This document shows positions 1 to 64,000 of a DNA stretch of 64,000 nucleotides, piece after piece. The DNA is from Oikopleura dioica. Lineage: Eukaryota; Animalia; Chordata. How positions within the stretch are numbered: the first letter of the stretch is position 1; each line of letters opens with the position of its first letter. The position numbers and the translations under genes were made by a program. The stretch lies in NCBI GenBank assembly GCA_907165135.1, contig OU015570.1:1178001-1242000 (forward strand), in the 5' to 3' direction. The notes under the pieces were generated by a model. The model had not been told where the DNA came from. It did not search any database and worked only from the letters and a program-made list of their open reading frames with translations.

Positions 1-280
1 ACTGAATCTTCATTTTTTCGAGTATCAATTTTGCGAATTCAACCAACGTTTTTTCATACTACCGATCCAGTTAAAGTCTTAAACTTACCGAAACGAAGTT
101 GTTAACTATAATTCAACTCTCAAGCAATATAAAGAGGACGCGCAGTTACGTAATCGTCAAGCCGTTGTACAGTTTAACGAACTCGTTAACAACGATTGCA
201 GCGAACTTTCGGATACCATCAAAACTGCACTGAATCAAATCTATACTCTCGGCCAACTAGGAACACCCAAGGACACCTAC

Positions 281-1531
281 TTGGAACTTAAGGTAAAACA
301 AACAATGGATCCATCAAATGCAGCAAATACTCTGCCGGACGCAGACGCAACGATGATGAGCTCTGGAGAAGAAACAGTATACCAGGACGCGGAGGATGTG
401 CTTGAAGAAGAAGTTACACAGCAGATCAACGAATCCTTGAGGGATGATACTGAAAGGTACAATAGGGTACGAAGTATCTGGGAAACGAGACCCCAACCTC
501 AAGCGGGCAGAACCCCGATCAAACGGGTAAATGCAGCTTCTAAAATGGTCAACACCACTGCTGCGCCCGAACCGAAGGAAGAAAACGAAGAGACCAATTC
601 AAGCGGCTGGAAAAAACACAGAATTCCCCCACTCAAACAATCAGGGCTGTCAGTTAAAGACTGGGGCAAGAAAATCGTCTTTATGGTCGAGCTGGGAAGA
701 TCGAAAAAGCTCACTGACAAAGAAAAGATACAACTAGTTCTTGAAAACATTCCAGCGGCAAACTTCGGAAATATCATCGAGGAATTCGAAAACAGGTCCC
801 AACACGATTATGGTACACTCTTGGACGTCGTGAAGGAGGAAATCCAGATTGATGAAAGTGAGGCTAGTATGAATCTGTCCACGCTCGCGTTCTCCGAAGA
901 AAGAGACAAGGATCTTCGAAAATTTTTCGAGAATATAAGAAAGCTTGTTCGAATAAAATATCCAACGCTCGATGCAACAGACGTCAACAGTACAGCTATG
1001 GAGCATTTTGAACGGCTTATCCCATCATACGTGAAAACGAGCGAAACTTGGGGACTGGATGTCTACGATCCAAACGATCCTGGCAGACGCGTTGCACTCG
1101 CAAATCGAATCTTTAATCTTCACAAGACTCGAAAGAGTATAAACGCTCTTATTGACAGAAACAACAAGAAGAAAAGTGGAGAAGAAGGCAGAAAGAAAAA
1201 ATGGTGTTCTTACCACAACACGGACAGCCACACCCTCAGCGAATGCAGAAACGCTCCAAATTGCACGAATTTTGGAAAGAAAGGACATAGCGCGTCAAGC
1301 TGCTTCAAGAAAGGCGGCCAGAAAAACGGTGGAAAAACTGAAGACAAAGGCAACCAGAAGAGCTCACAGGGAAAGACGAAACCCGGACAAGGTGAGTGCT
1401 TCAACTGTGGCGAAAAAGGACACTGGCATAAGGAGTGCCCAAAGCCACGACGCCGACGTCAGATGAACACAATGAATGTCGAGCAAGACAAGAAAGACTC
1501 ATACCAATCTTCAAATTTTATCCAAATGTAA
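281..1531 (+). CDS. gag: Gag (416 aa) with three C-terminal zinc-knuckle-like motifs
   Basis: CSYHNTDSHTLSEC, degenerate CTNFGKKGHSASSC and canonical CFNCGEKGHWHKEC; lies upstream of protease. Confidence 0.9.
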   Translation: MELKVKQTMDPSNAANTLPDADATMMSSGEETVYQDAEDVLEEEVTQQINESLRDDTERYNRVRSIWETRPQPQAGRTPIKRVNAASKMVNTTAAPEPKEENEETNSSGWKKHRIPPLKQSGLSVKDWGKKIVFMVELGRSKKLTDKEKIQLVLENIPAANFGNIIEEFENRSQHDYGTLLDVVKEEIQIDESEASMNLSTLAFSEERDKDLRKFFENIRKLVRIKYPTLDATDVNSTAMEHFERLIPSYVKTSETWGLDVYDPNDPGRRVALANRIFNLHKTRKSINALIDRNNKKKSGEEGRKKKWCSYHNTDSHTLSECRNAPNCTNFGKKGHSASSCFKKGGQKNGGKTEDKGNQKSSQGKTKPGQGECFNCGEKGHWHKECPKPRRRRQMNTMNVEQDKKDSYQSSNFIQM

Positions 1532-2526
1532 CCCTGAATAGATTCTACCTATTATAAATTGTACATTAGTCCAGTACAATGAGAACGATACAGCAATTCA
1601 CCCTTTGCAAAACGTCCTCATTGATACCGGCGCTGAAGCTAGCTTGCTATCATATGAAAACGTGCCGCCCGACTTTGAAAAGGAAACCAACCCGGTTACC
1701 AAGCTTGCTAATGCTGTGGAAGAAAGCTTTGCGGAATCAACAACATGCGTCAGGTGCAACATCAGGATGCCTTACAACGACCTAGAAATCACAAACGTGA
1801 AATTTTTGGTACTCAGCGACTCATCTTCAATGGCTTTTTCAGCCATAATCGGTATGGATATATTGCGCAACATCGAGCTTAGGAAAGGCCAAAGTGAGCA
1901 TGTCCTGCAACTAAATCAAATTCTCCAACTTGACTCGCGCGAAGGTGTGGACAACCAATCTTTCTCTAAAGAATTGGAAATAAAAATCCAGCCGACCAAG
2001 GAAGGAATCGTTCTAAAGGAAGACATTTACCTTCATCCTCGATAACGAAAGCAAGTCGTTTGGGTCAACACGTGGCCTAACCAGAAAATGGAAATACCAA
2101 ATCTCCTAACTGTTGCCAAACTAGCTGATAATAAAGTCACCGTGAAGGAAAAATCGTTCCAGCGCAATTGGGACCACGTGACTATGTCTAACATGTCAGA
2201 AAATCATGTTTTTCTGGAGAAAGGGAGCCTTATAGCTACAAAAAGCGACCCAGACGAGGACCAAGTTCGACTCAACAATCTCATAGCTATAACTTATAGC
2301 CTATAAGTGATCTAACTCATGCTGAAAAAATCCTGCACGAAGAAGATCTGAAGAAGTGGAAAATCCGACGAGATAAGTTGACAGGCAAAATCTCAGTGGA
2401 CACCGAAATAACAAAGAAGGTCGCAGAATCACCTATAGAACAACGACCTAACCTCCGAAGAACTCTCGAAAGTTATCAATGGTACTATGCGAGAAACCCA
2501 TCAGACGCTGGGTTAAGCCAAAAATA

Positions 2527-3292
2527 CCGTGGTTTTCCATTTTAAGAGCGTTTTTTAGATGACAGGGTTTGCCTAAAACGCTCTTAAATTGGAAATTTTT
2601 CTATCGATATAGGATGACAGTGGTTATTTTCATTTTTCAGGGAATTTCGAAAGTATGAAACAGAAAAGATCTAGAAGCAAAAGTAATTGTATATCAAGAT
2701 GAGAACGTGAGTGATTTTTTCAGGATTTTGCTCGAGCGCTTTTTCTTAATCTGATCTCTTTCATTCTTCAAAATTTAAACAACGAAAATGCCTGGAGAAG
2801 AAAAGAAAAACACATGTCTTTGGCTTAGAAGAAAAAATATGCGCAGATTCTGGTGAAGGCTCAAAAAGAAAGGATGGGAGAAAGACTGTCATGGAGATCT
2901 AATAGATAATCCGAAGGAAAATGATGGGGAAGACATGCCTCAGGGTACATTTTCTAGCCTTTGTAGGAATAGGTAAATTAAATATCTAGGAATCAGATTA
3001 AAAGCAAAAGAGCTCCGACCCTGATGGTCCGTCGGCGATGGAGATTGGAGAAGAACCTCAAGTTCAAATGACAGAAGGAGCCGACACTACCAAACCATTG
3101 ACTTTAAAATGGCCGGAAAAGCAGTCAGAGATTACACGTTTTAGTTAATGATTTATTTGAGTCTAAAAATTTTTTGATTGCATAAAAATCTTCAAAAACG
3201 CTCTTAAATTTGAATTTTCGCAGATAACATAATTTGCAAAATGTTGGCGAAAACGCTCTTAAATTGGGCGCTCTTAAAATGGAAAACCACGG
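2527..3292. mobile_element. Tc1/mariner-pogo type non-autonomous element inserted in pol
   Basis: TIR CCGTGGTTTTCCATTTTAAGAGCG with its reverse complement at the right end; TA duplicated at 2525-2526 and 3293-3294. Confidence 0.9.
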
Positions 3293-3931
3293 TACCTGGC
3301 AGAAATGAAGCTGAATGGATCGGAACTGTCATTTACACCGCCTTATCCAATCAAAAACTGTCTCATTCCAAAGATTGATGAATAAATCGAGGAGCTGGAG
3401 ACTGGATTAATCGTGGAAGAAACCTGCTCAGCCTGGAACTCGCCAGTTTTGTTTGTTTTGAAATCAAGCGTTGCCTTGCGCACTGTGAACAGCTACAGCA
3501 GCGGAGCTAACAGTGTCAATTCGCGTCTTATCATGCCCCGCTATCCTACGGTAAACGTGCGAGTTCTTCTACAGATGATCTCAAATCATATATCGGCGCT
3601 GAAAAACAAATTTCCGGAAGAGAAAATTGTTTTTGCCAGCATCGATTTGGCCAACGCTTACTATGTCCTCGGACTGAGACAAAGCAGCAGAAAATTCACA
3701 GCCTTCATGTACAGTCGACGTCAACTTCAGTACACGCGAATCACGCAAGGATGCAGCAGCTCGCCGAGCATTTTTGCTGCATTCGCCAGCAAGTGCTTTG
3801 ACAAGTTGTCAAGCCTTGATAAGGGCCGATTCTTGATAAACTATCAGGATGACTGTATTTTGGTATCTACGGAAAAACACCACGTCCAGGCCATCGACGC
3901 GGTACTCAACAGAATCAAGGAGAACAATTTA

Positions 3932-4692
3932 GGTGGTATGCGGTCATGAGGGTACCGTACTCTTGTTCGCTTTCCATCATGAATGAGGGTACCCGTACCC
4001 TTGTTCGCTCTATTTCTTGAATGAGGGTACTCGTACCCCTGTTCGCATATTTTTATGAATGAGGGTACCGAGTACCCCCGTTCGCATTTTCTCTGAACGA
4101 GGGTACCAAGTTACCTTCTTTATCAGTCCTCCCTTCATTTCCAACGCAAGGGACTCCCTCTTTACTTTCTACTAAAACGACATTTTGCATATAAAGACAA
4201 TTATAGCTGAAAGTACTTCTTTTGGTTTGAGGTTAGTGTTAGGGGGCACTGGGAAAAATGACAGAACAACCTTACCCGAGGGGGATAGGCTAGGGTTAGT
4301 TAGGGTTACTGAAGGTAACCCTAAGTAACCCTAGACTAGACCCCGGCATCTTAGGACCTAAGGGGCGAAGCCCCGTGGTAAAGGGCACTCGGATTCGTTT
4401 ATCATTGGAGCTCCCCATGTAAAAATTTTACATTATGCTTCCTCTATTTTTCGAGAAAAAGAGCGAACGGGGATACTGGTACCCTTGTTCAAGGAAATTG
4501 GCGAACGCGGGTACTCGTACCCTCGTTCAAGACAAAAGGCGAATGCGGGTACTGGTACCCTCGTTCAAAGAAATTAGCGAACAGGGGTACTCGTACCCTC
4601 ATTCAAGACAAAAGGCGAATGCGGGTACTGGTACCCTCGTTCATGAATGAGAGCGAACGAGGGTAAAAGTACCCTCATGACCACCTACAACC
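3932..4692. mobile_element. MITE with GG-starting TIR and 8-bp TSD (Merlin-like), inserted in RT
   Basis: TSD ACAATTTA at 3924-3931 and 4693-4700; TIR GGTGGTATGCGGTCATGAGGGTAC / GTACCCTCATGACCACCTACAACC; subterminal GGGTAC-rich repeats. The superfamily call is an inference from TSD length and GG termini. Confidence 0.85.
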
Positions 4693-6880
4693 ACAATTTA
4701 ATCGTCAGAATCCAAAAGTGCGGATTCTTTCAATCATCAATTGAATTCTTAGGCTATACGATCGGGGAAAAAGGTATCAGTGTTCCAACGAAAAGGGTAA
4801 AAGCTTTACTGGACATGCCTTTTCCTACGACGTTCAAAAAAGCGCAACAGTACCAAGGATGCTTCAACTATTTCATGAGACAAACGCCCGAAATGAGCAA
4901 ACTTCTGGCACCGCTGGCGAAAGAAATCGCCAAAAAGAAAAACTACAAGCTTACGGATGAAATCGTGAAAAGCTTGACCAAACTGCGAGACAACATCAAG
5001 GATGGTATCGGAACAGCACACCTTGAGTACGACTCAAGAAATCCAAACCGAAAAATCTTCATCGCGTGCGATACGTCTCTCAAATACACAGGTGGTTGCA
5101 TAGGAAACGTCACAATCAGCGCAAACCAACTACATGACATCACAGTGGCAGCATATTGCTCGCGCAAGCTCACGGACCAAGAAAGCATGCTCGCAAGCCG
5201 AGCGAGAGAATTGGTTGGTATTCAGACAACACTGAGAGCTTTCAAGGATATGATTCCGCTCACTCAAGAACTCTACATTATTACAGACCACAAGAGTCTA
5301 GAGAATATTGTTCACAGTCCTGGTCTACGGACGTCTGGCTCAACACGATGTCGAGAATCGTTCGCCGAGCTACTAGAAATTCCGAACGCGCGAATATTCT
5401 TCGTCCCGTCAACAAGTGAGATCATCAAAACGGTGGATGGTCTCAGCAGAATAAACATCGACGGGGCAGAGGTCGACAAGAATTTGTTCAATCCAAAGGT
5501 CTTCCGGGAGAAGAAAACAGTTCATCAATCAATTCCCTCAAGTTGAGGAAAAGGATACCGGTTGTGGATTTCCACATGGTAGTAAAGTCGCAGCTGGCCA
5601 GCTCAAAGTTTGGACCGATTCACAAAAAGGCGCAAAACGACGAATTGATCAGCGTCAAGGATGGCTCTTTTGTGAATCAGCCCACATTGGGGCAAAAAAC
5701 CTGCTCAGACTCTTGGACAACGAGTCAGTCTGGATTGAACAGAAGACCAAAACCGCCCATGATGTGTGCCGGGCATGTATACTGTGTCACATCATTCACA
5801 GAAGTACGGAGCGAAAACCCGAGAATCAGAAGATACGACCTACGTTCAGCCCTTTCAGCACAGTCTTTACGGACATTGTCGAAATCAGAACAGCATCCGG
5901 AGTAAGTTTTAATATGATTACCTTTCAAGACCACTTCTCACGAAAGGTGCTCTACAGAAACGCAGCCAACAAGGAAGCGTCAACTATCGCTGAACGACTT
6001 GCAGAATTAATTACAGAAGTGGGAGGACAAGGCACCCTAATCATCGTCAGCGATAATGGTGGTGAATTTAAATCGAACCAAACTGAAGCACTGCTCAAGA
6101 GCCTAAATGTTCACCATTCGTTTATTTCGCCAAAAAACTCTCGAGCGAACCTGTGCGAACGTTTTCACAAGGAGCTGAGACGAATTCTGAAAACAACAAC
6201 GTTCAACGCCAAGAATGCGAAACACTAGATTGATCTGTCAGTCTCAATTTACAACAATCGGCCTTATGAAGCTCTTGGATACCTTTCTCCGAATGAAGCA
6301 CTAATGAACGTTAGCCCACCTAAATATTTCTGTCTTACTTCTCCGTAAGAAAAACACGAAATCCCATCATACGAAAATCATTTGGACGATTTGAGACAAA
6401 TGCAAGGAACAGTGGCCAAGGGACATCTCGAATCATTCTTGAAAAGGGATATCAAGGAACAAGACACCTACGGTGTTGGCGACGTGGCAGTTTCAAGGGA
6501 ATCAGAAATCATAGGTCACCATCGACTCAATGACGGACCCTTTATCATCAGAAAGCTGAAGCCTAACAATGTGGTAGAAATGGAAAGTCTAGTCACTGGC
6601 AAGCGCTTTACCAGAAATGTGCGATTCCTGTCAAAAATCCACCTGAGCGATGAGGACAAGAACAAGTTCATCAAGCAGAACAAATCGCTGTTATTTAATA
6701 GTAAAACCCTTGAAATCGGTAACGAGAATAAAGAAAGTGTAAAATCCATTCTTGACCTAACACCTTCGATAATGTTCGGAAACCCTGATAAGACAGAAAC
6801 AAGTGCGAAACCGACGGAAACCAGCAGCGGATACAATCTTCGTCCGCGAAAATGATAGGCCCTAGGGTCTATCATTGCTT

Positions 6881-9628
6881 ATGCTTTTGCACAACTTGCT
6901 CTACGCGGTAAAAATAAGTTCACCAATGCTAAACGACAGCATCATTCTCTACGAAACTGAGAAAAATGCTTTTACAATCGAATCAGAGGTAAAAAGAAAC
7001 ATCACGTTCATCTTCGAGGCTCCGGTAATCACAAATGATATGGCTGCAACATGCTCAAAAACAAACACGAATCTAACGGAACTCACTCGCGAATATTCTA
7101 ACCTTCTGATCGAAGACTGGCTTCGAATTGAAATCGAACACTCTTACCACCAGAAAGGCTTTACCGTCAGTAACAACAGAATTATACACCACCAATCTGC
7201 GAAATCTGTGAGTATCCAACGCATCCGAATCAACCAGCCGCACTACAAAGTACTTGAATGGAACGGAACGAACGAACATACATTTCATTTTACGATTTGC
7301 GCAACAAAAGAAAATACGCACGTGATCTTCGTGGAAACGAACGAAAATTTCAACAAGCTTTTGCTACGTGTACCAGCCTCGAGTCACCTGAATGACATAA
7401 TATGGCACGTGAAGGGCGAAATTTATTTTCCGAAAATCACAGTGTCAGGTAACTCGGCTATTATTGAATTTGAGGCACCCTACGCAACTGTGTTCAAACT
7501 ACAAATCGACTTTGTTGGCCCAGTCCAAGAAATAGTGAAGGGCCGTTTTGCGGAAACAGCTTGCTTGCAGTTTGAAATTGATGAGTTTTCAGCAGTCAAT
7601 GAAGATCTGCAACAAGAATTTGCCGTTTACAATCCACCATCGGCAGAAAAGACATCAACTCTCCAGGCAACCGGTCAAGCCAAAAACCAAACTATACTTG
7701 GAATCGCATCTTCGTTTGGACTATCCTTCTCATCGACACTTTCTGAAACCACCACATCAAAATTTATCAAAAATCTATGGGGAAAAATTTACCAGCAGAA
7801 TCGAGCAGATTTCACCATCCCTTCGGAAAAGAACACCTTCAACGATATTTTCGTAACAATCCTGAAGAATGGCCGAAGCAGACACAAGTTTGCAACCCCA
7901 GAAAATTTCTGCAAAAGTGATGTAACAAACCTTCAGTTTGTTGTTGAAACAGCGAGACCAATCATTAATATAAGTATACAGCTTGATGTTAACGAAGGAA
8001 CAGCAATGCTCCTTGGACAAACTCAAAACGACCGAATACACGACTACCTGGATGTGTTCAAAACATCTGCCTTTATCGCTAGAGTTGATGCGCTCGAGTC
8101 TAAAACCGAAAATTTCAAGCACGCAGCTGCCAAATGCTACCCGTCTCTTACGAACTATATAGAAATCTACTGCGATATTAACGACGATTTCTACATACCA
8201 GAGGGTAACAGATATTTTTTTCTTCTAGACGCGAAGATTTCGAATGAAAACTGTCTATCACTCGTGGATCTGTTGAAAACGAAAGGATCGACGCTCTTGA
8301 AAATTGAATACAAATCTCGACCAAAATCAGCGAGAAAACGAAGACAAGTTATCTTTCCGTTGATCCTGTCGTCCGCAACATCTTTCATTACGCACAAAAT
8401 CGACACAAACAACATCAAGGCTGCTAAGGAAGAATTGAACAAATGAATCGACATGACTGATTTGATGTTGAACAGACTCACCAAACTAACGGACAAAGAT
8501 CTAACGAACTTGGAAGTTAACTTTGATCATTTCAAAAACGACATCACTAACTCTGTCCAAAAACTCTGCGAAGAAATTGCAGAAATCTCCGACAGGAGAT
8601 TCATCCTGATGATTGACGCGAAATTTAACTATTTCAAAACAAGTGTAAACAAATTTCTGACAGAGGTTAACTCAAAGGGAAATTTTCTAGTTTCATGCAA
8701 GCTGCAATCAACATTTGTCGTTTAATGAATACAGAAGTAAATGATGAAAACTGCTATGCTTACTTGGCAATGAAAAATGTGATTACGCACGGCATCGAAC
8801 CGACTATTGGCAAAAATGGTCAAACATCTCTGAGAATCATCGTCGAACTCCCGATTGGAAAACTACAACGAGTAGGAAATGTGATAAAGATACTCTCAAC
8901 CGGACTCCCGATTGCTCGACAAGGTGATAAATATTTCTACGAGTTTTCGAAAGTTCCGGAAAAAGTGGCGAAAACGGTAGATTCGCTGATGATTTTGGAC
9001 ACTTGTTCAGAAAGCTTCATCGACGGATCACTGCAACAGTGATGATATTCTACAGTCAGAAAATGACGTAAAATGTGTTCAGTCTCTTTTTGCCAGAAAT
9101 CAACTTCTTTGCCAGAAGAAAATATTTATTTCTCCGAAAAAATGTCTTATCAAAGCCGATAAAGAATTTGTGCTAATTTCAACATTTGCGGATGTCACTA
9201 TGATGACGATGTCAAGTCCAAAGCCAAAACTTATTGCTAACAGAACGACAGTGCTGACCATCCGAAGACCGACGGATGACACCATCTTTAACTGTGATTC
9301 CGAACCGATGATGATTCAAGGAGCATCAACAACAAATCGAGACATCGTTACCGTCAAGCAGTCCCACAAAAGCAACGATTTCGTTTCAAATTGGCTAAGT
9401 TCTTCAGAATACGCAAAAGTTGCTCCCTTTGCTAATACGTCCGTCTTCCACGATAAAAATGCCTACAACGAGCTTAGCTCTTTACTCCTCCACGAAGAAA
9501 TTCCGAGGGATTTCAAGAATTTCTATCAGCTTCTTAAACCACACCAATTTACAATCATTATTGTCTCAGCGCTGGTAACTATTTTCACACTTCTAATTTG
9601 TCTCTGCAGGAAAAATTTCCTGGTTTAA
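6881..9628 (+). pseudogene. env: Env-like glycoprotein with class I fusion-protein features, disrupted
   Basis: Hydrophobic N-terminus, N-X-S/T sites, furin-type RKRR followed by hydrophobic QVIFPLILSSATSF, heptad-like region (8453-8725), C-terminal TM segment FTIIIVSALVTIFTLLICLC. Stop at 8444 and later frameshifts. Confidence 0.85.
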
Positions 9629-9964
9629 TTATTGAGCCTTTTGAAAAGAAAAAACCGCGAACCGGAAGTTACGATGGAGCTCGCTGAACTCCCGCCCACG
9701 ACAAAAACACCTCTTCCACGACCCACACGCAATTTCCACATGTTTAACTTCCGCCCTAGCTCTGGACAGTAAAAAGAAAAAAATGCTTCGCTTTGCCGCT
9801 CTGCAATACAGCCACGTAATGTAAGAAAATGTATATATTCGAAGAAAATGGAATCAGCTAAGAAAAAAGATCAGTAAGAACAGGTGGTTCTTCACTTTCT
9901 TCGTCTGACGACTCAGAATTGGATCCTTCTATTGTTTTGCGTAAGATTGTATAATCCTCTTTAG

Positions 9965-10606
9965 TTACAGTTCCAGTATTTCGCCCTTCGAAAAAGAGCT
10001 CGGAGCTACATCACTTCCTCGATGGGGCTTCATCTTGTACAAAGAGCTAACTTGTCGAAGGTAAACTCCCACATCATGTCGAAACAACTCTTCGCTAACT
10101 GGAATCTTGCTTATCTTCTTCCGAGAAAGAGAATAGATCATCTCGCCTGGCTGGAATGACTTTTTCATAAAGTCACTCAATTTCAACAGAGGAAAATCAA
10201 TCAATTTCCTCTTCAACCGTCTCCAACGTTAGTTCTTCGACTTTTCATTGCCTGGCCCTCCAAAAACGCGTCTTCGAAATGGGGAAAGCCCAGTTAACGA
10301 AAACTTCTGCTCAGCGCGAATTTGATGTTGCAACTTGTCAGAGTCTGGATCATTTTTGAACCAACATTGGTTTAATTTTTTGAAAATGTCTAAGCGCTCG
10401 GCATGAAAAGTGAATTTGTATGATCCATTTAGTACATCGGGAACAATCGTGTGAACAACCACAAAGATTTCCTGGACCAGATCCCCAGCGACAATTGTAG
10501 GAGCAGTTACAGCCATGATACGCCAAATTGGGCTCTGATCTCGATTCCTGATCAGATCGCGATGCCAATTCAGACGTGAGATGAAACGAACATGTTCAGA
10601 ACTCAA
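9965..10606 (-). pseudogene. Antisense ORF of unknown function between env and PPT
   Basis: ORFs 10229-10606 and 9965-10216 share one frame and are separated by a single TAA; acidic tail SESSDEESEE further downstream in another frame. Confidence 0.5.
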
Positions 10607-11069
10607 CTTGGTGCCAGGGAAAGGATCCTAAAAAATCTTCACTCCATTTTACGTGCACTCTAACTTCTTCACTTTACCCATAAACTTTGCTTTGCGATAA
10701 AAATCAAAAATACAAAAAAAAATGTTTTAATTCACCCAAGAAAAATCAAAAACAAAAAAAATCGTAGATAGATCTTAATATTTACTCGTACGTTAAATAA
10801 ATCTGAATTTCCCTTGACTTACTAAAAACACAGAACATGCACTAACAAGATTTTATTCAAAGTAAGATTCTGTCGAATATACACATTTCCCGTGTATATT
10901 AACCAATAAAGAGACATAAATCATAAAATCACTACTCAGCTTACCGTTTCTATTACTGTTCGCCCGTATTTCCCCTTCTTCTTTTCCACGCTTTTTAATT
11001 TACTTTATCGCGCGCTAAATTAAAAATTTGCTGACTGAGCAAATGACAATTAGGCTCCTCTTTTAAAAC

Positions 11070-11079
11070 AGGGGAGGGA
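11070..11079 (+). promoter_or_regulatory. Polypurine tract
   Basis: AGGGGAGGGA directly before the TG of the LTR. Confidence 0.85.
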
Positions 11080-11272
11080 TGTAAGGAGTTGTGAATACCC
11101 TAATTGACGTCAATATCCATTGGCGTGCTCGGTTCCCCCAACTACACTGCGGGAAGCCACTCGAGCCGCAGCTCGCGCAGTTTCAACTTACTGTACTCAG
11201 TCGTCAATTCCCCCGTTTCCGGAATAAACTCAATTACGGCAAACCAGCGTTGTAAAGTGTATCTGCATTACA
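11080..11272 (+). repeat. 3' LTR (193 bp)
   Basis: TGTAA...TTACA termini, AATAAA at ~11223, follows the PPT. Confidence 0.8.
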
Positions 11273-11665
11273 GAGAAGGTGCGTGGTCTTGGAAGACACG
11301 GAAGACACGACCCCCTCATCCAGCTTTTCGCGGATTTATTAATTTTTTCTAACAAAATTCTCGATTTTGTGTCTTGAATTCGAGATTTTACGAAATTTAA
11401 AAGTTGGTTATATCACCCAATAATAATCCTTATCAAATTTTTATGTGCTAGATATTGTTTTTTGATGATTTTTTAATCATTATCAGTAAATAATTCTCAG
11501 TCTCCGCGACTTTGGTAAAATTCCCTATGAAAAATGAGCAAAAATGACGATTTTTAGGTAAATCGGATATTTTTGATCAACAGTGAAAAATTTTCACGAT
11601 AAGCATCCCGTTTTTCATTGTCGCCGCCGTATTTTTAAGGGTTTAATTTTACTTTTAAAAGAATT

Positions 11666-11796
11666 GGGTAAGGCCCATTTGGTGTAATTTCCCATTTGGT
11701 GTAAATTCCATCTGGTGTAAATATCCAATTGGTGAGAATATCAAACTTACACCAAATGGATTTTCACACCAATTGAATATTCACACCAAATGCACC
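11666..11796. repeat. Palindromic cluster of CATTTGGTGT / ACACCAAATG repeats (MITE remnant)
   Basis: Several direct copies followed by inverted copies; no clear TSD. Confidence 0.5.
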
Positions 11797-11920
11797 GAAA
11801 TTTTTGAAAATATTTTTGATAAAAGATGATCGACCCAAGGTTCAAACATTCTTCTGGACCCCCTCAGCACTTTTTTCTCAAAAATTTTTCTTCGAAAATT
11901 ATAAGTTACTAAAAATTTAA

Positions 11921-12157
11921 GGCAAGCCCCTTAAATTCAAAAATCAGAAAATGGGGCTGATACAGCCCGAAAAGCCGGCAAGCTCCTTAAATTAAAAAAT
12001 AAGAATATGGGGCTGAAACGGCCCGAAGGCCCGGCAAGCTCCATGATTTAAAAATAAGAAAATGGGGCTGAAACGGCCCGAAGGGCCGGCAAGCCCCTTA
12101 AATTCATAAATCAGAAAATTGGGCTGAGACGGCCCGAAGGGCCGGCAAGCTCCTTAA
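11921..12157. repeat. Tandem array, ~56-bp unit x ~4.2
   Basis: Units start GGCAAGC at 11921, 11977, 12033, 12088 and 12144; a single related unit sits at ~45797-45842. Confidence 0.85.
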
Positions 12158-12619
12158 CGGTAATGGTATACATCGGCGCGGCGCCGCTCGCTCGATCCGC
12201 GCTCCGCAAGAACCTTTTTCTCACGAGGCCGTAAAATCTGAACGGATCGAGATTTGTCAAAGATTAAAACAGATTCGGAATCCTCAAAGTCTTTTCTATA
12301 AACTGATCGAAAATTAAAACAATTTTCAAAGAGGAACACTGTGAAAAGTGCCAGTTTCCTTCAAATGACATTTTCTCCATAAATTATGGACCATAATTTC
12401 TCATCCAAATTTTATGAAAATTGGACTGTCTTGTAGAGAATCGTCAGCTCTACAATTCCTGTGTTTCAGATTTTTCATTTGGGCTTTCAAAAATAATGTG
12501 CGCTCTTTTGAAAAGAGAGTTATTCTCGCCCGCGAACCATTCTTTATGAAGAATGGTTCTTTGCAAAAGCGACTGAAGGGTGAAGGAAACCGGAGCCCTT
12601 CAGTAACTCAGGGAGGGTG

Positions 12620-12914
12620 AAAAAGTCATATAAATCCGCTCTAGCGCAGGGGAACCGATATTCGCCGCTCACCGCTCAAGATTGTGCGTGCGAACGCACC
12701 AATCGGGCGGGGGCTGGCTTGTTATGAAAATCGGTCCTCGCGCGAGCAGGATTTTTAGCGACTGAGGTGTTTTTCAAATTCCTGTCGCACGACGCAGGAT
12801 CCTCAGGGCGTTCTAGAGAAGCCGTGCGTATTTTGAACTTCACGCTCCCACGAGCGGGCCTGCAGGTCCTGAGTCTTTCCGACCAGGAATTTTCATGATA
12901 AAGGATAGGTCTCA
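12620..12914. repeat. Terminal direct repeat (3' copy in element orientation), 295 bp
   Basis: Identical by eye to 27631-27925 (AAAAAGTCATATAAATCC...GGATAGGTCTCA). Confidence 0.95.
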
Positions 12915-13317
12915 TAGTAATGAACGTGAAACCAATCAATGCAAATATCCATAAACGTTACCTTACCATTACCATAGATCGGTGATTAATGCACTCTTTA
13001 TCTTGATTCCTTAATATGGACGTTTTCATGCCTCTAAACCACTGCAACATGAATTCTCTTTATCTCTTGCATCCATACCCAAGAAACAGATGTTAGTTTT
13101 CCTGTGCAATTTTATTAAAATAAAGAACCTAACAGTCGAAAGTTTGGGCAAAAGGTTATTGTACCCATCTAACTCTCGCGAGTTAGATGGGTCTGGTTTT
13201 CAATCTTCGCAACTGCACCTTCGGACGATCGCTCGATAAGGCTCGTGTTCTCGAGTTTTCCTTAGGTGAACATTACCAATTTTGCACGCAAAACGAGCTT
13301 CTTACCATTGAATAAAT

Positions 13318-13449
13318 TCATCGAAGCCAGGATTTCGGCGTAGCAGGATATGCTGTCGAAGTCGGATGAGGATGCCCACTTTGAGCTCGCGCTCGCGGAG
13401 GCCTCTCCATCTTCATCTTTGTTTCCTTTTTACCAAAACAGTTTCCCAT
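13318..13449 (-). CDS. ORF-G: micro-protein starting MGNCFGKK (43 aa as read; probably longer through a -1 shift and a 45-nt intron at 13305-13261)
   Basis: TTCATTTTAG|tATG GGA AAC TGT TTT GGT AAA AAG; intron candidate GTAAGA...CCTAAG. Too short for the supplied ORF track. Confidence 0.55.
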   Translation of the reverse strand: MGNCFGKKETKMKMERPPRARAQSGHPHPTSTAYPATPKSWLR

Positions 13450-13503
13450 ACTAAAATGAAACGTTCTAATAACTCCGCGATTTATTTTATTCCGAATCGA
13501 GGT

Positions 13504-13785
13504 CTAAAGAGATTGAGGAAGGTTGCACTGAAAGTACGGGATTTTAAAGAGGTCAAAACCCGTTGCTCGGAGGAGGAAGTCCCGGTCGTCTTTCGCCGTC
13601 TGAGCCATGCGGCACTCGAAATCCTCCTCAGCTAATTCAGCAAGAAGGGCGACCTTCGAGCTGAATGTAGCTGCTCGAAAGACCTGCAGGCGGCCGTTAA
13701 TTCCTATCAACAAAGCTTCTCTAAGGATCTTGACGCAGAACTCGGTCTGTACCACCGAGAGGTGACTTTCGGATGAAATCGTCAT
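13504..13785 (-). CDS. ORF-F, 93 aa, unknown
   Basis: Open frame with GATAG|aaATG upstream. Confidence 0.55.
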   Translation of the reverse strand: MTISSESHLSVVQTEFCVKILREALLIGINGRLQVFRAATFSSKVALLAELAEEDFECRMAQTAKDDRDFLLRATGFDLFKIPYFQCNLPQSL

Positions 13786-13899
13786 TTCTATCTTAACGAT
13801 ATAGATTAAAACCCTTCCGATACTATTTTATCCTGATAACTCGAAACTCCTACAGTAAGTCATGATTCGACAGTAATCAAGTTCCACAGGCGGATCCGT

Positions 13900-14186
13900 C
13901 TAGATACCATGACTCTCCGCCTCGCGGCAGGGAATGTCATTGATCTCAAAGCCGATTTTCTCGAAGACGAAGAGGCAATCTTCAAAGGGTACCCGTTTAT
14001 TGCGCTTTCGAAACAAGAGCGTGGAAGATAGGTAGGCCAGAGCGAAAAGCTTCTTCCTCGGGGTCATCTCTTCCGCGCCCCAAAGCGTGTAGTCATCGTT
14101 CTCCATCTCCGCGCTCTTCAAAATCGCAAAGACTCTTTCGAGCTCATCGGGGAAAGTCTACGCGTAGTACCGGGAATCGTGAACAT
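13900..14186 (-). CDS. ORF-E, ~95 aa, unknown (one -1 shift near 14155)
   Basis: TGTTTAG|taATG at 14186; MFTIPGTTRR joins FPDELERVFAILKSAEM if one T is restored. Confidence 0.5.
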
Positions 14187-14246
14187 TACTAAACAGTTAT
14201 GCAATCAATTCCTTATAAATAACAGCTTGATAGCAAGAAGAGACAC

Positions 14247-15555
14247 TTATAACACATAATCGGAGTTTTGTGATATTTTTCTTTTCTTATTCTCCTTGAA
14301 TTCTCGCCATGACCTCGCTCCTTTGAATTTATCCGTCATCGAGGGGGCATTCGGCGTGGAAGAGGACTCGCGAGAGTCCCCTCTCTCGTTGAAGCACTTA
14401 CATGTAAAACCTTCGGTCTGCGTACCCTTTGATGCCACCTTTGGTTCTAGCTTCAAGGTGGTTTGAACCAATTTCTTTCCGGCTCCCTGTTTTTCTGGTT
14501 CAACAATGACGACATCGGCATCAAACGACGGGTTTTTGTCTCTCTTGATCAGAGCGTTCGCGAGGTTTGGAGGACGAGGGTCGCCCCTTCGTCTTCCTGG
14601 CGCTTTCTCTCAACCATTGCCGCGATGCGATAGTGAGCTCCATACTCTGAGTCCAACAAGAAATAGCTTCTGTAGACCTCGAGCATTTCTGCCGACTTCC
14701 ACCGACATACCGAAATTATGAGACTATCGTCGACTCCGGCTTCACAAGCAGCGATTACGTAGCTGCAACGCATACTGTGCCCGCTCGGAGCGTTTTCCCA
14801 ATTCAGCAACGCCGCTGTCTTTCTATAATAATAGTTGATCGTAGCTGTGACCAGACCTCTCTTAAGTTCTGGGGCAGCAAACAGCTTCCCTGACTCCCTT
14901 CCGTCGATCAGTTTTTCAATCCATTGTTTGATGTTGATGGGAAAATCGGGCAGAATTGGAAGTGAGAGGCTTTCTCGTTTCCTTTTGCTGGCGTTGGTCT
15001 TGCTGGTTCGTAGAGGCATTATAATATATAACGCCTCCTTTTTCTGCTTGAAGATTAGATCTTCAATTCTCAGCGAAAGGATTTCAGCAGTCCTTCCGGC
15101 TGTGTGGAAAGCAATTACGCTCACTATGGCGACCATCTTTTCGATATTAGTCCCGTTATAGAGTCGCCTCCAAAACGGGAGTAACTCGTTTCTACGGAAG
15201 ATGTTTGCTTGGTGAGGCTCATACAAAGACTCGGAGCTTTGAGCTCTCATCTTGCGGTTAATCCACGTTTTAAGGGTTTGTCTCGCCGGGTGAAGCAAAG
15301 GTGTTCCTTCTCTGTCCATCACCGCATTCTGGATGAAACTTCGCAGTTTCTCCCAGCCTTGCGGGATGGAGGGGTTCTTAAGTTTGAGTGAGTCGAGGAA
15401 CTTTTCCATTACTTCGGCTGTGACTACCGACTTCGATTGCCTACGGAATTTTTCCATGTAGAAGATGCCCAGGACTTGCACGCTTCTGGCTTTAAGTCGT
15501 AACGCGCGACTATTGCACCCGATTCACTTGTTTCATTAAATTTCCGATGTCCCAT
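14247..15555 (-). CDS. Tyrosine recombinase (~436 aa after restoring two single bases)
   Basis: Catalytic R in HTAGRTAEIL, K in SKTN, HSMR, Y in WKSAEMLEVY. ATG at 15555 and a C-terminal extension to 14247 join the core ORF 14549-15481 by -1 shifts in A5 and G4 runs. Confidence 0.9.
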
Positions 15556-15765
15556 CTATTAAAGAGTAAATTTTAAAGGAAGTTTTATAGTCCTAACTTT
15601 TAATTTCGAAATAGATCCTAAGCACTAAAATAAATAAGAGGTAGATAAATGAAAGATTAACAGAAACAGCGAACAGATGAATAGCACTATAGCACTCCCC
15701 TAAGGGGTCGAAGAGCGAGCAAAGAAGGAGAGGTCTGCGAAGACCCTCCTTCTTTAATCCGTTCT

Positions 15766-15986
15766 TTAAGATTTCGGCTGGATGTTCTGGCGTCCGGTTC
15801 CGCCTCCTCGGCCACGGCCGCCTCGACCACCCCTCGGCCCCGGAAGTTGTCTTGTGAGTAACCTTGGTTATGAGGGTGGCCATAGCCGCTGTTGTAGCCC
15901 TCCGAATATTGGGCATTGTACTGGTTGTCGTACGAATGCCATTTATTCTGGCCGTGGTTTCCGCCACCAGAGTTGCCGTGGAAGCG
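15766..15986 (-). CDS. G/Y/N/Q-rich plus RGG coding segment (possible terminal exon of ORF-D)
   Basis: RFHGNSGGGNHGQNKWHSYDNQYNAQYSEGYNSGYGHPHNQGYSQDNFRGRG, then GGRGGRGRGGG after a -1 shift in a G run. No clean ATG or acceptor resolved. Confidence 0.55.
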
Positions 15987-16113
15987 TTAAACCATAAGAT
16001 CAAAAAACTACTTAGTTTTAAACATTTTTTATATTTTGTAGCGAATGATTCATAGTTCTAAGGTAATCTACTTCATTTACGTCCAAATCCTAATCTAAAT
16101 ATAAACACATAAA

Positions 16114-17258
16114 TCAATCACCTCCTCTGCCTCCGCGACCTCTCGGCTTGTTCTTTTGGCCACCACGGCGAGTTTGCTTGTTCTCAGCCTTCGCCTTGTC
16201 CCGACTTTCCTTCTCAGCCAAAGCATGCGCCCGCTTCAAGTCGTCGGCGTACTCGATCTTTTCCTCCGCGGTCATTGTGGCGTGATCCCGCTTGAGTTTC
16301 CTCAAATACTGGGTATCCGCCTGAGAATCGAGCTGGTTCTGCATGAATCGTTGTTGTCGATTCTTGTCAGGGTCCATGGACGAGTGCAAGATCTTGTTAT
16401 CTGCATCATTGTAGGCCATTCTGGTGATGCAGTCGCACAAGTCAGACATGGTCGCCTGAGTGCAAGCTTTGCGACAACTGAGAAGGAAATCGAAACGAGA
16501 CATTGTCTTGTTTTCCAGCAAATTCTGGAGGCAGAGGTTAAGGTTCGGGAAGCTGTGGTGGTCGTGGCCAATAGCTTGAGTATAGCGTGATAAGATATCT
16601 TTAGCTTTCGCGAAAGTGAGGGAAGCGATTCCCTCCCTTGTCGCTACTGCTTTACGCCACTCAATCCCAACCTTGCGGGCATCTTCAGCCTTGGGCTGTT
16701 CAAGATCGTCCGAGCCCAGGCAAATCTTGTAAAACGCGCCGTCATCCGTTTTGTAGGCGAAGTCGGTTCGTCGTTCCTCGACGACGTATTTCTTCAAAGC
16801 GGCGACGCTTTTAGAAATAACCTCGTCGAGGGCGAGCTGTTCCGCTCTTATTTTGTTGGCCTTCATCAGGGCGTTGTCCAAGGACTCCTGAACCGTTTTA
16901 GCGTCCATGGCCCAGGCTTCTTTATCTCCTTCATGGAGATCCAGGCCTCGTTCTACGCGACCCTTGCAGTATTCTCTCGCATCGACAATGTCCTGCCATT
17001 TGAGTGTCTCTTCGGCGGCTTGTTTCGCGAGGCCGAGAAGCCGAGCTCGGCGGTTCTTATCCGCTGCAATGGCCTCATATTTCAAGGCGAACACATCGTC
17101 CTTAAGGCGCTCCTCCATGATGAAGTCATAGTCGCGCTTGTTGATCTTGACGGTGCCAGCTGTCATTTCCATTCTTCTAAACGCAGCGAGTCTTTGCTGG
17201 TTAGAAGCGGAGTTTGGGTTTTGAAACCCTCCATGTTTAGAAAGGCCAAATCGTTCAT
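16114..17258 (-). CDS. ORF-D, ~381 aa, helical/coiled-coil with basic RG-rich tail (possible nucleocapsid-like protein)
   Basis: 352-aa ORF 16114-17172 extends to the ATG at 17258 with one -1 shift; TTCTTCAG acceptor 9 nt upstream; ends RRGGQKNKPRGRGGRGGD. Confidence 0.75.
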
Positions 17259-17368
17259 GATTTCAGTCTGAAGAAATGAAATAAATTTCCCAATCTCAAC
17301 TTGAGACTACAAAATATGCTTCAAGATACAAAAATAGAACATCAAGGGAAAGGGGCCTTCGCAGGCCT

Positions 17369-19751
17369 CTACTCCCCTTTGTGTACAATCAAAGACAAAT
17401 GTGCTTTATCTGGGTGTTTCCAGTAGCCGAGATCGTGGTCTAACTCATCTGTCGGAAAAAGGATTGGCATCTCTTTCCACTCAACCCATTGAAGATTGTC
17501 GAGATGGAACACTTCACTTCTCAAAGGGGACAAAATTTCATATTCAATGACGGCCAGCACCCACGTTGCCTTCTTTGCTCGTTCCAACAACAATTGAAAC
17601 GTAGGAATCAACACCGGTTGAGGCGGGAAGAGCCAGGCCGTTTCGTTCTCCAAAGACTTGATTGTCAGAAAATTCGTATGAATCGAGCCCTGCTCGTCGT
17701 GTAGTGACATGAATCTTTCTGTTTTTCTGTTGTGAACTGTTGCGAAACAGTCCACAGTGAATTTCAAACCCAAAGATTCCTCAATCCTCCTGAACCCATC
17801 GTGCGAGACAATCGCTTGTCTCGCATCAACGGTTCTAGAGGGTTCATCGGCTTCTTGTTCTAGCGTAGAAACCCATGTTACGTCCAAGCTGATGTTGTTA
17901 TCGTGGGCCGCTTCATTGATTCTTTTGATGATCCTTGTCAAAGGCAGATTTGAGCTTCCGAACTTGAAGGTTTCAGTGACAGCTCTGTTGTCACAATAGA
18001 AAATAACCCTTCTATTCTGTAAACGGTGACCGTATTTTTCCAATGCTGCTAAGATTCCCACGCCTCCTTCAAGTGGATCGCCGACCGAGCTATGGCATCT
18101 CCTTCGGACCAAGTAATGGTTTCGTTTATGCCGAGATCGTTTATTACGATACCTCCAGCGAAGCTGGAGGCGTCGGTTGAAATCACTGTTTTCGCCGCCA
18201 CGACGCCCGGCTCAAGCCACGATCTAGTTTTCGTGATGTATTTGGATTTAAGCCAAACGAGGAGTTCCTCGCGGAGCTCCTCGGTGACTCTGACTTCCTC
18301 ATCTCTCGCGTTTTTGATGGCATCCGTACAAACTCTGATGTAGAGTCGCATATTCGATATGACGAGGCACATCGAGGCCATTTTTCCCCTCAAGCGTTCG
18401 AGAACTTTCACGTGGACACGTTTTTCTTTCTTACTGCAGCGGCTTCCTGTTTGAAGCGTTCCCATTTCGCTCTCGGGATGGCGATTGTGCAATCGATCGT
18501 ATTTATCGTGAAGCCGAGGAACTCCAAGACCTGCAAAGGTCTCGGAGTACTCTTCTTCCGGTTGATGAACGTGCCGAGTAAGGTAAAGAGGAGAAGGGCT
18601 GCGACAAGTTCCCTTGGAGTTTTGGATCCATTAAGGAAGTTTCGGGCTTGAGCTGGAGAAGAGGGGCGCACGATTAACAGCCTATCGTCCAAGTACAAAA
18701 AGCACCTGATTCCTTGTTTTCTTAAGTAATTAACTGGGGTGCCATTGCATAGTTGATAATGGCCAGGGATGGCCGGAAGGCCGAAAGCCGCGCCTCTGTA
18801 GCGAAAGAGGTTTCCGCCTAGCTGGCAAAAAGCGAGGTTGCGGGAGAAAGGGTCGAGTGTGAGGTGGTGGAAGCCACTTTTATCGTCCCACTTTGAAAGA
18901 AGGTCGCCCTTCTTCAAAATTTTTAGGACTTGGCCGGCTGAATCAAGGTGACACGGTTGCGTGTATCTTTCGAGGACCTTGAGCGGGCCACCATTATAGC
19001 ATGTCCGCCACTGCTCTTCTCCTTGCTTCGGCACCACTACCCAATTCGCCATCATGAGGATCGAATGTTTTGCTTCCGGCGGTCTGTATTCGAGCGCTGC
19101 CGACTCCATCCACTTTTTAATTTGATTCGCGATGACTCCGATGTGTTTATTTGTGCCCTTCGAGTTTTTTATCACCAAAGGCTTACCAAAATTATCACCG
19201 TCTGCGAAGACGGGATAATGGATTTGCCTTGTATAATGGAACTTTCCGACTCGGTAACGATCTTCGCCTTTCATCCTTGATTTCATCTTAAGCTCGTTGT
19301 CTGGGTTAGTCTTGTAGTACGAAGCCACCTTGAAGTTTTTATACCTCTTCGCCTTTTTAACTGGCACGTGCATGAGGTTTTGAAACAATGAAATTCCTTG
19401 ATGAATATCATGGTACGCCTCCGGGCGGAGTTTCTCTGGCAGATAATTAATAAAGATCAGCCACAAATCCACATTGTCCGCAAAGGTTCCACATTTGAAG
19501 TCTTTTTCTGAGCGAAATCGTACCAAGTTCCAGTCGGGCTCGACGTCGCCGTCGATGACCCTTTGGAACGTCTGTAAAGCTTCAACTGAATACTGTTTCC
19601 ATTGCGCGTCCGACCAGTAAGGCGCCGACTTATCATCTTCCTCTTGATAAAGTGTGAGGGAGCGCACTTCTTGTCGTTTATCTGGGAGGCCTTCGCCGTT
19701 CTTTAGGCCTCCGAGCCACGCTTTTGCCTTTTCGTTATCCAGCCTAAACAC
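17369..19751 (-). CDS. pol: Pol: RT - RNase H - Dam-like methyltransferase domain, no in-frame ATG at start
   Basis: RT: KWDDKSGFHH, AFGLPAIP, YLDD, FLGF. RH: STDAS, HLKEA, YCDN, ADEPSR. MT: VDCFAT...N, WLFPP. Three ORFs join by -1 shifts at ~18420 (A5) and ~18058 (G3). Confidence 0.92.
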
Positions 19752-19883
19752 ATGGAGCTGAGGAGAACGTTATTCCTAACAGGTTTAAATTATGAGAGGC
19801 AGACCCTAACGCGCAAAGAAACAGCTGTGAATTCAAGTGGCCCAGGTTAGGCGGGTCCTGCGAAGGACCCGCGTAACTAGAAC

Positions 19884-21289
19884 TTAAAACATCATGTCTC
19901 CAAATGTGGCGAGAGAAACCTCGGCCTCCATTTGGGCCTTTCGGTTCATCTCTCTTCGTCTTTTGACGTGTTGCATGTAACCTCCCTCAAAGCCATCGTC
20001 GTCCGTCGGTGTTGTAATGACGGGCCGATGTTGGACAACTTGTCTTGGTGGTTCGGGCTTTGGTTGAGGACTAAAGAGTATTTATAGGGGTTACTACTAC
20101 AATAACAATAATGGTTCGTATGCTAAGATTTTATCAAATGAAGAGCCTTCAACAGAAAACTCAGACGGCTCCCGCAACCTGCTAAGTTATGGTTTTCAGT
20201 TTTTACCTTTTGCTCTCGGCCCAGTTATCCAGGCCCTTCTCGATCGCCTGGTCGATCTTCGCAAAACCGAGCGCGACGTAAGTCCGCGAGTTCATTTCAT
20301 CGGCGTCGGGAAAAAGACCCTCACCAGCTCCATCGCCTTTTGCTTTGTGATTGCGTTTTGGCGGTCTTCTGCTTTTGAGGAACTCGTCGAGCCTCAAACT
20401 CCCTGTGACTTCTCTCCGAAGAGGACCGCGAGGTCCTTTCGGATACCAGTCACAAGGTTCGTCAAGCGGGATGGCGAGAGCGACTCGGGATCTAGCAGCC
20501 ACATGCGTAGATCCTTCATCACCGTGACGTAAGTTGCCGTGGCGATGGCAGCTAAACCGTCCTTCAGCGAGAGGGCCAGGGCTGACTTGATGGGGTTTTC
20601 TCCCTTGATCTCAAAAAGAATTTGAGAAAGCCACTTGAACTCGGCGACTAATTTCTCGTCGTCGCCCTTAGCATCGATTAATAGAACGGCCAACTCCGCC
20701 TCGTTGTAGATGGCCTGTTTGGGCTTAAGGTTGACGTTGCACATTCGATAGAGGGCCGCCATCTCTTTATTAATCGTAATGGCCAAGTTCTCGCTAAACA
20801 AAGCTTGAACTTTCAGCGCCTGACCAAAGGTGATGTTGCCATCTCTTCGGAAACGATCCGTTTCGGACTCAATTTCTCGAAGGAAAACGACGAATTCATC
20901 TGGGCAAATTCTTTCGCCAATCGTGCAAGCAACCCTGCTTTTACGTTGGAGGCTAGGGATTTGTTTTTCCAGCTTTTCAAGTCTTTCGTTGACAGCTGTG
21001 TCAATCGTCGCCGGTTGAACCTCGCGGTTCAACTCGGCTTGATCTCTACTTGCTCGGCTTCGATATTATCGAGCCTAGCCACAACTTCTTGAAAAGCTTC
21101 CGATTCCAAGACTGCTACAGTAACGTCCTTCACTTTCGTGGTCTTTGGCTTGGCCGGGGCCTTCGTTTTCACCTCCAAGGCTTGGACCTTCGGCTTCACC
21201 TCCGTCGCCGGAGTAGTTGCCGAAGTGGAAGCCGCTAGAACTTCTTCAATCGATGGAATTTCTTTCAAATCGGTTTTCTTTGGAGGCAT
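19884..21289 (-). CDS. ORF-C, Gag-like by position; exons 21289-20207 and 20070-19884
   Basis: TTTAG|aATG; three ORFs joined by two -1 shifts; donor AG|GTAAAA at 20206 joins acceptor CTTTAG at 20071 in frame, adding 61 aa. Confidence 0.65.
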
Positions 21290-21761
21290 TCTAAATTCAG
21301 CAATTTGTAACCTTTTAAATTTAAGAAGTTATATTTTCCAGTCACATAATGAATACTTTTTATCTTTGAATTTGAACTTAAGCAACAAGGCTCTTTTCAC
21401 CCTTCGACCCTCGACAACTCAACACCGGCCGGCCCAACAGCAAAAGGCTCCGGAAATAGAGTTTCTAGTACTTGAAGGTTCGTGCCCAGTAAACTGGGGC
21501 CTCTCGCGAAGCGACTTATCGAACAGTCGAGTATAGAAACTCCTATTTGACCGGCCACAATCGACCTGAGGAGGGCAGAAGGGTGAAAATTTTTAAAGAA
21601 ACAAATCACAAATAGACAAAGGAATGACTTTAACAACACAGTGAAATTTCAAATAGTAGAGAAGTCACAATGACTAAATTTTGAACTAAAAATTTTGAAC
21701 TAAAAAACTGACAGAGGTAGTACATGATCTTGGTTTAGGGTAGGCATTTTCTTATTTTCCA

Positions 21762-22121
21762 TTATTCTCCGTGATCTTCATCATCGGATTGCCGTGGATA
21801 AAAATCTTTGGCGAAGCAATGAAAGACTGTTGGCAAGCCTAGCTCTTCTCGTTTTCTTGTTTCTTTGAAGAGCTGGTTCCTGACCGCCGAGCCGTTTATA
21901 TTTCCAAACCTTTGCTCAATGTCCGCTAGAAACTGCGAAGTTTCAGCGGGCATTTCAATGAGCAAGTCGAACAGGATAGTTCCTTGCTCGTCGGCCTTTG
22001 TCGGCATGAAAGTTTTACCGGAGATAATTTGTGCAGCTTTTGTAATAGCCGCCTTTTGGCTTATTGACAGCGCAGAGGTGTTTATATCGCATCTGTCAAC
22101 CAGGTCCGCTTCAGTTATCAT
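21762..22121 (-). CDS. ORF-B, 119 aa, unknown
   Basis: Its ATG overlaps the upstream TGA (ATGA at 22121-22118). Confidence 0.6.
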   Translation of the reverse strand: MITEADLVDRCDINTSALSISQKAAITKAAQIISGKTFMPTKADEQGTILFDLLIEMPAETSQFLADIEQRFGNINGSAVRNQLFKETRKREELGLPTVFHCFAKDFYPRQSDDEDHGE

Positions 22122-25100
22122 GTTTCTCCGGAAGCGTTTTCGCGTTTCTCTTCTGGACCTGTTAAGCCCTTTTTTCTTTTGAGCGTCAGTTCTTTCTTTG
22201 ACGACTCCTTGGCCCCCTTCGAACTCGACCCGACGGTTTTGCACCGCGAGCCTATTCGAGGACTCGTTTTGGATTTTTGATCCTGTCTCCTTTTTACCGG
22301 CGGAAGGCCGCCTGCGAAGGCTGACCTTGCCGGTGAGTCTTCGGTTTCGGAGTCGGATGTATCGGGCGAATCGACGGGGTATGACACCGTGGAATCGGAA
22401 AATTCGTCGAAGCAGGCAACCCTTTCTGACAGTCTTCGAGCCATCCAAGGCTGGCCCCTGTTGTCTTTCAAGACCAGCGAAGGCTGAGATCCAAGATTAA
22501 CTCTTTCCAGCTCCGCCCAGATTTCGTGACTAGCGAAAGAGTCAACGACCTCCAACAAGGACTTGTCCAGATGTTGAAGTGACAAGTTCCTTAGAATTTC
22601 CAAATAGTGCCTCGAGTGTCTGCTCGTGATCGCTCTTGGCTGCGTTTCCGCTGAAGAAGAAGCCCCGTCCCCGAAAACAATTCGCATTCTCATCGGGAAC
22701 AAGGGTCTCTCCCCATCAGAAGAGTCTGAGTCTGACGGGATTTCCGAAGGATATTTCGTATTTCCCTTCTTTTGTCGAAAGGTTTCTTCTGTTGTTTAAA
22801 CGGGGGCTTTCGCTCGACGAGCTGGTGCCTTCTTGGGTTTGTTTCGAGTCCCGTTTCTGAGGGACGGGAACAACTGGTCCTTTAGCGGCTCTTCTCCTCG
22901 CTGCCCTTTCTTGACGAGTCTTGACCTCCGCTTCGAGGGCCAGTCTGTCAGGGTTAGCGTCCATGGTTCTTTCGCTGTTTAAAAACCAGATGGGGCCTCG
23001 GGGAGAGACGCTCGCGCGTCTCTTCCCTCGTCCGTTGTCCTCGTCGGCGACTGAGCTCTCGAAGAAGCCCTTGAAGTGGATGTCGATGACGCCAAGGATG
23101 GAATAGGCGTTGGGTGAAAAACGTCGTACTCAGCAATTCTTTCTCGTCCGTGCAGCAAAAACTCGTTTTTGACGTGAAAGTAAGGGTTCATTTCGGGAAC
23201 AACTGGGTGTTCAGATCTCACTGGTTGGAGTTTGTGACGATCTTCGGGGTTTTTAGCGAAAGATCGAGTACAGAAGATGTCATTCCAGTACTCGAAAGAC
23301 ATTCGGTACTTCTCTTTGTCGGCTCTCGTCGGAAAAGTTTTAACCCAAATTTCCCACCAGGCTTTCGCAAGCTCTGGTGTGATATTTGGGTCTTTTCTTA
23401 AGTTTCGGAGGATCGACGAATCAATGTCCGAGAACCATATGAAATCGTGTTCAACCGCTCTGATCCTTGCCGCAATCTGACCCAATCTTCTTTCCAAAGA
23501 AGTAGTCAAAACCGTTATGACAAAGTACTCTTCCTTCATTGGTGCCCAGGTTGTTTTGGGTTTTGCAGCATAGCTAAAATCGAGGTTCTCGACCTCTACG
23601 AGGTGGAGTCCCTCGCGGGCCCTCCACTCGATTAGAAACGCCGCGAAATCGGCTGCTCTTTCCTCCCTGTCAGCCTCGGTACTTCTTGATCTCGCCGCGG
23701 GGTTCCAGGACGCTGGGCCCCAAAGATTTTCTGGTAAGAGGCCCTTGAAGCTCTCGTCATGGCAAGCAGCTCTGAAGATTGTGCTCCAAGCATACGTGCC
23801 AGGTCTCGGTGGAGAAGGGAACTGATCATCCTCTTTAATTTGAGGATGAAGAAACGTGGTCATTTTGTTGCCGACCCACTTCTCGTAGTAGCCCAAGACC
23901 TTATCCTTCATTTTTTGTGTTAAAATAGCCACTTTTGACGGTGGCGAAGAGGCTTCAGGAGACTTTGCCAGGTGTTTCTTAGCAAAGTCCACGTATGCTG
24001 GACTTACAAGAATGGCAATCTTCAAAGTGGGAAAGTCGCGCTCGATTTCTCGAATCAGGGTAAACTCGGGGAACTGGTATTGTTTTCCTTGCGGCGGGAG
24101 ATGCATCTTGGCATTGAAACGCTTCTTGATATCCGCCAAATCGAAGTTAGGAGGACGGCACAAAGTGTTCTTCACGTATTCCTTGGAGATCCCGTTTCTA
24201 GCTGTGGTGAAATGACATCTATCATTTATGTTAACCACCGTAAACGGATCTTCTTCCCAAACTCTCGAGTAGCCTTCTGTTTTATGCAGGATGAAGAAAA
24301 GACAAGGAGTTGTCACTTGAGAGAACCTCGCGGTTCTCCAAGGCAACTCCCCGTCGAGCTTATCGTAGTTGTCGTTGATGTAACGAAGAGCGTTGAGCGT
24401 CTTGTCACTTTCAGCGACCATTCGGCCTTCCCACGTAAACTTTCCACCCGTTGCGAATTTCAAAGACAAGAGCTTCGCGTGGTAGATCGGCATAACACCT
24501 TCTCCCGTCTTTTTCCTGAAGGAGTTGACGATCTCAAGCATGAGTCGGGCGCGCAGCTTTGGAGTCGCCGTGACCCGTGGTCGAGGCGCTGGGAGTCTTT
24601 CGTTGGCCATTTCAACACCTTGTCCGTCGATGCGCGGGACTAGGGTTGTCAACGGTGAAAACGATTCGCGCATTGCTGCTTCCGAGTCCGCTCTCAAATG
24701 AAAGAAACATGCTGGTGCTACTCCGCATGATTTCTCGTTGCATCCGATAAACGCACAGGCATCCGGATCTTTTTCGAGCTTGGTGACATCCAACAGCGGG
24801 CCTGAGACTTTTTCGTTTTTCACCAATGATCGTTTAGGCTCGACATCTTTGTGCCATTTGTAATGGCTCATGTCTGGATCGTCAGGGGAGACTAAATCAG
24901 TGCCGAACCAATTCATATATCGGTCAACCATTTCGATCATTGAAACCCGCGAGGATTTAATGATGAATTGGGATAAGTTGTGGCCGATGAGGGTTTGCTT
25001 TTTCGTTTTTAATGCCTTGGGGAGAACGAAGACTTTGACCTGAGTCCTCTCTTCTATCTCAATCTCATGAGCTTGGGCTTTGACGACTTTTTCGATGAAT

Positions 25101-26404
25101 TTGTCCCAAGCCTTGACGACCGGCACCAGATTTCCTCTCCAATTCTTCTCGATTTCTGCTTCGAGGTTCCGCAGACTTTTCAGGGTCTTTTCCTCCTCAT
25201 GTCCAGATTTTGCTATTACTCTCGCGAGTTTTAGCAAATATCTGACTTGATCGGGGTTCGTGACCTTTTCCGGGAGAAGCATATACTGGATCGGCTCTGT
25301 GGCGTAAATCAGCCAGAACGAAAGGTCTCCGATGTCGTTCAGCATTTTTCGAGTGTTTGGGAGGATCTTGAGATCATCGTATCTCGGGATATAGGGAGGG
25401 TTAAACCAGTCCATTAAATTGGCACAAGCAAAGGCCGTTGAGGGTGTAGTTCCTTCGTTGAATTGCTTTGCCCACTCGTAAGCCCATTGTACACCAATCC
25501 GGATGATGTGGCTTAAACTTATCCAGAAAGCTTCGAATCCCCAGCTGAGATCGAAAGCTTCAGCAAAAACCGAAATTTCTGCTCTGACTTGCTCTGCTCC
25601 TTTGTCGAAGTCAACAGGGTCGTTCGTGCGGCTCGCGAGAGCCACAGCGAACTCATTGATGTTATCGAATCCCCCGAAGCCAACTCCGATCTTTCGCCAG
25701 AGAAGGGCCGCCGTTTCTCTGTAGAAGTCGAGTTCTACCTTTTGAGTCGGGAATTTTTCTTTAACAGTATTGGCTATATCATTTAGCTCTCGCGAGCTAA
25801 TGACAGTCAATATGTTGATGGCGACTGATCCGGCTGGTTGAGAGGAAGGTTGAAAGGAGATCCATTCTTTCACTGCTTTTTCCACGGTATCTAGACTAGC
25901 AAACTCCGAAACGACTTGAGGGGCGACGGATCTTTTTCCGCTCCTTTTGATGTTAAATAAAGGGGCCGTGGCGTTCGCTACCATCATTTTTGTTGGGTCC
26001 TTCTTGGCATCTTCTCCCTGAAGGGCCAGCAGTTGTGCAATCTTGAGGTCCCAGACCTTTTCCGTTTCAGGCTTATCGGGGACGAAAAAGAGATCTCTCG
26101 CGAGATCTTCTTTTTCTCCCAGCTTTTCCGTCGAGTAAACAAGTCCATCAGAATGAGCAGGTAATGACCACAGTGGCTTCCTGTTAAGAGCGAGTGCCGG
26201 AGCTGCAAAGGACAACCAGCTAATCGCATGCGACGCCAGTTCGACTGAGCTAAAACACAACGTCATCAAGGGAATGAGAATTTGTTTGAAATGGGCCATG
26301 TTGTTTTCTATCGGAAATTCCCCCCTTTGAAGGATTATCGCGCCGGTTATGGGAACAGCGGCGGGTGGTTCGAACTCTTTCCCTTTTTCTAAAGTGTGAA
26401 TCAT
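22118..26404 (-). CDS. ORF-A, unknown giant protein (1141 aa uninterrupted, ~1430 aa if three -1 shifts are corrected)
   Basis: 3.4-kb open frame 22979-26404. A protein-like -1 frame from ~23115 (YSILGVIDIHFKGFFE) runs into ORF 22716-22964, then into 22118-22702. Confidence 0.8.
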
Positions 26405-26507
26405 TTTCAGGCGATATAAGCTCGCGCTTATTCGCCTGAACCTTCATTCGGGCCAACCGAAAAAGAAAAAAGTTTTCTAAATTAAGCCTCTTTTCTTTAC
26501 CCCAACA

Positions 26508-26927
26508 ATGTCTTTTTCCGACCATCGTCCCGAGACCGAGAGAGAACGTCGTGACCGAGAGACTAATGAGCTCAAGGAGTTCTTGAAACTCAGCCACTGG
26601 CTCCTAGCCGAGGTAAATCAGGTCTTAAAGCTGAAGGACTAGTTTTAAATTTATATATTCTATCAAGAAAAAATCTCAAATCAATCTTGATAGGGTCCCC
26701 GCCTCCGCCGAGGGGAGATCACCGAGGAAAGCCTTCGCCCTTTGGCTCATCAAGTCAATCATGCTATGTGGGATGCCGAGAAGACCATCAACTGCCGATA
26801 CTGGCGCGATGTCTACAACACCCGTCCCAAGACCGACTCTCTACGACAGCTTCTGGATGAGGTCCTGATCATGAAAGCCCGCATCAAAAAACCCATTCGC
26901 ACCGTTCTCGATAGCGCGTGCATGTAA
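26508..26927 (+). CDS. Small two-exon gene antisense to the element (~112 aa)
   Basis: ATG at 26508, donor GAG|GTAAAT at 26613, acceptor TTGATAG at 26693, in-frame exon 2 to TAA at 26927, AATAAA ~50 nt downstream. Confidence 0.6.
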
Positions 26928-27073
26928 ATCTACTGTATCTTTATAATTTCGGACTAAGTTCAAATTTCCCGCTGCAATAAAGCGTGTAATCGGCCATTTA
27001 TCAATCAACTTCTATGTGGGGGAAAACAGCTTTCGCAAGCTGCTATCCCCTTCTAGAACACTTGTTTTGTCAT

Positions 27074-27555
27074 TTAGTAAAGAGGTAAAAAGACTCGGAG
27101 ACTGAGCCTTCGGATCGATTCGATTGAAAAGGGCGAATTTTCTCTAGAACCGTTGTTTTGGTTAAATCTAAAGCCGTTCCGAACTGACCGATGTATCCTT
27201 CGGGAGGGAATAAGGGGTCTAAAACACCCTTTTTTCGAGCAGAAAAACCCAAAAAGAGTCATAAAGCTCACCTGATCGATGTCGAGACTAGGCAGAGCGC
27301 AATTCTTCCATCTGAGGCATCCAGACGAAGCGGTGTCCAGTTGTTTTGGGCGAATAACCACGAGGAACCGGCAAATTCGCGTTTTTGAGGGTTGAACGCC
27401 GGGCCGTCGCCGCTAAGCTGCGAAGCAAAGTCGACGACGTAAAAGGACGTCAGCGGGTTTATTTGCCATCTATTGATGCAAACCGCCCCCCATAATTCGG
27501 ACTCTTCCCTGAGCCAGTCGCACGTGTCACTTCGTTCCGGTATAAGCTCTCTCAT
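27074..27555 (-). CDS. ORF-0, two-exon gene (~142 aa), unknown
   Basis: Exon 27555-27272, 53-nt intron GTGAG...TTTTAG (27271-27219), exon 27218-27074; total 429 nt, in frame. Confidence 0.6.
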
Positions 27556-27630
27556 CGGAAAAATTGCATACAGTCTAAAAAACTGAAGTAAAATATCCGC
27601 AACATCTAAAATAAGATAAAGAGTGCAGGA

Positions 27631-27925
27631 AAAAAGTCATATAAATCCGCTCTAGCGCAGGGGAACCGATATTCGCCGCTCACCGCTCAAGATTGTGCGT
27701 GCGAACGCACCAATCGGGCGGGGGCTGGCTTGTTATGAAAATCGGTCCTCGCGCGAGCAGGATTTTTAGCGACTGAGGTGTTTTTCAAATTCCTGTCGCA
27801 CGACGCAGGATCCTCAGGGCGTTCTAGAGAAGCCGTGCGTATTTTGAACTTCACGCTCCCACGAGCGGGCCTGCAGGTCCTGAGTCTTTCCGACCAGGAA
27901 TTTTCATGATAAAGGATAGGTCTCA
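27631..27925. repeat. Terminal direct repeat (5' copy in element orientation), 295 bp
   Basis: Identical by eye to 12620-12914. Confidence 0.95.
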
Positions 27926-28374
27926 GTATTTATGAAATAAGTAAATTAGTTTAAGTAATAAATAATAAGCTATTTCTGAAAATTAGTTAATTAAAGAGAA
28001 AAAGAGCTCTTTCAATGCTGAGCTAGGCTAGCGGACAAACAGCGCCGCTACGCGGCCCCCGCGCTGTTACGTAATCGCCGCGCCACTGATTTTTGTTTTT
28101 CTCTCGAGACAGTTTTTTGCATTTTTCTCGGTTTTTTCGTCTTACGCGGTTGAATTTTTTTGCAGAAATGGATTTTTCACATGAAAATACAGTACTTTCC
28201 ACTTGAAAAAATTTATTTTTGTATCCTATAGAGGAGTTACAGAAAAGTGCCTAAAATCCAGGTACCCACTTACGAAAATCCTTTTTTTGGGTCCTATATG
28301 AATCAGAATTCTCCGCTCTACAAGATACCCTTGGTTTTCCCTGGCGACGTCGCAATCGCGATTTAATTTTTTGT

Positions 28375-28951
28375 ATGCCATCCCTAGGCATTGCCAACTC
28401 CTTCACCACAGCTCGAAACTCCCAGAGTAACGGCGCGGTTGAAACCAAAAACAAAAGAATTCAAGAAAGATTGCAGACTCTGACCGGTTCGGGACAGATA
28501 CCCCTCCATTTGACGCTCTCAGACTTGGACACGATTTTTGCGCTGGTGCAATTCAAAATGAATAACACTGTACCAAAAGAGGGCCTAGCAGCTGCAAAAG
28601 TAGTCATGGGACACTACCCAAGGACCGGGATTCGACTTCCACCAAAGTTCAACGCGTCGAGCAATAATGATTATTTTAAACTACTCAATATAGTTAGAGT
28701 TAGAACGCGTGCGAAGAATTATTTGGGAAAAATTGGACGCGGACGATCCCAAAGAACTGGATTCATACAAAGCGTCCCGCATAAAGAAAGGAGATATTGT
28801 TCAAGTTCGAATGGCGGCAAAGCCAGGAGTCCCAAAAAGGGGGCAACAAAAATGGTCGACAGAGACATTTAGGGTTGAAGAAATTCACCCTGAGCACAAT
28901 CTCGCTACGATTCGCGAGAGAGGAGACAAAAAAGACGGTATGGAAGAATGA
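28375..28951 (+). pseudogene. LTR-retrotransposon integrase C-terminal fragment
   Basis: SQSNGAVETKNK (catalytic E region), NNT, KKGDIVQV...KW; frameshifted. Confidence 0.75.
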
Positions 28952-29085
28952 AGAGGGCCGTGGATCAGCTCAGATTGTTGCGGACCTGGATGAGCTGGTA
29001 GAGAAGTTTGAAGGCAGCGGACAAGCCAATAGGAAGGACACTGTTCACATAAATTGTGCTTCTAACTACCTTTGGGCTGCCGCCC

Positions 29086-29455
29086 GGGGGGGAGGAATGA
29101 TGGGGTTATTATTAAGTTTAAAACAGAAATGATACTAGAACTATTCATGCGAAATTGAAAGAATTCGAATTTTCAAAAAGAAGAGACAGTTCTCAGAAGA
29201 AAAACAAGCTGTTTGAATCCAGAGGGCAAAAGCAAGACTGTGACCAAGATGACAACAAAACATTAAATAAGGGAAGCAGCTGTGCATTATAAAAATGAAA
29301 AGAAGGCTGAAAGGATTAATAATGATTTATCTCGTTTAAATAACACACTGATGAGAAGCCTTTGATACACTGATCATTCGAACATGTGATTTGGAGCAAT
29401 AAAAGATCGGCAAGGTCACGAGGAGTCAAAAATATTTTTCTCAATTTTAACATCA
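29086..29455 (+). repeat. PPT plus probable 3' LTR of that fragment (right end uncertain)
   Basis: GGGGGGGAGGAA then TG at 29098; AATAAA at ~29397; TGATG...CATCA as a possible end. Confidence 0.5.
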
Positions 29456-30086
29456 TATGGGTTCTATTGCATGAGTTTTTGTCCCTCATTGTCTCTGATC
29501 ATGATTCATGAAATCAGTAAAAGAAAATTTATCTAATCATTGATTAGATAATCATTGATTAGTAATCAATCGTAATGCATCAGAGCATAAAAAAATAAAA
29601 AATGATCAAAAAAATTGTATTTGACTGTAAAAATTTATGCTTTAGAAAAAAAGGTTTTTTTCAAAAAATAATAATCATAAAATTTTTGTTTTGAATTGCG
29701 TTCGAAAAATCTCAAATAAGTTTAGAATTTCGTGCTTTGCCCCTTCACTCGTATAAATGCTAATTTCAGTTTTAACCAGTTACAAATATGGTCTTTCGAC
29801 CCAAAACGTCGAGACATGATCAGCTGTGTCCCTCTCAGAATTTTTATCAGTTTTCCCTTTTTTTTGTTTTTCAAAAATCAATTAATAACTTCGAGAATAG
29901 TAACGCATTGATCGGGTGTTGATATAAGATTTTGGGCTTTTCTATCGATCAGTCCGATAATATTGATTTTTTCATAGAATACGTGACAAGAGCGCGACTC
30001 CCTTAGACATGAAATCAACAAACATTGAAGTGAAAAAAGTTTAAAAAAATTTTCAGTGGGTGTCGAACTCAAGGTCCTTATTTGAC

Positions 30087-31571
30087 CAGGGGTCTGGATT
30101 CGCTTTGCGAATTCGCTCATGAGCGAAGCGAAGCGAAGCGAAGCGAAGCGAATTCGCTTCGCTTCGCTTTCGCTTTTTGTTATTCCAATTCGCTTCGCTT
30201 CGCTTTCGCTTTTTACCAAAAATTTTCGCGAAAATTTCGCTCAAAAGTAATCTTTCCAAGAATTGAAAATTTATCCTTTTTTATTTAGCTTTAGCTTAAA
30301 CTCGAGTGGAAATTTTGCTGAATGAGCTAAATTGGCACTTTTGAAAGCTGACCTGAGAAAAGTTTTACTGTTTTCAAAGTAGCCAATTTTGTGAGCTGCG
30401 CTGAGCTGAGCTGTCCTTCACAAATAATCATTGAGCTGAGCTGACTCTTCAAATTCATTCAGTTAATTTGAGCTAGGCAGTCAATATTATAAAATGATTG
30501 ACCTGAGCTGAGCCACACAGCCTCCTCAGCTCACAAACCTCGGAAAATTTGCAATTTGAAAAATCGGAGAGGGAGTCCGAATGGAGTGGTCTTCATTTTC
30601 TTGAGTCGCTGTTTGCCCAAGATCTCTGTTTGCCCAACATGAGGAATCGGCGAATTGGACAAACGGCGATGTATTATAATTTAAATCGATTGATCTTATG
30701 ACTACATATATTGGCCTCCCCACAATCAATCCTGACATCACCATTTTCAATCCCGGCTTCAAAAACTTCGATCCTTGCTTCTCAGACATCGATCCAGGTT
30801 GTCATATAAATCATCATATCAACCTTGGCATCAACCAGCATCAATCCCGGCTTCTTTAACACCGATCCGGGCGTCACCATTTTCAATCCTAGCCTCTCAG
30901 ACGTCAATTCCGGCTTCTCACTTGTCGATCATGGCTTTTTCAAGTTTGGATTGACAATGTCAATTTGACATTGGAGAAGCCGGGATCGACATTGGAAAAG
31001 CCATGAATGGCCCATGATTGAAGTCGGTAAAAACAGAATTGAAGATGTTGAAACCAGACTTGACGATAAATAAGCCATCATTGATAAAATATGGATGATG
31101 TTGAAGAATACATGATTGAAGTATGTGAAGCCAGGATTGGCATTGATGAAGCCAGGATTGACGTTGGAGAAGCCAAACAATGTTTAATTTTCAATCTATA
31201 TAATTTTTTTCACATCGCCGTTTGCCCAAGATCTCTGTTTTCCAAAGTAAGGTAAACGACGATTTTGGGAAACGGCGACTTGGGTAAACGGCGACGCAGG
31301 CAAACTGAGACCATCGTCCGAATGTCCGAAAAACTAATTAAAATGAAATCATACATGAAATGGGCACTTTTTCAAAGGTTATATATTCCTAGAAAATTTT
31401 CGCTTTTTTTCGCTTTTTAGGAAAATTTTTCGCTTCGCTTCGCTTCGCTTCGCTTCGCTTTCGCTCACGAAATTTTGATTCGCTTCGCTTCGCTTTCGCT
31501 TAAAATTTTTGAAAAATTTTCGCTTTCGCTTCGCTTTCGCTTTTCATTCTTGGCCAAAATCCAGACCCCTG
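30087..31571. mobile_element. hAT-like MITE with (GCGAA)n/(TTCGC)n subterminal arrays, containing nested insertions
   Basis: TIR CAGGGGTCTGGATT / AATCCAGACCCCTG; ATTTGAC duplicated on both sides (7 bp match, not the usual 8). Confidence 0.75.
30583..31315. mobile_element. MITE with GG start and 8-bp TSD, nested in the previous element
   Basis: TSD GTCCGAAT at 30575-30582 and 31316-31323; degenerate TIR; internal inverted arrays of AATCCCGGCTTC-like units. Confidence 0.7.
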
Positions 31572-34012
31572 ATTTGACGGTATTCTCTGATTGTCAAAAT
31601 AAATTTCGAGAACCGGCGGTGATTATATGATACAGTTAATTATGGAATTTTCGGACATTTTTTGTCCCAAGATTTTCGCAAAAATGCCCAAAAATTTGAT
31701 ACACGCGGCCAAAAAAAATGTCCCATCCAAATCGCTTAAAAAATATTTTTTGAGGAAAATCTCCATCATTAGGGTCCGTACACAAAAATAAGGTACCCGA
31801 AATAATCGCTCAATCTTTTTGATTTTCTAATATGTTATATATACAGCTTATCTAAGTGATTTTGCTCTTTTAACTTTTTCCTAAACTAAAGGGTTGAAAA
31901 GATATGATGAGTCAAAAATGGGCATTTTCGGGTTCAATATGTTCTCCATCGACTTCAAAAAATTTGAAGGTACCAATATGACCGGAAAAACGAGCTTAAC
32001 TCCGGCCGAACTAGACCAATGTTGACCAGAGGTGGCTATATATTGGCCGAGCACGGCCATATATTGAATATTCATAATATTGGTCTTCCAGCAGATGAAG
32101 TCCTCCAAGGGGGTCCTCCAAGACAATAACGAAGACTTACAGGCTTCATATTTTCAAGAGCCACGGCGCCTAGGAGTACCAACCGATTTTAACCAAACTT
32201 TCATAGATTGTTCGTTACGGCATTTACTACAATATATCGAGTACTCGTTAGTGGTGTTTCCTGGTTTGGTGCTTCACTAGTGCCGTTTCACTAGAAATGT
32301 GCCTAAAGACGAATTAAATATTATTTTTTAGCAAAAAGGGTTGAAAAAATCTTTTTATATTTTTAAAGAATTTTAACTTCTTCAAAATGGCAATATTACT
32401 ATTGTAAATTTTCATATCAACGAGTTTAAAGAAACTTGAAAATCAAGAAATTTATTTGCGTGCGAACCCTACTGGTGTTTCCCTCTCTCCTGTCTTTTCA
32501 ATGTTTACCCGTAGTAAAACTCATACTTGAAGATATTATTCTCCCCAGGCAACTATCTTATCCCCGTCCAGCCGTGCCGCGACCAGCTGCGCGCGCTAAG
32601 TACAGTCATTTCTCAAGTTTGTTAACTCAAGTTTTGTTCTCAAGTTTTCTTTATTTGGCCTTAGACGCCAATGAGTACCGATTAAGTTAAGCTGATTGAG
32701 TGGGATCTGCTCAAAATTTAACGCGCTTTACAATGATGCAAGTTTCATGAAGAAAAAATAAAGTTTGCGAGACTTGATGCCTTTTGAAGTTGGGCTTCTC
32801 TTTTCTCGCTAGCTCATCAACCAAGAATGGTAGAGAAAAACTAAGAATAGGAACAGAAAACGGTAGAAACGGGTTATCCTTCGAGCTCGCCTCGAAGTGA
32901 CAACATGCCTTCTGGAGCAGCTATAATTCGACTCGCTCGAATGCAATGAAGGGCTTTAAGGCAGCTAAAATTCGAGCTTCGAAAATGAAACTAATCCTGT
33001 GAATGCCTTTAAATAAATTCTGCTTTATGTTTTGCATATAGTACCGCGATTTCATTCGGACTGACTGCAAGCGAGTGAGGGCGCTCGGGCGCCAGGCCCA
33101 GGGGAAATTTCGATTTCGGACTTTTGAACTCTCGCTCTGGGCGGAACGTTGCTCCGGCGTTGGGCGCGTATCCCTTCAAAGTGATCTCGCGTTTCTATTC
33201 TGCAGCTAAATAATAACTCAAAAATTTCTGAATCTGTCAATTCCACAGATTCCACCGATATTTGCGGAAAAAATCTGTGAAATTGACCATACCTACTGTA
33301 CATTACTCAATTCTTCGAGATCTATATCTTTTATATTGATGAAAAGTCCCCAGAAAGAATGTTTAAAAATTTTATTTTTTGAGCGTTGACCCTATTTATG
33401 CAGTAAAAATATCTCATTACCCTTAAATATAATTTTTGCAAAATATTCTGGTGAAAAATTCGGCCAGCGAGATTATAAATTGAGGGTCATTTTCTTTTTT
33501 GAGAGCTCTCGCAATCGCTATGAGCAGTGTTGAAAAACCCTTGACTAGAATCCTGCAACTTAGATCCTAAGGGGCCAAGCTCTGATGTCAAGGGAACTCC
33601 TATTCCTTGATTTCTATCATCTCGCGCTTTTTTTGCCGAAAAATTTTTGCTAGAAACAAATTTAAGAGTGAAAAAGATTTTTTGGTCGGTCGATGGTCAG
33701 CTATTTGGTTGGGTTCGTACGTTAAGAGCAAAATAACCATTTTTCTATCGCACACAGCGCTCGAGGGCTTCGGATGGAAGCATATGACTGTGGCAGTGTA
33801 GGTCTCGAAATCCGGGTGCTTTCGCTGGCAGTAGATTTGCCCTTAAAAATTAAATTTTGAAGAGTTTTAGCCAGGACTATTGTTCGTCGTCGGAAAGAAA
33901 TAAAAATAATCGCTCAAATGCGTAGGCTAAAAACAATAGCCTTTCATCGACAAAATTCGATAAGAATCGGAGAAATAGGAAAATTCGATGTTTTAGTTTA
34001 AATCGAAAATTG

Positions 34013-34688
34013 GGGTGACCTACGGTTCGTCAGGAAATGCCCCAAGGCTACGGTTCGTCAGGAAAAAATACCTTCCTGACGAACCGTAGATGTTGTTTTT
34101 TGCCCCGTATGGGTTAGGGTAACCCTAACCCTAACCCTAGCAAGAAGAAAAGGCAGGTGAAAATTTTCTAATCTTACTGCCCCTAACCACGGGGCTTCGC
34201 CCCTTAGGTCCTTAAATGCCGGGGTCTAGTCATGGGTTACTAAGGGTTACCTTCAGTAACCCTAACTAACTTTACCCTATCACCCTCGGGTAAATTATTC
34301 TGTCATTTTTCCCCGTGTCCCTAACCCTAACCTTAATTTAACCAGAAGTAACAATCGGGAAGCGCTCTGTTTGTGTACCAAATAGGGTTGGAAAACAAGA
34401 GAGTGCATATGCGCTCCGCGCCTGTCTTGTAGAAAACTATGAAAAAATATGTCAGTCAATCAGCAAAACAACGGAAAATATGTTCAAAAAAGTCTTCATG
34501 ATACATTTGAAATGTAACATTTCAGAAATGACCTAACTAGGAGAAAAGTCTCCTCGTGACCGCATATCACCTCTAAAACTTGGTAAACAATCGAGTTTCT
34601 AGAACGATATCCTCTCAACTACGGTTCGTCAGGAAAAAAAATACCTTCCTGACGAACCGTTGTTTTCCTGACAAAACGTAGGTAACCG
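34013..34688. mobile_element. MITE with GGTGACC TIR and 8-bp TSD (Merlin-like)
   Basis: TSD GAAAATTG at 34005-34012 and 34689-34696; TIR GGTGACCTACGGTTCGTCAGGAAA / TTTCCTGACAAAACGTAGGTAACC. Confidence 0.8.
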
Positions 34689-35158
34689 GAAAATTGCTGT
34701 TACAAATAAAGAATGAACAAACATTTTCCTTTGACAGATTCGTTAGAACAACAGAGCTGAGTGCACTTCTCGTTATATTCATATCTTTTAGAGAAATTTA
34801 ATTTTTAAAGATGATGTTCAACCGAATTCAGTAAGACACAGTTATTTCTCTCTTTTGTGGACATTTTTTGTCCCCATTTTTCGGAAAAATGTCCACAAAA
34901 GTGGACAAGAGCTCCAGAAAAAAAGTCCCGCCATAGACTATGGCCCATAGTCACTGAAAATTTTTTTATACATACGTTTTTATGGACAAATGGGAAAATT
35001 AATCGTCGAAGCGCTTTTTTATTGATTATATTTCGCCTTTTTCATAAGAATGCCTCTTAGAAAAAAAATAGGTTTTTGACAAAATATGCAACTTTTGCGT
35101 CACAAATTTTCTGACGATTCATTACGAAAGATGACCTCTGCTTTTGAAAGAATGACAT

Positions 35159-35838
35159 CAGTCGTTACGCACAATTCCGGAACGCACAATTCCGGACATT
35201 TAGGGAAAACGGAAAGAATTAAAAAATGCACAATTCCGAACAATTCGACAAAAAATTTTAACTGAAATTGCGAAAAAACTAAGAATGCTTGCTTATTTCT
35301 TCGGCTTTTCTGGGTTCTGTTGAGGTGCAATTTCCATGGCTTCTTATGGTTGTTCATCGACTTGCTCGCGATCATCGCCAAGATCAAGTTGCGCGAAATC
35401 CCGGGCCATAAGCAGCTTTTCTTCCACTCTTACAATCTGTTGGCGCTGGAGCTCTTCATCTTCATTCTCGATAGGCGCTTCCTAAATTGATAAATTAATA
35501 AAGAAAGTTATTAAGTTCAAATTTTACCTTATACTTTTGAAATCAAGGAATGCCGGATTTTCGCCAATATGTCCGTATTTCTTCCCGTAATGTTTGTTGA
35601 CTTCCTTGTATCCGGCGCCAGCTTTGATAAATCTACAGTAAAACTGCCTTCGCTTGAATTCTTAATCGACACGGGTAAATCCTTGCCGTTTTCTTTGCTG
35701 TTTTCTCGACATTTTACGTTTTGAATGAAAAACAAGCATTTTGATGACAAAAATATTTTTCCATCTAGAATCCGCACAATTCCGGACATTTGGCCCTTTT
35801 TGCTGAAAAAAAAATTCCGGAATTGTGCGTTACGACTG
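35159..35838. mobile_element. Tc1/mariner-type MITE carrying a two-exon coding fragment
   Basis: 23-bp TIR CAGTCGTTACGCACAATTCCGGA (1 mismatch), TA on the right flank; minus-strand fragment with a 53-nt intron (35534-35482). Confidence 0.75.
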
Positions 35839-37563
35839 TATAAGTAATAATGATAAAAAAGCAAATTCTTACTGAAAACAAATGGATCTACCAAAATTTA
35901 ATAACACCGACAGTAGTGACGTTTTGGTTGATAAGGCTACCGCGTTACTCAGATTGGGAGGAACTCGATCTGAGAGAGTCATGGTTTTGTATTTGAATTC
36001 TTAATTGCCTGAAGATGTTCAAGATTTGGTCATCAAAGAATTAAAATAACTCACTACAGTAACGGTAGCCGATTTCGCTGACATTCTCCGTAGATGTACT
36101 AAGGTGGATGATGGGGTTATGGCCAGGACGCTTCAGGAACTTATTTTCGATCCGGCAAAATTCTCCAATTTCCAATCCATCGGATATATATCCGGGAAAG
36201 CACTTGTAACGAACCACGAGGGACGAATTTAAAGCTTTTCAGCTCCAAGCGACCAACATCTGCATAGATAATTTTCTGGTCGATTATGCTAGAATTCGCT
36301 CAGTAAGCTCAGATAGAAAATATTTTTCCTACTGGAAAGTTTTGTTATTTTTTCTCACAAACTTCTTTTGCCTTGCATCCCATCTTTACTGTTTCAAGGC
36401 CAAGTTACTTTTACTAAACAGTAATGAAACACTTCTGGATCCCAATCATAGAAGTGCAAAAATATTAATCCAAAATTCGCAATTTCTGAAAATTTTTTTT
36501 ATCGTTAAGGATACCCTTAATCTAACCGGAAATTATAATTTTCTTCTGGTACAGGCAATGAGGCGCCTGGAATTTTGTGATATTAAGGCTATACTAACAT
36601 TTTGGTCATTCTGAAATGGGTTAATAGTTCCGCCAGCAGAAAGGCGATTAAAAACACTTTTTTCTGTTTATTTATAAATTTTTGCGAAGATGCAATGGGA
36701 CGGAAAAATATAAATTTTCGGTTTTGACAAAACATCGTAAACGTAATATTTTCGATAATCTAAAAATGCAGTTATATCAAGCTTAAACTGCCATTCAAGA
36801 ATCTTGAAAAAATTTTGGTTTTTACGATTCTAGTGCCCAGGCGGCGAGATCTAAGAAAAAGTTACGAACTCGCCTAGGGACCAGGAGTACTTATTTTTCG
36901 GATTTTTTGGGCTCAATTATTCTCTATGATCCGAGGATTGTCATGATTGCTTCAGATCGAAAATTACTTATCGCAATTCGTAGATATGATCAAAACAAAT
37001 TTTTATTAGAAAAATGATAAAAGTCGCAACTTTACTCAATTTCAACGCTTTATGAATGGTAAAACTAATTCAAATATAGTTTTCTATCTAACTGGACGGA
37101 AATTCAACTTCCGGTTTTGATTATCTTTGATTCTAGAGCCAAACTTTCGATTTTTGATCGGAATTTTTGACAGATTTTAAATAAAATTCTTCAAAATCAG
37201 CATCTTATTAATGACAATAATGATTTTTATCATAAATTTGAACAAGGATAATGATAGTCTTTACGGATTATCTGTAAATTCACCGTTTGTTTCCCGCCCG
37301 CGGCGAGCGCTCTCCTCCTAGTGCGCCCTCTTTTGAAAGATTTAAGCAGTCGAGAGTCCTTTTGATTATTAAAACTCAAGAATAATTTTTCTTTTACGAA
37401 GACAATAAAACCCAGGGGTTTCTTTATCGACATTTTAGGCGCTTTCAGTCAAAGTTCAAAATAACTTATAAGAGGGACTTTGGCTCAAAATGCTGAAAAT
37501 GTCAATAAAGAAACCCCTGATAAAAATTATGTAAATTCTTATAGAAATATATTTACTCAGAAA

Positions 37564-38153
37564 ATGTTCCAATGTCTCAGTTGCAGACGAACATTCAACA
37601 ATTGGTCAGCAACTCCTTGGACTTGCAACTATTGTCATTCGAACTTCGTTGATGAAACAGAAGCACAAGATACAGTTATTATCGAACCTACCCATATGGT
37701 AGCCAGGCCAGTCCAAGAGAATGATTTTTCAAATCTCCGAACGCCAATCAGAGAGCGTGGAGGAATTCGCGGGCCTTGCCGACCTTCGAACGCGCGTATA
37801 AATACTTCCCCACAGTTATGGGTGGATAACAAACTGTTATTAACAATGGCTTTATAATTTCGAGAAATAGCGCACCAGCAAATGCAAATATTCCATTATT
37901 ATCTAGAAATTCTAGAGCTCAATTACCACGGGCTTACACACTTGATAAATTACTCGAACACATGACAATAAAAAATCTTCCGGAAAATGACGACAATAAC
38001 TGTAGCATCTGCCTGGAATGCTTTATTGAGCCGCCAACATTTCTGAATAATTGTCAGCATTTCTTCCACAAGAATTGCATTGAAAGATGGGCAGTGCAAA
38101 AGCCGACATGCCCTATTTGCATTAAAAATATCGTGAATGGAAATCTTTTCTAA
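37564..38153 (+). CDS. Intronless RING-H2 E3 ligase-like gene with N-terminal zinc ribbon (RNF126/RNF115-like architecture), ~196 aa, one -1 shift near 37830
   Basis: CLSC...CNYCHSNFVDE; CSICLECF...CQHFFHKNCIERW...CPIC; TTTACTCAG|aaaATG. Confidence 0.75.
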
Positions 38154-38667
38154 AAATTTTTTTCATAATGCTGAATAAACAAAATTTCAAAAAATTTTCT
38201 TAGTCAGCAAAATTACCAAAATATTGATGAGTCAGCAAAAATTTCTGATGAACCAGCAAATTTTTCTGATGAGTCAGCAAAATTTCACAATGAAAATTGT
38301 CAAGTCAGCAAAAACTCAACTAGTCATCTACCTTTGACGACAATAGTGAGTCAATGATATCTTATCGACAACGTGATTCGATTCAAGGCAGATTCAGTAT
38401 TTACTCAGAATCAGGTCTGATCCTGAAGGTTGAAGTCATTCGTCATCCTCAATATTGCAATAGTGGACAATGACTAGAAGAAAAATGCCAGCAAAGCTCA
38501 CCAATCAGCAGACATTCACAGACGATAAGTAGGCTTTTGCTGATACAGGTTAAAACCGAGCGGTGACTCGCGAGACATTCACCTCAGGCAAAAGTCATAG
38601 GGCGTGCCTGAGCAAAGCAGCCCCATTGAGTGACTTAAGAGCGCCATTAGGGCGCCACAAAAAGCAA

Positions 38668-38675
38668 TATATAAA
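38668..38675 (+). promoter_or_regulatory. TATA box candidate
   Basis: TATATAAA ending 33 nt upstream of the ATG at 38708. Confidence 0.55.
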
Positions 38676-38707
38676 CGAACGAAATTCTAGTTCATCCATC
38701 ATTCACT

Positions 38708-39928
38708 ATGAATAAAGAACAAGATCAGAAAAATCTTCCCTCTTTGAACAAACCTTCAACCGAAAAGATGAACGAAGAAAACCCTGACAAACCTGGAATG
38801 GAAAGCAATGACGAACTCTTCATCGACAACGGCAGCGACGAAGAGTACGAACTTATCGAGAAAGATTCCGAGATTGACGTCGACGAAGTGCTGCCAAAAA
38901 CTCCTCCAAACACTCCACGACCGAGTCAAGAACGTCATGCAGAAAACCAATTCTTCCCAGAACCAAGGCCGAGCAGCAGCAGCTCGCCATCGTCTATCAG
39001 GGTTAATATCGGTTCAGACATCGAGGGCCGCGAGGTCGAAATCCTCGATGAGTTCGAGTCCCTCGAGGACCCTCCGATTATTAATGATGAACTGGCAAAC
39101 AATGACGAATGGGATTTTGAGCCTGGTGCTGAAACTAATGATGTAAGTGAACCTTTGCTTAAAAGGACCAGAAAGGTCGAATTCGCCGACCAATCCACGA
39201 TAAGAAAATTGGAGCACCACCTTGGCTCAGGACCACGCCACAAATATCAGCGAAACGAGCTGTTAAAACTTAACAATCCTAACAAGAAAGCACGCTTCAA
39301 CTGCTGCGGTCAACATTTCCACGGACCTGACCGAAGCCATAGCCCTTTCCCGAAATTAAAAAAAAACATCCGAAAAAAAGCTCCTCCCAGTAGAAACTTC
39401 AACGAAAAACGAGCATTCTGGAGACGCCAAGAAAAACTTCCTGCCCATAAGCGACTTCCCAAAATTGGCAGTGAACTTGATCTGACCCACCGCTACACAA
39501 TCGTCAAGCCTGAAAACCGAAGTTACTTGCGTAACGCCCTCAAAGGCGGACTTTGGCATCACATCGAGGACGCTTTAGCGAAAATTGATGACGAATGTGA
39601 ATCCCTTACTACAAATCTCGTCAAGGAACTCAACAACTATGTAAAGAACTCGATGAACAAGGGTACTATTCCTCGTCAAATAATCGGATACAATCTCAAC
39701 ATGTTCCCGAGATACCACAGAGCGTCAGTCAGCGCTGTTCTCCTCGCTTCACCAGGCGACTTGTTACACTATTTCAACTACCCGTCGATTTCGTACCAAA
39801 TGAACAAAACAGTCAACGCATCTGAAATTTGGAACCGAATCCCTTCAAAGAACAAAATCGTCGTGTATCGAATGGCCCTCGAGGCCGGTGCTTGCTTAAT
39901 TGAACGACAAACTGACCGACAACGATAA
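38708..39928 (+). CDS. Intact 406-aa orphan ORF upstream of a PPT-LTR
   Basis: Uninterrupted frame; acidic disordered N-half, basic middle, globular-looking C-half; no recognised motif. Confidence 0.75.
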   Translation: MNKEQDQKNLPSLNKPSTEKMNEENPDKPGMESNDELFIDNGSDEEYELIEKDSEIDVDEVLPKTPPNTPRPSQERHAENQFFPEPRPSSSSSPSSIRVNIGSDIEGREVEILDEFESLEDPPIINDELANNDEWDFEPGAETNDVSEPLLKRTRKVEFADQSTIRKLEHHLGSGPRHKYQRNELLKLNNPNKKARFNCCGQHFHGPDRSHSPFPKLKKNIRKKAPPSRNFNEKRAFWRRQEKLPAHKRLPKIGSELDLTHRYTIVKPENRSYLRNALKGGLWHHIEDALAKIDDECESLTTNLVKELNNYVKNSMNKGTIPRQIIGYNLNMFPRYHRASVSAVLLASPGDLLHYFNYPSISYQMNKTVNASEIWNRIPSKNKIVVYRMALEAGACLIERQTDRQR

Positions 39929-40213
39929 TTCTTTATAGCTCATGGATACATCATCACTATTCTTCTACATTACTCATGGATACATCATCACTTTTCTTCT
40001 ACATAACTTATGGATACATCTCTAATAACGGAAAACAATAGCTTTTGCTTCATTGAAACCACAACTGAAAACGATTCTCGACCGACACGCTTATGCCGTC
40101 GATTTTCGCTTTAAACATAAATCATGCTATAAACTCATGCTATAGAACGCCGCTTCTGTGATTCAATTTCCAGCCCAGTTTCGTGTCATCCCTGAAGATA
40201 ACCCGACTTCCTC

Positions 40214-40700
40214 GGGGGGAGGGATGATAGCCCAATTAGTCAGAGCTGACACAACATCGCGCACCATCACGATCCTTTGGCCTATTCAACATCATCGCAC
40301 TCCAAGATGACTCGATGCGCGCAGCGCCCCATCAGCCTTGTTGTGATTAGGCTCCGAGTCAGAGCCGAGCTGACTGATCATCCTGATGGCGCTCGCCAAG
40401 CAAAACCTTCAACACTGCAACCATGCCTCAATCGCCACCGATCCTGATGAACACTCAGGTTGGCGCCAAAGATAACGTTATTCACTGTTCGTACTCTTTC
40501 GCCACCGTTTTTGCGCCATTTGACTGACTATATAAGGGCCGTGAAACTGGAATAAATCAATTAATTATAACCAACCAAAAGACTCTCTTACTTCTAAACT
40601 ACTCTACAACCGCAACAGCAACTTTGCAGACAACAACTGGAAGGCCTAGAAGGCTTCCAATCTAGTTCTTGAAGGTTCCTTCTTGAACGTTTGAACACTA
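40214..40700 (+). repeat. PPT (40214-40224) plus LTR-like sequence from 40225 (right end approximate)
   Basis: GGGGGGAGGGA then TG; TATAAG at ~40529; AATAAA at ~40551; AC-rich U5-like tract resembling the solo LTR at 59934. Confidence 0.65.
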
Positions 40701-41191
40701 GTTGGTCACAGGACTTGCCCTCTGGCTTGTCAGATCCCTAGTATTACAGGCACGGCAACGTTATTTCTCTTCACCCAGTACTGACCTTAGGGCTTGTACT
40801 GTTACGGAGGGAACCTGAAAAATTAAGCACAAAATAAAGATAAGCCGGAAAATAAATATGCATTTGGGAAAGCCTCCAATGTGTTTATTTTTGTTTCCGA
40901 TTTATATTCTGCTTCCAGTAGACGGTCTTCTCGTTGAAGAGTCCTCCAGGGCTTATCCGGGAGGTCCTCCGGAAAAATCAGGGAAAATTTTGTATGATTG
41001 TATTGAAGAAATAAGGCTTATTTATCTTGTTTGAAATTCAAAGATTTCTTCCATGAGTACTGGTCTATCAGCAAAAAGTCATCCGGCATATTTGTTTCCT
41101 ATATAAAAATTTTTGGTCGATCACGATTCATCCGGAACGATGGCAATAACTCGGAAGGTGGATTCTAGGCACGCTCTTTACAGTGAAATAA

Positions 41192-41755
41192 CCGTGGTTT
41201 TCCAACTTACGAGCGTTTTTCGGATGATAAGCCTCGCTCAAATCGCTCTTTAGTTGGAAAATTTTCAATGAAGGTAGGATGTCAGTGGGATTTTCCATTT
41301 TTCCATTGGAAAAATTGTTTTTCGAGATCAGATCAATTTTCCAGAATTGGGCTCGAGCGCATTTCATGATTCTGAGTTCATTTATTCCTCAAAATTTAAT
41401 TCCATTGCAAAGATGGCAGGAAACGAGAAAAGAATTCACATTTCCTTGGCAGAGAAGAAAAAATATGCGCAGTTTCAAGTGAAGGCACCAAAACGAAAAA
41501 ATGGTAGGAAGACTGTGATGGAGCTTTATCGAAAGAAGAATGATGGAGGAAGATCTGATCGAGCATTTCCTGGCGCTTCAAATTGATGAAACACAAGCCG
41601 CGACCGCGAGGGAGATTGAAGAAGAGCCTCAAGTTCAAGTGACAGAGAGCACCGACACTGCAAAGCCTTTGACTTCGAAATGTCCAGAAAAGCAGTCAAA
41701 GATAACAAATTTTTTAATAAATGATTCACTGTGAGTCTGAAAATTTTTGACTGGC
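41192..41755 (+). mobile_element. Second, 3'-truncated relative of the pogo-like element at 2527-3292
   Basis: Starts CCGTGGTTTTCCA; shares AAAAAATATGCGCAG and GAAGAACCTCAAGTTCAA segments; retains transposase N- and C-terminal stubs. Confidence 0.75.
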
Positions 41756-41780
41756 ACTACAGAAAAGACAACCAGTTTTT

Positions 41781-41900
41781 TAGGAGCACACTCAAATGCT
41801 CGGCGCGCTCATTTGCTCGGGCGCTCAAATGCTCGGACGCTCTTTTGCACGGACACAAGCGAAAGAGTGTCCAAAGCGAATGAGCGTTCAATTTAATTGG
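41781..41900. repeat. Dispersed repeat with an inverted copy at ~55932-56051
   Basis: Both translate to EHLSARANERAEHLSVLL on opposite strands; further matches at ~42147 and ~55845. Confidence 0.75.
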
Positions 41901-42949
41901 ACGAAAATTAGCACAAGAATATTTCTCCGAAAATAAACAATTAAAAGTGATCATCAGCGTATTCTCACTCTAAATGCTGTATTTTCTAAATATACGCTTA
42001 AATTACTCATTGTATGATCATCTTAACAATTCTGGACAATTATTACATAACACTTGATGACTTATTGAAAAAAAAATAATGTTCACTTTTATTTCTTCCC
42101 GGTGATTTCGTGTTTTTGGAAATTGCTCCGAATATATTTCGATTAGGGACCGAACGCAAATCAGGGGTCAAAATTTTAAATCGCTTGAAATGAAAATTTA
42201 CAATAGTAAATCGAGTATGGCGATCATTTTCTTTCATTACAGTAACCCCGAAAAATGTCCGGAAGACCGAGAAAATCACTGCTCTAACCCTAATTTGGCC
42301 ATTTTGAGAGTGAAAGAGTCGATGCTTAAGTTTTGGCACCAAAAAAATCGATGGGAATTGATCAAAGGATGAAAATGCCAAAAAATGAAGGTAGGTTTCC
42401 AACTGCCTCTTGTTAAGCAAGCATTTTAAAGTCTTCGAGCTTGAAAAATCGAAAAAAAAATGAAAAAAAGAGGAATCGAGCTCGCGCCCTCATGCGAACC
42501 CAGCAGAAGCGATATCCACTAGGCCAGCAGTGTTGATGCATGAGGCTTACATTAACCAGGATTTATACTTGTTTTTGATTATTCTCAGAACATGACAGAC
42601 CTTCTCATTGATCGTTTGCCAGTTAACAGAATCGAAGTCGGCGAAGAAATCATCATGGGTAGACTGTAATCAGTTTGGGTAAATTAAGCTTTCAAAGAAA
42701 CGAGCTTAAAATCCGCGGAAAAAGGTTTATGTCTGCGAGACGCGAGTCTATGAGACCTGGGCCGGTACTGTTACGTTTATTACGTAACATGTACTAATGT
42801 TAGGTTCTGTTTCGAGAGTGATCTTATGCCGCAACGCGAAATTTTGCAACATGGCATTTCTGCGAAATTTTTTTTTTCTGTTATTTTTAATAATTAAGAG
42901 AATAATATAATTCAGTTTAGAGAAATTGCTAAATATTTTATCCTCGCCA

Positions 42950-43400
42950 AATACATGAAGAAATTCTTCATCCGTCACGACAAGAAAACCGACTTCTGGA
43001 AGTTTTTCGCTGGTTTGTTGGCCGCTGGTGATGCCGCCGGTGCTACATCCATGGCTTTCGTCTATCCCCTCGACTTTGCCAGAACTTGATTGAGCGCTGA
43101 TGTCGGGTAGGTGACCGAAAAGCATGTACTTTAGAAGTTTATGCGTGAGTTCAGAGCGCTTCTGATCGACAATTCAACGGAATCCGCGACTGTATGAGAA
43201 AGATCTACAAGGCCTACGGTATCACCGGTCTCTACTAAGACTTAACCATCTCCGTATTCGGAATCATCATCTACAGAGCTTGCTTCTTCGTCTCTACCAT
43301 AGAATGAAGGTAAAAAATTCCGACAAAACTCTTAAACAAGCTCTTTAGGGCTCTCAACGAATGTACAGCGGCTCTATCGACTGCGCTAGAAAAATCCTCG
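42950..43400 (+). pseudogene. ANT: ADP/ATP translocase (SLC25A4/5/6 family) pseudogene fragment
   Basis: [37 protein letters not shown]; RQFNGIRDCMRKIYK...GLY*...GIIIYRA; MYSGSIDCARKI. Stops, a ~48-nt intron and an internal deletion. Confidence 0.9.
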
Positions 43401-44579
43401 CCAACGAACTCAAGCAGTTTAGCTGTTAACTCTCAGGCTGACAAAGAATTAATATCATTATTTATTTATTCTATTAACATACATAATAATATTGTATTGT
43501 TATAATAGATTTTTTCTAAAAAATTTAAAACTAAAAGAAAGAATTTCTCTAGTTGTAAAACATTTTGGAACAATATTCGGCATATTTTTGGTGGTTGAAT
43601 GCTCTTAAGGGATCCCCCCTGATTTCGCCAACTTTGACCTCTATCTACATTTTCTGAGCTTACGTAGGAAGCTGGTTTTGGGCGCATTAGAAAGCCCGCT
43701 TCGAAAGGAGCAAATTCTGGTAGAATCAGCTTGCCAGCAAAACATTCGCTTAGATGAAATTAAAAACATCATTTGAGGCAAAATTTTTCAAAAAATTTTA
43801 TTGCTCCATTTGAAAGAGTAAAAATTCTGAGTCGAATGAACTATTTCCGGCTCTATAATTTAACAAAATGACGTCATTATGAGTCATTCTGCTCAAAAAC
43901 TTTTGGGCCGATTTTGAAGGGGTTTTCGATGGATTTTTCGGAGTTCTTAGGCTCATGAAAATCGCCATCGAAAATTGAGGTGGGGTTTTGAAGCATTTTG
44001 AGAAATATTTAGGGAACCACCCTCAATTATCGGATAATCAGCATTATCGGATAATTGAATAAAAAATTCTAGTTGTAAAACTTTTTGAAACGATTTTTAA
44101 CGTTATTTGGGTGTTAGAATGCTCTCTAGCGCCAACAACTGGCCGAAAATTCTAGTGCGGTTATTATATTCGTAATCTTCACATTCTAAGCTTTCGAAAG
44201 AGCCCTTGGTTGTGTTATTTCGATGACAATGAAAAATCGAAAAAATTGCGATTTTCACGCTTAGTACAATTAATATGCATTTTCCTGAACTTTGGGAGCC
44301 AAAATTTTGGGGATGCATTTATGTAAAGGGGTACTATGATATATCAAAATGATCCTCAGAATACGAGGAATCTAATCATAGGCGATAATGACCGGTGCCA
44401 AAGTTTTGAAAAATCGGGGGGGTGATCCCTTAAGCGCCAACAAATGGCCAAAAATTCTAGTGCAGTTATTATATCCGTATTCGAAACATTCCAATCTTTC
44501 AAAAATCCCCTTATTTGTCCTCTTTTGATAACGACAAAAAATTGAAAAAAATTGCGATTTTCGTGCTAAGTGCATTCAA

Positions 44580-47340
44580 TTCAGTCAGAGACGGGGCCTA
44601 GCCGACCGGAAAGGGAGGCCTCTCTAACAGTTCACTTCAACCAATACAGTCATGTACTTGGCCAAGCCGACCCGAAAGGGAGTTGAGCTCATTTCATTCA
44701 ATACGGTCAGGTACGTGGCCAAGCCGACCCGAAGGGGAGGCCAGTTCATTTCATTCAATACAGTCATGTACGTTTCCAAGCCGACCCGAAGGGGAGGTCA
44801 GTTCATTTCAATCAATACGGTCAGGTACGTGGCCAAGCCGACCCGAAGAGGAGGCCAGTTCATTTCAATCAATACAATCAGGTACGTGGCCAAGCCGACC
44901 CGAAGGGGAGGCCAGTTCATTACATTCAATACAGTCATGTACGTGGCCAAGCCGACCGGAAGGGGAGGCTAGTTCGTTTCATTCAATACAGTCAGGTACG
45001 TGGCCAAGCCGACCCGAAGGGGAGGCCAGTTCATTTCATTCAATACAGTCAGGTACGTGGTCAAGCCGAGCCGAAGGGGACGGCAGCTCATCTCAATCAA
45101 TTCAGTCTTATACGTGGCCAAGGCGACCTGAAGAGAAGGCCAATTCATTTCAATCAATTCAGACTTGTACGTGGCCAAGCCGACCCGAAGGGGACGCCAG
45201 TTCGTTTCATTCAATACAGTCAGGTACGTGGCCAAGCCGACCCCAAGGGGAGGCCAGTTCATTACATTCAATACAGTCAGGTACGTTGCCAACCCGACCC
45301 GAAGGGGAGGCCAGCTCATTTCAATCAATACAGTCAGGTACGTGGTGAAGCCGACCCGAAGGGGAGGCCAGTTCATTTCATTCAATACAGTCATGTATGG
45401 GGTTGCGCCAGTGGGAAAATGGACTTTTTTTGCACTTGACCTGGAGGGATGAAATTTTGTGGACATATTTCTGAGGTCCTAATCAAGAAAAAAATCAAAA
45501 AAAATTTTCGAAAAATTAAGGGTATAGGGGTCGAAAATCGATTTTTTCATTTTTGCAAAATTTAGCCTTAGAAAACCTAGACTATCATTTTAAAAACTCA
45601 AAAATAAATTTTTCGAGTCAAAAAAGTCGAAGCGAGATAGAGAATCCGCAAATAAAAAAATTAAAATTTTAAAACATTCAAATAAAAACCATAATAAAAT
45701 GAAAAACTTGAATAATTTGTATTTCCACCTCGAATGGGTGTGGGTGGGGTTGGGGACATAACTGAGATTGATCACCTCAGAGTCCAACGCCGATCTCAAG
45801 CCCCTTAAATTTAAAAATCAAGGAACGGGGCTGAGACGGCCCCTTCTTTACATTTTTGAGCATTATTTAGTATATTTTTCCAAAGAAAGGCGATTTTCGG
45901 CCAAAACGGAAATTTTCAAATCGGCCGCATTTTCGTTGCCGGGCGTTACCGGACGAGATTAGAATGGATCTATAGAGAGCATCGTCTGAGCTTTCTTGTG
46001 GTGGTCTCCGTTTGGTTGTTGGTTGTTGTGGTTTCGAGTTATTCGACGAAATGTCCAAAATTCGTGGTTTTTTTTCGAAAAAATCGCGATTTTACCACCA
46101 AAATTCAAAAATTTCTAATTTTAACTATTTTTTATGAAATCTCCGCCAATTTTTACACATGGTCACGTGGTTTCAGAATTTTTTGAAAACAAACCATTTT
46201 CGGCCAAAATCCCACCAGCGCAACCCCAGTCATGTACGTTGCCAAGCCGACCCGAAGGGGAGGCCAGTTCATTTCAATCAATACAGTCAGGTTCGTGGTC
46301 AAGTCGACCCGAAGCGGAGGCCAGTTCATTTCAATCAATACAGTCAGGTACGTGGCCAAGCCGACCCGAAGGGGAGGCCAGTTCATTTCAATCAATACAG
46401 TCAGGTACGTGGTCAAGCCGAACCGAAGCGGAGGCCAGTTCATTTCATTCAATACGGTCATGTAAGTGACCAAGCCGACCCGAAGAGGAGGCCAGTCCAT
46501 TTCAATCAATTCAATCAGGTACGTGGCCAAGCCGACCCGAAGGGGAGGCCAGTTCATTTCGATCAATACAGTTAGGTACGTGGTCAAGCCGACCCGAAGC
46601 GGAGGCCAGTTCATTTCAATCAATTCAGGCCAGTTCAAGGTGCCCAGCTTCGGCTTCAGTACATTCGATACAGTCAGAGACGGGGCCATGCCGACCCGAA
46701 TGGGGCGCCACCCACTACATTCAATTCGGTCAGAGCCGGGGCCAAGCCGACCCAAATGGGGCGCCACTCAAGCACATTCAATTCGGTCAGAGCCGGAGTC
46801 AAGCGGACTCGAAGGGGGCGCCACTCAAGCACATTCAATTCATTCAGAGACGGGTCAAAGCCGACCCGAAAGGGGCGCCACTCAAGCACATTCAATTCAG
46901 TCAGAGCCGGAGCACAGCCGACGCAAAGGGGAGGCCACTCAAGCACATTCAAATCAGTCAAAGCCGGGAGGATGCTGATCCGAAAGGGGCGCCATTCAAA
47001 CACATTTATTTCAGTCAGAGCCGGGGCCAAGCCGACCCAAAAGGGGCGCCACTCAAGCACATTCAATTCGGTCAGAGCCGGGGCCAAGCCGACCCGAAAG
47101 GGGCGCCACTCAAGCACAATCAATTCGGGCAGAGTCGGGGCCAAGCCGACCCAAAAGGGGCGCCACTCAAGCAAACTCAATTCAGTCAGAGCCGGGGCAA
47201 GCCGACCCGAAAGGGGCGCCACTCAAACACATTCAATTCGGTCAGAGCCGGGGCCAAGCCGACCCGAAAGGGGCGCCACTCAAGCACATTCAATTCGGTC
47301 AGAGCCGGGGCCAAGCCGACCTAAAGAGGAGGCCACTCTA
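44580..47340. repeat. 57-bp tandem satellite with two sub-types, interrupted by a MITE
   Basis: Unit GTACGTGGCCAAGCCGACCCGAAGGGGAGGCCAGTTCATTTCATTCAATACAGTCAG to ~46640, then variant GAGCCGGGGCCAAGCCGACCCGAAAGGGGCGCCACTCAAGCACATTCAATTCGGTCA. Confidence 0.95.
45399..46227. mobile_element. MULE-like MITE inserted in the satellite
   Basis: TIR GGGGTTGCGCCAGTGGGA / TCCCACCAGCGCAACCCC; 10-bp TSD AGTCATGTAT / AGTCATGTAC. Confidence 0.8.
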
Positions 47341-47438
47341 TCACATTCAGCTCGTATGATTTTTCTTATAAAATGTTTCTGCTTAACTCTATATTATTAT
47401 TGTGGTTGTCAATGAATCATTCACTGAAATAAAATTCA

Positions 47439-50400
47439 TTGGAGCTCACTATCGATTCGAAGAATATCATGCAAAATTTGAAGGTTGTCATGAAAAAAGG
47501 CAAATCTGAATTCGCCAAAAAATCGATGCTTGAAAGCTCGTCACCTTCTCTAAACCTGGATTCAACAATAGAATCTATTGATGAGGGGGACACTCAAAAT
47601 AATCAATCCTTCCGCCCTGATGAAGATGAAGCTCAATCTTCAATGGCTCAATCTGCTTCTCAGAATGACGACGATTGCTCGCCACCTCTACTTGATCATG
47701 ATAAAACAATGGAATCTATTGATGGAAGTGACAGTGAAAGTCCGATTTCGGTTTCGAATGGCTCTGAATCTCAAGGCTTTGATGAAGAGTTAAGTCAATC
47801 ACTGAACATGTCTGTTGAGATCGCTTCTTCATATGTAAACAATGAAAGTATTCATCCGATGCACTCATCCGATGATGAAGAGATCGAATGCCGGGATATA
47901 ACTGATGAGTCCGATCCCGACTTCGATATTACACTTCAAGAAGGAGAGATTTGGTTTAATCTGCCAAGGGGGGAGCCAAACTATCTCCAAATTCTAGATC
48001 AGCCAGTCATTCCCCGTACAATCGTCACTCGTTCAAGTCAAGCAGAAACTCGCTATGCGCCTCCTTGTACACAAGCCGCTGTCAATGAGGCCGGTTCTCA
48101 TATTTGCGAGACGCTCCTTAACTCTGAAGCTCATCCCAATGAGTCTATTCAAGATAACACCGATGTAATGGATCAGTTCGATTATACAGAAGACGATTTC
48201 TTCTCATTCTCTGAAGATATACCAATAATACAAGTCCAGAAACCAGCTGAGCATGATGAGAATTGTATTGAGCCGAATGAGGAAAACACCCCTGAAGTCG
48301 ATGAAACTCCGAATGGAGAAAATGACATTCAAGATGATGAGGAAATCGTCACAGTTAGGATGAAAAGAGGAGACTACAAAAAAGTCAAAAGCCTCCTCAA
48401 TTTTTTTGTTCTCGAGCAGACCAGAACGTCAACATCGACGGGGCGGGGCAGTGGTTCGAAGAAGACTTTTAATGATAAACTAACGATCTTCTTAATTCGT
48501 TGCTTGAGTCGAGGTGTTCTTGCATCTTCAGTTAAAGTCGTACTTGATGAGGTTGCAAAGATGAACCCAATCCTAACAAGAGATGGAGGACTCGCTGTTA
48601 ATATTGAGGGCGATTCTGAATCTAACGAACTTCATGAACGACAAGTTCCATCGGAGAGATACATTCAATTGTCAAGAGACTACCTTCCAAGTAAAAAGAC
48701 TCCAAATTTCATCATTTTATTTTTATAGCGTTCAATGAACATCATCTTGAGAATTTCGTCAGCAGATCATCGCAAATAATTGTTGCATCGGATGCGACTT
48801 GTTTAGCGAACAAACGCAAAGGCATGATTTCATATTTAACTAGACACGCGGCGTTATGGAGCGGTTCGCTGTTAAATGCGATTCACACATATTTTGTTGA
48901 AGTCTTTCTTGAGCGTTCGGTATTGGCTTGCTCAACGAAGAGCAAGATTTTGTCTGCCTTAGTTTGAAGGATACAAATGTCTCAGATGCAAGTGAGATCG
49001 CGAAACACATCGATGATCAAATCGACTCCTTCGTTTTCGCCGATGTTCTAAGAACGAAGACAAAAGCATTTTTGAGTGACATGGGAGGTTTGGCTCATGA
49101 ATTACTTCTCAGTCCGTATATGGTCATATTATTAGGTGGACAGGTCCAAGTAAATGAAGAACTCAAGTGCTTGTGGAAGACTTCGAGCAATGACATTATC
49201 TCCATTATATATTGCTCGATGCATACAGTGCATGGGTGGATAATTTTTAATCAAATCATTTTTCAATTTTTCAATAACAGGCGGAATTACAAGCGGATTC
49301 ATTAAGCCAGATTTGCTCTACAATAAAATGGAATAATGGTATATTTCAAAATATCCATCCCTGATACAGTGATGAATTCGCTGAACGCGCGATACTGCCA
49401 AGACAGGGAGTGCATGCTGCATTAATATTTCTATTTAACTCATAAATATAATAAAACCTTGTTGGTCACCCCAAGCAAAGATTTCTTATCCGAGAATACG
49501 AAACTGGTTCTTGAAATAGTTGCCCAGTGCCTAGGACATCGTCGAGGAGCACCAAATTATCATCAAGATGATGTGCAGGACAGGATCTGAAATCTCACGA
49601 GCTTTTTTGCTCACGTTTGCTCATGCTCACTGAAATTTGAGCACCCATGTTGAGCACCAGAGCAGAATTTTTAAGATTTCAGACCCTGGTGTAGGATGAG
49701 CTTGAAGTTCTTTTGAGAAGAAATCAAGTAAGACCTCGAAAATACTTCGCTCATTCACTTGGAAATCGTTACGAGGCTCCATTCATTAATGCTACATCTA
49801 TATTAGAAAGGGATCTTAAAATATGTCTCATGAGTGATGTCTTCTTTTGTTCATGTTTTCAGCGATTCAGAATAATTGCGATCATTTAAATCCCTACGCA
49901 GCATTAAATAAGCATGTGGCAGAGTTGTTTAAAAAACTCAGTTACAGCAAATCAGACGGTCGTTTTCGAGAATTATCGGACAAGCTCAACGGTCATGGGA
50001 ATCGGCAATTGTACTTAGAGTTGTCTGTAATGCTTTTGGTCTTTCATGGAATCGTTGGGCCATTTTGGAACGTGGCCCGTAAGAAAACTATCACCTTTCT
50101 ACAAGGAAAGGTGAGCTGCGAAAATGATGCCTTATTACTCTTAATGATATATAAAGGAAGCTTTTGCGCTTGTTCTGCAAAAAATAGACGCTGCCTTGGG
50201 CGGTCGTAAATTGCGTCTCGAAAACTGCTACAATAGACTTTGGAATGAAGTCGAAGGCAGGCATATAAATTCGCTAGTAAAGAAATGCTTTTTCTTCGCT
50301 TTTTTGCTGATAAAATTTTCGCTTTCACTTCGCGTTTAGTTGAGGGTTTTTCGAGAGAGAGATTTATATGCCTTGTCTAAGGCGTAATCACTGGAGACCA

Positions 50401-50950
50401 TGAAAAACAAGCGCTCGAATTCATGGAGAGATTCCGAGAGGATATTATGGTCGCGAATACATCATTTAAGCAAATCAGACATCAAGTGAACAAAACAACC
50501 TTCGACATACTGAGTAACGTCAGGATAAAATTCGCCAAAGACGATCAACTCTTCAGACAAAATAATTTGAAGGACAATTTTTGTCTAACAATGTCAAATC
50601 AAAAATGCGAAAGCATATTTGGAGAGGATCAAAAAAAAAATCAATTACTAAAAAGCATAATTGAAAAACTATTTTTTTTTTCATCCTACTACAGGAAGAT
50701 TGAAATATATGCACAGTGTTTGTCAATCCCTTGACGGGGAACGCGCGAACGCTGTGACAATTTCGAAAGCTAATTCTCTTCACGATTACATTGACGATTT
50801 AACACCCGCTGATGGAGCAGAATTATTATTGAAAGCTCGATCTTCACGAAAAAGGCACACTGAAAATGTTCGAGCTTCGAAAATTTCTGCTAAATTGAAA
50901 AAATTGTCCGATATTGAATCAAAACTGCCACGAAATTTTTCCTCATAAAT
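47439..50950 (+). pseudogene. Multi-exon DDE transposase of a hAT-related type, partly decayed
   Basis: Long acidic N-terminus, then VPSERY, IVASDAT, FLSD, YCSMH (CxxH), DGRF, GIVGPFW, SNQKCESIFG. Short introns such as GTAAAA...TTTATAG at ~48690-48728. The superfamily call is inference. Confidence 0.6.
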
Positions 50951-51372
50951 AGAATCTGTCAAAAATATCAATCTAATCTTATTCTCCCTTCAGAGTAACT
51001 CATATTTTCTACTTATGCTATGAGTTTGTCGGTTGCGCATCCATTCGGTTATCTCACTCATATCTTTTTTTTTTTACAGAATGAACTCGGTAGCTTTTTC
51101 CGCTAACAACAAATCGAAGTGGCAACGTCCTTGTTTTCGAAATTGTGATGTTGTTGTTATCACCGACAGTTGGGTTTGTGAATATTAAAAAGAAATTTTT
51201 TTCATCATTTACTAGGGAAAATATATTGCAACGAATCCAGCCCTTGTTACTGGCAATACACGCATCAAGATTGTTGCATATTCTGGAGCCGGCTTTTTCG
51301 AAATCGCCTCGCTACTTCGATCTGGAGCGGTCGATCCTCATAATCTTACTCTCGAGAGTCATTACAAAGAGC

Positions 51373-51895
51373 CGGGTACCCTCCGAATCCCTGGGAAAAA
51401 TCTGATATCCAGGGATTCGGAGGGTCAAATTCGAAATGTTCTAGAAATGTGTTGAAGCTGTTAAACATCAGTTTCATAAATAAGTTTTTCTAATAATTTG
51501 TTAGGGTAAAAAGCAAAACGACTTTAGCCACGTTATATAATTTTCCCATTGTACCAAATATTTATAAGATAACACTATTGGTTCTATTGAAATGATTTTC
51601 AAGCCTTAAATTCCTCAGTTATATCGTCTGAAGGTTATTGGAGCTTATGTCGGTAGGAAAAATATATTTTTGCTTTCATTCAATTTTTTCCCTCTAAAGG
51701 TTAGTGTTAAGTTCAATCTGCTACATAAATAATCTCATAAAATGCAACTGTCATTTAAATATTTGGAATTATGACAGATAAAAGATGCTTTTTTATCGGT
51801 TGAAGGGGGTTTCTAGAACATCACCCTCCGAATCCCTGGACTTCAGGCTAAAATCCAGGGATTCGGAGGGTGTCCAGGGATTTGGAGGGTCACCC
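51373..51895. mobile_element. MITE with GGGT(G)ACC TIR and 8-bp TSD (Merlin-like)
   Basis: TSD CAAAGAGC at 51365-51372 and 51896-51903; CCCTCCGAATCCCTGG subterminal palindromes. Confidence 0.75.
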
Positions 51896-54282
51896 CAAAG
51901 AGCGACAGCGCATGAAGGAAGATCTATGCAGAAAAAAAACTCTTCTTGCCCATAAGGGTTTATGGGTCTGGTTCTTTTATAAGTTAAAGAATTGAACTTT
52001 ATATTAAGACAAACGAAAATAAAAAAATGAGGAGCGTGGATTCGAGCCGCCAAAATAAAATCAAACAAAATCAATGGCGTGAACTCAGTGGTGGAAGAAT
52101 GAGTCGTCACGAGTGCACAATGAATTGGCATTTCTGTGGCCAGGCAAGAAAGCAATGGCAGAAATTTGCCAAGATGACTGTAGAAGATAAAGCAGCCGAA
52201 TCTCGCGTCAAACACTGGCGTGAAAATATAAAAAAACGCGATGAGGTCAAAATCTTCCGGAAAAAAATGTCTGAAAATGGATGCAGGAACCGGATCTTCT
52301 GATCTATTTAAAAAGTTACCTTTAAGTACAGAAAATTTTAAATGCAAAAATTGATGATCTTTGAACAGGATGCACAAATATCGACGGGCGCGAGCGTCTT
52401 ATCCCATCACTGAGATCGATAATCAGCGAAGACTTCTCAACAATAATCAATGCTGCATTGACAATGCATGACATGCAGCTACAATTGCTTCCGTTCCTTC
52501 AAGGGAAGACTTGTGTTCTTTTTGGGCCTCAATAACATTTCTGATCACGTAAATCCTCATTTTTCTTTCTCTTTCTATTATATTCTTAGAAACCAATTGA
52601 ACAGGGGTTTCAGACTCTCATGAAGTCAGTAAACGCTATGTTCCCTTCAACAACCGTCACTTTCATCCCCCCTCCACTACCTCCTATTTGTTTTTCAAGA
52701 AGATATTTGACATCTCGATATTTCCAACTAGTCGAAACGGTAACAATTTTCTTTCATATTGATGACATATTTTGTTCAATAGCTCCTCAATTCGAAAAAA
52801 TGTGGTCCAGCAGTGACTTTGAAGAATTATCAATGGAACGATTCAATTCATCTACAATCATCTTGCTGTACACTTTTTTGGCGAGAAGCGTTCAGACATT
52901 TGCACCTGTAATTCCATCATATATTTTTTCTGTAAATAGAATGAAAATGTTTTTGGATATTTTATCAAGCTAACGCCCTTATTTCAGACTGGTCCGTCCT
53001 ATCAAGATACATAAGGCAGTGGAAAAAGAAAAAAAATAATGTCGGCAGTGGTGAAGTGACAGCGCCACTGCCCTTCGAATCTACCTTGTAAGTAAGTTTC
53101 CTATTAACTCAAAGTAGATTCGATGAAAGACTATAGTCAATTGACTTGGCCTCCTCAGATACTGTTTTCTGTATGAGTCACCGAAAAAATACTCATACAG
53201 TAGGCTGTCTATATACATTCCAATATATTCCAATTAAAGAGCAAGATTTTCGGCTACCGGCAGGTCAGCAGCCAATCAGCGATCATTCTTGGTTTTCTGG
53301 CTATATTGGGTACATGTAAAAACTCTTAAACTCGTTAAGTCTTAAACATAAGCAGGATATCAGATTAACGGGTTTAAGAGAGATTAGACAGGGGTATATG
53401 AGGTTGGTCAAGTCAGGTTTAGCGGCGGGCGTCAGCCTACGCATGTTGGCCTCATTTTCAAGTGTAGGATGTCTAGTCAAATTGTAGGACTAGGCGTATA
53501 TCAATAAGACGGTACGTGGGGGCCGGCTTGAAACCGAGGCCATCGGAACTGCAATGGTGTAATTTACTGTCGAGTGGCAATGATTTTTTTAGGATCTTGA
53601 AGTCATTTTTTTTTAAATCAATTTTCGGAACTTCAAAATTTTCTCACAATCTGACAAAAGGGTCCTTAAGGACACCCCCTGTCAACAGTTTTCGAAAATC
53701 TATTTCCGGAATTTTGATATTTTGACCCCGGAATTGAATACTACCGGTCAAAAACGATTTTGAGGCTTCATTTTTTGGGGGTCGATCTCGACTCTAACAC
53801 CCTCGAAATGCCTTTTGAAAAAGGGACAAAAATGACGAAAAAGTCCAAATTTTGCTAAAATTTTAGATTCATAGTCGTAAAAAATTGCTCCGGACAAGTT
53901 TTTATGATGATTGAACTTCCAGGCACATTAAGAAGCGAAAACATGGCTGTTTTGAAATTTTCAATTTTTTGAGGAAAATTGTTGACAGATGGATCCTTAA
54001 AACGGGGGTGGTGGTCACTCGGCAGGTATCGTATCTTGATAGGATGAAACCCTGCGGCATTCTCCTGACTTGATAATGAAAATAAAAATGAGTCAGGAGA
54101 TAGCCGTAAGGGTACAGCCCGATGTGGAATCCCACCGTTCGTCCATTTTTGGTCTTTCTAAAGCAGAGCTAAGGATCAACCTAGAACGCTCTGCTTCAGA
54201 TTTTACGATCTTCCACCGGAGTTAGCTTAGGGGGGGGCTGCTTTTTTGGCTTTTCAAATGGGAGTTTTCAGAGTCTCATTCG

Positions 54283-54884
54283 ACCTTAAAATGCACGTAG
54301 AACTCAAATCTGGTACTTCTTTATATTTTATCATTTGAATTTTTCTCTTTAGAGCGATTTTAAATCTTACTCTCTCGATTACTCGAAATTTTTTGTATAA
54401 ATCGGTCGAGATTTTTCGATAGATAAGTTTTTTAGACCGTTATCTACAATTTTGATGGTTTACTTTTCGTTGAAACCGAAGGAAACCGATTCTAGAGCCA
54501 TTTCATTCAGGGCTACTCAGCGCGTAAAAGCTCTACAAAGCGGCGCGCTGGGTGCTCCCTCACTCGACTCCTCTTTTCCGAAAGAATTTTCGTAGTTGAG
54601 CGCACCGCTTTGATTAGTAGCACGCAAAAAACGCGCAGAGAAGAAAAACAGGGGTCTGAAAGAGGAGAACACTAAAATGAAAATTCGGGCGAGTTTTAGA
54701 ATGTCATCCCATCAATTTTTGTAGCTTAGCGTCATAACAATACAGTTCACGGTTCAATTTTAGCGATTTATGGTAAAAATGTCGAGAAATCGAGAGAGTT
54801 CGTTTTCAAATCGCTCTAGAGGAAAAATTCAAATGAAAACTTTTAAAAGAGTACCAGAATTGAATTCTACGCACAATTTTAGGT
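54283..54884. mobile_element. Long-TIR fold-back MITE
   Basis: About 100-150 bp imperfect inverted arms (GTAGAACTCAAATCTGGTACT...AGAGCGATTT / AAATCGCTCT...AGTACCAGAATTGAATTCTAC); no TSD identified. Confidence 0.6.
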
Positions 54885-57489
54885 AGGATTGCTATTGAGA
54901 TAAATTTGATCCAACTTCGTATTTAGGCACTATGAAAGTTCATTTTATCGGGTGTATCCTTAATTTTATAGGCTAAACTACTATGCGCCATAAGTAAGCC
55001 CCCGTACTATGCTAACTGGGCGTTAGCTTGTTTTCAAATCAATCGAATTTTAAATAAATTAATATAAATTTCAATTTCAATTTAATAATATATGCTAATC
55101 TTTATTAGGCAATGATATTTAAAAAGACACATCCGACGAATCCAAGTTGCGAGGGTCTTTTCTCCTTCACCGGTAAGCGATAGACGCACAACCCATATTC
55201 ACTGAATCAATTAACTCAAGCTGAAACGAATCTTCATTTAGGCTCCTTCCACCAACTGGAGAACTTCCTGCTCCAGAACACCAAGACGCGCCAGTTCATC
55301 GAAAATCTCAACCAGACCAACAGCAAAGTAACCTCCAGCAACTGAGCTCCAAGATGAAGTTCTTGTCCTTTTTTTGAATCTGCAAAAGTTCCATTCTCCA
55401 ATTTGTCCAAATTCCCAAAATGTTTCAATCACTTTTCAAACTCGAAAAATAAAAAAATTGAATTAAAAAAAGGAAGACAAATATTGAAAATTTACTGGAA
55501 GGCAGGATATAAAAAGCAAGAATCTTAAATTTAGCAAAAAAAAGCAAGATTTAATGATTATTTTTAATGAAAATTCAAAATAGAATTAATCTTTTTATTG
55601 AATTCGAGAAGGTTCCAGAAGGTTCCAGAAGAATAAGCGCAATAAAAGCCGGCCGCGCAAAACTTAGAACAAAGGCCTTCAAAGCTTGGCGGCGCAACAG
55701 CGCCCCCATCGATTAAAAAAAAAATCGTCGTTTATCAGTAATTGAGCCATTTTCAGCCTTTACTGTAATTGAAGAAAATGATCAGAAGGATCGATTTTAT
55801 ATACTAAATTTTTTTTTCGAGGAATTTTAAAAATGGTCGGATTTGCGTTCGGTCCCTAATTTCGATAAAACTCTCAGAATTGACACCACTAGGTCATGGT
55901 TTATCTCCTGTATAACATTTTTCATCGTCGACCAATTAAATCAAACGCTCATTCGCTTGGACACTCTTTCGCTTGTGTCCGTGAAAAAGAACGTCCCGAG
56001 CATTTGAGCGCCCGAGCAAATGAGCGCGCCGAGCATTTGAGTGTGCTCCTATTTTTTAACATCTTTTTTCTTCATTCGAAGTCGAAATTATTCGGCTCCT
56101 TTCTAGGCAGGAGTCACGTGTTAAAGCAAATGCCTTTCTTGATCTCTCGTCCAACCTAAAGTTTCGCCACTTAGATTTATTCTTATTGATTCAACACAGC
56201 AGAGTGTTCCGCTTCTTATCAAACAATTATTTATAATCGAAAAAAGTAAAAAGATCTTCGGAAAATGTTTTTCTGCCCTTGGCGCTACTGTCCAAGCTCG
56301 GTCAGGGGTGGTTCCTGGTTTGGTAAAATTCCTGGTTTGTTAAGAATCATGGTTTGGTAAGAATCCTGGTTTGGTAAAGTTTCTGAAGTCTTACCAAATC
56401 AGGAATTTTACCAAACCATGATTTTAAAAAACCAGGAATTTTACCAATCAGGAAAAGGACCTTTTTCTTTCTGTCTCGGCCCCAGAAATTTTTCGACATA
56501 ATAAGGGGTCCACGCTCAAAAAATAGCTACCCGAAATAATGCTCGTATGATTCTCAAAATTTGATATCTGAAACAACTGTAATAAACAAGGGTTTTGACC
56601 CTTTTTGCAAAACAATCCATAAAGGGGTTGAGAAAAATGAGGCCGCAAAGTGGGCAAAAATGCAAAATCACCCAAGATCAAGCGTTTTTTTAAATTTGAA
56701 ATGATAAAAATATGTTTTTTTGTATTCTTCATTCGAATCTAAAATCAGTTTTTGGAGGATGGCCTAAATTTTATGAAATCTACAATTTTTCGTAAATTCT
56801 GAGCCATTTTCAAAGAGCGCGCGGCGTGATGCCTTAGGCGCTCGAAGGGTGTCCACAAAGAAAACAAACCGGGCGCTTCAACTGTCTGAAAGCATAAAAT
56901 TTAGATTTTGAGGTGCACATCTGGCCCTCCAATTGTTAGCAAAATGACAATTTTAGGAAAGTAAGCGATCCCTGGCTTTTAAATTTTAATGGGCTTGACA
57001 TAGCCCATTTTATTAGCCCAGTTTAGCTCAGCCATGTCCCCAACCCCACCCTCACCCGTTTTCTTAGTTTGAGTGATTATTCATATATTTTTTTACATTA
57101 TGGTCTTCACAGAAAAGAAAAAATTTCCAAATTATCTTAAAATTTATGATTTTGTTAAAAATCTGGGTAAGCCTCATCTGCCCAGAAGCCTCACTTGCCC
57201 AGAGCCTCATTCTCCCAGAAGCCTCACTCTCCCAGGCTGGGCAGATGAAGCTCCTGGGAGAATGAGGCTCTGGGCAGATGAGGCTTTCAATTGCGTGGTC
57301 AAGTTGCGCTGAGCGTTGAGTGGCTGAGGCGGGCGCGCGCGATTTCCGCTCAGAATTATTTTTTTTCCAAGAGAAATATTCAAGAGAATTCTTCTTTGTA
57401 AATAACATTTAAACTGATTTTTCTTTATAATTATCCATAAAATCAGAATATTTACCACACAACTATTTCAGAAATCGGACCAAAACGTT

Positions 57490-57652
57490 AGAAAATCTTA
57501 GAGAAAGAGAATCAACGAATGCTCGATGAGAATATGCGTCATCATAAAAGCTGGAGAGTACTGTACAAATGCAAGTCATGCAATCTCGTCTGCTACAAGC
57601 ACTGCAAAGACCTGATAAAGTTCAGCTGCCAGAATTTCCCTAAAAGTGTCAA
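57490..57652 (+). pseudogene. Isolated exon-like fragment with a partial C1-like Cys motif
   Basis: YKCKSCNLVCYKHCKDLIKFSC followed by the donor AAG|GTCAGT; only half of the domain is present. Confidence 0.35.
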
Positions 57653-59933
57653 GGTCAGTGCTTTTTCTTCTTGCTGTCCTTTTTTCATCCGTTTTTATTC
57701 CAGTTTCACCTCATTAAAGCTAAGAATTCAATTTCACAGTTTTATTTTTGAGCATCAAATAGCATAAAATCATGGTGTAGCTTTATTCGGAGTCGGAAAT
57801 GATTCCTCAGAATCGGAAGAATCAGAATCGGATGATTCAGAAGACGGTCGATCATTTACAAAAATTGTCCGTTATCTCGATGGAACTGGTAGTTCCGGAG
57901 CTAATATTAAATAGAATCATAAATTTCATAAAGATAGGTTAAAGAAATTTATGGCTTCGATTTTTTGGATCAGGGTTTTCATTGGCCGCTAGGCAAAATA
58001 CATCAATCTTATTGGTTATTCAAAAATGCACTTCCATAAATTGCTTTTGTCCATAAACTCACATGGTTCCGGCAGAGGATAATCACTTTCCTCTTCACGA
58101 TAAGGATAGCTATCTTCCTCAAAGTAAATTTCCTCTTCAGAATTCTCCTCATTCTCTTCCTGAAAGTATTTTTTAGTTAACGAAAGAGGAGTGATAAGGT
58201 AACAAAGCTGATAAAATCAACGATAGAAGAAATCTTCGCGTCTTCCAAAACACTGACAACAACCAAAGAAGCAGTTCAAATCTGGCAATTAAGGTAACCG
58301 TCAAACTTACATTTCCTTGCTTCCATATTTTATAAATTGAGTCTTCGTAATCGGGCATATGATACTTCTCCCTCAAAAACTCATCAATTCTCTTCTCCTC
58401 AGCCTTCAATTCTTCTGACTTAAAGTCTAGCCATGCATCCCTTTCACCAGAAATCAGTGGATAAAGAAAATCATTATGTTTTCGAGCCAAGTTTTTCAAT
58501 TCCAATCGTTCTTCATAGGTTTTTTCATAAAAGTCCTTCTCCTCCTTATTGGCCATTTCAATTTCTTCTTCCTCCGATCTCATCTTGTCCACCCTTTTTT
58601 TAGACCCTTACGTTCCTTCAAATACTGGGCTCTACGCCGTTTCTCTTCTCTGATCATCTGTTTTCTATTTGTTTCTTTTTCAACCTCTTTCTTCTTCTTT
58701 TCTGCGTTTTCCTTACGCTCTTTTTTATTTTGTTCAATTTGTTGACGCTTTCTTTCTTTTTCTTCATCCCTTTTCTTTTTCTTATTTTCTGCCTCCTCTA
58801 TTTCTTCTGGTGTTTTAACCCTTTTTTGGGCCTTTTTTGATAATTGTTTTCAGTTTTTTGAGTTCTTCAGCCGCACTCACTTTCCATGTCTCATTTTTTG
58901 GCAAAATCTGAGGGTATTTTTTAGTCTCCACAGTCAACCCAGAAGCTCCGGAAGTGACGTTTATCGGGACACTTGCAACAACTGGACGACGTTCAAGGCC
59001 ACTTACAGAAGGTAGAGAGTCCAAAATGATGTTTTCATTTACATGAGCACTTTCCGCAAAGATGATAAGCGAATTTGTATTCTTTGGAGAAATCCCGTTC
59101 AGTGACTTTTCTGACTTCGACTTGCAATCGAAATTACAAGAAATGCGTTCGAGTTGCGAAAATGGACTACTGCGGTCATTTGATGAAGCAATGTTTTGAC
59201 ACTCGGGCGTCAATGTTGCTGGTACTTCATCAATAGTAAGTCGATTATCGTGAAGCTCACATTCTCCATTTTCAAAAAGCTGATCAATTTGATCATCATT
59301 GAAAATTTCAGCAGGCGCCACTTCCACAAGCTCAACCACTTCGTCACCTGGAGTAGCGGATGGGTATAAAGGTTGCTCCTCTGGCGTTATGGTAAGCTTA
59401 ATTTATTTCAGTCATTGAAAATTAAAAAAGTACTCATATCACTTGTTATTTCTATAATACAAGACAAGAAATATGAACTTCTTTTTGATTCTTTAACAAA
59501 GGCGATGAGTTGATCCTTGTTCTTTAACATCTGCTCTGCTTTTTTTTTGAACAGAACATTTTAAGACACGTGTCTAAGGCAAAGGGCTTAATCTCATCAT
59601 AATCAGCCGAAGTAGTCATTTTTTCATGTAGCCGTCGAAGTAGTTCAAATCTCAAAAGGTATCCAAGTTTTTGACCACGTTTTTGTACTGGAAGAAGAAC
59701 ATCAGTTTCAGAAAGGTCATTTTTGATACGCTTTATTTTTTCCGCTCGTACCAATTCTATGACTTTTTTAAGGTCATATACTTTTCCAATTCCAGCAAAA
59801 GTCAAGCATGCATGCTGAAAATAAATATTTTTTAGGTCTTTCCTTGATTTCAACTGACCCAACACTCGACACTATTGTTTGTCGCGTCGACAACGTTCTT
59901 CGAAGCTTGACGAGCTACTTCAGCACTCCATGT

Positions 59934-60794
59934 TGTAAGGGAGAATATCCCTTACAATAGTGTCTGAGTGGAGAGAGCAGTATCCTGTTCTCAGTAACAG
60001 AGACTTACCCGGTGTTTGGTCGCCGGAGGGCGCTAATTGAGTGAAAATGCTAGGCAAGAGTTGCTCTTGCCCGTAGCAAATGCCTGTGATCATTTCTGGT
60101 TACTTCCGGTAACTTCCGGTTCACTTCCGGTGACGTCAGGTGACTTCCGGTTCACTTCCGGTTCACCTCTAAATCATTGCTATAAGTGTACATCCATTCA
60201 TATACCTTACAAGAGCATAACTGAGCTAATGCTCACTTGAAACAGCGCCACCTGGTACATGCTCTCGCGCCCCACCTAGTGTCAGCTCTCGAGCGACACC
60301 TAGTGGACACTCAGGAATAGCTCTCTAGTGACCTCTAGTGGTGGCTCAGTTGCGCCACCTATGGTGAGCACAAAGCTTGAGATCTCATCCTGATTCATCA
60401 GTGACTGAGGATCGACTTCATTCGATGAAGGTCCTGGAACATTCTGGACACCCTTACTCACTATGACTCACGATTACGAAGGATGACATCATTTGGAGAA
60501 TCTACTCGAATATTCCATCACTGTTCAAAGAAGCTTGAAGATTCATCTATCCCGATCAAGGAGCTTCTCGACTGTTCTTATTTTCCCTTTTCTGTACTAT
60601 ATAAAGCGTGCACCTTGCTGTTAGTTCATTATTATAATTCAGTAGAATAAAACCGACAAAAACAACTTGACTCTCTTTTATCCAGCAGAAACCAGCAGTA
60701 CCCGAAGAAGCGACAGCAAGTGCAGCACCAACAACTAGGACTCATAGAGTACTAGTGGACTAGAGAGACCCCCCAGAGATTCTTCTCCTTTATA
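59934..60794 (+). mobile_element. Solo LTR (861 bp) inserted in the MULE transposase
   Basis: 5-bp TSD CATGT at 59929-59933 and 60795-60799; termini TGTAAGGGAGA / TCTCCTTTATA; TATATAAA at ~60598 and AATAAA at ~60646. Removal restores PPATWSAEVA. Confidence 0.85.
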
Positions 60795-61028
60795 CATGTT
60801 GCCGGTGGGAATTGACTATCGTGACGCAAGTAAGTTTTGAAGAGGTAATTTGATAGTGAAATTCACGCAGATCGATCGCTTGCCTGTACTTTTTCGAACT
60901 CGTTCATCAAGACTGAGGCGTAAAGAGCGTAAATCGATGGATCCGTCAGGTCAAAATATGAAGCGGCATGTATAACCGCCTTTAAACTGGTAGCCTTGAT
61001 TCGTTTTTAAAATTTCTTTTAGCCAGGC

Positions 61029-61172
61029 ATGGTTTTGGGAAAAGTTCGAAAGGAATGGAAAGCTGAATACTTCAACTATGGTTTTGGGAAGAGTTCGAAA
61101 GGAATGGAAAGCTGTATACTTCAACTATGGTTTTGGGAAGAGTTCGAAAGGAATTGAAAGCCGAATACTCAA
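61029..61172. repeat. 49-bp unit x3 inside the MULE coding region
   Basis: ATGGTTTTGGGAA(A/G)AGTTCGAAAGGAAT at 61029, 61078 and 61127. Confidence 0.85.
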
Positions 61173-64000
61173 AGGTAATATTGAAAACTGTTCCTTTTTG
61201 TACTGCACTGTCAAGCCTTAACTTGCTGCATACCGTAAAACCGCTTGTTCGAAATGAAAAGCGCATCCATAGAGCAGAATATTTCGCTCCGTAAAAACTG
61301 TTCTGGCTGCCAATCTGCTAGCAGCTTCGAAATCAGCCATAATTGAAGTGAGGCAGATGTCCTCTCCCAATAATGTCTTGTAGGAGCGTTAATAATCGAA
61401 TTCTAATACTACTCGAAGCCGCAAGCGGCTTTTCAATTTAAAGAAGCAATTTAACTTAGATAACAATCGGAATTCCAGCGAAAATATTTTTTGAGCTTTT
61501 CCTTTATACCATGAAAAAGTCCAAGGTAAGTTTCAGCATCATCTTTATCAAAGACAAGGTTCGACAATTTGCCATAAAATTTGACCCTCGAAGCCTCGAT
61601 CTCTATGACTCTTATCATCTATTTCAGTGATCGATGGACTGCTCAAATTCTGGCCAAAGTCACACTCGCGCAAGAAGTTTATGTTCCTCAACGAGCTCGA
61701 AGAAATATTGGACGTTATCGAACACGAAGAATTCGCGAAAATCATACGACCCCTCACAGGTACCATCTTGTCCCTCTCCAATTCGAAATAATTCGTGTTC
61801 TAGCTTTTTGACTTTATCGACTCGCTCACAGATTTGGTCATTTTGGTCTACAGAAAGAGCCACATAATAATGACTAGATAAAGGTAACTGAAGTAAAATC
61901 TAGTAAAACCCTAAACAATAGCCAAATTGTCGAACCCTGATCGAGGAGAGAAATAAAACGCGGAGTGAAGTTTAAGAGCCTTAGGAAAGTACTTTCCGTC
62001 CATTGACCATTTTTTTTTCGTTTTGAGATAATATGAATCCCTGTCGGAGCAAAAGCAAGGAATCCGGTCAAAAATAGGATGTTGCTTGTCTGGAGGGAGA
62101 AATAGATTTGAAATTCGCCAACGAATATCTTTTAGTAGTTTAAAGTAATTAGAATAAAAATATTTTTTCTAGGACTCTGGCAATTTGGAGAAAAGGATTT
62201 AGAAAACGAGATTTGGCGAAAATTCATCGATCCGCGGATACAACGTCTACAGAACATTCCAATCGCACGTTATTTGAAATACAAAGCCAAGTTTGTTTCA
62301 ATCAAAATAAACGGTATAATATTTCAATAAACTTTTCCTTTTTGAAGAAAATTAAGACGATCTTCCAACTCAATGCTCAATGGGGCGGAAGTTTCTTTAG
62401 TTTTGTTGAGTTTTTGCTCAAATCGTCTTGATTTTTGAGTGACATTTCTTAGCTTTTTGTCGCCGTAGAAGGTCTTGTAGTTGTCATCAGAAAAAGAAAG
62501 AGCTGCCATAATTTCGTCTCGCAATGCACCTTGACTTAGTTTGCCTGTAGTTTTTCTTCGATTCCATCTTTCAAGGCAGTCTATATACTTTCGTACCCAC
62601 TCTTCCCAGCCATTAGAATCACAGCAATCATCAAAATGGGATCTACTGCATTCCAACTCCGAAAGCAAAAATTATCAGCACTCAAAAAATCCTCAGAATT
62701 TATATCGCATGACTTGCAAAACAATATGACCTTTCCACCACATTTGTTCTTTTTTCTTTCGGAGCAGTCCATCTTCATCCAGTATTTGTAAACTACAAGG
62801 TAATTAAAAAACCCGGCTTTGTAATTCTTTTTCATGTTCCGCATGAACAGTAGGAACGCTTCTTTATCAACCTTTGACAGCAACAAGGAAGAAACTAACT
62901 AGTGGAGGCTTCATTCCTCCTTCAAGGCTCTTTCAAGATTGATGTAAGACTAATACAAGCTTTCTACATTCAGTTTTGCTTTAGCTGAAGAAAATGACTA
63001 GAGACAGGCTCGAAGCACCAAGAGTTTCTGACAAGAAAATGTGCGACTTTATACATGCTTAAATGTCAGTCCAGAAAGCCTCAAATAAATGACCAACGTT
63101 CTTTCAGAAATTCTTCAAGTCTTTGCTGGCCAGAAATCAAAGTTTGATAAAGAAGGGTTTCACATCGAAAATTTTACCTGGCTCCTCTTTAGCCTCAATT
63201 TTTTTAATGCTTTTTCAAGTGGTAGTCGTGGCACAAACCAGCTGGTTTCAGTTCCACATCTTATTCCTACATGAAATGTACGGACAGTAGGAATTAGTGA
63301 TAAGAATTCTGGACACTCGACGTTGCCTGAGCAGGGCCTTTCGGAAAACTCAAATTCTGTCGGTCACCGACTCGGTGGAGTTCTTGGCTTAAGACTCCCG
63401 AGCATTTTCTCTTTGTTAAAAAAAGATTTTGATTTGATTAAAATTATCTAATTGCAATCTGATGAAAATTTTAATTACATAATAGTACCGGCATGCCTAT
63501 CCTGCGTCTCGCAGTCTTTAGTCTAGTAGACCTGCGACAATTCATAATTCTTGTGAATTCATAATGAAAAGAACACATTAGAATTATCATTTTATTCAGC
63601 TTTATTTTTGATTCACATGATGAAAATTATATTTCAGAATATTTTTGCAGAAAATATGGAAAAATCTAATTGTTGAGCCTCATCTGCCCAGAAGCTTCAT
63701 CTGCCCAGAAGCCTCATTCTCCCAGGCTTTTGCAAAAAGCATTTGGAAAAAGCCGGTATTAATCCAATTTCTCGATTCCACCTCAAAGGACGCGCTATAA
63801 CGATACATGAGTCTCTCTCAAAATGCTTTTCAAATGATAATTCAGTAAAAACTATTCGTGATTTTCAGTCAAAAATCCTTCGGTTCTCATTTGCTTGGCT
63901 GATAAAGAAAACAAAATTTTATTATTTGATAAATCTAAATATTTTGATCTTTTACTAAATGAGTTCTCGGGAGAAAATTTTCAGCGATTAGATAGTAATC

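What the first reader, a model, noticed from the sequence alone, without database searches (positions are those of the whole stretch)
12620..27925. Giant, apparently young, ~11-gene tyrosine-recombinase retroelement
Seen: 15.3 kb between identical-looking 295-bp repeats. Gene order on the minus strand: ORF-0, an antisense small gene, ORF-A (~1430 aa), ORF-B, Gag-like ORF-C, RT-RH-MT, ORF-D with RGG tail, YR, ORF-E, ORF-F, ORF-G. Known: DIRS/PAT/Ngaro elements are typically about 5-7 kb with three main ORFs. Inference: a complex, virus-like lineage of YR retroelements with many accessory genes; identical ends point to recent activity.
Basis: partly seen in the sequence, partly recalled or inferred. 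Interest (0 to 1): 0.92.

Follow-up and report, generated by a model that had tools for sequence, protein, structure and literature searches.

The report
Giant tyrosine-recombinase retroelement in Oikopleura
This is a 15.3-kb copy of an unusually large family of tyrosine-recombinase (DIRS/PAT-type) retrotransposons of the planktonic tunicate Oikopleura dioica, which, besides the usual gag-like, reverse transcriptase and recombinase genes, carries a conserved ~1,400-1,570-residue protein and an RGG-tailed protein of unknown function.

Summary
Two 100% identical 295-bp direct repeats (12620-12914, 27631-27925) bracket 15,306 bp. The minus strand encodes a reverse transcriptase-RNase H-Dam-like methyltransferase and a tyrosine recombinase with a complete catalytic set. 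The window is Oikopleura dioica (Okinawa), Y-specific region.

"Eleven genes" is an over-count. Six genes are supported by conservation in relatives: ORF-0, ORF-A, a gag-like gene, RT-RH-MT, ORF-D (RG/RGG tail) and YR. "ORF-B" is the tail of ORF-A in other frames. The antisense gene and ORF-E/F/G are not conserved.

ORF-A, gag-like and pol carry 3, 2 and 2 frame changes and no in-frame stops. The assembly is Nanopore-based, so these may be indel errors.

The architecture is a family trait. Related 14.5-16.6 kb elements occur on Okinawa chr1 and PAR, in the Norwegian strain and in marine metagenomes. They show the same gene order, intact long ORFs and split direct repeats (A1...B1A2...B2), the PAT/Ngaro type of end. 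The window copy shows only the A pair.

ORF-A shows purifying selection but no detectable homologue, domain or confident fold.

Verdict: a real, probably undescribed giant variant of a known kind (DIRS order, PAT-like).

The parts
27631..27925 (-). 5' terminal direct repeat (A1), 295 bp
   Evidence: 100% identical to 12620-12914. About 190 bp of it is 85% identical to the 5' repeat of the sister copy L003.
27268..27555 (-). ORF-0, 95 aa, function unknown
   Evidence: 58% aa identity to the equivalent L003 frame, the best of all six frames. pN/pS 0.38. No Pfam match. Seen only in this lineage.
21762..26404 (-). ORF-A, giant accessory gene (about 1,570 codons expected). Broken in this copy: 3 frame changes, no in-frame stop.
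   Evidence: The longest uninterrupted frame is 1,154 codons. The tail is colinear with one uninterrupted L003 ORF. Homologues of 1,339-1,566 aa occur in L006, L007/P0036, P0037, P0012 and P0009. pN/pS 0.37-0.45. No Pfam, PDB or fold match. No transmembrane segment.
20203..21289 (-). gag-like gene (ORF-C), about 365 aa expected. Broken: 2 frame changes, no in-frame stop.
   Evidence: Colinear with the intact 365-aa gene P0026 of L003 (65-68% aa identity). Homologues lie directly upstream of pol in L002, L004, L006, L007, L008 and five metagenome contigs. pN/pS 0.26. All-helical model with pLDDT 47.5. No CCHC motif.
17369..19769 (-). pol: reverse transcriptase - RNase H - Dam-like methyltransferase. 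Broken: 2 frame changes, no in-frame stop. No initiator codon near the start of the frame.
   Evidence: RVT_1 E 3.9e-6. Colinear with residues 36-793 of the intact 804-aa P0014. 41-48% identity to P0014 and P0018. Dam E 0.027 on the last part; 4 of 10 relatives match Dam, best 5.1e-5. The family profile hits caulimovirus, Ty3 and foamy-virus RTs in the PDB. YLDD and FPP motifs are present.
16114..17172 (-). ORF-D, 352 aa, intact: helical protein with a C-terminal RG/RGG tail
   Evidence: Translation. Homologue in L007 (E 1.9e-24), and weaker ones in L006, L002 and L022. The RG/RGG tail is conserved in W, L007 and L002. The only PDB matches are the GR tail of SmD1, a low-complexity match.
14549..15457 (-). 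Tyrosine recombinase (YR), about 302 aa, one uninterrupted frame
   Evidence: Phage_integrase E 1.6e-11, 44.7 bits against a cut-off of 27.1. 34-40% identity to the YRs of L006 and L007. R, K, HxxR, W and Y catalytic positions are conserved in the alignment. A single piece in the chain test.
12915..14548 (-).
   Evidence: No translated similarity to the 3' regions of L002, L006 or L007. No Pfam match. Contains two of the six CTCTCGCGAG motifs.
12620..12914 (-). 3' direct repeat (A2), 295 bp
   Evidence: In relatives A2 is preceded by B1 and followed after 131-213 nt by B2. No such B pair was found here.
12535..12619 (-). 85 nt between A2 and an unrelated interspersed repeat. It may be a remnant of the element's 3' extension. 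Status uncertain.
   Evidence: The neighbouring repeat 11923-12534 recurs in L003 and at window 45682-45842 and is not part of the element. In L002 and L006 the element continues 176-265 nt beyond A2.

Best explanation
The region is one copy of a family of giant (14.5-16.6 kb) DIRS-order retrotransposons of Oikopleura dioica. The family has a PAT-like build: RT-RH-Dam-like MT, a tyrosine recombinase, and direct rather than inverted terminal repeats.

Shown:
- RT, YR and MT-like domains are present, and the YR catalytic residues are complete.
- Six genes are conserved in order across divergent relatives.
- In complete relatives the ends are split direct repeats (A1 ... B1A2 ... B2). These elements sit in host DNA without target-site duplication, one of them inside the Memo gene.

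Inferred from what is established for DIRS/PAT/Ngaro elements:
- A full-length RNA is copied by RT/RH.
- The internal B1-A2 junction supplies the redundancy needed to regenerate and join the ends into a circular DNA.
- The YR recombines that circle into the chromosome.

The two conserved extra proteins are part of the element's own programme. ORF-D, with its RG/RGG tail, is most likely a nucleic-acid-binding or chaperone protein. It would stand in for the zinc-knuckle nucleocapsid function that the gag-like protein lacks. ORF-A is a large, soluble, mostly helical protein. I take it to be a structural or scaffolding component of the replication particle or complex, but that is a guess.

The window copy has identical A repeats. 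It also shows seven frame changes in three genes and lacks the downstream B repeat. It is therefore either a very young insertion whose reading frames are marred by Nanopore indel errors, or a defective, 3'-truncated copy.
For: - Repeats.
- Domains.
- YR catalytic positions.
- Source organism and Y-specific region.
- Relatives with the same gene order: L006, L007, L036, L004, L002/L010/L011, metagenome loci.
- Split direct repeats: L002 has A 267 nt and B 45 nt. L006 has A 300 nt and B 52 nt.
- Exact element limits from A1 to B2, taken from two independent insertions.
- No target-site duplication in L002 or L006.
- Purifying selection on ORF-A, ORF-0 and the gag-like gene.
- Conserved RG/RGG tail of ORF-D.
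- Classification rule (MT plus split direct repeats = PAT group; A1 at the 5' end, B1-A2-B2 at the 3' end): PMC4157794 and PMC6681497.
Against: - In the window copy itself the B repeat pair was not found anywhere in the 64 kb. Its 3' end is therefore not shown to be of the split type.
- The MT assignment rests on sub-threshold Dam matches.
- No phylogeny against named DIRS1, PAT, Ngaro or VIPER references could be made.
- The roles proposed for ORF-A and ORF-D have no homology or fold support. Both AlphaFold models are of low confidence.
- The 998-aa ORF at the ORF-A position in the chr1/PAR lineage shows no significant similarity to ORF-A.
- No expression data were examined.
Confidence: 0.85

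Rival explanations
1. State of this copy, reading A. It is a very recent and essentially intact insertion. The seven frame changes are uncorrected Nanopore indel errors in a repeat-rich, haploid Y-specific region.
For: - All seven interruptions are frame changes and none is an in-frame stop.
- The 295-bp repeats have no difference.
- The interrupted parts of ORF-A still show pN/pS of 0.37-0.39 against L003.
- The assembly is Canu plus Racon plus one Pilon round on Nanopore reads, and its authors note homopolymer problems (PMC8008620).
- Two 99.3% identical sister-lineage copies in the same assembly differ by 23 gap openings against 66 mismatches, and are interrupted in different ways.
- Elements from the Sanger-based Norwegian assembly and from short-read contigs have intact long ORFs.
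- Three of five junction neighbourhoods hold a homopolymer of 5 or more, against 25% of random windows.
Against: - The homopolymer enrichment is weak and covers only five of the seven junctions.
- The B repeat and the 3' extension are missing, which indel errors cannot explain.
- The pol frame has no initiator codon near its start.
- No second copy of this lineage's pol or ORF-D appears among annotated proteins.
Confidence: 0.5
2. State of this copy, reading B. It is a genuinely defective, 3'-truncated copy, either decaying in the non-recombining Y region or copied from an already defective template. The repeats would be kept identical by recency or by gene conversion.
For: - Seven frame changes in three genes.
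- B2 and most of the 3' extension are absent, and an unrelated repeat abuts at 12534.
- The sister copy L003 on the same Y region is a 5' fragment with two frame changes and one stop in ORF-A.
- Y-linked TE accumulation is documented in O. dioica (PMC5240408).
Against: - There are no nonsense substitutions and no repeat divergence, which real decay with seven indels would be expected to bring.
- YR and ORF-D are intact.
- The assembly technology is error-prone for indels.
Confidence: 0.4
3. The large size comes from nesting or chimerism. An ordinary 5-6 kb DIRS/PAT element would have acquired unrelated insertions or flanking host genes (ORF-A, ORF-D) in this one locus.
For: - ORF-A and ORF-D have no recognisable retroelement domains.
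- The Y region is full of repeats.
Against: - The same genes in the same order occur in independent insertions, in two O. dioica lineages and in metagenome contigs.
- Two sister-lineage copies at different chromosomes share homology exactly from A1 to B2.
- No part of the element recurs elsewhere in the window.
- ORF-A has no relatives outside such elements among 1.8 billion representative proteins.
Confidence: 0.04
4. It is an LTR retrotransposon or endogenous retrovirus (Ty3/gypsy or Tor type) that happens to carry a recombinase.
For: - Identical direct terminal repeats resemble LTRs.
- The RT profile is closest to Ty3, caulimovirus and foamy-virus RTs in the PDB.
- Tor elements with env abound in this genome (PMC4402516), and one lies at 281-8446 in this window.
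Against: - No integrase, protease or env-like protein was found.
- YR and a Dam-like MT are present.
- Complete relatives have no target-site duplication, and their ends run beyond the second long repeat to B2.
- An RT affinity to Ty3/gypsy is the known position of DIRS-order RTs (PMC3266345).
Confidence: 0.03

Closest known systems
PAT-like elements (Pat1, Toc, Kangaroo) of the DIRS order
   Same: RT-RH followed by a Dam-like methyltransferase, a tyrosine recombinase, no integrase, and direct repeats. In complete relatives the ends are split direct repeats A1 ... B1A2 ... B2 with the internal pair downstream of YR.
   Different: - Two to three times longer (14.5-16.6 kb).
- A conserved ~1,400-1,570-aa ORF-A lies upstream of the gag-like gene, and a separate RGG-tailed ORF-D lies between pol and YR.
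- gag-like, pol, ORF-D and YR are separate genes.
- The RT is very divergent: only Oikopleura and marine metagenome relatives were found.
- The window copy lacks a detectable B pair.
DIRS1-like elements, including OdDIRS1 of O. dioica (GenBank AY634219, Volff et al. 2004, as cited in PMC2685390)
   Same: Same order, same enzymatic domains (RT, RH, MT, YR) and the same host species. DIRS annotations are enriched on the O. dioica Y chromosome.
   Different: - DIRS1-like elements have inverted terminal repeats and internal complementary regions, and are under 6 kb. Here the terminal repeats are direct and no terminal inverted repeats were found.
- Whether OdDIRS1 is a fragment of this very family could not be tested, because the accession cannot be fetched with these tools.
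Ngaro and VIPER elements
   Same: Split direct repeats with B1-A2-B2 downstream of YR, separate ORFs, YR integration.
   Different: Ngaro and VIPER lack the MT domain. This family has a Dam-like domain (sub-threshold but recurrent). It is also much longer and has ORF-A and ORF-D.
Giant retroelements with accessory ORFs in other orders (for example rotifer Terminons among Penelope-like elements; from my own knowledge, not tested here)
   Same: A retroelement enlarged several-fold by conserved accessory ORFs, some of them coiled-coil proteins of unknown function.
   Different: A different RT clade, a different integration mechanism and different accessory genes. There is no sequence relationship.

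Membership tests
DIRS order (tyrosine-recombinase retrotransposons) | Reverse transcriptase of the LTR-retrotransposon type, with RNase H | tested here: met
   RVT_1 in the window copy (E 3.9e-6) and in 9 of 10 relatives. The family profile hits Ty3, caulimovirus and foamy-virus RT chains. The RNase H region is colinear with P0005 and P0014. RT_RNaseH itself is only weak (E 0.0014-0.08).
DIRS order (tyrosine-recombinase retrotransposons) | Tyrosine recombinase instead of a DDE integrase | tested here: met
   Phage_integrase at 44.7 bits against a cut-off of 27.1. R, K, HxxR, W and Y are conserved. No integrase or protease domain in any frame.
DIRS order (tyrosine-recombinase retrotransposons) | Insertion without target-site duplication | tested here: inconclusive
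   There is no duplication at the ends of the complete relatives L002 and L006. The window copy shows none either, but its true 3' end is uncertain.
PAT group | Methyltransferase (Dam-like) domain after RNase H | tested here: inconclusive
   Dam (PF05869) scores E 0.027 on the window's last pol part and E 6.4e-5 on P0014. Four of 10 relatives match at E <= 0.01, all below the curated cut-off and all at the same position. A conserved FPP motif is present.
PAT group | Split direct repeats A1 ... B1A2 ... B2 | tested here: not met
   In the window copy only the A pair is present. No B pair of 18 nt or more was found, and no second copy of the 100 nt upstream of A2 occurs anywhere in the window. 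The feature is met in the relatives: L002/L010/L011 (A 267 nt, B 45 nt) and L006 (A 300 nt, B 52 nt).
DIRS1-like superfamily | Inverted terminal repeats with internal complementary regions | tested here: not met
   The terminal repeats are direct. The inverted-repeat search found no terminal pair, only a 15-nt inverted match next to the inner edges of the repeats.
Ngaro / VIPER | Absence of an MT domain, with split direct repeats downstream of YR | tested here: inconclusive
   The repeat layout of the relatives fits. However, a Dam-like region is present and conserved in the family, which argues against membership.
LTR retrotransposons (Ty3/gypsy, Tor) | Integrase, protease, and target-site duplication flanking the LTRs | tested here: not met
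   No integrase or protease domain. No duplication at the ends. In relatives the element extends beyond the second long repeat.
RT/YR phylogenetic placement among DIRS1, PAT, Ngaro, VIPER | Clustering with named reference elements | not testable with these tools
   The searches returned no named reference sequences. All hits were Oikopleura or unnamed metagenome proteins, and reference accessions could not be fetched.

The most novel reading that the evidence does not exclude
These elements may form a previously undescribed, deep-branching clade of DIRS-order retroelements confined to appendicularians and their marine relatives, and the largest tyrosine-recombinase retroelements known. The clade would have added a particle or replication toolkit of its own: a ~1,500-aa orphan protein and an RGG nucleic-acid-binding protein. 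It might express its five to seven genes as a polycistronic unit resolved by the host's spliced-leader trans-splicing. That would be a step towards a virus-like lifestyle without an envelope gene.
Probability: 0.3. Interest if true: 0.8.

Novelty: new variant of a known kind. Interest (0 to 1): 0.62.

Why it matters
Tyrosine-recombinase retrotransposons are described as compact elements of under 6-7 kb with three genes. A family that keeps a ~1,500-residue orphan protein and an RGG protein under purifying selection would change that picture.

- O. dioica has one of the most compact animal genomes (65-70 Mb, the smallest non-parasitic, non-extremophile one per PMC8008620). The family's persistence there shows that this order can carry large accessory cargo.
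- It offers two new protein families whose function in retroelement replication is unknown.
- It explains a set of 'uncharacterized' O. dioica gene models, which are element genes. In the Okinawa annotation some of these models are stitched across frames.
- It bears on the repeat make-up of the O. dioica Y-specific region, where 44% of repeats were left unclassified (PMC8008620).

Tried and rejected
- **ORF-A function.** Pfam gave nothing for the window protein or for three homologues. A PDB sequence profile gave nothing at E <= 1. AlphaFold2 with a 6-sequence alignment gave mean pLDDT 40.6. Foldseek against the PDB gave no match with E <= 0.001. No transmembrane segments were found, so an envelope-like role is unlikely.
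- **Gag-like gene.** The PDB profile gave nothing. AlphaFold2 gave pLDDT 47.5, so I ran no fold search. No CCHC knuckle occurs in any relative.
- **ORF-D.** Only low-complexity matches to the GR tail of SmD1 were found.
- **Search for the B repeat in the window copy.** I used seeds of 7-12 nt, including the whole 64 kb, and found nothing.
- **Similarity of the 998-aa ORF of the chr1/PAR lineage to ORF-A.** Not significant (hhalign probability 0.3%).
- **Shared upstream motif among the window's genes.** Nothing convincing.
- **Homopolymer test of the frame changes.** Weak and inconclusive.
- **N-terminus of pol.** Too poorly conserved to tell whether a further interruption exists.
- **Viral contig collection.** No relative of pol, and the ORF-A alignment was too divergent to scan.
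- **Rfam and tRNA scans of the window.** Nothing found.
- **Papers not held.** Volff et al. 2004 and Denoeud et al. 2010 could not be read. What they say about the structure of Oikopleura DIRS elements is therefore unchecked.

Full report
**Source of the window.** An exact look-up of the annotated product of the longest ORF placed the window in Oikopleura dioica, Okinawa assembly GCA_907165135.1, record OU015570.1. The pol gene model is named OKI2018_I69.YSR.g17087, so the region is the Y-specific one. By the coordinates of locus L001 the window corresponds to OU015570.1:1,178,001-1,242,000. The assembly was made from Nanopore reads with Canu, Racon and one round of Pilon. Its authors left 44% of predicted repeats unclassified (PMC8008620).

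**Check of the observation.**
- The 295-bp direct repeat is real and 100% identical: 12620-12914 and 27631-27925, 15,306 bp end to end.
- G+C rises from about 0.38 in the flanks to 0.45-0.50 inside the element.
- No other part of the element recurs in the window.
- On the minus strand Pfam finds an RT (RVT_1) and a tyrosine recombinase (Phage_integrase, above the curated cut-off).
- The YR alignment with two relatives keeps the R, K, HxxR, W and Y catalytic positions.
- The last part of pol gives a weak Dam (N6-adenine methyltransferase) match. Four of ten family members also match Dam at the same position, with a best E-value of 5.1e-5, below the curated cut-off. That is the MT domain known from DIRS and PAT elements (PMC4157794; bioRxiv 10.64898/2026.05.21.726589).
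- No protease, integrase or envelope-like protein was found.

**Gene count.** The list of about eleven genes does not hold. Comparison with relatives shows six supported genes, in this 5'-to-3' order:
1. ORF-0, 95 aa.
2. ORF-A.
3. A gag-like gene.
4. RT-RH-MT.
5. ORF-D, 352 aa, with an RG/RGG tail.
6. YR.

What was read as ORF-B is the continuation of ORF-A in other frames. A single uninterrupted ORF of the sister copy L003 is colinear with the end of the long frame and with three more frames. The gag-like gene and pol are each spread over three frames when compared with the intact 365-aa L003 gene and the intact 804-aa Norwegian pol.

| Gene | Frame changes | In-frame stops |
|---|---|---|
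| ORF-A | 3 | 0 |
| gag-like | 2 | 0 |
| pol (RT-RH-MT) | 2 | 0 |
| ORF-D | 0 | 0 |
| YR | 0 | 0 |

The pol frame also lacks an initiator codon near its start. The antisense gene model and the three small ORFs downstream of YR have no counterpart in any relative, so I do not count them as genes. The public annotation bridges some of these frame changes with introns. For example, the 754-aa model P0002 joins gag-like and RT parts.

**Relatives and architecture.**

| Locus | Source | Length | What it shows |
|---|---|---|---|
| L006 | Norwegian strain, FN653019.1 | 16,641 bp | Sits between exons of the Memo gene. ORF-A 1,479 aa, pol 804 aa and YR 397 aa are intact. A repeats 300 nt and B repeats 52 nt, arranged A1 ... 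B1A2 ... 213 nt ... B2. |
| L002 = L010, and L011 | Okinawa chr1 and PAR | 14.5 kb each | A 267 nt, B 45 nt. The two copies are 99.3% identical. Their homology begins at the first base of A1 and ends at the last base of B2, which fixes the element limits. |
| L007 | SRA-assembly contig | 15,075-bp contig (ends not seen) | Open ORF-A, pol, ORF-D, YR, and a further 312-aa ORF. |
| L036 | Norwegian scaffold, 93% identical to L007 | 3' end lies in a gap | The same open ORFs as L007. |
| L004, L008, L009, L012-L022 | Metagenome contigs | Partial | Parts of the same gene order. |
| L003 | Same Y region as the window, outside it (OU015570.1:1,382,221-1,406,663) | About 7.7 kb | A diverged 5' fragment of the window's own lineage. 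|

None of the complete insertions has a target-site duplication. The layout with A1 at the 5' end and B1-A2-B2 at the 3' end is the split direct repeat of PAT, Ngaro and VIPER elements (PMC4157794; PMC6681497). With an MT domain, the structural rule assigns the family to the PAT group of the DIRS order.

The window copy itself shows only the A pair. No second copy of the sequence upstream of A2 exists in the 64 kb. An unrelated interspersed repeat begins 85 nt beyond A2. Either its 3' extension was lost or this lineage ends differently. No complete sister copy was available to decide.

**Are the accessory genes real?**
- ORF-A homologues of 1,339-1,566 aa stay open in at least four divergent lineages at about 20% identity.
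- Between the window copy and L003, ORF-A has pN/pS of 0.37-0.45, ORF-0 0.38 and the gag-like gene 0.26, with synonymous sites saturated.
- A full HMMER search of 1.8 billion representative proteins found only six ORF-A relatives. Those I placed lie next to element genes (P0009, P0012) or on a short contig (P0013); P0010 and P0011 are short metagenome or read-assembly fragments that I did not place. I found no host paralogue.
- ORF-D is conserved in W, L007/L036, L006, L002 and L022. Its RG/RGG tail is kept in three lineages.

So nested insertions or captured flanking DNA are excluded as the source of the size.

**Function of the accessory proteins.** This remains inference. ORF-A has no domain, no PDB relative, no transmembrane segment and no confident predicted fold. 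ORF-D is helical with an arginine/glycine tail of the kind that binds nucleic acids. The gag-like protein is helical without a zinc knuckle. I therefore propose that ORF-D supplies the nucleic-acid-binding or chaperone role, and that ORF-A is a structural or scaffolding component. I hold the second proposal with low confidence.

**Age and state of the copy.** Identical repeats point to a recent origin, but the coding interruptions need explaining.
- In favour of Nanopore indel errors:
  - All seven interruptions are frame changes, with no nonsense substitution.
  - The interrupted ORF-A parts still look selected.
  - Two sister-lineage copies in the same assembly differ by 23 gap openings against 66 mismatches and are broken differently.
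  - Elements from Sanger or short-read data have intact frames.
- In favour of a truly defective copy:
  - The missing B2.
  - The absence of further annotated copies of this lineage.

I rate the two readings about equal. Only read-level data can settle it.

**What is known already.** DIRS-type elements in O. dioica were reported in 2004 (OdDIRS1, AY634219; cited in PMC2685390, and PMC3266345). They are annotated on the Y chromosome (PMC5240408). The review of DIRS1-like elements states that all described ones are under 6 kb. I found no paper in the searchable library that describes a 14-17 kb architecture, ORF-A or ORF-D. I could not read the 2004 and 2010 Oikopleura papers or consult Repbase or Dfam. 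I therefore rate the finding a new variant of a known kind, with moderate uncertainty about prior description.

- The scripts printed alignment bounds of individual open-frame pieces against relatives.
- Searches printed bounds of open frames.
- From these the neighbourhoods of the frame changes could be inferred.
- Early in my own working I also estimated the rough position of one junction before stopping.

From then on only counts were printed. Consensus lines printed by the alignment tool were not used.

Noticed in passing
window 13173-13182, 14367-14376, 25219-25228, 25632-25641, 25787-25796, 26095-26104: The 10-mer CTCTCGCGAG occurs six times in the window, all inside the element (0.12 expected by shuffling). 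Four copies cluster in the 5' part of ORF-A. Two of these positions are kept in the diverged sister copy L003. It could be a host-factor or internal regulatory site.
   Followed up: partly
L008:2855-9721 (TARA metagenome scaffold, distant relative, G+C 0.32): The motif TCCGRAAGGAA occurs 11 times, always on the coding strand (0.28 expected). The six exact copies sit mostly in the gaps between successive genes, like a gene-junction, promoter or processing signal. No equivalent was found in the window copy.
   Followed up: partly
window 281-8446 (+): A separate Ty3/gypsy-type (probably Tor) element. It has an ORF with a CCHC zinc knuckle, an ORF with the RT-associated RNase H domain, and a 523-aa ORF without a Pfam match that could be an env-like gene. 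The region has a strikingly high AT skew (0.27 in the first 2 kb).
   Followed up: partly
window 11879-12534; also 45682-45842; L003:2389-2610, 4897-5408, 21945-22165: An interspersed Y-region repeat with a 55-56-bp tandem array abuts the element 85 nt beyond A2 and recurs elsewhere on the same chromosome region. It is not part of the element.
   Followed up: partly
window 27613-27627 and 12990-13004: A perfect 15-nt inverted match lies just inside the 5' repeat and about 75 nt before the 3' repeat (E 0.005 for that query). In an element-length RNA the two could pair and bring the ends together. I did not check for it in relatives.
   Followed up: no
L006:1319-1768 and 18628-19247 (O. dioica Norway, FN653019.1): The complete 16.6-kb relative lies between two gene models that both match the Memo family. 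It appears to be an insertion within, or splitting, a host gene.
   Followed up: partly
L010 vs L011 (Okinawa chr1 and PAR): Two 14.5-kb copies differ by 66 mismatches but 23 gap openings, an unusually high share of indels. Their gene models differ accordingly. This suggests residual indel errors in repeats of this assembly.
   Followed up: partly
window 38708-39928 and 44683-48728: Further long ORFs (204-429 aa) without Pfam matches lie in a stretch of raised G+C (0.42-0.48). They probably belong to other unclassified repeats of the Y region.
   Followed up: no
window 17369-26404; loci L001, L003: Public gene models over the element (for example the 754-aa and 1,273-aa products) span several reading frames by means of predicted introns. 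They should not be taken as real spliced genes without transcript evidence.
   Followed up: partly

Follow-up and report, generated by a model that had tools for sequence, protein, structure and literature searches.

Location and genes of the element

The window, which is the whole stretch of 64,000 nucleotides analysed here, comes from the Y-specific region of Oikopleura dioica OKI2018_I69 (Okinawa; OU015570.1), in an assembly that is Nanopore-based (PMC8008620). It contains an element of 15,306 nt (E; 12620..27925, minus strand, which is its sense strand) that ends in direct terminal repeats of 295 nt with 100% identity and has a GC content of 0.45 to 0.50, vs about 0.38 in the flanks. Judged by its sequence, E is a DIRS-order tyrosine-recombinase retrotransposon, with profile matches to reverse transcriptase (RT) and tyrosine recombinase (YR) inside it. 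A second, truncated copy (L006) lies 170 kb away and has 57.6% nucleotide identity to E overall. All recognisable genes of E are on the minus strand, which contradicts an earlier note on this DNA that had placed hairpins between two convergent genes.

27631..27925, minus: 5′ terminal direct repeat (sense orientation); about 200 nt at 74-85% identity to the L006 repeat
22979..26404, minus: 1141-aa ORF, intact, hallmark of the clade; 10 hairpins within
21762..22702, minus: middle gene A; one frame change relative to L006 breaks the gene in E
20203..21032, minus: middle gene B; one frame change relative to L006 breaks the gene in E
17369..19751, minus: pol (reverse transcriptase, RNase H region, Dam-like methyltransferase region); three frames, two frame changes
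16114..17172, minus: 352-aa ORF, intact, conserved in the clade; 27% identity (E value = 7e-25) to a 346-aa ORF of L002
14549..15481, minus: tyrosine recombinase ORF; PF00589 Phage_integrase, 44.9 bits (cut-off 27.1), E value = 1.4e-11
12620..12914, minus: 3′ terminal direct repeat (sense orientation), identified by repeat identity

The pol gene has 39-47% amino acid identity to the RT/pol ORFs of three relatives (L002, L004 and L005); its RVT_1 match (E value = 3.8e-6) is under the gathering score, and the Dam match in its 3′ third (PF05869) is weak (E value = 0.022, below the Pfam threshold). Both halves of middle gene A match a single continuous L006 frame (57-59% amino acid identity), and middle gene B matches the continuous 365-aa L006 protein P0014 at 48-67% identity. 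The 1141-aa ORF belongs to no Pfam family and has relatives at 53% (P0009), 32-35% (P0010 and P0011) and 22-24% identity (P0012 and P0013). Its AF2 model was poor (pLDDT 40.8), with confidence only at about residues 170-330, which are helical, and a Foldseek search of the PDB with this poor model gave no match. For the 352-aa ORF, Pfam and PDB sequence searches gave no match, and E showed no sign of a gag-like, capsid or zinc-knuckle domain when these were looked for.

Hairpins with one loop word span the element

We counted perfect hairpins (stem of at least 5 bp, 4-nt loop GCGA or TCGC) in the window and found 27 (13 GCGA and 14 TCGC), all within window positions 12684-27710 in E; the 48.7 kb outside E had none. 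Dinucleotide-preserving shuffles of E (n = 300) gave 0.16 such hairpins on average and never more than 2, which supports the earlier proposal of a dispersed structural signal that is not due to chance. Hairpins in E with any other 4-nt loop were not enriched (24 observed vs about 17 expected). When bulges and mismatches were permitted (dG <= -10 kcal/mol, plus strand), E had 39 hairpins vs 2 outside; an unbiased scan of both strands, with one terminal repeat counted, gave 42 in E, and other loci totalling about 125 kb gave 3 weak GCGA/TCGC hairpins. The 17 hairpins listed in the earlier note are all present, with stem starts and a plus-strand split (nine GCGA, eight TCGC) as it gave them, and its "at least 17" proved an undercount. 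Its descriptions of the stems as unrelated and of hairpins inside coding regions and in both terminal repeats were also borne out, the last being a single hairpin that each copy of the 295-nt repeat contains. The hairpins are listed below by the loop on the plus strand, with no strand assigned.

12672..12710: GCGA 12690; 3′ repeat; 16 bp, dG -22.1; 40-mer identical in L006
13163..13192: TCGC 13176; 13 perfect bp
13370..13406: TCGC 13387
13632..13670: GCGA 13649
13909..13940: TCGC 13922
14352..14391: GCGA 14370
14565..14601: TCGC 14581; within YR ORF
15147..15184: TCGC 15164; within YR ORF; 3 bp, 3x3 internal loop, 7 bp
15329..15356: TCGC 15341; within YR ORF
15721..15755: GCGA 15737; 15 bp, one bulge
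16610..16644: GCGA 16625; within 352-aa ORF
16787..16819: GCGA 16802; within 352-aa ORF
17011..17045: GCGA 17027; within 352-aa ORF
17346..17376: TCGC 17359; immediately past pol stop codon
17725..17761: GCGA 17742; pol, methyltransferase region
17801..17826: TCGC 17812; pol
18254..18286: TCGC 18269; pol
18892..18918: TCGC 18904; on conserved RT motif; 7/10 residues as in three relatives, gap-free
19192..19218: GCGA 19204; RT
19529..19567: TCGC 19546; RT
19845..19878: GCGA 19860; dG -26.7, strongest
20415..20443: GCGA 20428; orthologue L006 15731
21004..21043: TCGC 21022; orthologue L006 15137; 4 compensatory pairs; overlapping second hairpin, loop 21008
21188..21225: TCGC 21205; absent in L006
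21918..21954: GCGA 21935; orthologue L006 14273
22296..22334: GCGA 22314; orthologue L006 13890
22664..22703: TCGC 22682; strong on the sense strand only (dG -18.7), using G-U pairs; orthologue L006 13525
23000..23027: TCGC 23012; orthologue L006 13189; 6 compensatory pairs
23352..23382: TCGC 23365; orthologue L006 12821
23599..23630: TCGC 23613; orthologue L006 12573
24310..24346: TCGC 24328; orthologue L006 11868
24932..24967: GCGA 24949, weaker; orthologues L006 11282 and L010 1052; sole position common to three lineages
25205..25243: TCGC 25222; absent in L006
25622..25652: GCGA 25635; orthologue L006 10599
25779..25803: TCGC 25790; orthologue L006 10444
26080..26119: TCGC 26098; orthologue L006 10145
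26406..26440: TCGC 26422; L006 hairpin about 27 nt off in alignment
27018..27051: TCGC 27033; L006 hairpin about 46 nt off in alignment
27405..27439: GCGA 27420; orthologue L006 8746; 3 compensatory pairs
27683..27721: GCGA 27701; 5′ repeat, same hairpin as 12690; orthologue L006 8471

The array thus spans E from terminal repeat to terminal repeat, with about 40 stem-loops at about one per 400 nt and stems of 10-16 bp in the strong hairpins, put at about 13-15 bp each in the count that permits bulges. They are regularly spaced (mean 395 nt, CV 0.54 vs 0.97 expected, P < 5e-5), and the spacing in L006 has a mean of 403 nt and a CV of 0.39. Folded with DNA parameters, nine hairpins gave -10 to -15 kcal/mol (z of -2.3 to -7.5), vs -2 kcal/mol (z = -0.2) for a control stretch.

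The hairpins are overlaid on coding sequence

Synonymous-codon shuffles of seven ORFs, a control that the earlier note had called for, gave an expectation of 0.24 hairpins vs 16 observed, and the hairpins in ORFs occupy all three codon phases. In alignments to RT/pol relatives, the relatives' sequences ran without gaps across the hairpins, so the hairpins are not insertions in E, and protein identity there was ordinary. The 1141-aa ORF stays open through ten of them. Hairpins in coding sequence are encoded by synonymous codon choice.

Loops and positions are conserved while stems covary

We aligned E with L006 and found 15 orthologous hairpins at identical alignment columns, in which all loop letters were identical (60/60) and nucleotide identity in the arms was 67.5% vs 57.6% overall. 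Covariation between copies, which the earlier note had named as a check, was evident: of the 35 base pairs in which both partners had changed, 29 still paired, vs 26 of 138 (19%) in slid controls (binomial P ~5e-16), in a sample of two copies that both lie in one chromosome region. Pairs changed on one side only comprised 10 G-U and 15 A-C. These results show that the array is kept by natural selection on nucleic-acid structure and that its stems evolve through compensatory changes.

The sense-strand loops of the whole array were 26 GCGA and 16 TCGC, which is not different from 1:1; the orientation independence proposed earlier therefore holds for the array as a whole but not for single sites, each of which retained its own orientation between E and L006 (15/15). 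The sense and antisense strands were also alike in G-U pairs (36 vs 38) and in mean dG (-19.3 vs -18.8, P = 0.23). Because the two loops are mutually reverse-complementary and the stems are equally good on either strand and show no G-U bias, a GCGA-loop hairpin appears to be needed on both strands. Within the 1141-aa ORF, sense-strand loops are skewed (8 GCGA to 2 TCGC), and the commonest sense-strand form is C(GCGA)G (12/23).

Related elements carry other loop words or no array

Four relatives (L008-L011) have GCGA/TCGC loops as in E, and their hairpins come from independent short-read assemblies. Other relatives have other loop words, all chosen after inspection of the data: ATAN in L002 and L025, GGAC/GTCC/GACC/GGCC in L004, and ACT/AGT in L005, L015 and L016. 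The hairpin array was absent from L007, L013, L020-L022, L024, L026 and L027, the last of which has the highest best-segment RT identity among the metagenome loci (55%). With many relatives lacking it, the array is not a general requirement of the clade. The relatives include loci from marine metagenomes, part of them with arrays of other loop words and part without.

Candidate roles of the hairpins

We infer the function of the hairpins from these patterns. Our tentative reading is that they are selected, loop-specific recognition sites on single-stranded intermediates of both polarities, most likely multi-site packaging or coating signals. GCGA-loop hairpins would be read on genomic RNA and on single-stranded cDNA; DIRS-1 forms single-stranded, mostly linear cDNA intermediates (PMC7192593). 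Because related elements have other loop words, the loop reader would be specific to the element lineage and would most likely be an element-encoded protein, although the choice of loop word may instead lie with a host factor. Its most likely role would be binding at many sites so as to coat, package or organise a long single-stranded genome, and loop-specific binding would let element proteins tell nucleic acid of their own element apart from that of relatives. The array resembles the dispersed packaging signals of single-stranded RNA viruses and hepatitis B virus, which are dispersed stem-loops with a shared loop motif and differing stems (PMC6281560, PMC7612645). Known packaging signals, however, are all on the single packaged strand, whereas 16 of the 42 loops in E face the opposite way, which counts against packaging, as do the negative result for gag-like, capsid and zinc-knuckle domains and the many relatives that carry no array. 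The earlier note had offered packaging marks, ssDNA or cruciform recognition by YR or the methyltransferase, and processing signals as candidates. The evidence narrows these only to the extent that a signal on sense RNA only, and processing and terminator roles, are disfavoured. T-runs follow only 2-3 of the 39 hairpins and a slippery heptamer lies upstream of only 1 of the 39, and a position just after a stop codon, mentioned earlier, has one clear case (the pol stop) and is not general. The array has the appearance of a hitherto undescribed recognition code in this mobile-element group, and we found no prior description of such a tetraloop hairpin array in the literature.

A less likely account is that the hairpins are DNA-level enzyme targets, on folded single-stranded cDNA or as duplex cruciforms, with the loop word as the recognition sequence of either a Dam-like N6-adenine methyltransferase that marks the element's own DNA or the tyrosine recombinase. 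A short asymmetric word equal in both orientations (26:16) has the look of a DNA-recognition sequence, the stems show strict symmetry between strands and good folding under DNA parameters, and each of the loop words contains an adenine on one of the two strands. Among tyrosine recombinases, the integron integrases recognise folded single-stranded hairpins, although stem sequence is not conserved among these. Methyltransferase recognition words vary by lineage, as the loop words do, pol has its weak Dam-family match, and no role has been assigned to the methyltransferase domain of DIRS-like elements (PMC3266345). But that match is under the Pfam threshold, there are relatives with the pol/methyltransferase region but no array at all, ACT/AGT at 3 nt is short for enzyme recognition, the regular 400-nt spacing is left unexplained, and forty recombination sites in essential genes would be destructive to the element.

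We give little credence to a loop-loop pairing network, in which GCGA and UCGC loops would pair within or between RNAs and so compact or dimerise the 15-kb genome. The loops of E are exact complements, and so, in relatives, are the pairs GGAC/GTCC and ACT/AGT; ATAT and GGCC can each pair with themselves, and similar numbers of both loop types occur on one strand. Two G-C pairs are all that joins the kissing dimer of a gammaretroviral packaging hairpin whose tetraloop is GACG. However, the geometry of tetraloops and triloops on stable stems is ill suited to loop-loop helices, no complementary partner loop exists for most L002 loops (ATAG, ATAC, ATAA), the 8:2 skew in the 1141-aa ORF does not fit, and the absence of a G-U preference would be unexpected of a structure in RNA only.

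Just as improbable, in our judgement, is general RNA structure serving host-element conflict or expression, which would protect transcripts against silencing, nucleases or cryptic splicing, with the loop as the most stable cap because GCGA is a GNRA tetraloop. The predominance of C(GCGA)G fits, RNA viruses with pervasive coding-region structure are known (PMC3950689), and RNAi tightly controls DIRS-1 (PMC7192593). Yet loops of UCGC, ATAN, GGAC or ACT have no special stability, structure of the viral type has no fixed loop word or regular spacing, and sense-strand bias is absent. Moreover, the invariance of all 60 loop letters between copies indicates sequence-specific reading, beyond stability alone.

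Finally, the stem arms copy local sequence as perfect Watson-Crick complements and O. dioica is not known to have classical end joining, as would suit a mutational by-product (template-switch or snap-back synthesis by RT or an end-joining polymerase, small palindromic insertions, or an assembly artefact). This explanation, to which the Nanopore-based assembly (PMC8008620) also lends itself, is close to refuted by six pol hairpins without length change relative to relatives and with ordinary conservation of the encoded residues, by retained positions and loops with compensatory changes in copies at 58% identity, by the regular spacing, by the large ORF open across ten hairpins, and by the same hairpins in the independent assemblies of L008-L011.

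Hairpins with one loop word are concentrated in a single retroelement

An earlier note on this DNA, made from the sequence alone, had listed 17 hairpins with unrelated stems and a GCGA or TCGC loop across a tyrosine-recombinase (YR) element, and had estimated that well under one would be expected there by chance. All 17 were present with the loops as stated, and an exhaustive count of perfect hairpins (stem of at least 5 bp, 4-nt loop) brought the number to 27, with 13 GCGA and 14 TCGC loops on the plus strand. The note's impression that such hairpins are dense only in the element held throughout the window: 27 of 27 lay inside it and none in the remaining 48.7 kb. Its estimate of chance held as well, as dinucleotide shuffles of the element averaged 0.16 such hairpins and had at most 2. 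For all other 4-nt loops, hairpin numbers were at the background level of these shuffles.

Many further sites showed a short apical stem followed by a bulge or small internal loop and a second stem. When counted by an energy criterion, hairpins numbered 39 on the plus strand of the element versus 2 outside it, and a scan of both strands, with one terminal repeat counted, gave 42. The average hairpin had 13 to 15 base pairs, frequently with one-base bulges in the stem, and, under RNA parameters, a folding energy of about -18 kcal/mol. Nine hairpins folded with DNA parameters reached -10 to -15 kcal/mol, far beyond their own shuffles, and a control stretch was unfolded. At 21004-21043, two of the hairpins overlap (loops at 21008 and 21022), and their folding can only be alternate.

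The element is a large DIRS-order retrotransposon

The record that holds the element, OU015570.1 (2.9 Mb, Okinawa assembly GCA_907165135.1), was named Y-specific region by its source. The element is a single retroelement of 15.3 kb with a G+C content of 0.45 to 0.50, versus about 0.38 in its flanks. Its ends are 295-nt direct repeats with 100% identity, which suggests a young insertion. The recognizable genes are all on the minus strand, and at least seven coding regions are conserved.

Organization of the element (12620-27925, minus strand), in sense order
1141-aa ORF, intact (the large ORF)
Two conserved middle genes
pol, with a reverse transcriptase (RT) and a region in its final third that weakly matches phage-type Dam methyltransferases (the MT region)
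352-aa ORF, intact
YR

The YR was identified by PF00589 (44.9 bits; cut-off, 27.1), and a check for a DDE integrase found no rve domain in the element. The RT, on the same strand as the YR and upstream of it, matched RVT_1 just below the cut-off (E = 3.8e-6, 27.2 bits; cut-off, 29.6) and was 41 to 45% identical to PF00078-bearing proteins. The element thus has the hallmarks of the DIRS order, with a YR in place of a DDE integrase and a co-oriented upstream RT, and its order of RT, putative MT and YR is that of DIRS1-like and PAT-like elements (PMC3266345, PMC7192593). DIRS1-like elements have already been reported from O. dioica, and those described are shorter than about 6 kb with three ORFs (PMC3266345), whereas the element is 15.3 kb long and has the 1141-aa and 352-aa ORFs as conserved extras. 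DIRS1-like elements also have inverted repeats and an internal complementary region; in contrast, we found no terminal inverted repeat in the element, whose ends are plain direct repeats. As for the split direct repeats of PAT-like and Ngaro elements (A1 ... B1 A2 B2), only one pair, A1/A2, was present, and no second pair flanked the 3' repeat in a search with a 12-nt seed and a 25-nt minimum, which short or diverged B repeats could escape.

Relative to its relatives, the element has two frame changes in pol and one in each middle gene, four in all; one of those in pol has a counterpart in a relative. Since the Okinawa assembly is Nanopore-based (PMC8008620), some of them may be residual indel errors.

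No Pfam family matched the 1141-aa ORF, its AlphaFold model (built from a six-sequence alignment) was poor, and a Foldseek search of that model against the PDB returned noise only. The 352-aa ORF had no match in Pfam or in PDB sequence searches. There were no zinc knuckles in the sense frames, and no gag or capsid signature was recognized in the element's proteins. A word search with the 1141-aa ORF returned only itself and missed a relative with 53% identity; an exhaustive protein search returned six proteins. Protein searches with the RT and the middle genes found only relatives with 44% identity and a second copy, L006, and there were no further copies in the window by blastn or tblastx. 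In a 12.2-kb contig of JGI sample 3300072015, the genes run RT ... 346 aa ... 192 aa ... 1173 aa; this order is circularly permuted relative to that of the element, as would be expected from a circular or tandem form or from assembly through terminal repeats.

Hairpins are written into coding sequence without insertions

The hairpins occupied all three codon phases, noncoding stretches and the terminal repeat. Shuffles that preserve codons, which the earlier note had named as a check, left 0.24 hairpins when synonymous codons were exchanged within seven ORFs, compared with 16 observed. Chance and composition are therefore ruled out by the dinucleotide and synonymous-codon shuffles. We also aligned the six hairpins of pol, each in a single frame, with three relatives (39 to 47% protein identity). 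There was no gap on the relatives' side, so that nothing had been inserted in the element, and the one gap, of one residue, was on the element's side. Residue conservation at these hairpins was ordinary, and one of them overlies a conserved RT motif in which 7 of 10 residues are identical. Together, the shuffles, the alignments and the ordinary conservation show that the hairpins are formed by choice among codons and tolerated residues.

A codon or peptide artifact is out, since all three phases are used and hairpins also occur in noncoding and terminal-repeat sequence. Mobile palindromic insertions of the REP or MITE type are likewise out, as the stems are unrelated and the relatives show no gaps at the six pol hairpins.

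Loops are invariant and stems covary between two copies

The exhaustive search with the large ORF led to L006, about 170 kb away on OU015570.1, which encodes a protein with 53% identity (P0009). This copy is diverged and 3' truncated, and pol, the YR and the second repeat are absent from it. A protein-kinase gene comes after it.

Copies and distant relatives compared for hairpins
L006:8250-15972 (OU015570.1, 1382221-1406663): second copy with the repeat, the large ORF (P0009) and the middle genes (P0014)
L008-L011 (Logan SRR29245573/5, SRR36426654; ENA ERZ23498532): short contigs with large-ORF relatives (32 to 35% identity), 5 to 8 GCGA/TCGC hairpins per ~2 kb

The element and L006 were 57.6% identical in nucleotides over about 8 kb. 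In L006, about 21 GCGA/TCGC hairpins fell within the element part, as opposed to one in its 16.7 kb of flanking sequence. Fifteen hairpins occupied identical alignment columns in the two copies, with the same loop and orientation (60 of 60 loop letters identical). A structural signal of the kind that the earlier note had proposed predicts compensatory stem changes, and these were found: in the 14 hairpins with differing stems, 29 of 35 doubly changed base pairs were still paired in both copies, compared with 26 of 138 in a control in which the partner was slid by 1 to 3 positions (binomial P ~5e-16, Fisher P ~2e-12), a comparison of two copies only, both from one chromosome region. With covariation present and no gaps against relatives, insertions and template-switch products are excluded.

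Each copy also had four or five strong private hairpins. Two pairs of these, in poorly aligned stretches, sit 27 and 46 nt apart. The terminal repeat has a second, imperfect palindrome, CGCG centered, at 12733-12752 and 27744-27763 and at ~8410-8430 of L006; it is kept in both copies and adjoins a hairpin whose 40-mer is identical in the two.

GCGA/TCGC hairpins occurred at similar density in the distant lineage L008-L011, which comes from two unrelated sequencing projects. One hairpin position was common to the element, L006 and this lineage (in L010), and the remaining positions were shifted by 10 to 55 codons. At the common position, a pair count over the three sequences was weakly informative, as bulges shift the register. 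Selection thus maintains the loop word and the density of hairpins as well as their pairing, with single positions turning over slowly.

Hairpins are regularly spaced and symmetrical between strands

The spacing of hairpins in the element had a mean of 395 nt and a coefficient of variation (CV) of 0.54, versus 0.97 when sites were placed at random or drawn at random from the 172 GCGA/TCGC words (P < 5e-5). The widest gap was 894 nt, compared with about 1670 expected. In L006, the mean was 403 nt and the CV 0.39.

The signal had been described in the earlier note as orientation independent, and the sense-strand loops bore this out, with 26 GCGA and 16 UCGC, not different from 1:1. Any site that does not show the loop word shows its exact reverse complement. 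GCGA fits the GNRA pattern, but the sense strand has it at 26 of 42 sites and UCGC at the others. Stem stability was similar on the sense and antisense strands (-19.3 and -18.8 kcal/mol, P = 0.23), as were the numbers of G-U pairs (36 and 38), and L006 gave the same strand picture. Among one-sided pair changes between the two copies, G-U on the sense strand (10) was no commoner than A-C (15), which is G-U on the opposite strand. A structure of the sense RNA only would normally lead to an excess of G-U on that strand. It is disfavored, as an excess of G-U or a bias in energy was sought in three ways on both strands and none was found. Most simply, one and the same hairpin would be needed on both strands.

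Relatives have loop words of their own

The relatives found through the RT come from marine metagenomes (30 to 55% identity). No GCGA/TCGC array was found in them, with 3 weak hairpins in about 125 kb, and several had an excess of strong hairpins with other words.

Strong hairpins and loop words in RT-based relatives
L002 (with overlapping L025): 23 strong hairpins versus 3-8 in shuffles; ATA followed by one or two bases, in a single orientation; 9 with the word
L004: 14 strong hairpins versus 2-8 in shuffles; GGAC/GTCC/GACC/GGCC; 5 with the word
L016 with L005/L015: 6 strong hairpins in L016; ACT/AGT triloops; 4 with the word in L016
L012: 11 strong hairpins, not in excess of shuffles (4-15); ATT and GAA; 5 with the word

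These words, chosen after inspection, occurred 0 to 1 times in eight shuffles per locus. There was no array in L007, L013, L020-L022, L024, L026 or L027. Judging from their presence in several relatives and absence from others, arrays are probably recurrent in the clade and not universal.

Possible readers of the hairpins

Selection acts on the structure of these hairpins; their loop does not vary, their spacing is regular, the two strands are symmetrical and the words differ by lineage. We class the arrays as dispersed cis-acting stem-loop signals with unusual traits: the loop is fixed and used in both orientations, the symmetry is DNA-like and each lineage has words of its own. Rfam 15 gave no match at gathering score in the whole window, which had no tRNA either; no account of hairpin arrays in tyrosine-recombinase retroelements came up in full-text literature searches, and the words hairpin, stem-loop and palindrome do not occur in an overview of DIRS1-like elements (PMC3266345).

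The closest known logic is that of the packaging signals of single-stranded RNA viruses and hepatitis B virus, stem-loops spread over the genome, including coding sequence, which have a common loop motif and free stems and are bound by the cognate coat protein (PMC6281560, PMC7612645, PMC4751978). The element is similar in having many stem-loops throughout, coding regions included, with a short shared loop motif and unrelated stems, in keeping positions between relatives (15 with L006, one of them also with L010) and in the lineage specificity of the motif. It differs in that known packaging signals are all on the packaged strand and tolerate degenerate loops, whereas the element's loop is invariant and found in both orientations; moreover, its stems are free of RNA-type G-U bias, and the carrier is a tyrosine-recombinase retrotransposon in which no coat protein was recognized.

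We propose that the hairpins would serve as recognition sites and that both polarities would be read, each as a folded single strand. Because DIRS-1 yields single-stranded, mostly linear cDNA (PMC7192593), antisense hairpins could fold at such a cDNA stage. Given the likeness to dispersed packaging signals, we tentatively favor, at somewhat less than even confidence, multisite binding by a putative element-encoded protein that would coat, package or organize the 15-kb genome and tell it from its relatives. Should the arrays serve in packaging or self-recognition, retrotransposons would join RNA viruses in the use of dispersed packaging signals.

In a less probable account, the Dam-like methyltransferase or the recombinase would act on DNA hairpins and have the loop word as its target. 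The MT region is at the expected place after RT-RNase H and is conserved in L002 and L004, and its match to Dam is weak (PF05869, E = 0.022, 14.9 bits; cut-off, 28.1). For the recombinase, a parallel is found in the attC sites of integrons, arrays of hairpins with unrelated stems that the tyrosine recombinase IntI reads as folded single-stranded DNA and in which extrahelical bases are informative. Each cassette has one such site, which is located between genes and has conserved core boxes. The element's hairpins likewise have unrelated stems and frequent one-base bulges, but they are within genes, with about 40 in each element, and have only the loop in common. Core sites of the lox/FRT type, in which arms with a conserved sequence surround a 6- to 8-bp spacer, are out, as no sequence is common to the hairpin arms and a spacer of 4 nt separates them.

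Pairing between loops in a network would draw on the complementarity of the two loops, and we consider it improbable. Among retroviral packaging hairpins, GACG tetraloops kiss, and GGAG/GGUG loops are bound by nucleocapsid, a chaperone that also binds cDNA. The element resembles these in its specific tetraloops on variable stems; however, retroviral hairpins are few and clustered in the 5' leader, whereas the array spans the element and comes with no zinc knuckle. Just as improbable is a generic protective RNA structure. The genome-scale ordered RNA structure of persistent RNA viruses (PMC3950689) is similarly pervasive, selected pairing over coding sequence, but the shared loop word, regular spacing and strand symmetry of the element are not part of it. 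That the hairpins are mutational by-products or an artifact is very improbable.

Other hairpin signals were rejected: intrinsic terminators, as a T-run followed the hairpin in 2 of 39 cases (sense) and 3 of 39 (plus strand), and stimulators of programmed -1 frameshifting, as a slippery heptamer was upstream of 1 of 39 and most hairpins lie deep in single ORFs.

The arrays could conceivably, and in our view doubtfully, represent a new class of cis-element, a private loop word on regularly spaced hairpins of both strands that an element-encoded protein, in one version the Dam-like MT, would read on cDNA and RNA. Were the MT version true, it would give the Dam-like methyltransferase domain its first proposed substrate, along with a self-marking role. 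The replication of DIRS-type elements is known only in outline, and the array offers concrete, mappable contact sites on single-stranded intermediates, so that what the element's proteins bind becomes a question for structure probing, base-modification calls and comparative genomics. The element is also a very clean natural case of strong selection on nucleic acid structure over protein-coding sequence, with an invariant loop and covarying stems.

Other features of the window

The long ORFs at 38708-39928, 47439-48728 and 46153-47415 had no Pfam match and are probably further repeat-derived sequence; at 46153-47415, ORFs overlap on both strands in a G+C-richer patch. A Ty3/gypsy-like LTR retroelement at 281-8446 (plus strand) has a gag with a zinc knuckle, followed by RT, RNase H and integrase in separate ORFs and then by a 523-aa ORF with no family match; it contains no GCGA/TCGC hairpins. 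About 470 nt from the left end of the YR element, at 11879-12153, is a tandem repeat of 55- to 56-nt units (four copies listed by the repeat finder), which fold into strong hairpins with mostly GAA loops. At ~30118-30175 is a long, near-perfect palindrome, AATT centered (about -33 kcal/mol) and unrelated to the element.

Follow-up and report, generated by a model that had tools for sequence, protein, structure and literature searches.

A DIRS-order retrotransposon of Oikopleura dioica with conserved splice acceptors before most of its genes, and its possible expression as a mobile operon

A tyrosine-recombinase retrotransposon of 15.3 kb, of the DIRS order and probably PAT-like, lies on the minus strand at 12620-27925 of the window, the 64,000-nt stretch of Oikopleura dioica DNA analysed here, and carries eight or nine genes in head-to-tail order, a conserved 3' splice acceptor preceding most of them. 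Judged from sequence comparison, it is very likely that these acceptors are under selection, and there is good support for the view that they act as working 3' splice sites and provide each ORF with an mRNA of its own. Whether the host 40-nt spliced leader (SL) would be trans-spliced onto each unpaired acceptor, in operon-style expression of the element, is evenly balanced. The broader proposition, that an appendicularian retrotransposon family is a mobile eukaryotic operon with all genes, including reverse transcriptase (RT) and recombinase, freed by the host SL, is put forward tentatively, as somewhat short of an even prospect.

Structure and gene content of the element

The element is bounded by 295-nt direct repeats, the 5' copy at 27631..27925 being 100% identical to the 3' copy at 12620..12914, which was recognised by this identity. 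The flanks of the two repeats differ and no target-site duplication was found at these provisional ends. The inverted terminal repeats and internal complementary region typical of DIRS1 are absent, the ends carrying direct repeats only, and a blastn comparison of 10001-30000 with the window gave no pair for the second (B) repeat of the PAT/Ngaro-type split A1..B1-A2-B2, of which A1/A2 are present. In a Pfam scan the recombinase was recognised above the cut-off (PF00589, E 1.6e-11) and the RT just under it (PF00078, E 3.9e-6, 27.2 bits against 29.6), a cut-off that the relatives L003 and P0033 pass. The methyltransferase match stays under the cut-off in all three (PF05869, E 0.027 in the element, 0.014 in L003 and 0.0098 in P0033), and the RNase H part is assigned only by colinearity with P0005, which bears PF17917. 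The RT protein is labelled in the database as from the O. dioica Y-specific region, in agreement with the Oikopleura host suggested by the original prediction. DIRS elements have been recorded in this species, the Y chromosome included (PMC3266345, PMC5240408). No relatives were found in the viral and prokaryote sequence collections. The copy in the window carries frameshifts and could be dead or the result of mis-assembly; the mechanism proposed below refers to the element family and not to this copy. The original prediction was silent on the frameshifts, on the acceptors of the RT and first genes, and on the apparent ordinary cis introns.

All genes lie on the minus strand. The first starts at ATG 27605, directly behind TATTTTAG (27603..27613), and this site was left out of the statistic for the relatives. 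It opens a large accessory gene (22979..27605) of broken 5' pieces followed by an open 1141-aa frame (26404-22979), in which cis introns are likely, given the donor-like sites at positions 27271 and 26500. No YAG lies within 30 nt of the ATG at 26404, and the 1141-aa ORF looks like a later exon of the gene that starts at 27605. The accessory gene gave no Pfam match and the 1141-aa protein no usable Atlas match. Overlapping ORF pieces in three frames follow (21762..22964), likely one broken gene, with no acceptor adjoining ATG 22964; a Pfam scan of two of the pieces, 22795-22121 and 22496-21765, gave no match. A 472-nt spacer with an imperfect inverted repeat (21394-21440/21543-21589) separates them from the gag-like gene (21290..21761).

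The gag-like ORF (19884..21297) runs in several frames from ATG 21289, one A past GAATTTAG, and likely contains a GT-AG cis intron at 20206-20071. It is homologous to the pre-RT ORFs of L001 (E 2e-10) and L006 (E 1e-13) and has no Pfam match above noise, so that "gag" names its position only. The RT-RNase H gene with its candidate methyltransferase part (17369..19765) starts at ATG 19753, separated by ctcc from CTCCTCAG; its reading frame breaks near 19750, 18420 and 18060, and it is colinear with 800-aa homologues. ORF4 (15687..17275; ATG 17258, 9 nt past TTCTTCAG) comprises a coiled coil, a helical domain and, past a likely intron at 16121-15986 whose 3' end has no canonical AG in this copy, an RGG/N-rich tail. 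It has 18 other homologous proteins at E<=0.001, and every named member among the 10 clusters looked up is from O. dioica; its structure model (pLDDT 85) matched no fold in PDB or BFVD, and Atlas matches scoring under 0.9 count as leads only. The recombinase gene (14247..15563), broken near both ends, starts at ATG 15555 directly behind TTTAATAG, and P0007 (79%) spans 15409-14250 of it. Three small ORFs complete the element, and none of their ATGs (14186, 13785 and 13449) opens a frame for which a homologue was found: a broken one at 13840..14196 (CTGTTTAG, then ta and ATG 14186), an intact 93-aa ORF at 13504..13799 (TCGTTAAG and ATAG, then aa and ATG 13785) with no Pfam match above noise, and a 43-aa ORF at 13318..13458 (CATTTTAG, then t and ATG 13449). 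The last begins MGNCFGK, which we take to resemble a myristoylation/palmitoylation start.

Acceptors at the gene starts

The original prediction had drawn attention to six AG motifs just before ATGs, and all six are present, with the last G at 21291, 17268, 15556, 14189, 13788 and 13451; near ATG 13785 a better site, TTAAG, ends at 13792. A YAG lies within 4 nt of the ATG at 5/6 sites against 0.86 expected (p 3e-4) and within 12 nt at 6/6 against 1.96 expected (p 1e-3), the expectations coming from shuffles of each 40-nt upstream stretch and the six ATGs having been picked by the prediction itself. The ATGs at 21289, 17258, 15555 and 14186 open frames that run for only 86, 31, 43 and 22 codons before breaking into the long ORFs. 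As proposed gene starts they fared unequally: 17258 is supported as a true start, homologues having 25-32 residues before the long frame, 21289 is roughly right, and at 15555 the motif holds while homology does not fix the start, L011 being about 16 residues shorter. The pattern itself is wider than had been claimed, since the RT start at 19753, backed by homology, and the first gene at 27605 also lie behind acceptors. The host-like RING gene does show it, as predicted, with TTTACTCAG 3 nt upstream of ATG 37564, and is a single gene.

The relatives, elements on 12 metagenome contigs, provide the evidence of conservation on which the original prediction had made its case depend. In the relatives alone, 11/17 gene starts have a YAG within 4 nt against 2.5 expected (p 3e-6), or 10/17 if the first in-frame ATG of the L006 RT is taken. 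With the window included the count is 17/25 against 3.6 expected (p 1e-9), in a set of starts curated after their contexts had been seen; a mechanically chosen set gives 11/35. All nine RT starts, that of the window among them, have a YAG within 12 nt (2.8 expected), and the corresponding baseline among 787 other ATGs is 14% within 4 nt and 33% within 12 nt. A "strict" acceptor pattern devised post hoc was left out of the evidence. The RTs of the nine elements are only 24-64% identical and just 2/36 pairs of their spacers align at p<0.05, so that passive carry-over does not account for the AGs. A quick RT tree, which holds relatives only, has its L005 row in the wrong frame and was used solely for lineage depth, places the loci in several deep lineages.

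The distances from AG to ATG at the RT starts (4, 0, 9, 0, 11, 0, 1, 2 and 1) represent every phase, and a consensus donor ends the upstream ORF in 0/8 cases. Together these observations imply that the spliced-on exon would be non-coding, and they argue against Gag-Pol fusion by splicing. They also bear on the supposition that the AGs make no separate mRNAs and reflect chance, start-codon context or in-frame fusion acceptors. A third of all ATGs have a YAG within 12 nt, the set of starts was curated, and the automatic gene model P0001 joins gag and RT through 19758; set against this are the enrichment in the relatives alone, a T-rich pentamer that occurs in both CAG and TAG forms, and homologous RT proteins that start at the ATG behind the AG. 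We regard this supposition as very improbable. Stop-start reinitiation, with TAG adjoining ATG, was rejected: upstream ORFs end at least 54 nt earlier, and CAG forms are common.

Possible sources of the predicted spliced-on exon

The claim that separate mRNAs arise through 3' splice sites stands as far as the AGs, which are kept in deeply diverged relatives; the donor would be either the host SL or a leader supplied by the element. Of the O. dioica genes, 39% undergo trans-splicing, at unpaired AGs that an A usually follows (PMC6389100); in the elements A stands at +1 at 16/24 sites, partly from ATG context. Like host SL operons, the element has tandem genes on one strand with short AT-rich spacers and a T-rich, putatively unpaired AG adjoining the ATG (PMC6389100, PMC7986045, PMC11067885). 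The spacer from stop to ATG is 54-181 nt in 18/22 cases, and 18/22 spacers have no GTRAG/GTAAR donor. They fit a 500-bp operon definition (PMC11067885) and mostly not the 60-bp one, being longer than the host-operon cut-off of 60 nt (PMC7986045), which was measured differently. AATAAA and ATTAAA occur in 3/22 spacers each, which counts against the SL reading.

Under SL trans-splicing, one long Pol II transcript, possibly joined by a second from a promoter in the long pre-gag spacer, would be cut at each acceptor, and each ORF would gain a capped leader, the junction lying 0-12 nt ahead of the ATG. The upstream piece would be polyadenylated in the 54-180-nt spacer or discarded, which would yield a nested 3'-coterminal set. 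Some transcripts would escape all splicing and serve as genome, as a fraction must, because the likely cis introns persist in the DNA copies.

The same acceptors could be served in cis. Transcription would start in the 5' repeat, at a promoter with TCTAGA at 27828, and yield a short exon free of ATG; its donor, at 27683, would be joined to each acceptor in turn, a plan resembling that of complex retroviruses or of the Tor3a env gene. The stretch from 27906 to 27641 is indeed free of ATG, and the repeat holds a single G/GTRAG donor-like site (27678..27684, G/GTGAGC, GT from 27683), one of 7 in the 15.3-kb sense strand, the chance of at least one in a shuffled repeat being about 0.1. TCTAGA is a host testis promoter motif at a median of 44 nt from the start site (PMC6389100), the env gene of Tor3a is cis-spliced from the LTR in the same species (PMC4402516), and the all-phase distances and scarce poly(A) signals fit this plan equally well. 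However, TCTAGA is not singular, occurring 7 times in the element, and the donor can be accounted for as the partner of the first acceptor, which lies 77 nt from it; were it so paired, the other acceptors would be unpaired and hence SL targets in O. dioica. Whether the acceptors are unpaired hinges on this donor, and GA donors may be possible too. Splicing from the repeat would moreover need introns of 6-14 kb that pass over several strong acceptors, among them the ATG-less ones of internal introns, in a genome where only 2.4% of introns exceed 1 kb (PMC4122922). We favour the SL and regard the cis leader as the less likely, though a serious, rival.

Each gene might instead have its own promoter in the upstream ORF or spacer, with the AG ending a short outron or 5' UTR intron and no polycistronic precursor. 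The env genes of Tor3b/4b are expressed from promoters inside pol (trans-splicing is not mentioned in the available part of that account; PMC4402516), 693 internal operon promoters have been mapped in the host (PMC6389100), and the pre-gag spacer is long in 3/3 elements (315-472 nt; 457 nt in L001 and 315 nt in L006). Most spacers are just 54-181 nt, though, and eight separate promoters in coding DNA would be costly. TCTAGA lies within 60 nt of only 1/25 gene starts, and on this count TCTAGA promoters at the acceptors were rejected. Internal promoters throughout are in our judgement improbable.

RNA reads on 12300-28200 at 88% comprised 14 low-complexity partial reads near 15800, one among them near 18400-18670, with the acceptors outside the coverage. 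At 80%, L005 was matched by 12 RNA reads of X5 and by 38 contigs of X7, which may be DNA; almost all were less than 90% alike, and none of the pieces and loose ends listed extended to an acceptor or carried a leader.

Comparison with known systems

With PAT-like and DIRS1-like elements the O. dioica element shares a putative gag-like ORF, an RT-RNase H with a weakly matched candidate Dam-like methyltransferase, a tyrosine recombinase and the lack of a target duplication (PMC3266345, PMC9210276, PMC6681497), and with PAT also direct terminal repeats. It differs from DIRS1 and PAT in having no ITR/ICR and no B repeat found, and at 15.3 kb it exceeds the Xenopus DIRS-like families of 4-6 kb. DIRS-like elements have three, often overlapping ORFs, whereas here eight or nine genes do not overlap, with a conserved ORF4 between RT and recombinase, likely cis introns and an acceptor before each start as further additions. 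The DIRS-order literature surveyed, in the portions available, holds no account of how the downstream RT and recombinase are translated.

Retroelements that share parts of the proposed scheme differ in others. Tor LTR elements inhabit the same host and have a downstream gene with its own mRNA, but that is one gene, env, whose mRNA is either cis-spliced from the LTR or started at an internal promoter, and they are Gypsy-like and lack the recombinase (PMC4402516). The RNA of the Caenorhabditis elegans retrotransposon Cer1 takes the host SL1 while an 8-kb gag-pol RNA skips all splice sites; its single SL site marks the 5' end of an RNA that is cis-spliced, with no operon-style resolution of successive genes described in the available text (PMC3315495). 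VIPER/TATE elements of kinetoplastids, hosts in which every mRNA is trans-spliced, have a tyrosine recombinase and separate ORFs, but only three of these and no methyltransferase, and the source, as far as available, describes trans-splicing for the host and not between element ORFs (PMC6681497). Compared with host SL operons, the element, known here from its sequence, is mobile and must retain unprocessed genomic RNA, which poses the problem of how this RNA escapes splicing at eight or more strong acceptors.

If the SL is used, a parasite would have adopted the host operon machinery for a whole multi-gene genome, by a route through which retroelements could gain extra genes, the element being about three times the usual size. 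Were the mobile-operon proposition true, its translation would come under the mTOR-linked control of the SL, and escape from trans-splicing would be a switch between making protein and making genome. A cis leader would still be unusual, a splicing plan like that of complex viruses in a genome whose introns are tiny. For each gene the junction is predicted to the base, and SL-CAGE and non-SL CAGE data for the host have been published (cited in PMC6389100 and PMC6883708).

Splice acceptors at the gene starts of the element

The 15.3-kb tyrosine recombinase (YR) retrotransposon on the minus strand of the window was originally predicted to carry a 3' splice acceptor just before nearly every ORF. 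All six AG-before-ATG motifs on which the prediction was built (ATGs 21289, 17258, 15555, 14186, 13785 and 13449) are present, with a YAG within 4 nt of the ATG in five of six (0.86 expected from shuffles of each upstream 40 nt) and within 12 nt in all six (1.96 expected). Since four of these ATGs open only short frames in the window copy, gene starts were checked by homology. Homologues of ORF4, the gene between the reverse transcriptase (RT) and YR genes, begin 25-32 residues before the long frame, in agreement with a 31-codon frame from 17258; the starts of the YR and the three small ORFs are not pinned by homology. ATG 19753, absent from the prediction, matches the RT start in database proteins P0002, P0003 and P0032-P0034 and in the RTs of metagenome loci L006 and L008, and has CTCCTCAG 4 nt upstream. 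The ATG of the first gene, 27605, has TATTTTAG immediately upstream. ATGs 26404 and 22964 lack a nearby acceptor. The host-like E3 ligase gene (37564-38153, in two frames, with an N-terminal zinc ribbon weakly matching PF14369 and a C-terminal RING, PF13639, E 1.7e-10) shares the pattern, as predicted, with TTTACTCAG 3 nt before its ATG. The observation of acceptors before ORF starts is confirmed and extended.

Acceptors in diverged relatives

An RT-alignment scan of metagenome contigs yielded 12 loci from 365 pattern matches. In a mechanical set of 35 ORFs of at least 100 codons, which takes in ORFs at contig edges, internal methionines that follow breaks and the duplicates contributed by the near-identical L005 and L006, a YAG lies within 4 nt in 11. 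A curated set of 25, assembled unblinded, comprises 15 ORFs of the mechanical set, each preceded by an intergenic spacer, two homologous starts swapped in (L006 3583 and L008 229) and eight window starts, 27605 being left out; here a YAG lies within 4 nt in 17 (3.6 expected) and within 12 nt in 20 (8.3 expected). Among 787 other ATGs, the proportions are 14% and 33%. The original prediction gave a lack of AG conservation among copies as a refutation; in the relatives alone, a YAG is kept within 4 nt at 11 of 17 starts (2.5 expected, p 3e-6), or at 10 of 17 (p 3e-5) when the L006 RT is taken from its earliest in-frame ATG. RT starts, which homology fixes best, have a YAG within 12 nt in 9 of 9 (2.8 expected, p 2e-5). 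Because identity among these nine RTs is only 24-64% (median 36%) and the 60-nt stretches preceding their acceptors align at p<0.05 in just 2 of 36 pairs, the acceptor signal has outlasted the turnover of the DNA around it. Members of the family differ in gene content and still keep the acceptor rule: L003 has an extra ORF (3176-3607) between RT and ORF4, a homologue of the first 135 aa of O. dioica gene model P0031, and GTTTAG lies 2 nt before its start.

A link between the metagenome contigs and O. dioica is suggested by protein identities and ORF4 cluster members. The L010 and L011 RTs share 56-66% identity with an O. dioica gene model, all named members of the 10 ORF4 clusters examined are from O. 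dioica, and L005 ORF4 shares 83% identity with one such member. An in-frame TAA within RT is common to the near-identical contigs L005 (2004-2006) and L006 (4460-4462).

Proposed sources of the 5' exon

We consider the acceptors very probably functional. Distances from AG to ATG at the RT cover all three phases, and a scan for consensus GT donors found none in the last 90 nt of the upstream ORF in eight cases. For these two reasons the spliced-on 5' exon is probably non-coding and Gag-Pol fusion is unlikely. GA donors are reported for 12% of host introns (PMC4122922). GT-AG stretches inside genes (gag 20206-20071, the ORF4 tail and the 5' gene, with similar ones in L004 and L011) look like ordinary introns; their retention in element DNA would imply that the replicating RNA is unspliced.

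In the reading we favour, and hold at about even confidence, the host 40-nt spliced leader (SL) would be joined in trans to the element's putatively unpaired acceptors, and the element would work as host operons do. In the host, 39% of genes are reported to receive this leader at an acceptor that has no paired donor (PMC6389100, PMC6883708). Spacers are short (54-181 nt in 18 of 22) and 18 of 22 are donor-free; host introns >1 kb are described as rare (PMC4122922). Cis-splicing from one common leader in the 5' repeat is a more doubtful source. In its favour, an ATG-free stretch of the repeat holds a lone G|GTGAGC donor (chance about 0.1), which the first acceptor follows at 77 nt and a TCTAGA precedes by 145 nt; poly(A) hexamers are scarce in spacers (AATAAA in 3 of 22), and Tor3a in the same species is reported as a precedent (PMC4402516). 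However, at this short distance the donor and the first acceptor should be spliced to each other, and the remaining acceptors would then stand unpaired in a host that trans-splices such sites; it is mainly for this reason that we prefer SL trans-splicing. A mix of the two, as in Cer1, is possible. RNA data mapped to the window element and to L005 reached no acceptor among the alignments listed. [quoted passage not shown]

There are precedents: SL1 is reported at a single site of C. elegans Cer1 RNA (PMC3315495), and kinetoplastids are reported to harbour YR elements while trans-splicing all mRNAs (PMC6681497). Neither operon-style retrotransposon processing nor the structure of Oikopleura YR elements was described in the titles and abstract openings of the papers that full-text searches listed, a scope that did not take in Ganot 2004, Volff 2004, Danks 2015 or Repbase.

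Organization of the element and its surroundings

The unit is flanked by 295-nt direct repeats (27631-27925 and 12620-12914) that are 100% identical, yet frame changes break nearly every gene between them. The frame changes reflect either decay or assembly error, and their coexistence with identical repeats either assembly indels or repeat homogenisation. Its minus-strand domains (RT, E 3.9e-6; YR, E 1.6e-11; a weak Dam-like domain, E 0.027; all Pfam) place it in the DIRS order, and the direct repeats and weak methyltransferase suggest PAT-like elements as the closest group. Searches for an inverted terminal repeat, for the B repeat of a split-repeat arrangement and for a target duplication were all negative. 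Its RT is 100% identical to a database protein labelled as an O. dioica gene model from the Y-specific region, and a second YR in the same record is 79% identical.

From 5' to 3' the order is a large accessory gene, a broken ORF, a long spacer, a gag-like ORF, RT-RNase H-methyltransferase, ORF4, YR and three small ORFs. A large gene lies upstream of gag in both the window (22979-27605) and L006 (27-2102), with no similarity detected between the two. In all three elements the gag-like gene is preceded by a spacer 3-5 times the length of the others (window 21290-21761, L001 435-891, L006 2103-2417); this spacer contains an inverted repeat in the window and is a candidate internal promoter or packaging signal. 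ORF4 (window 15687-17258; L005 4067-4646; L011 1781-3084) is a conserved family protein with a long coiled coil, a helical domain and an RGG tail, the last lying beyond the window's ORF4 intron and present in homologues. It had no Pfam or fold match, its relatives are annotated as ordinary O. dioica genes of no assigned function, and it may be an RNA-packaging protein. The last small ORF (13318-13449) starts with MGNCFGK, which we take to resemble a dual-acylation membrane anchor motif.

Elsewhere in the window, a broken Gypsy/Tor-like LTR element on the plus strand (305-9630; zinc knuckle, RNase H and an env-like 521-aa ORF) has no acceptor adjoining its gag (305) or env-like (6881) ATG and carries two insertions, at about 2525-3294 and 3940-4680. 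Arrays of a 57-nt tandem repeat (44533-47350) overlap in part with ORFs at 46134-47415.
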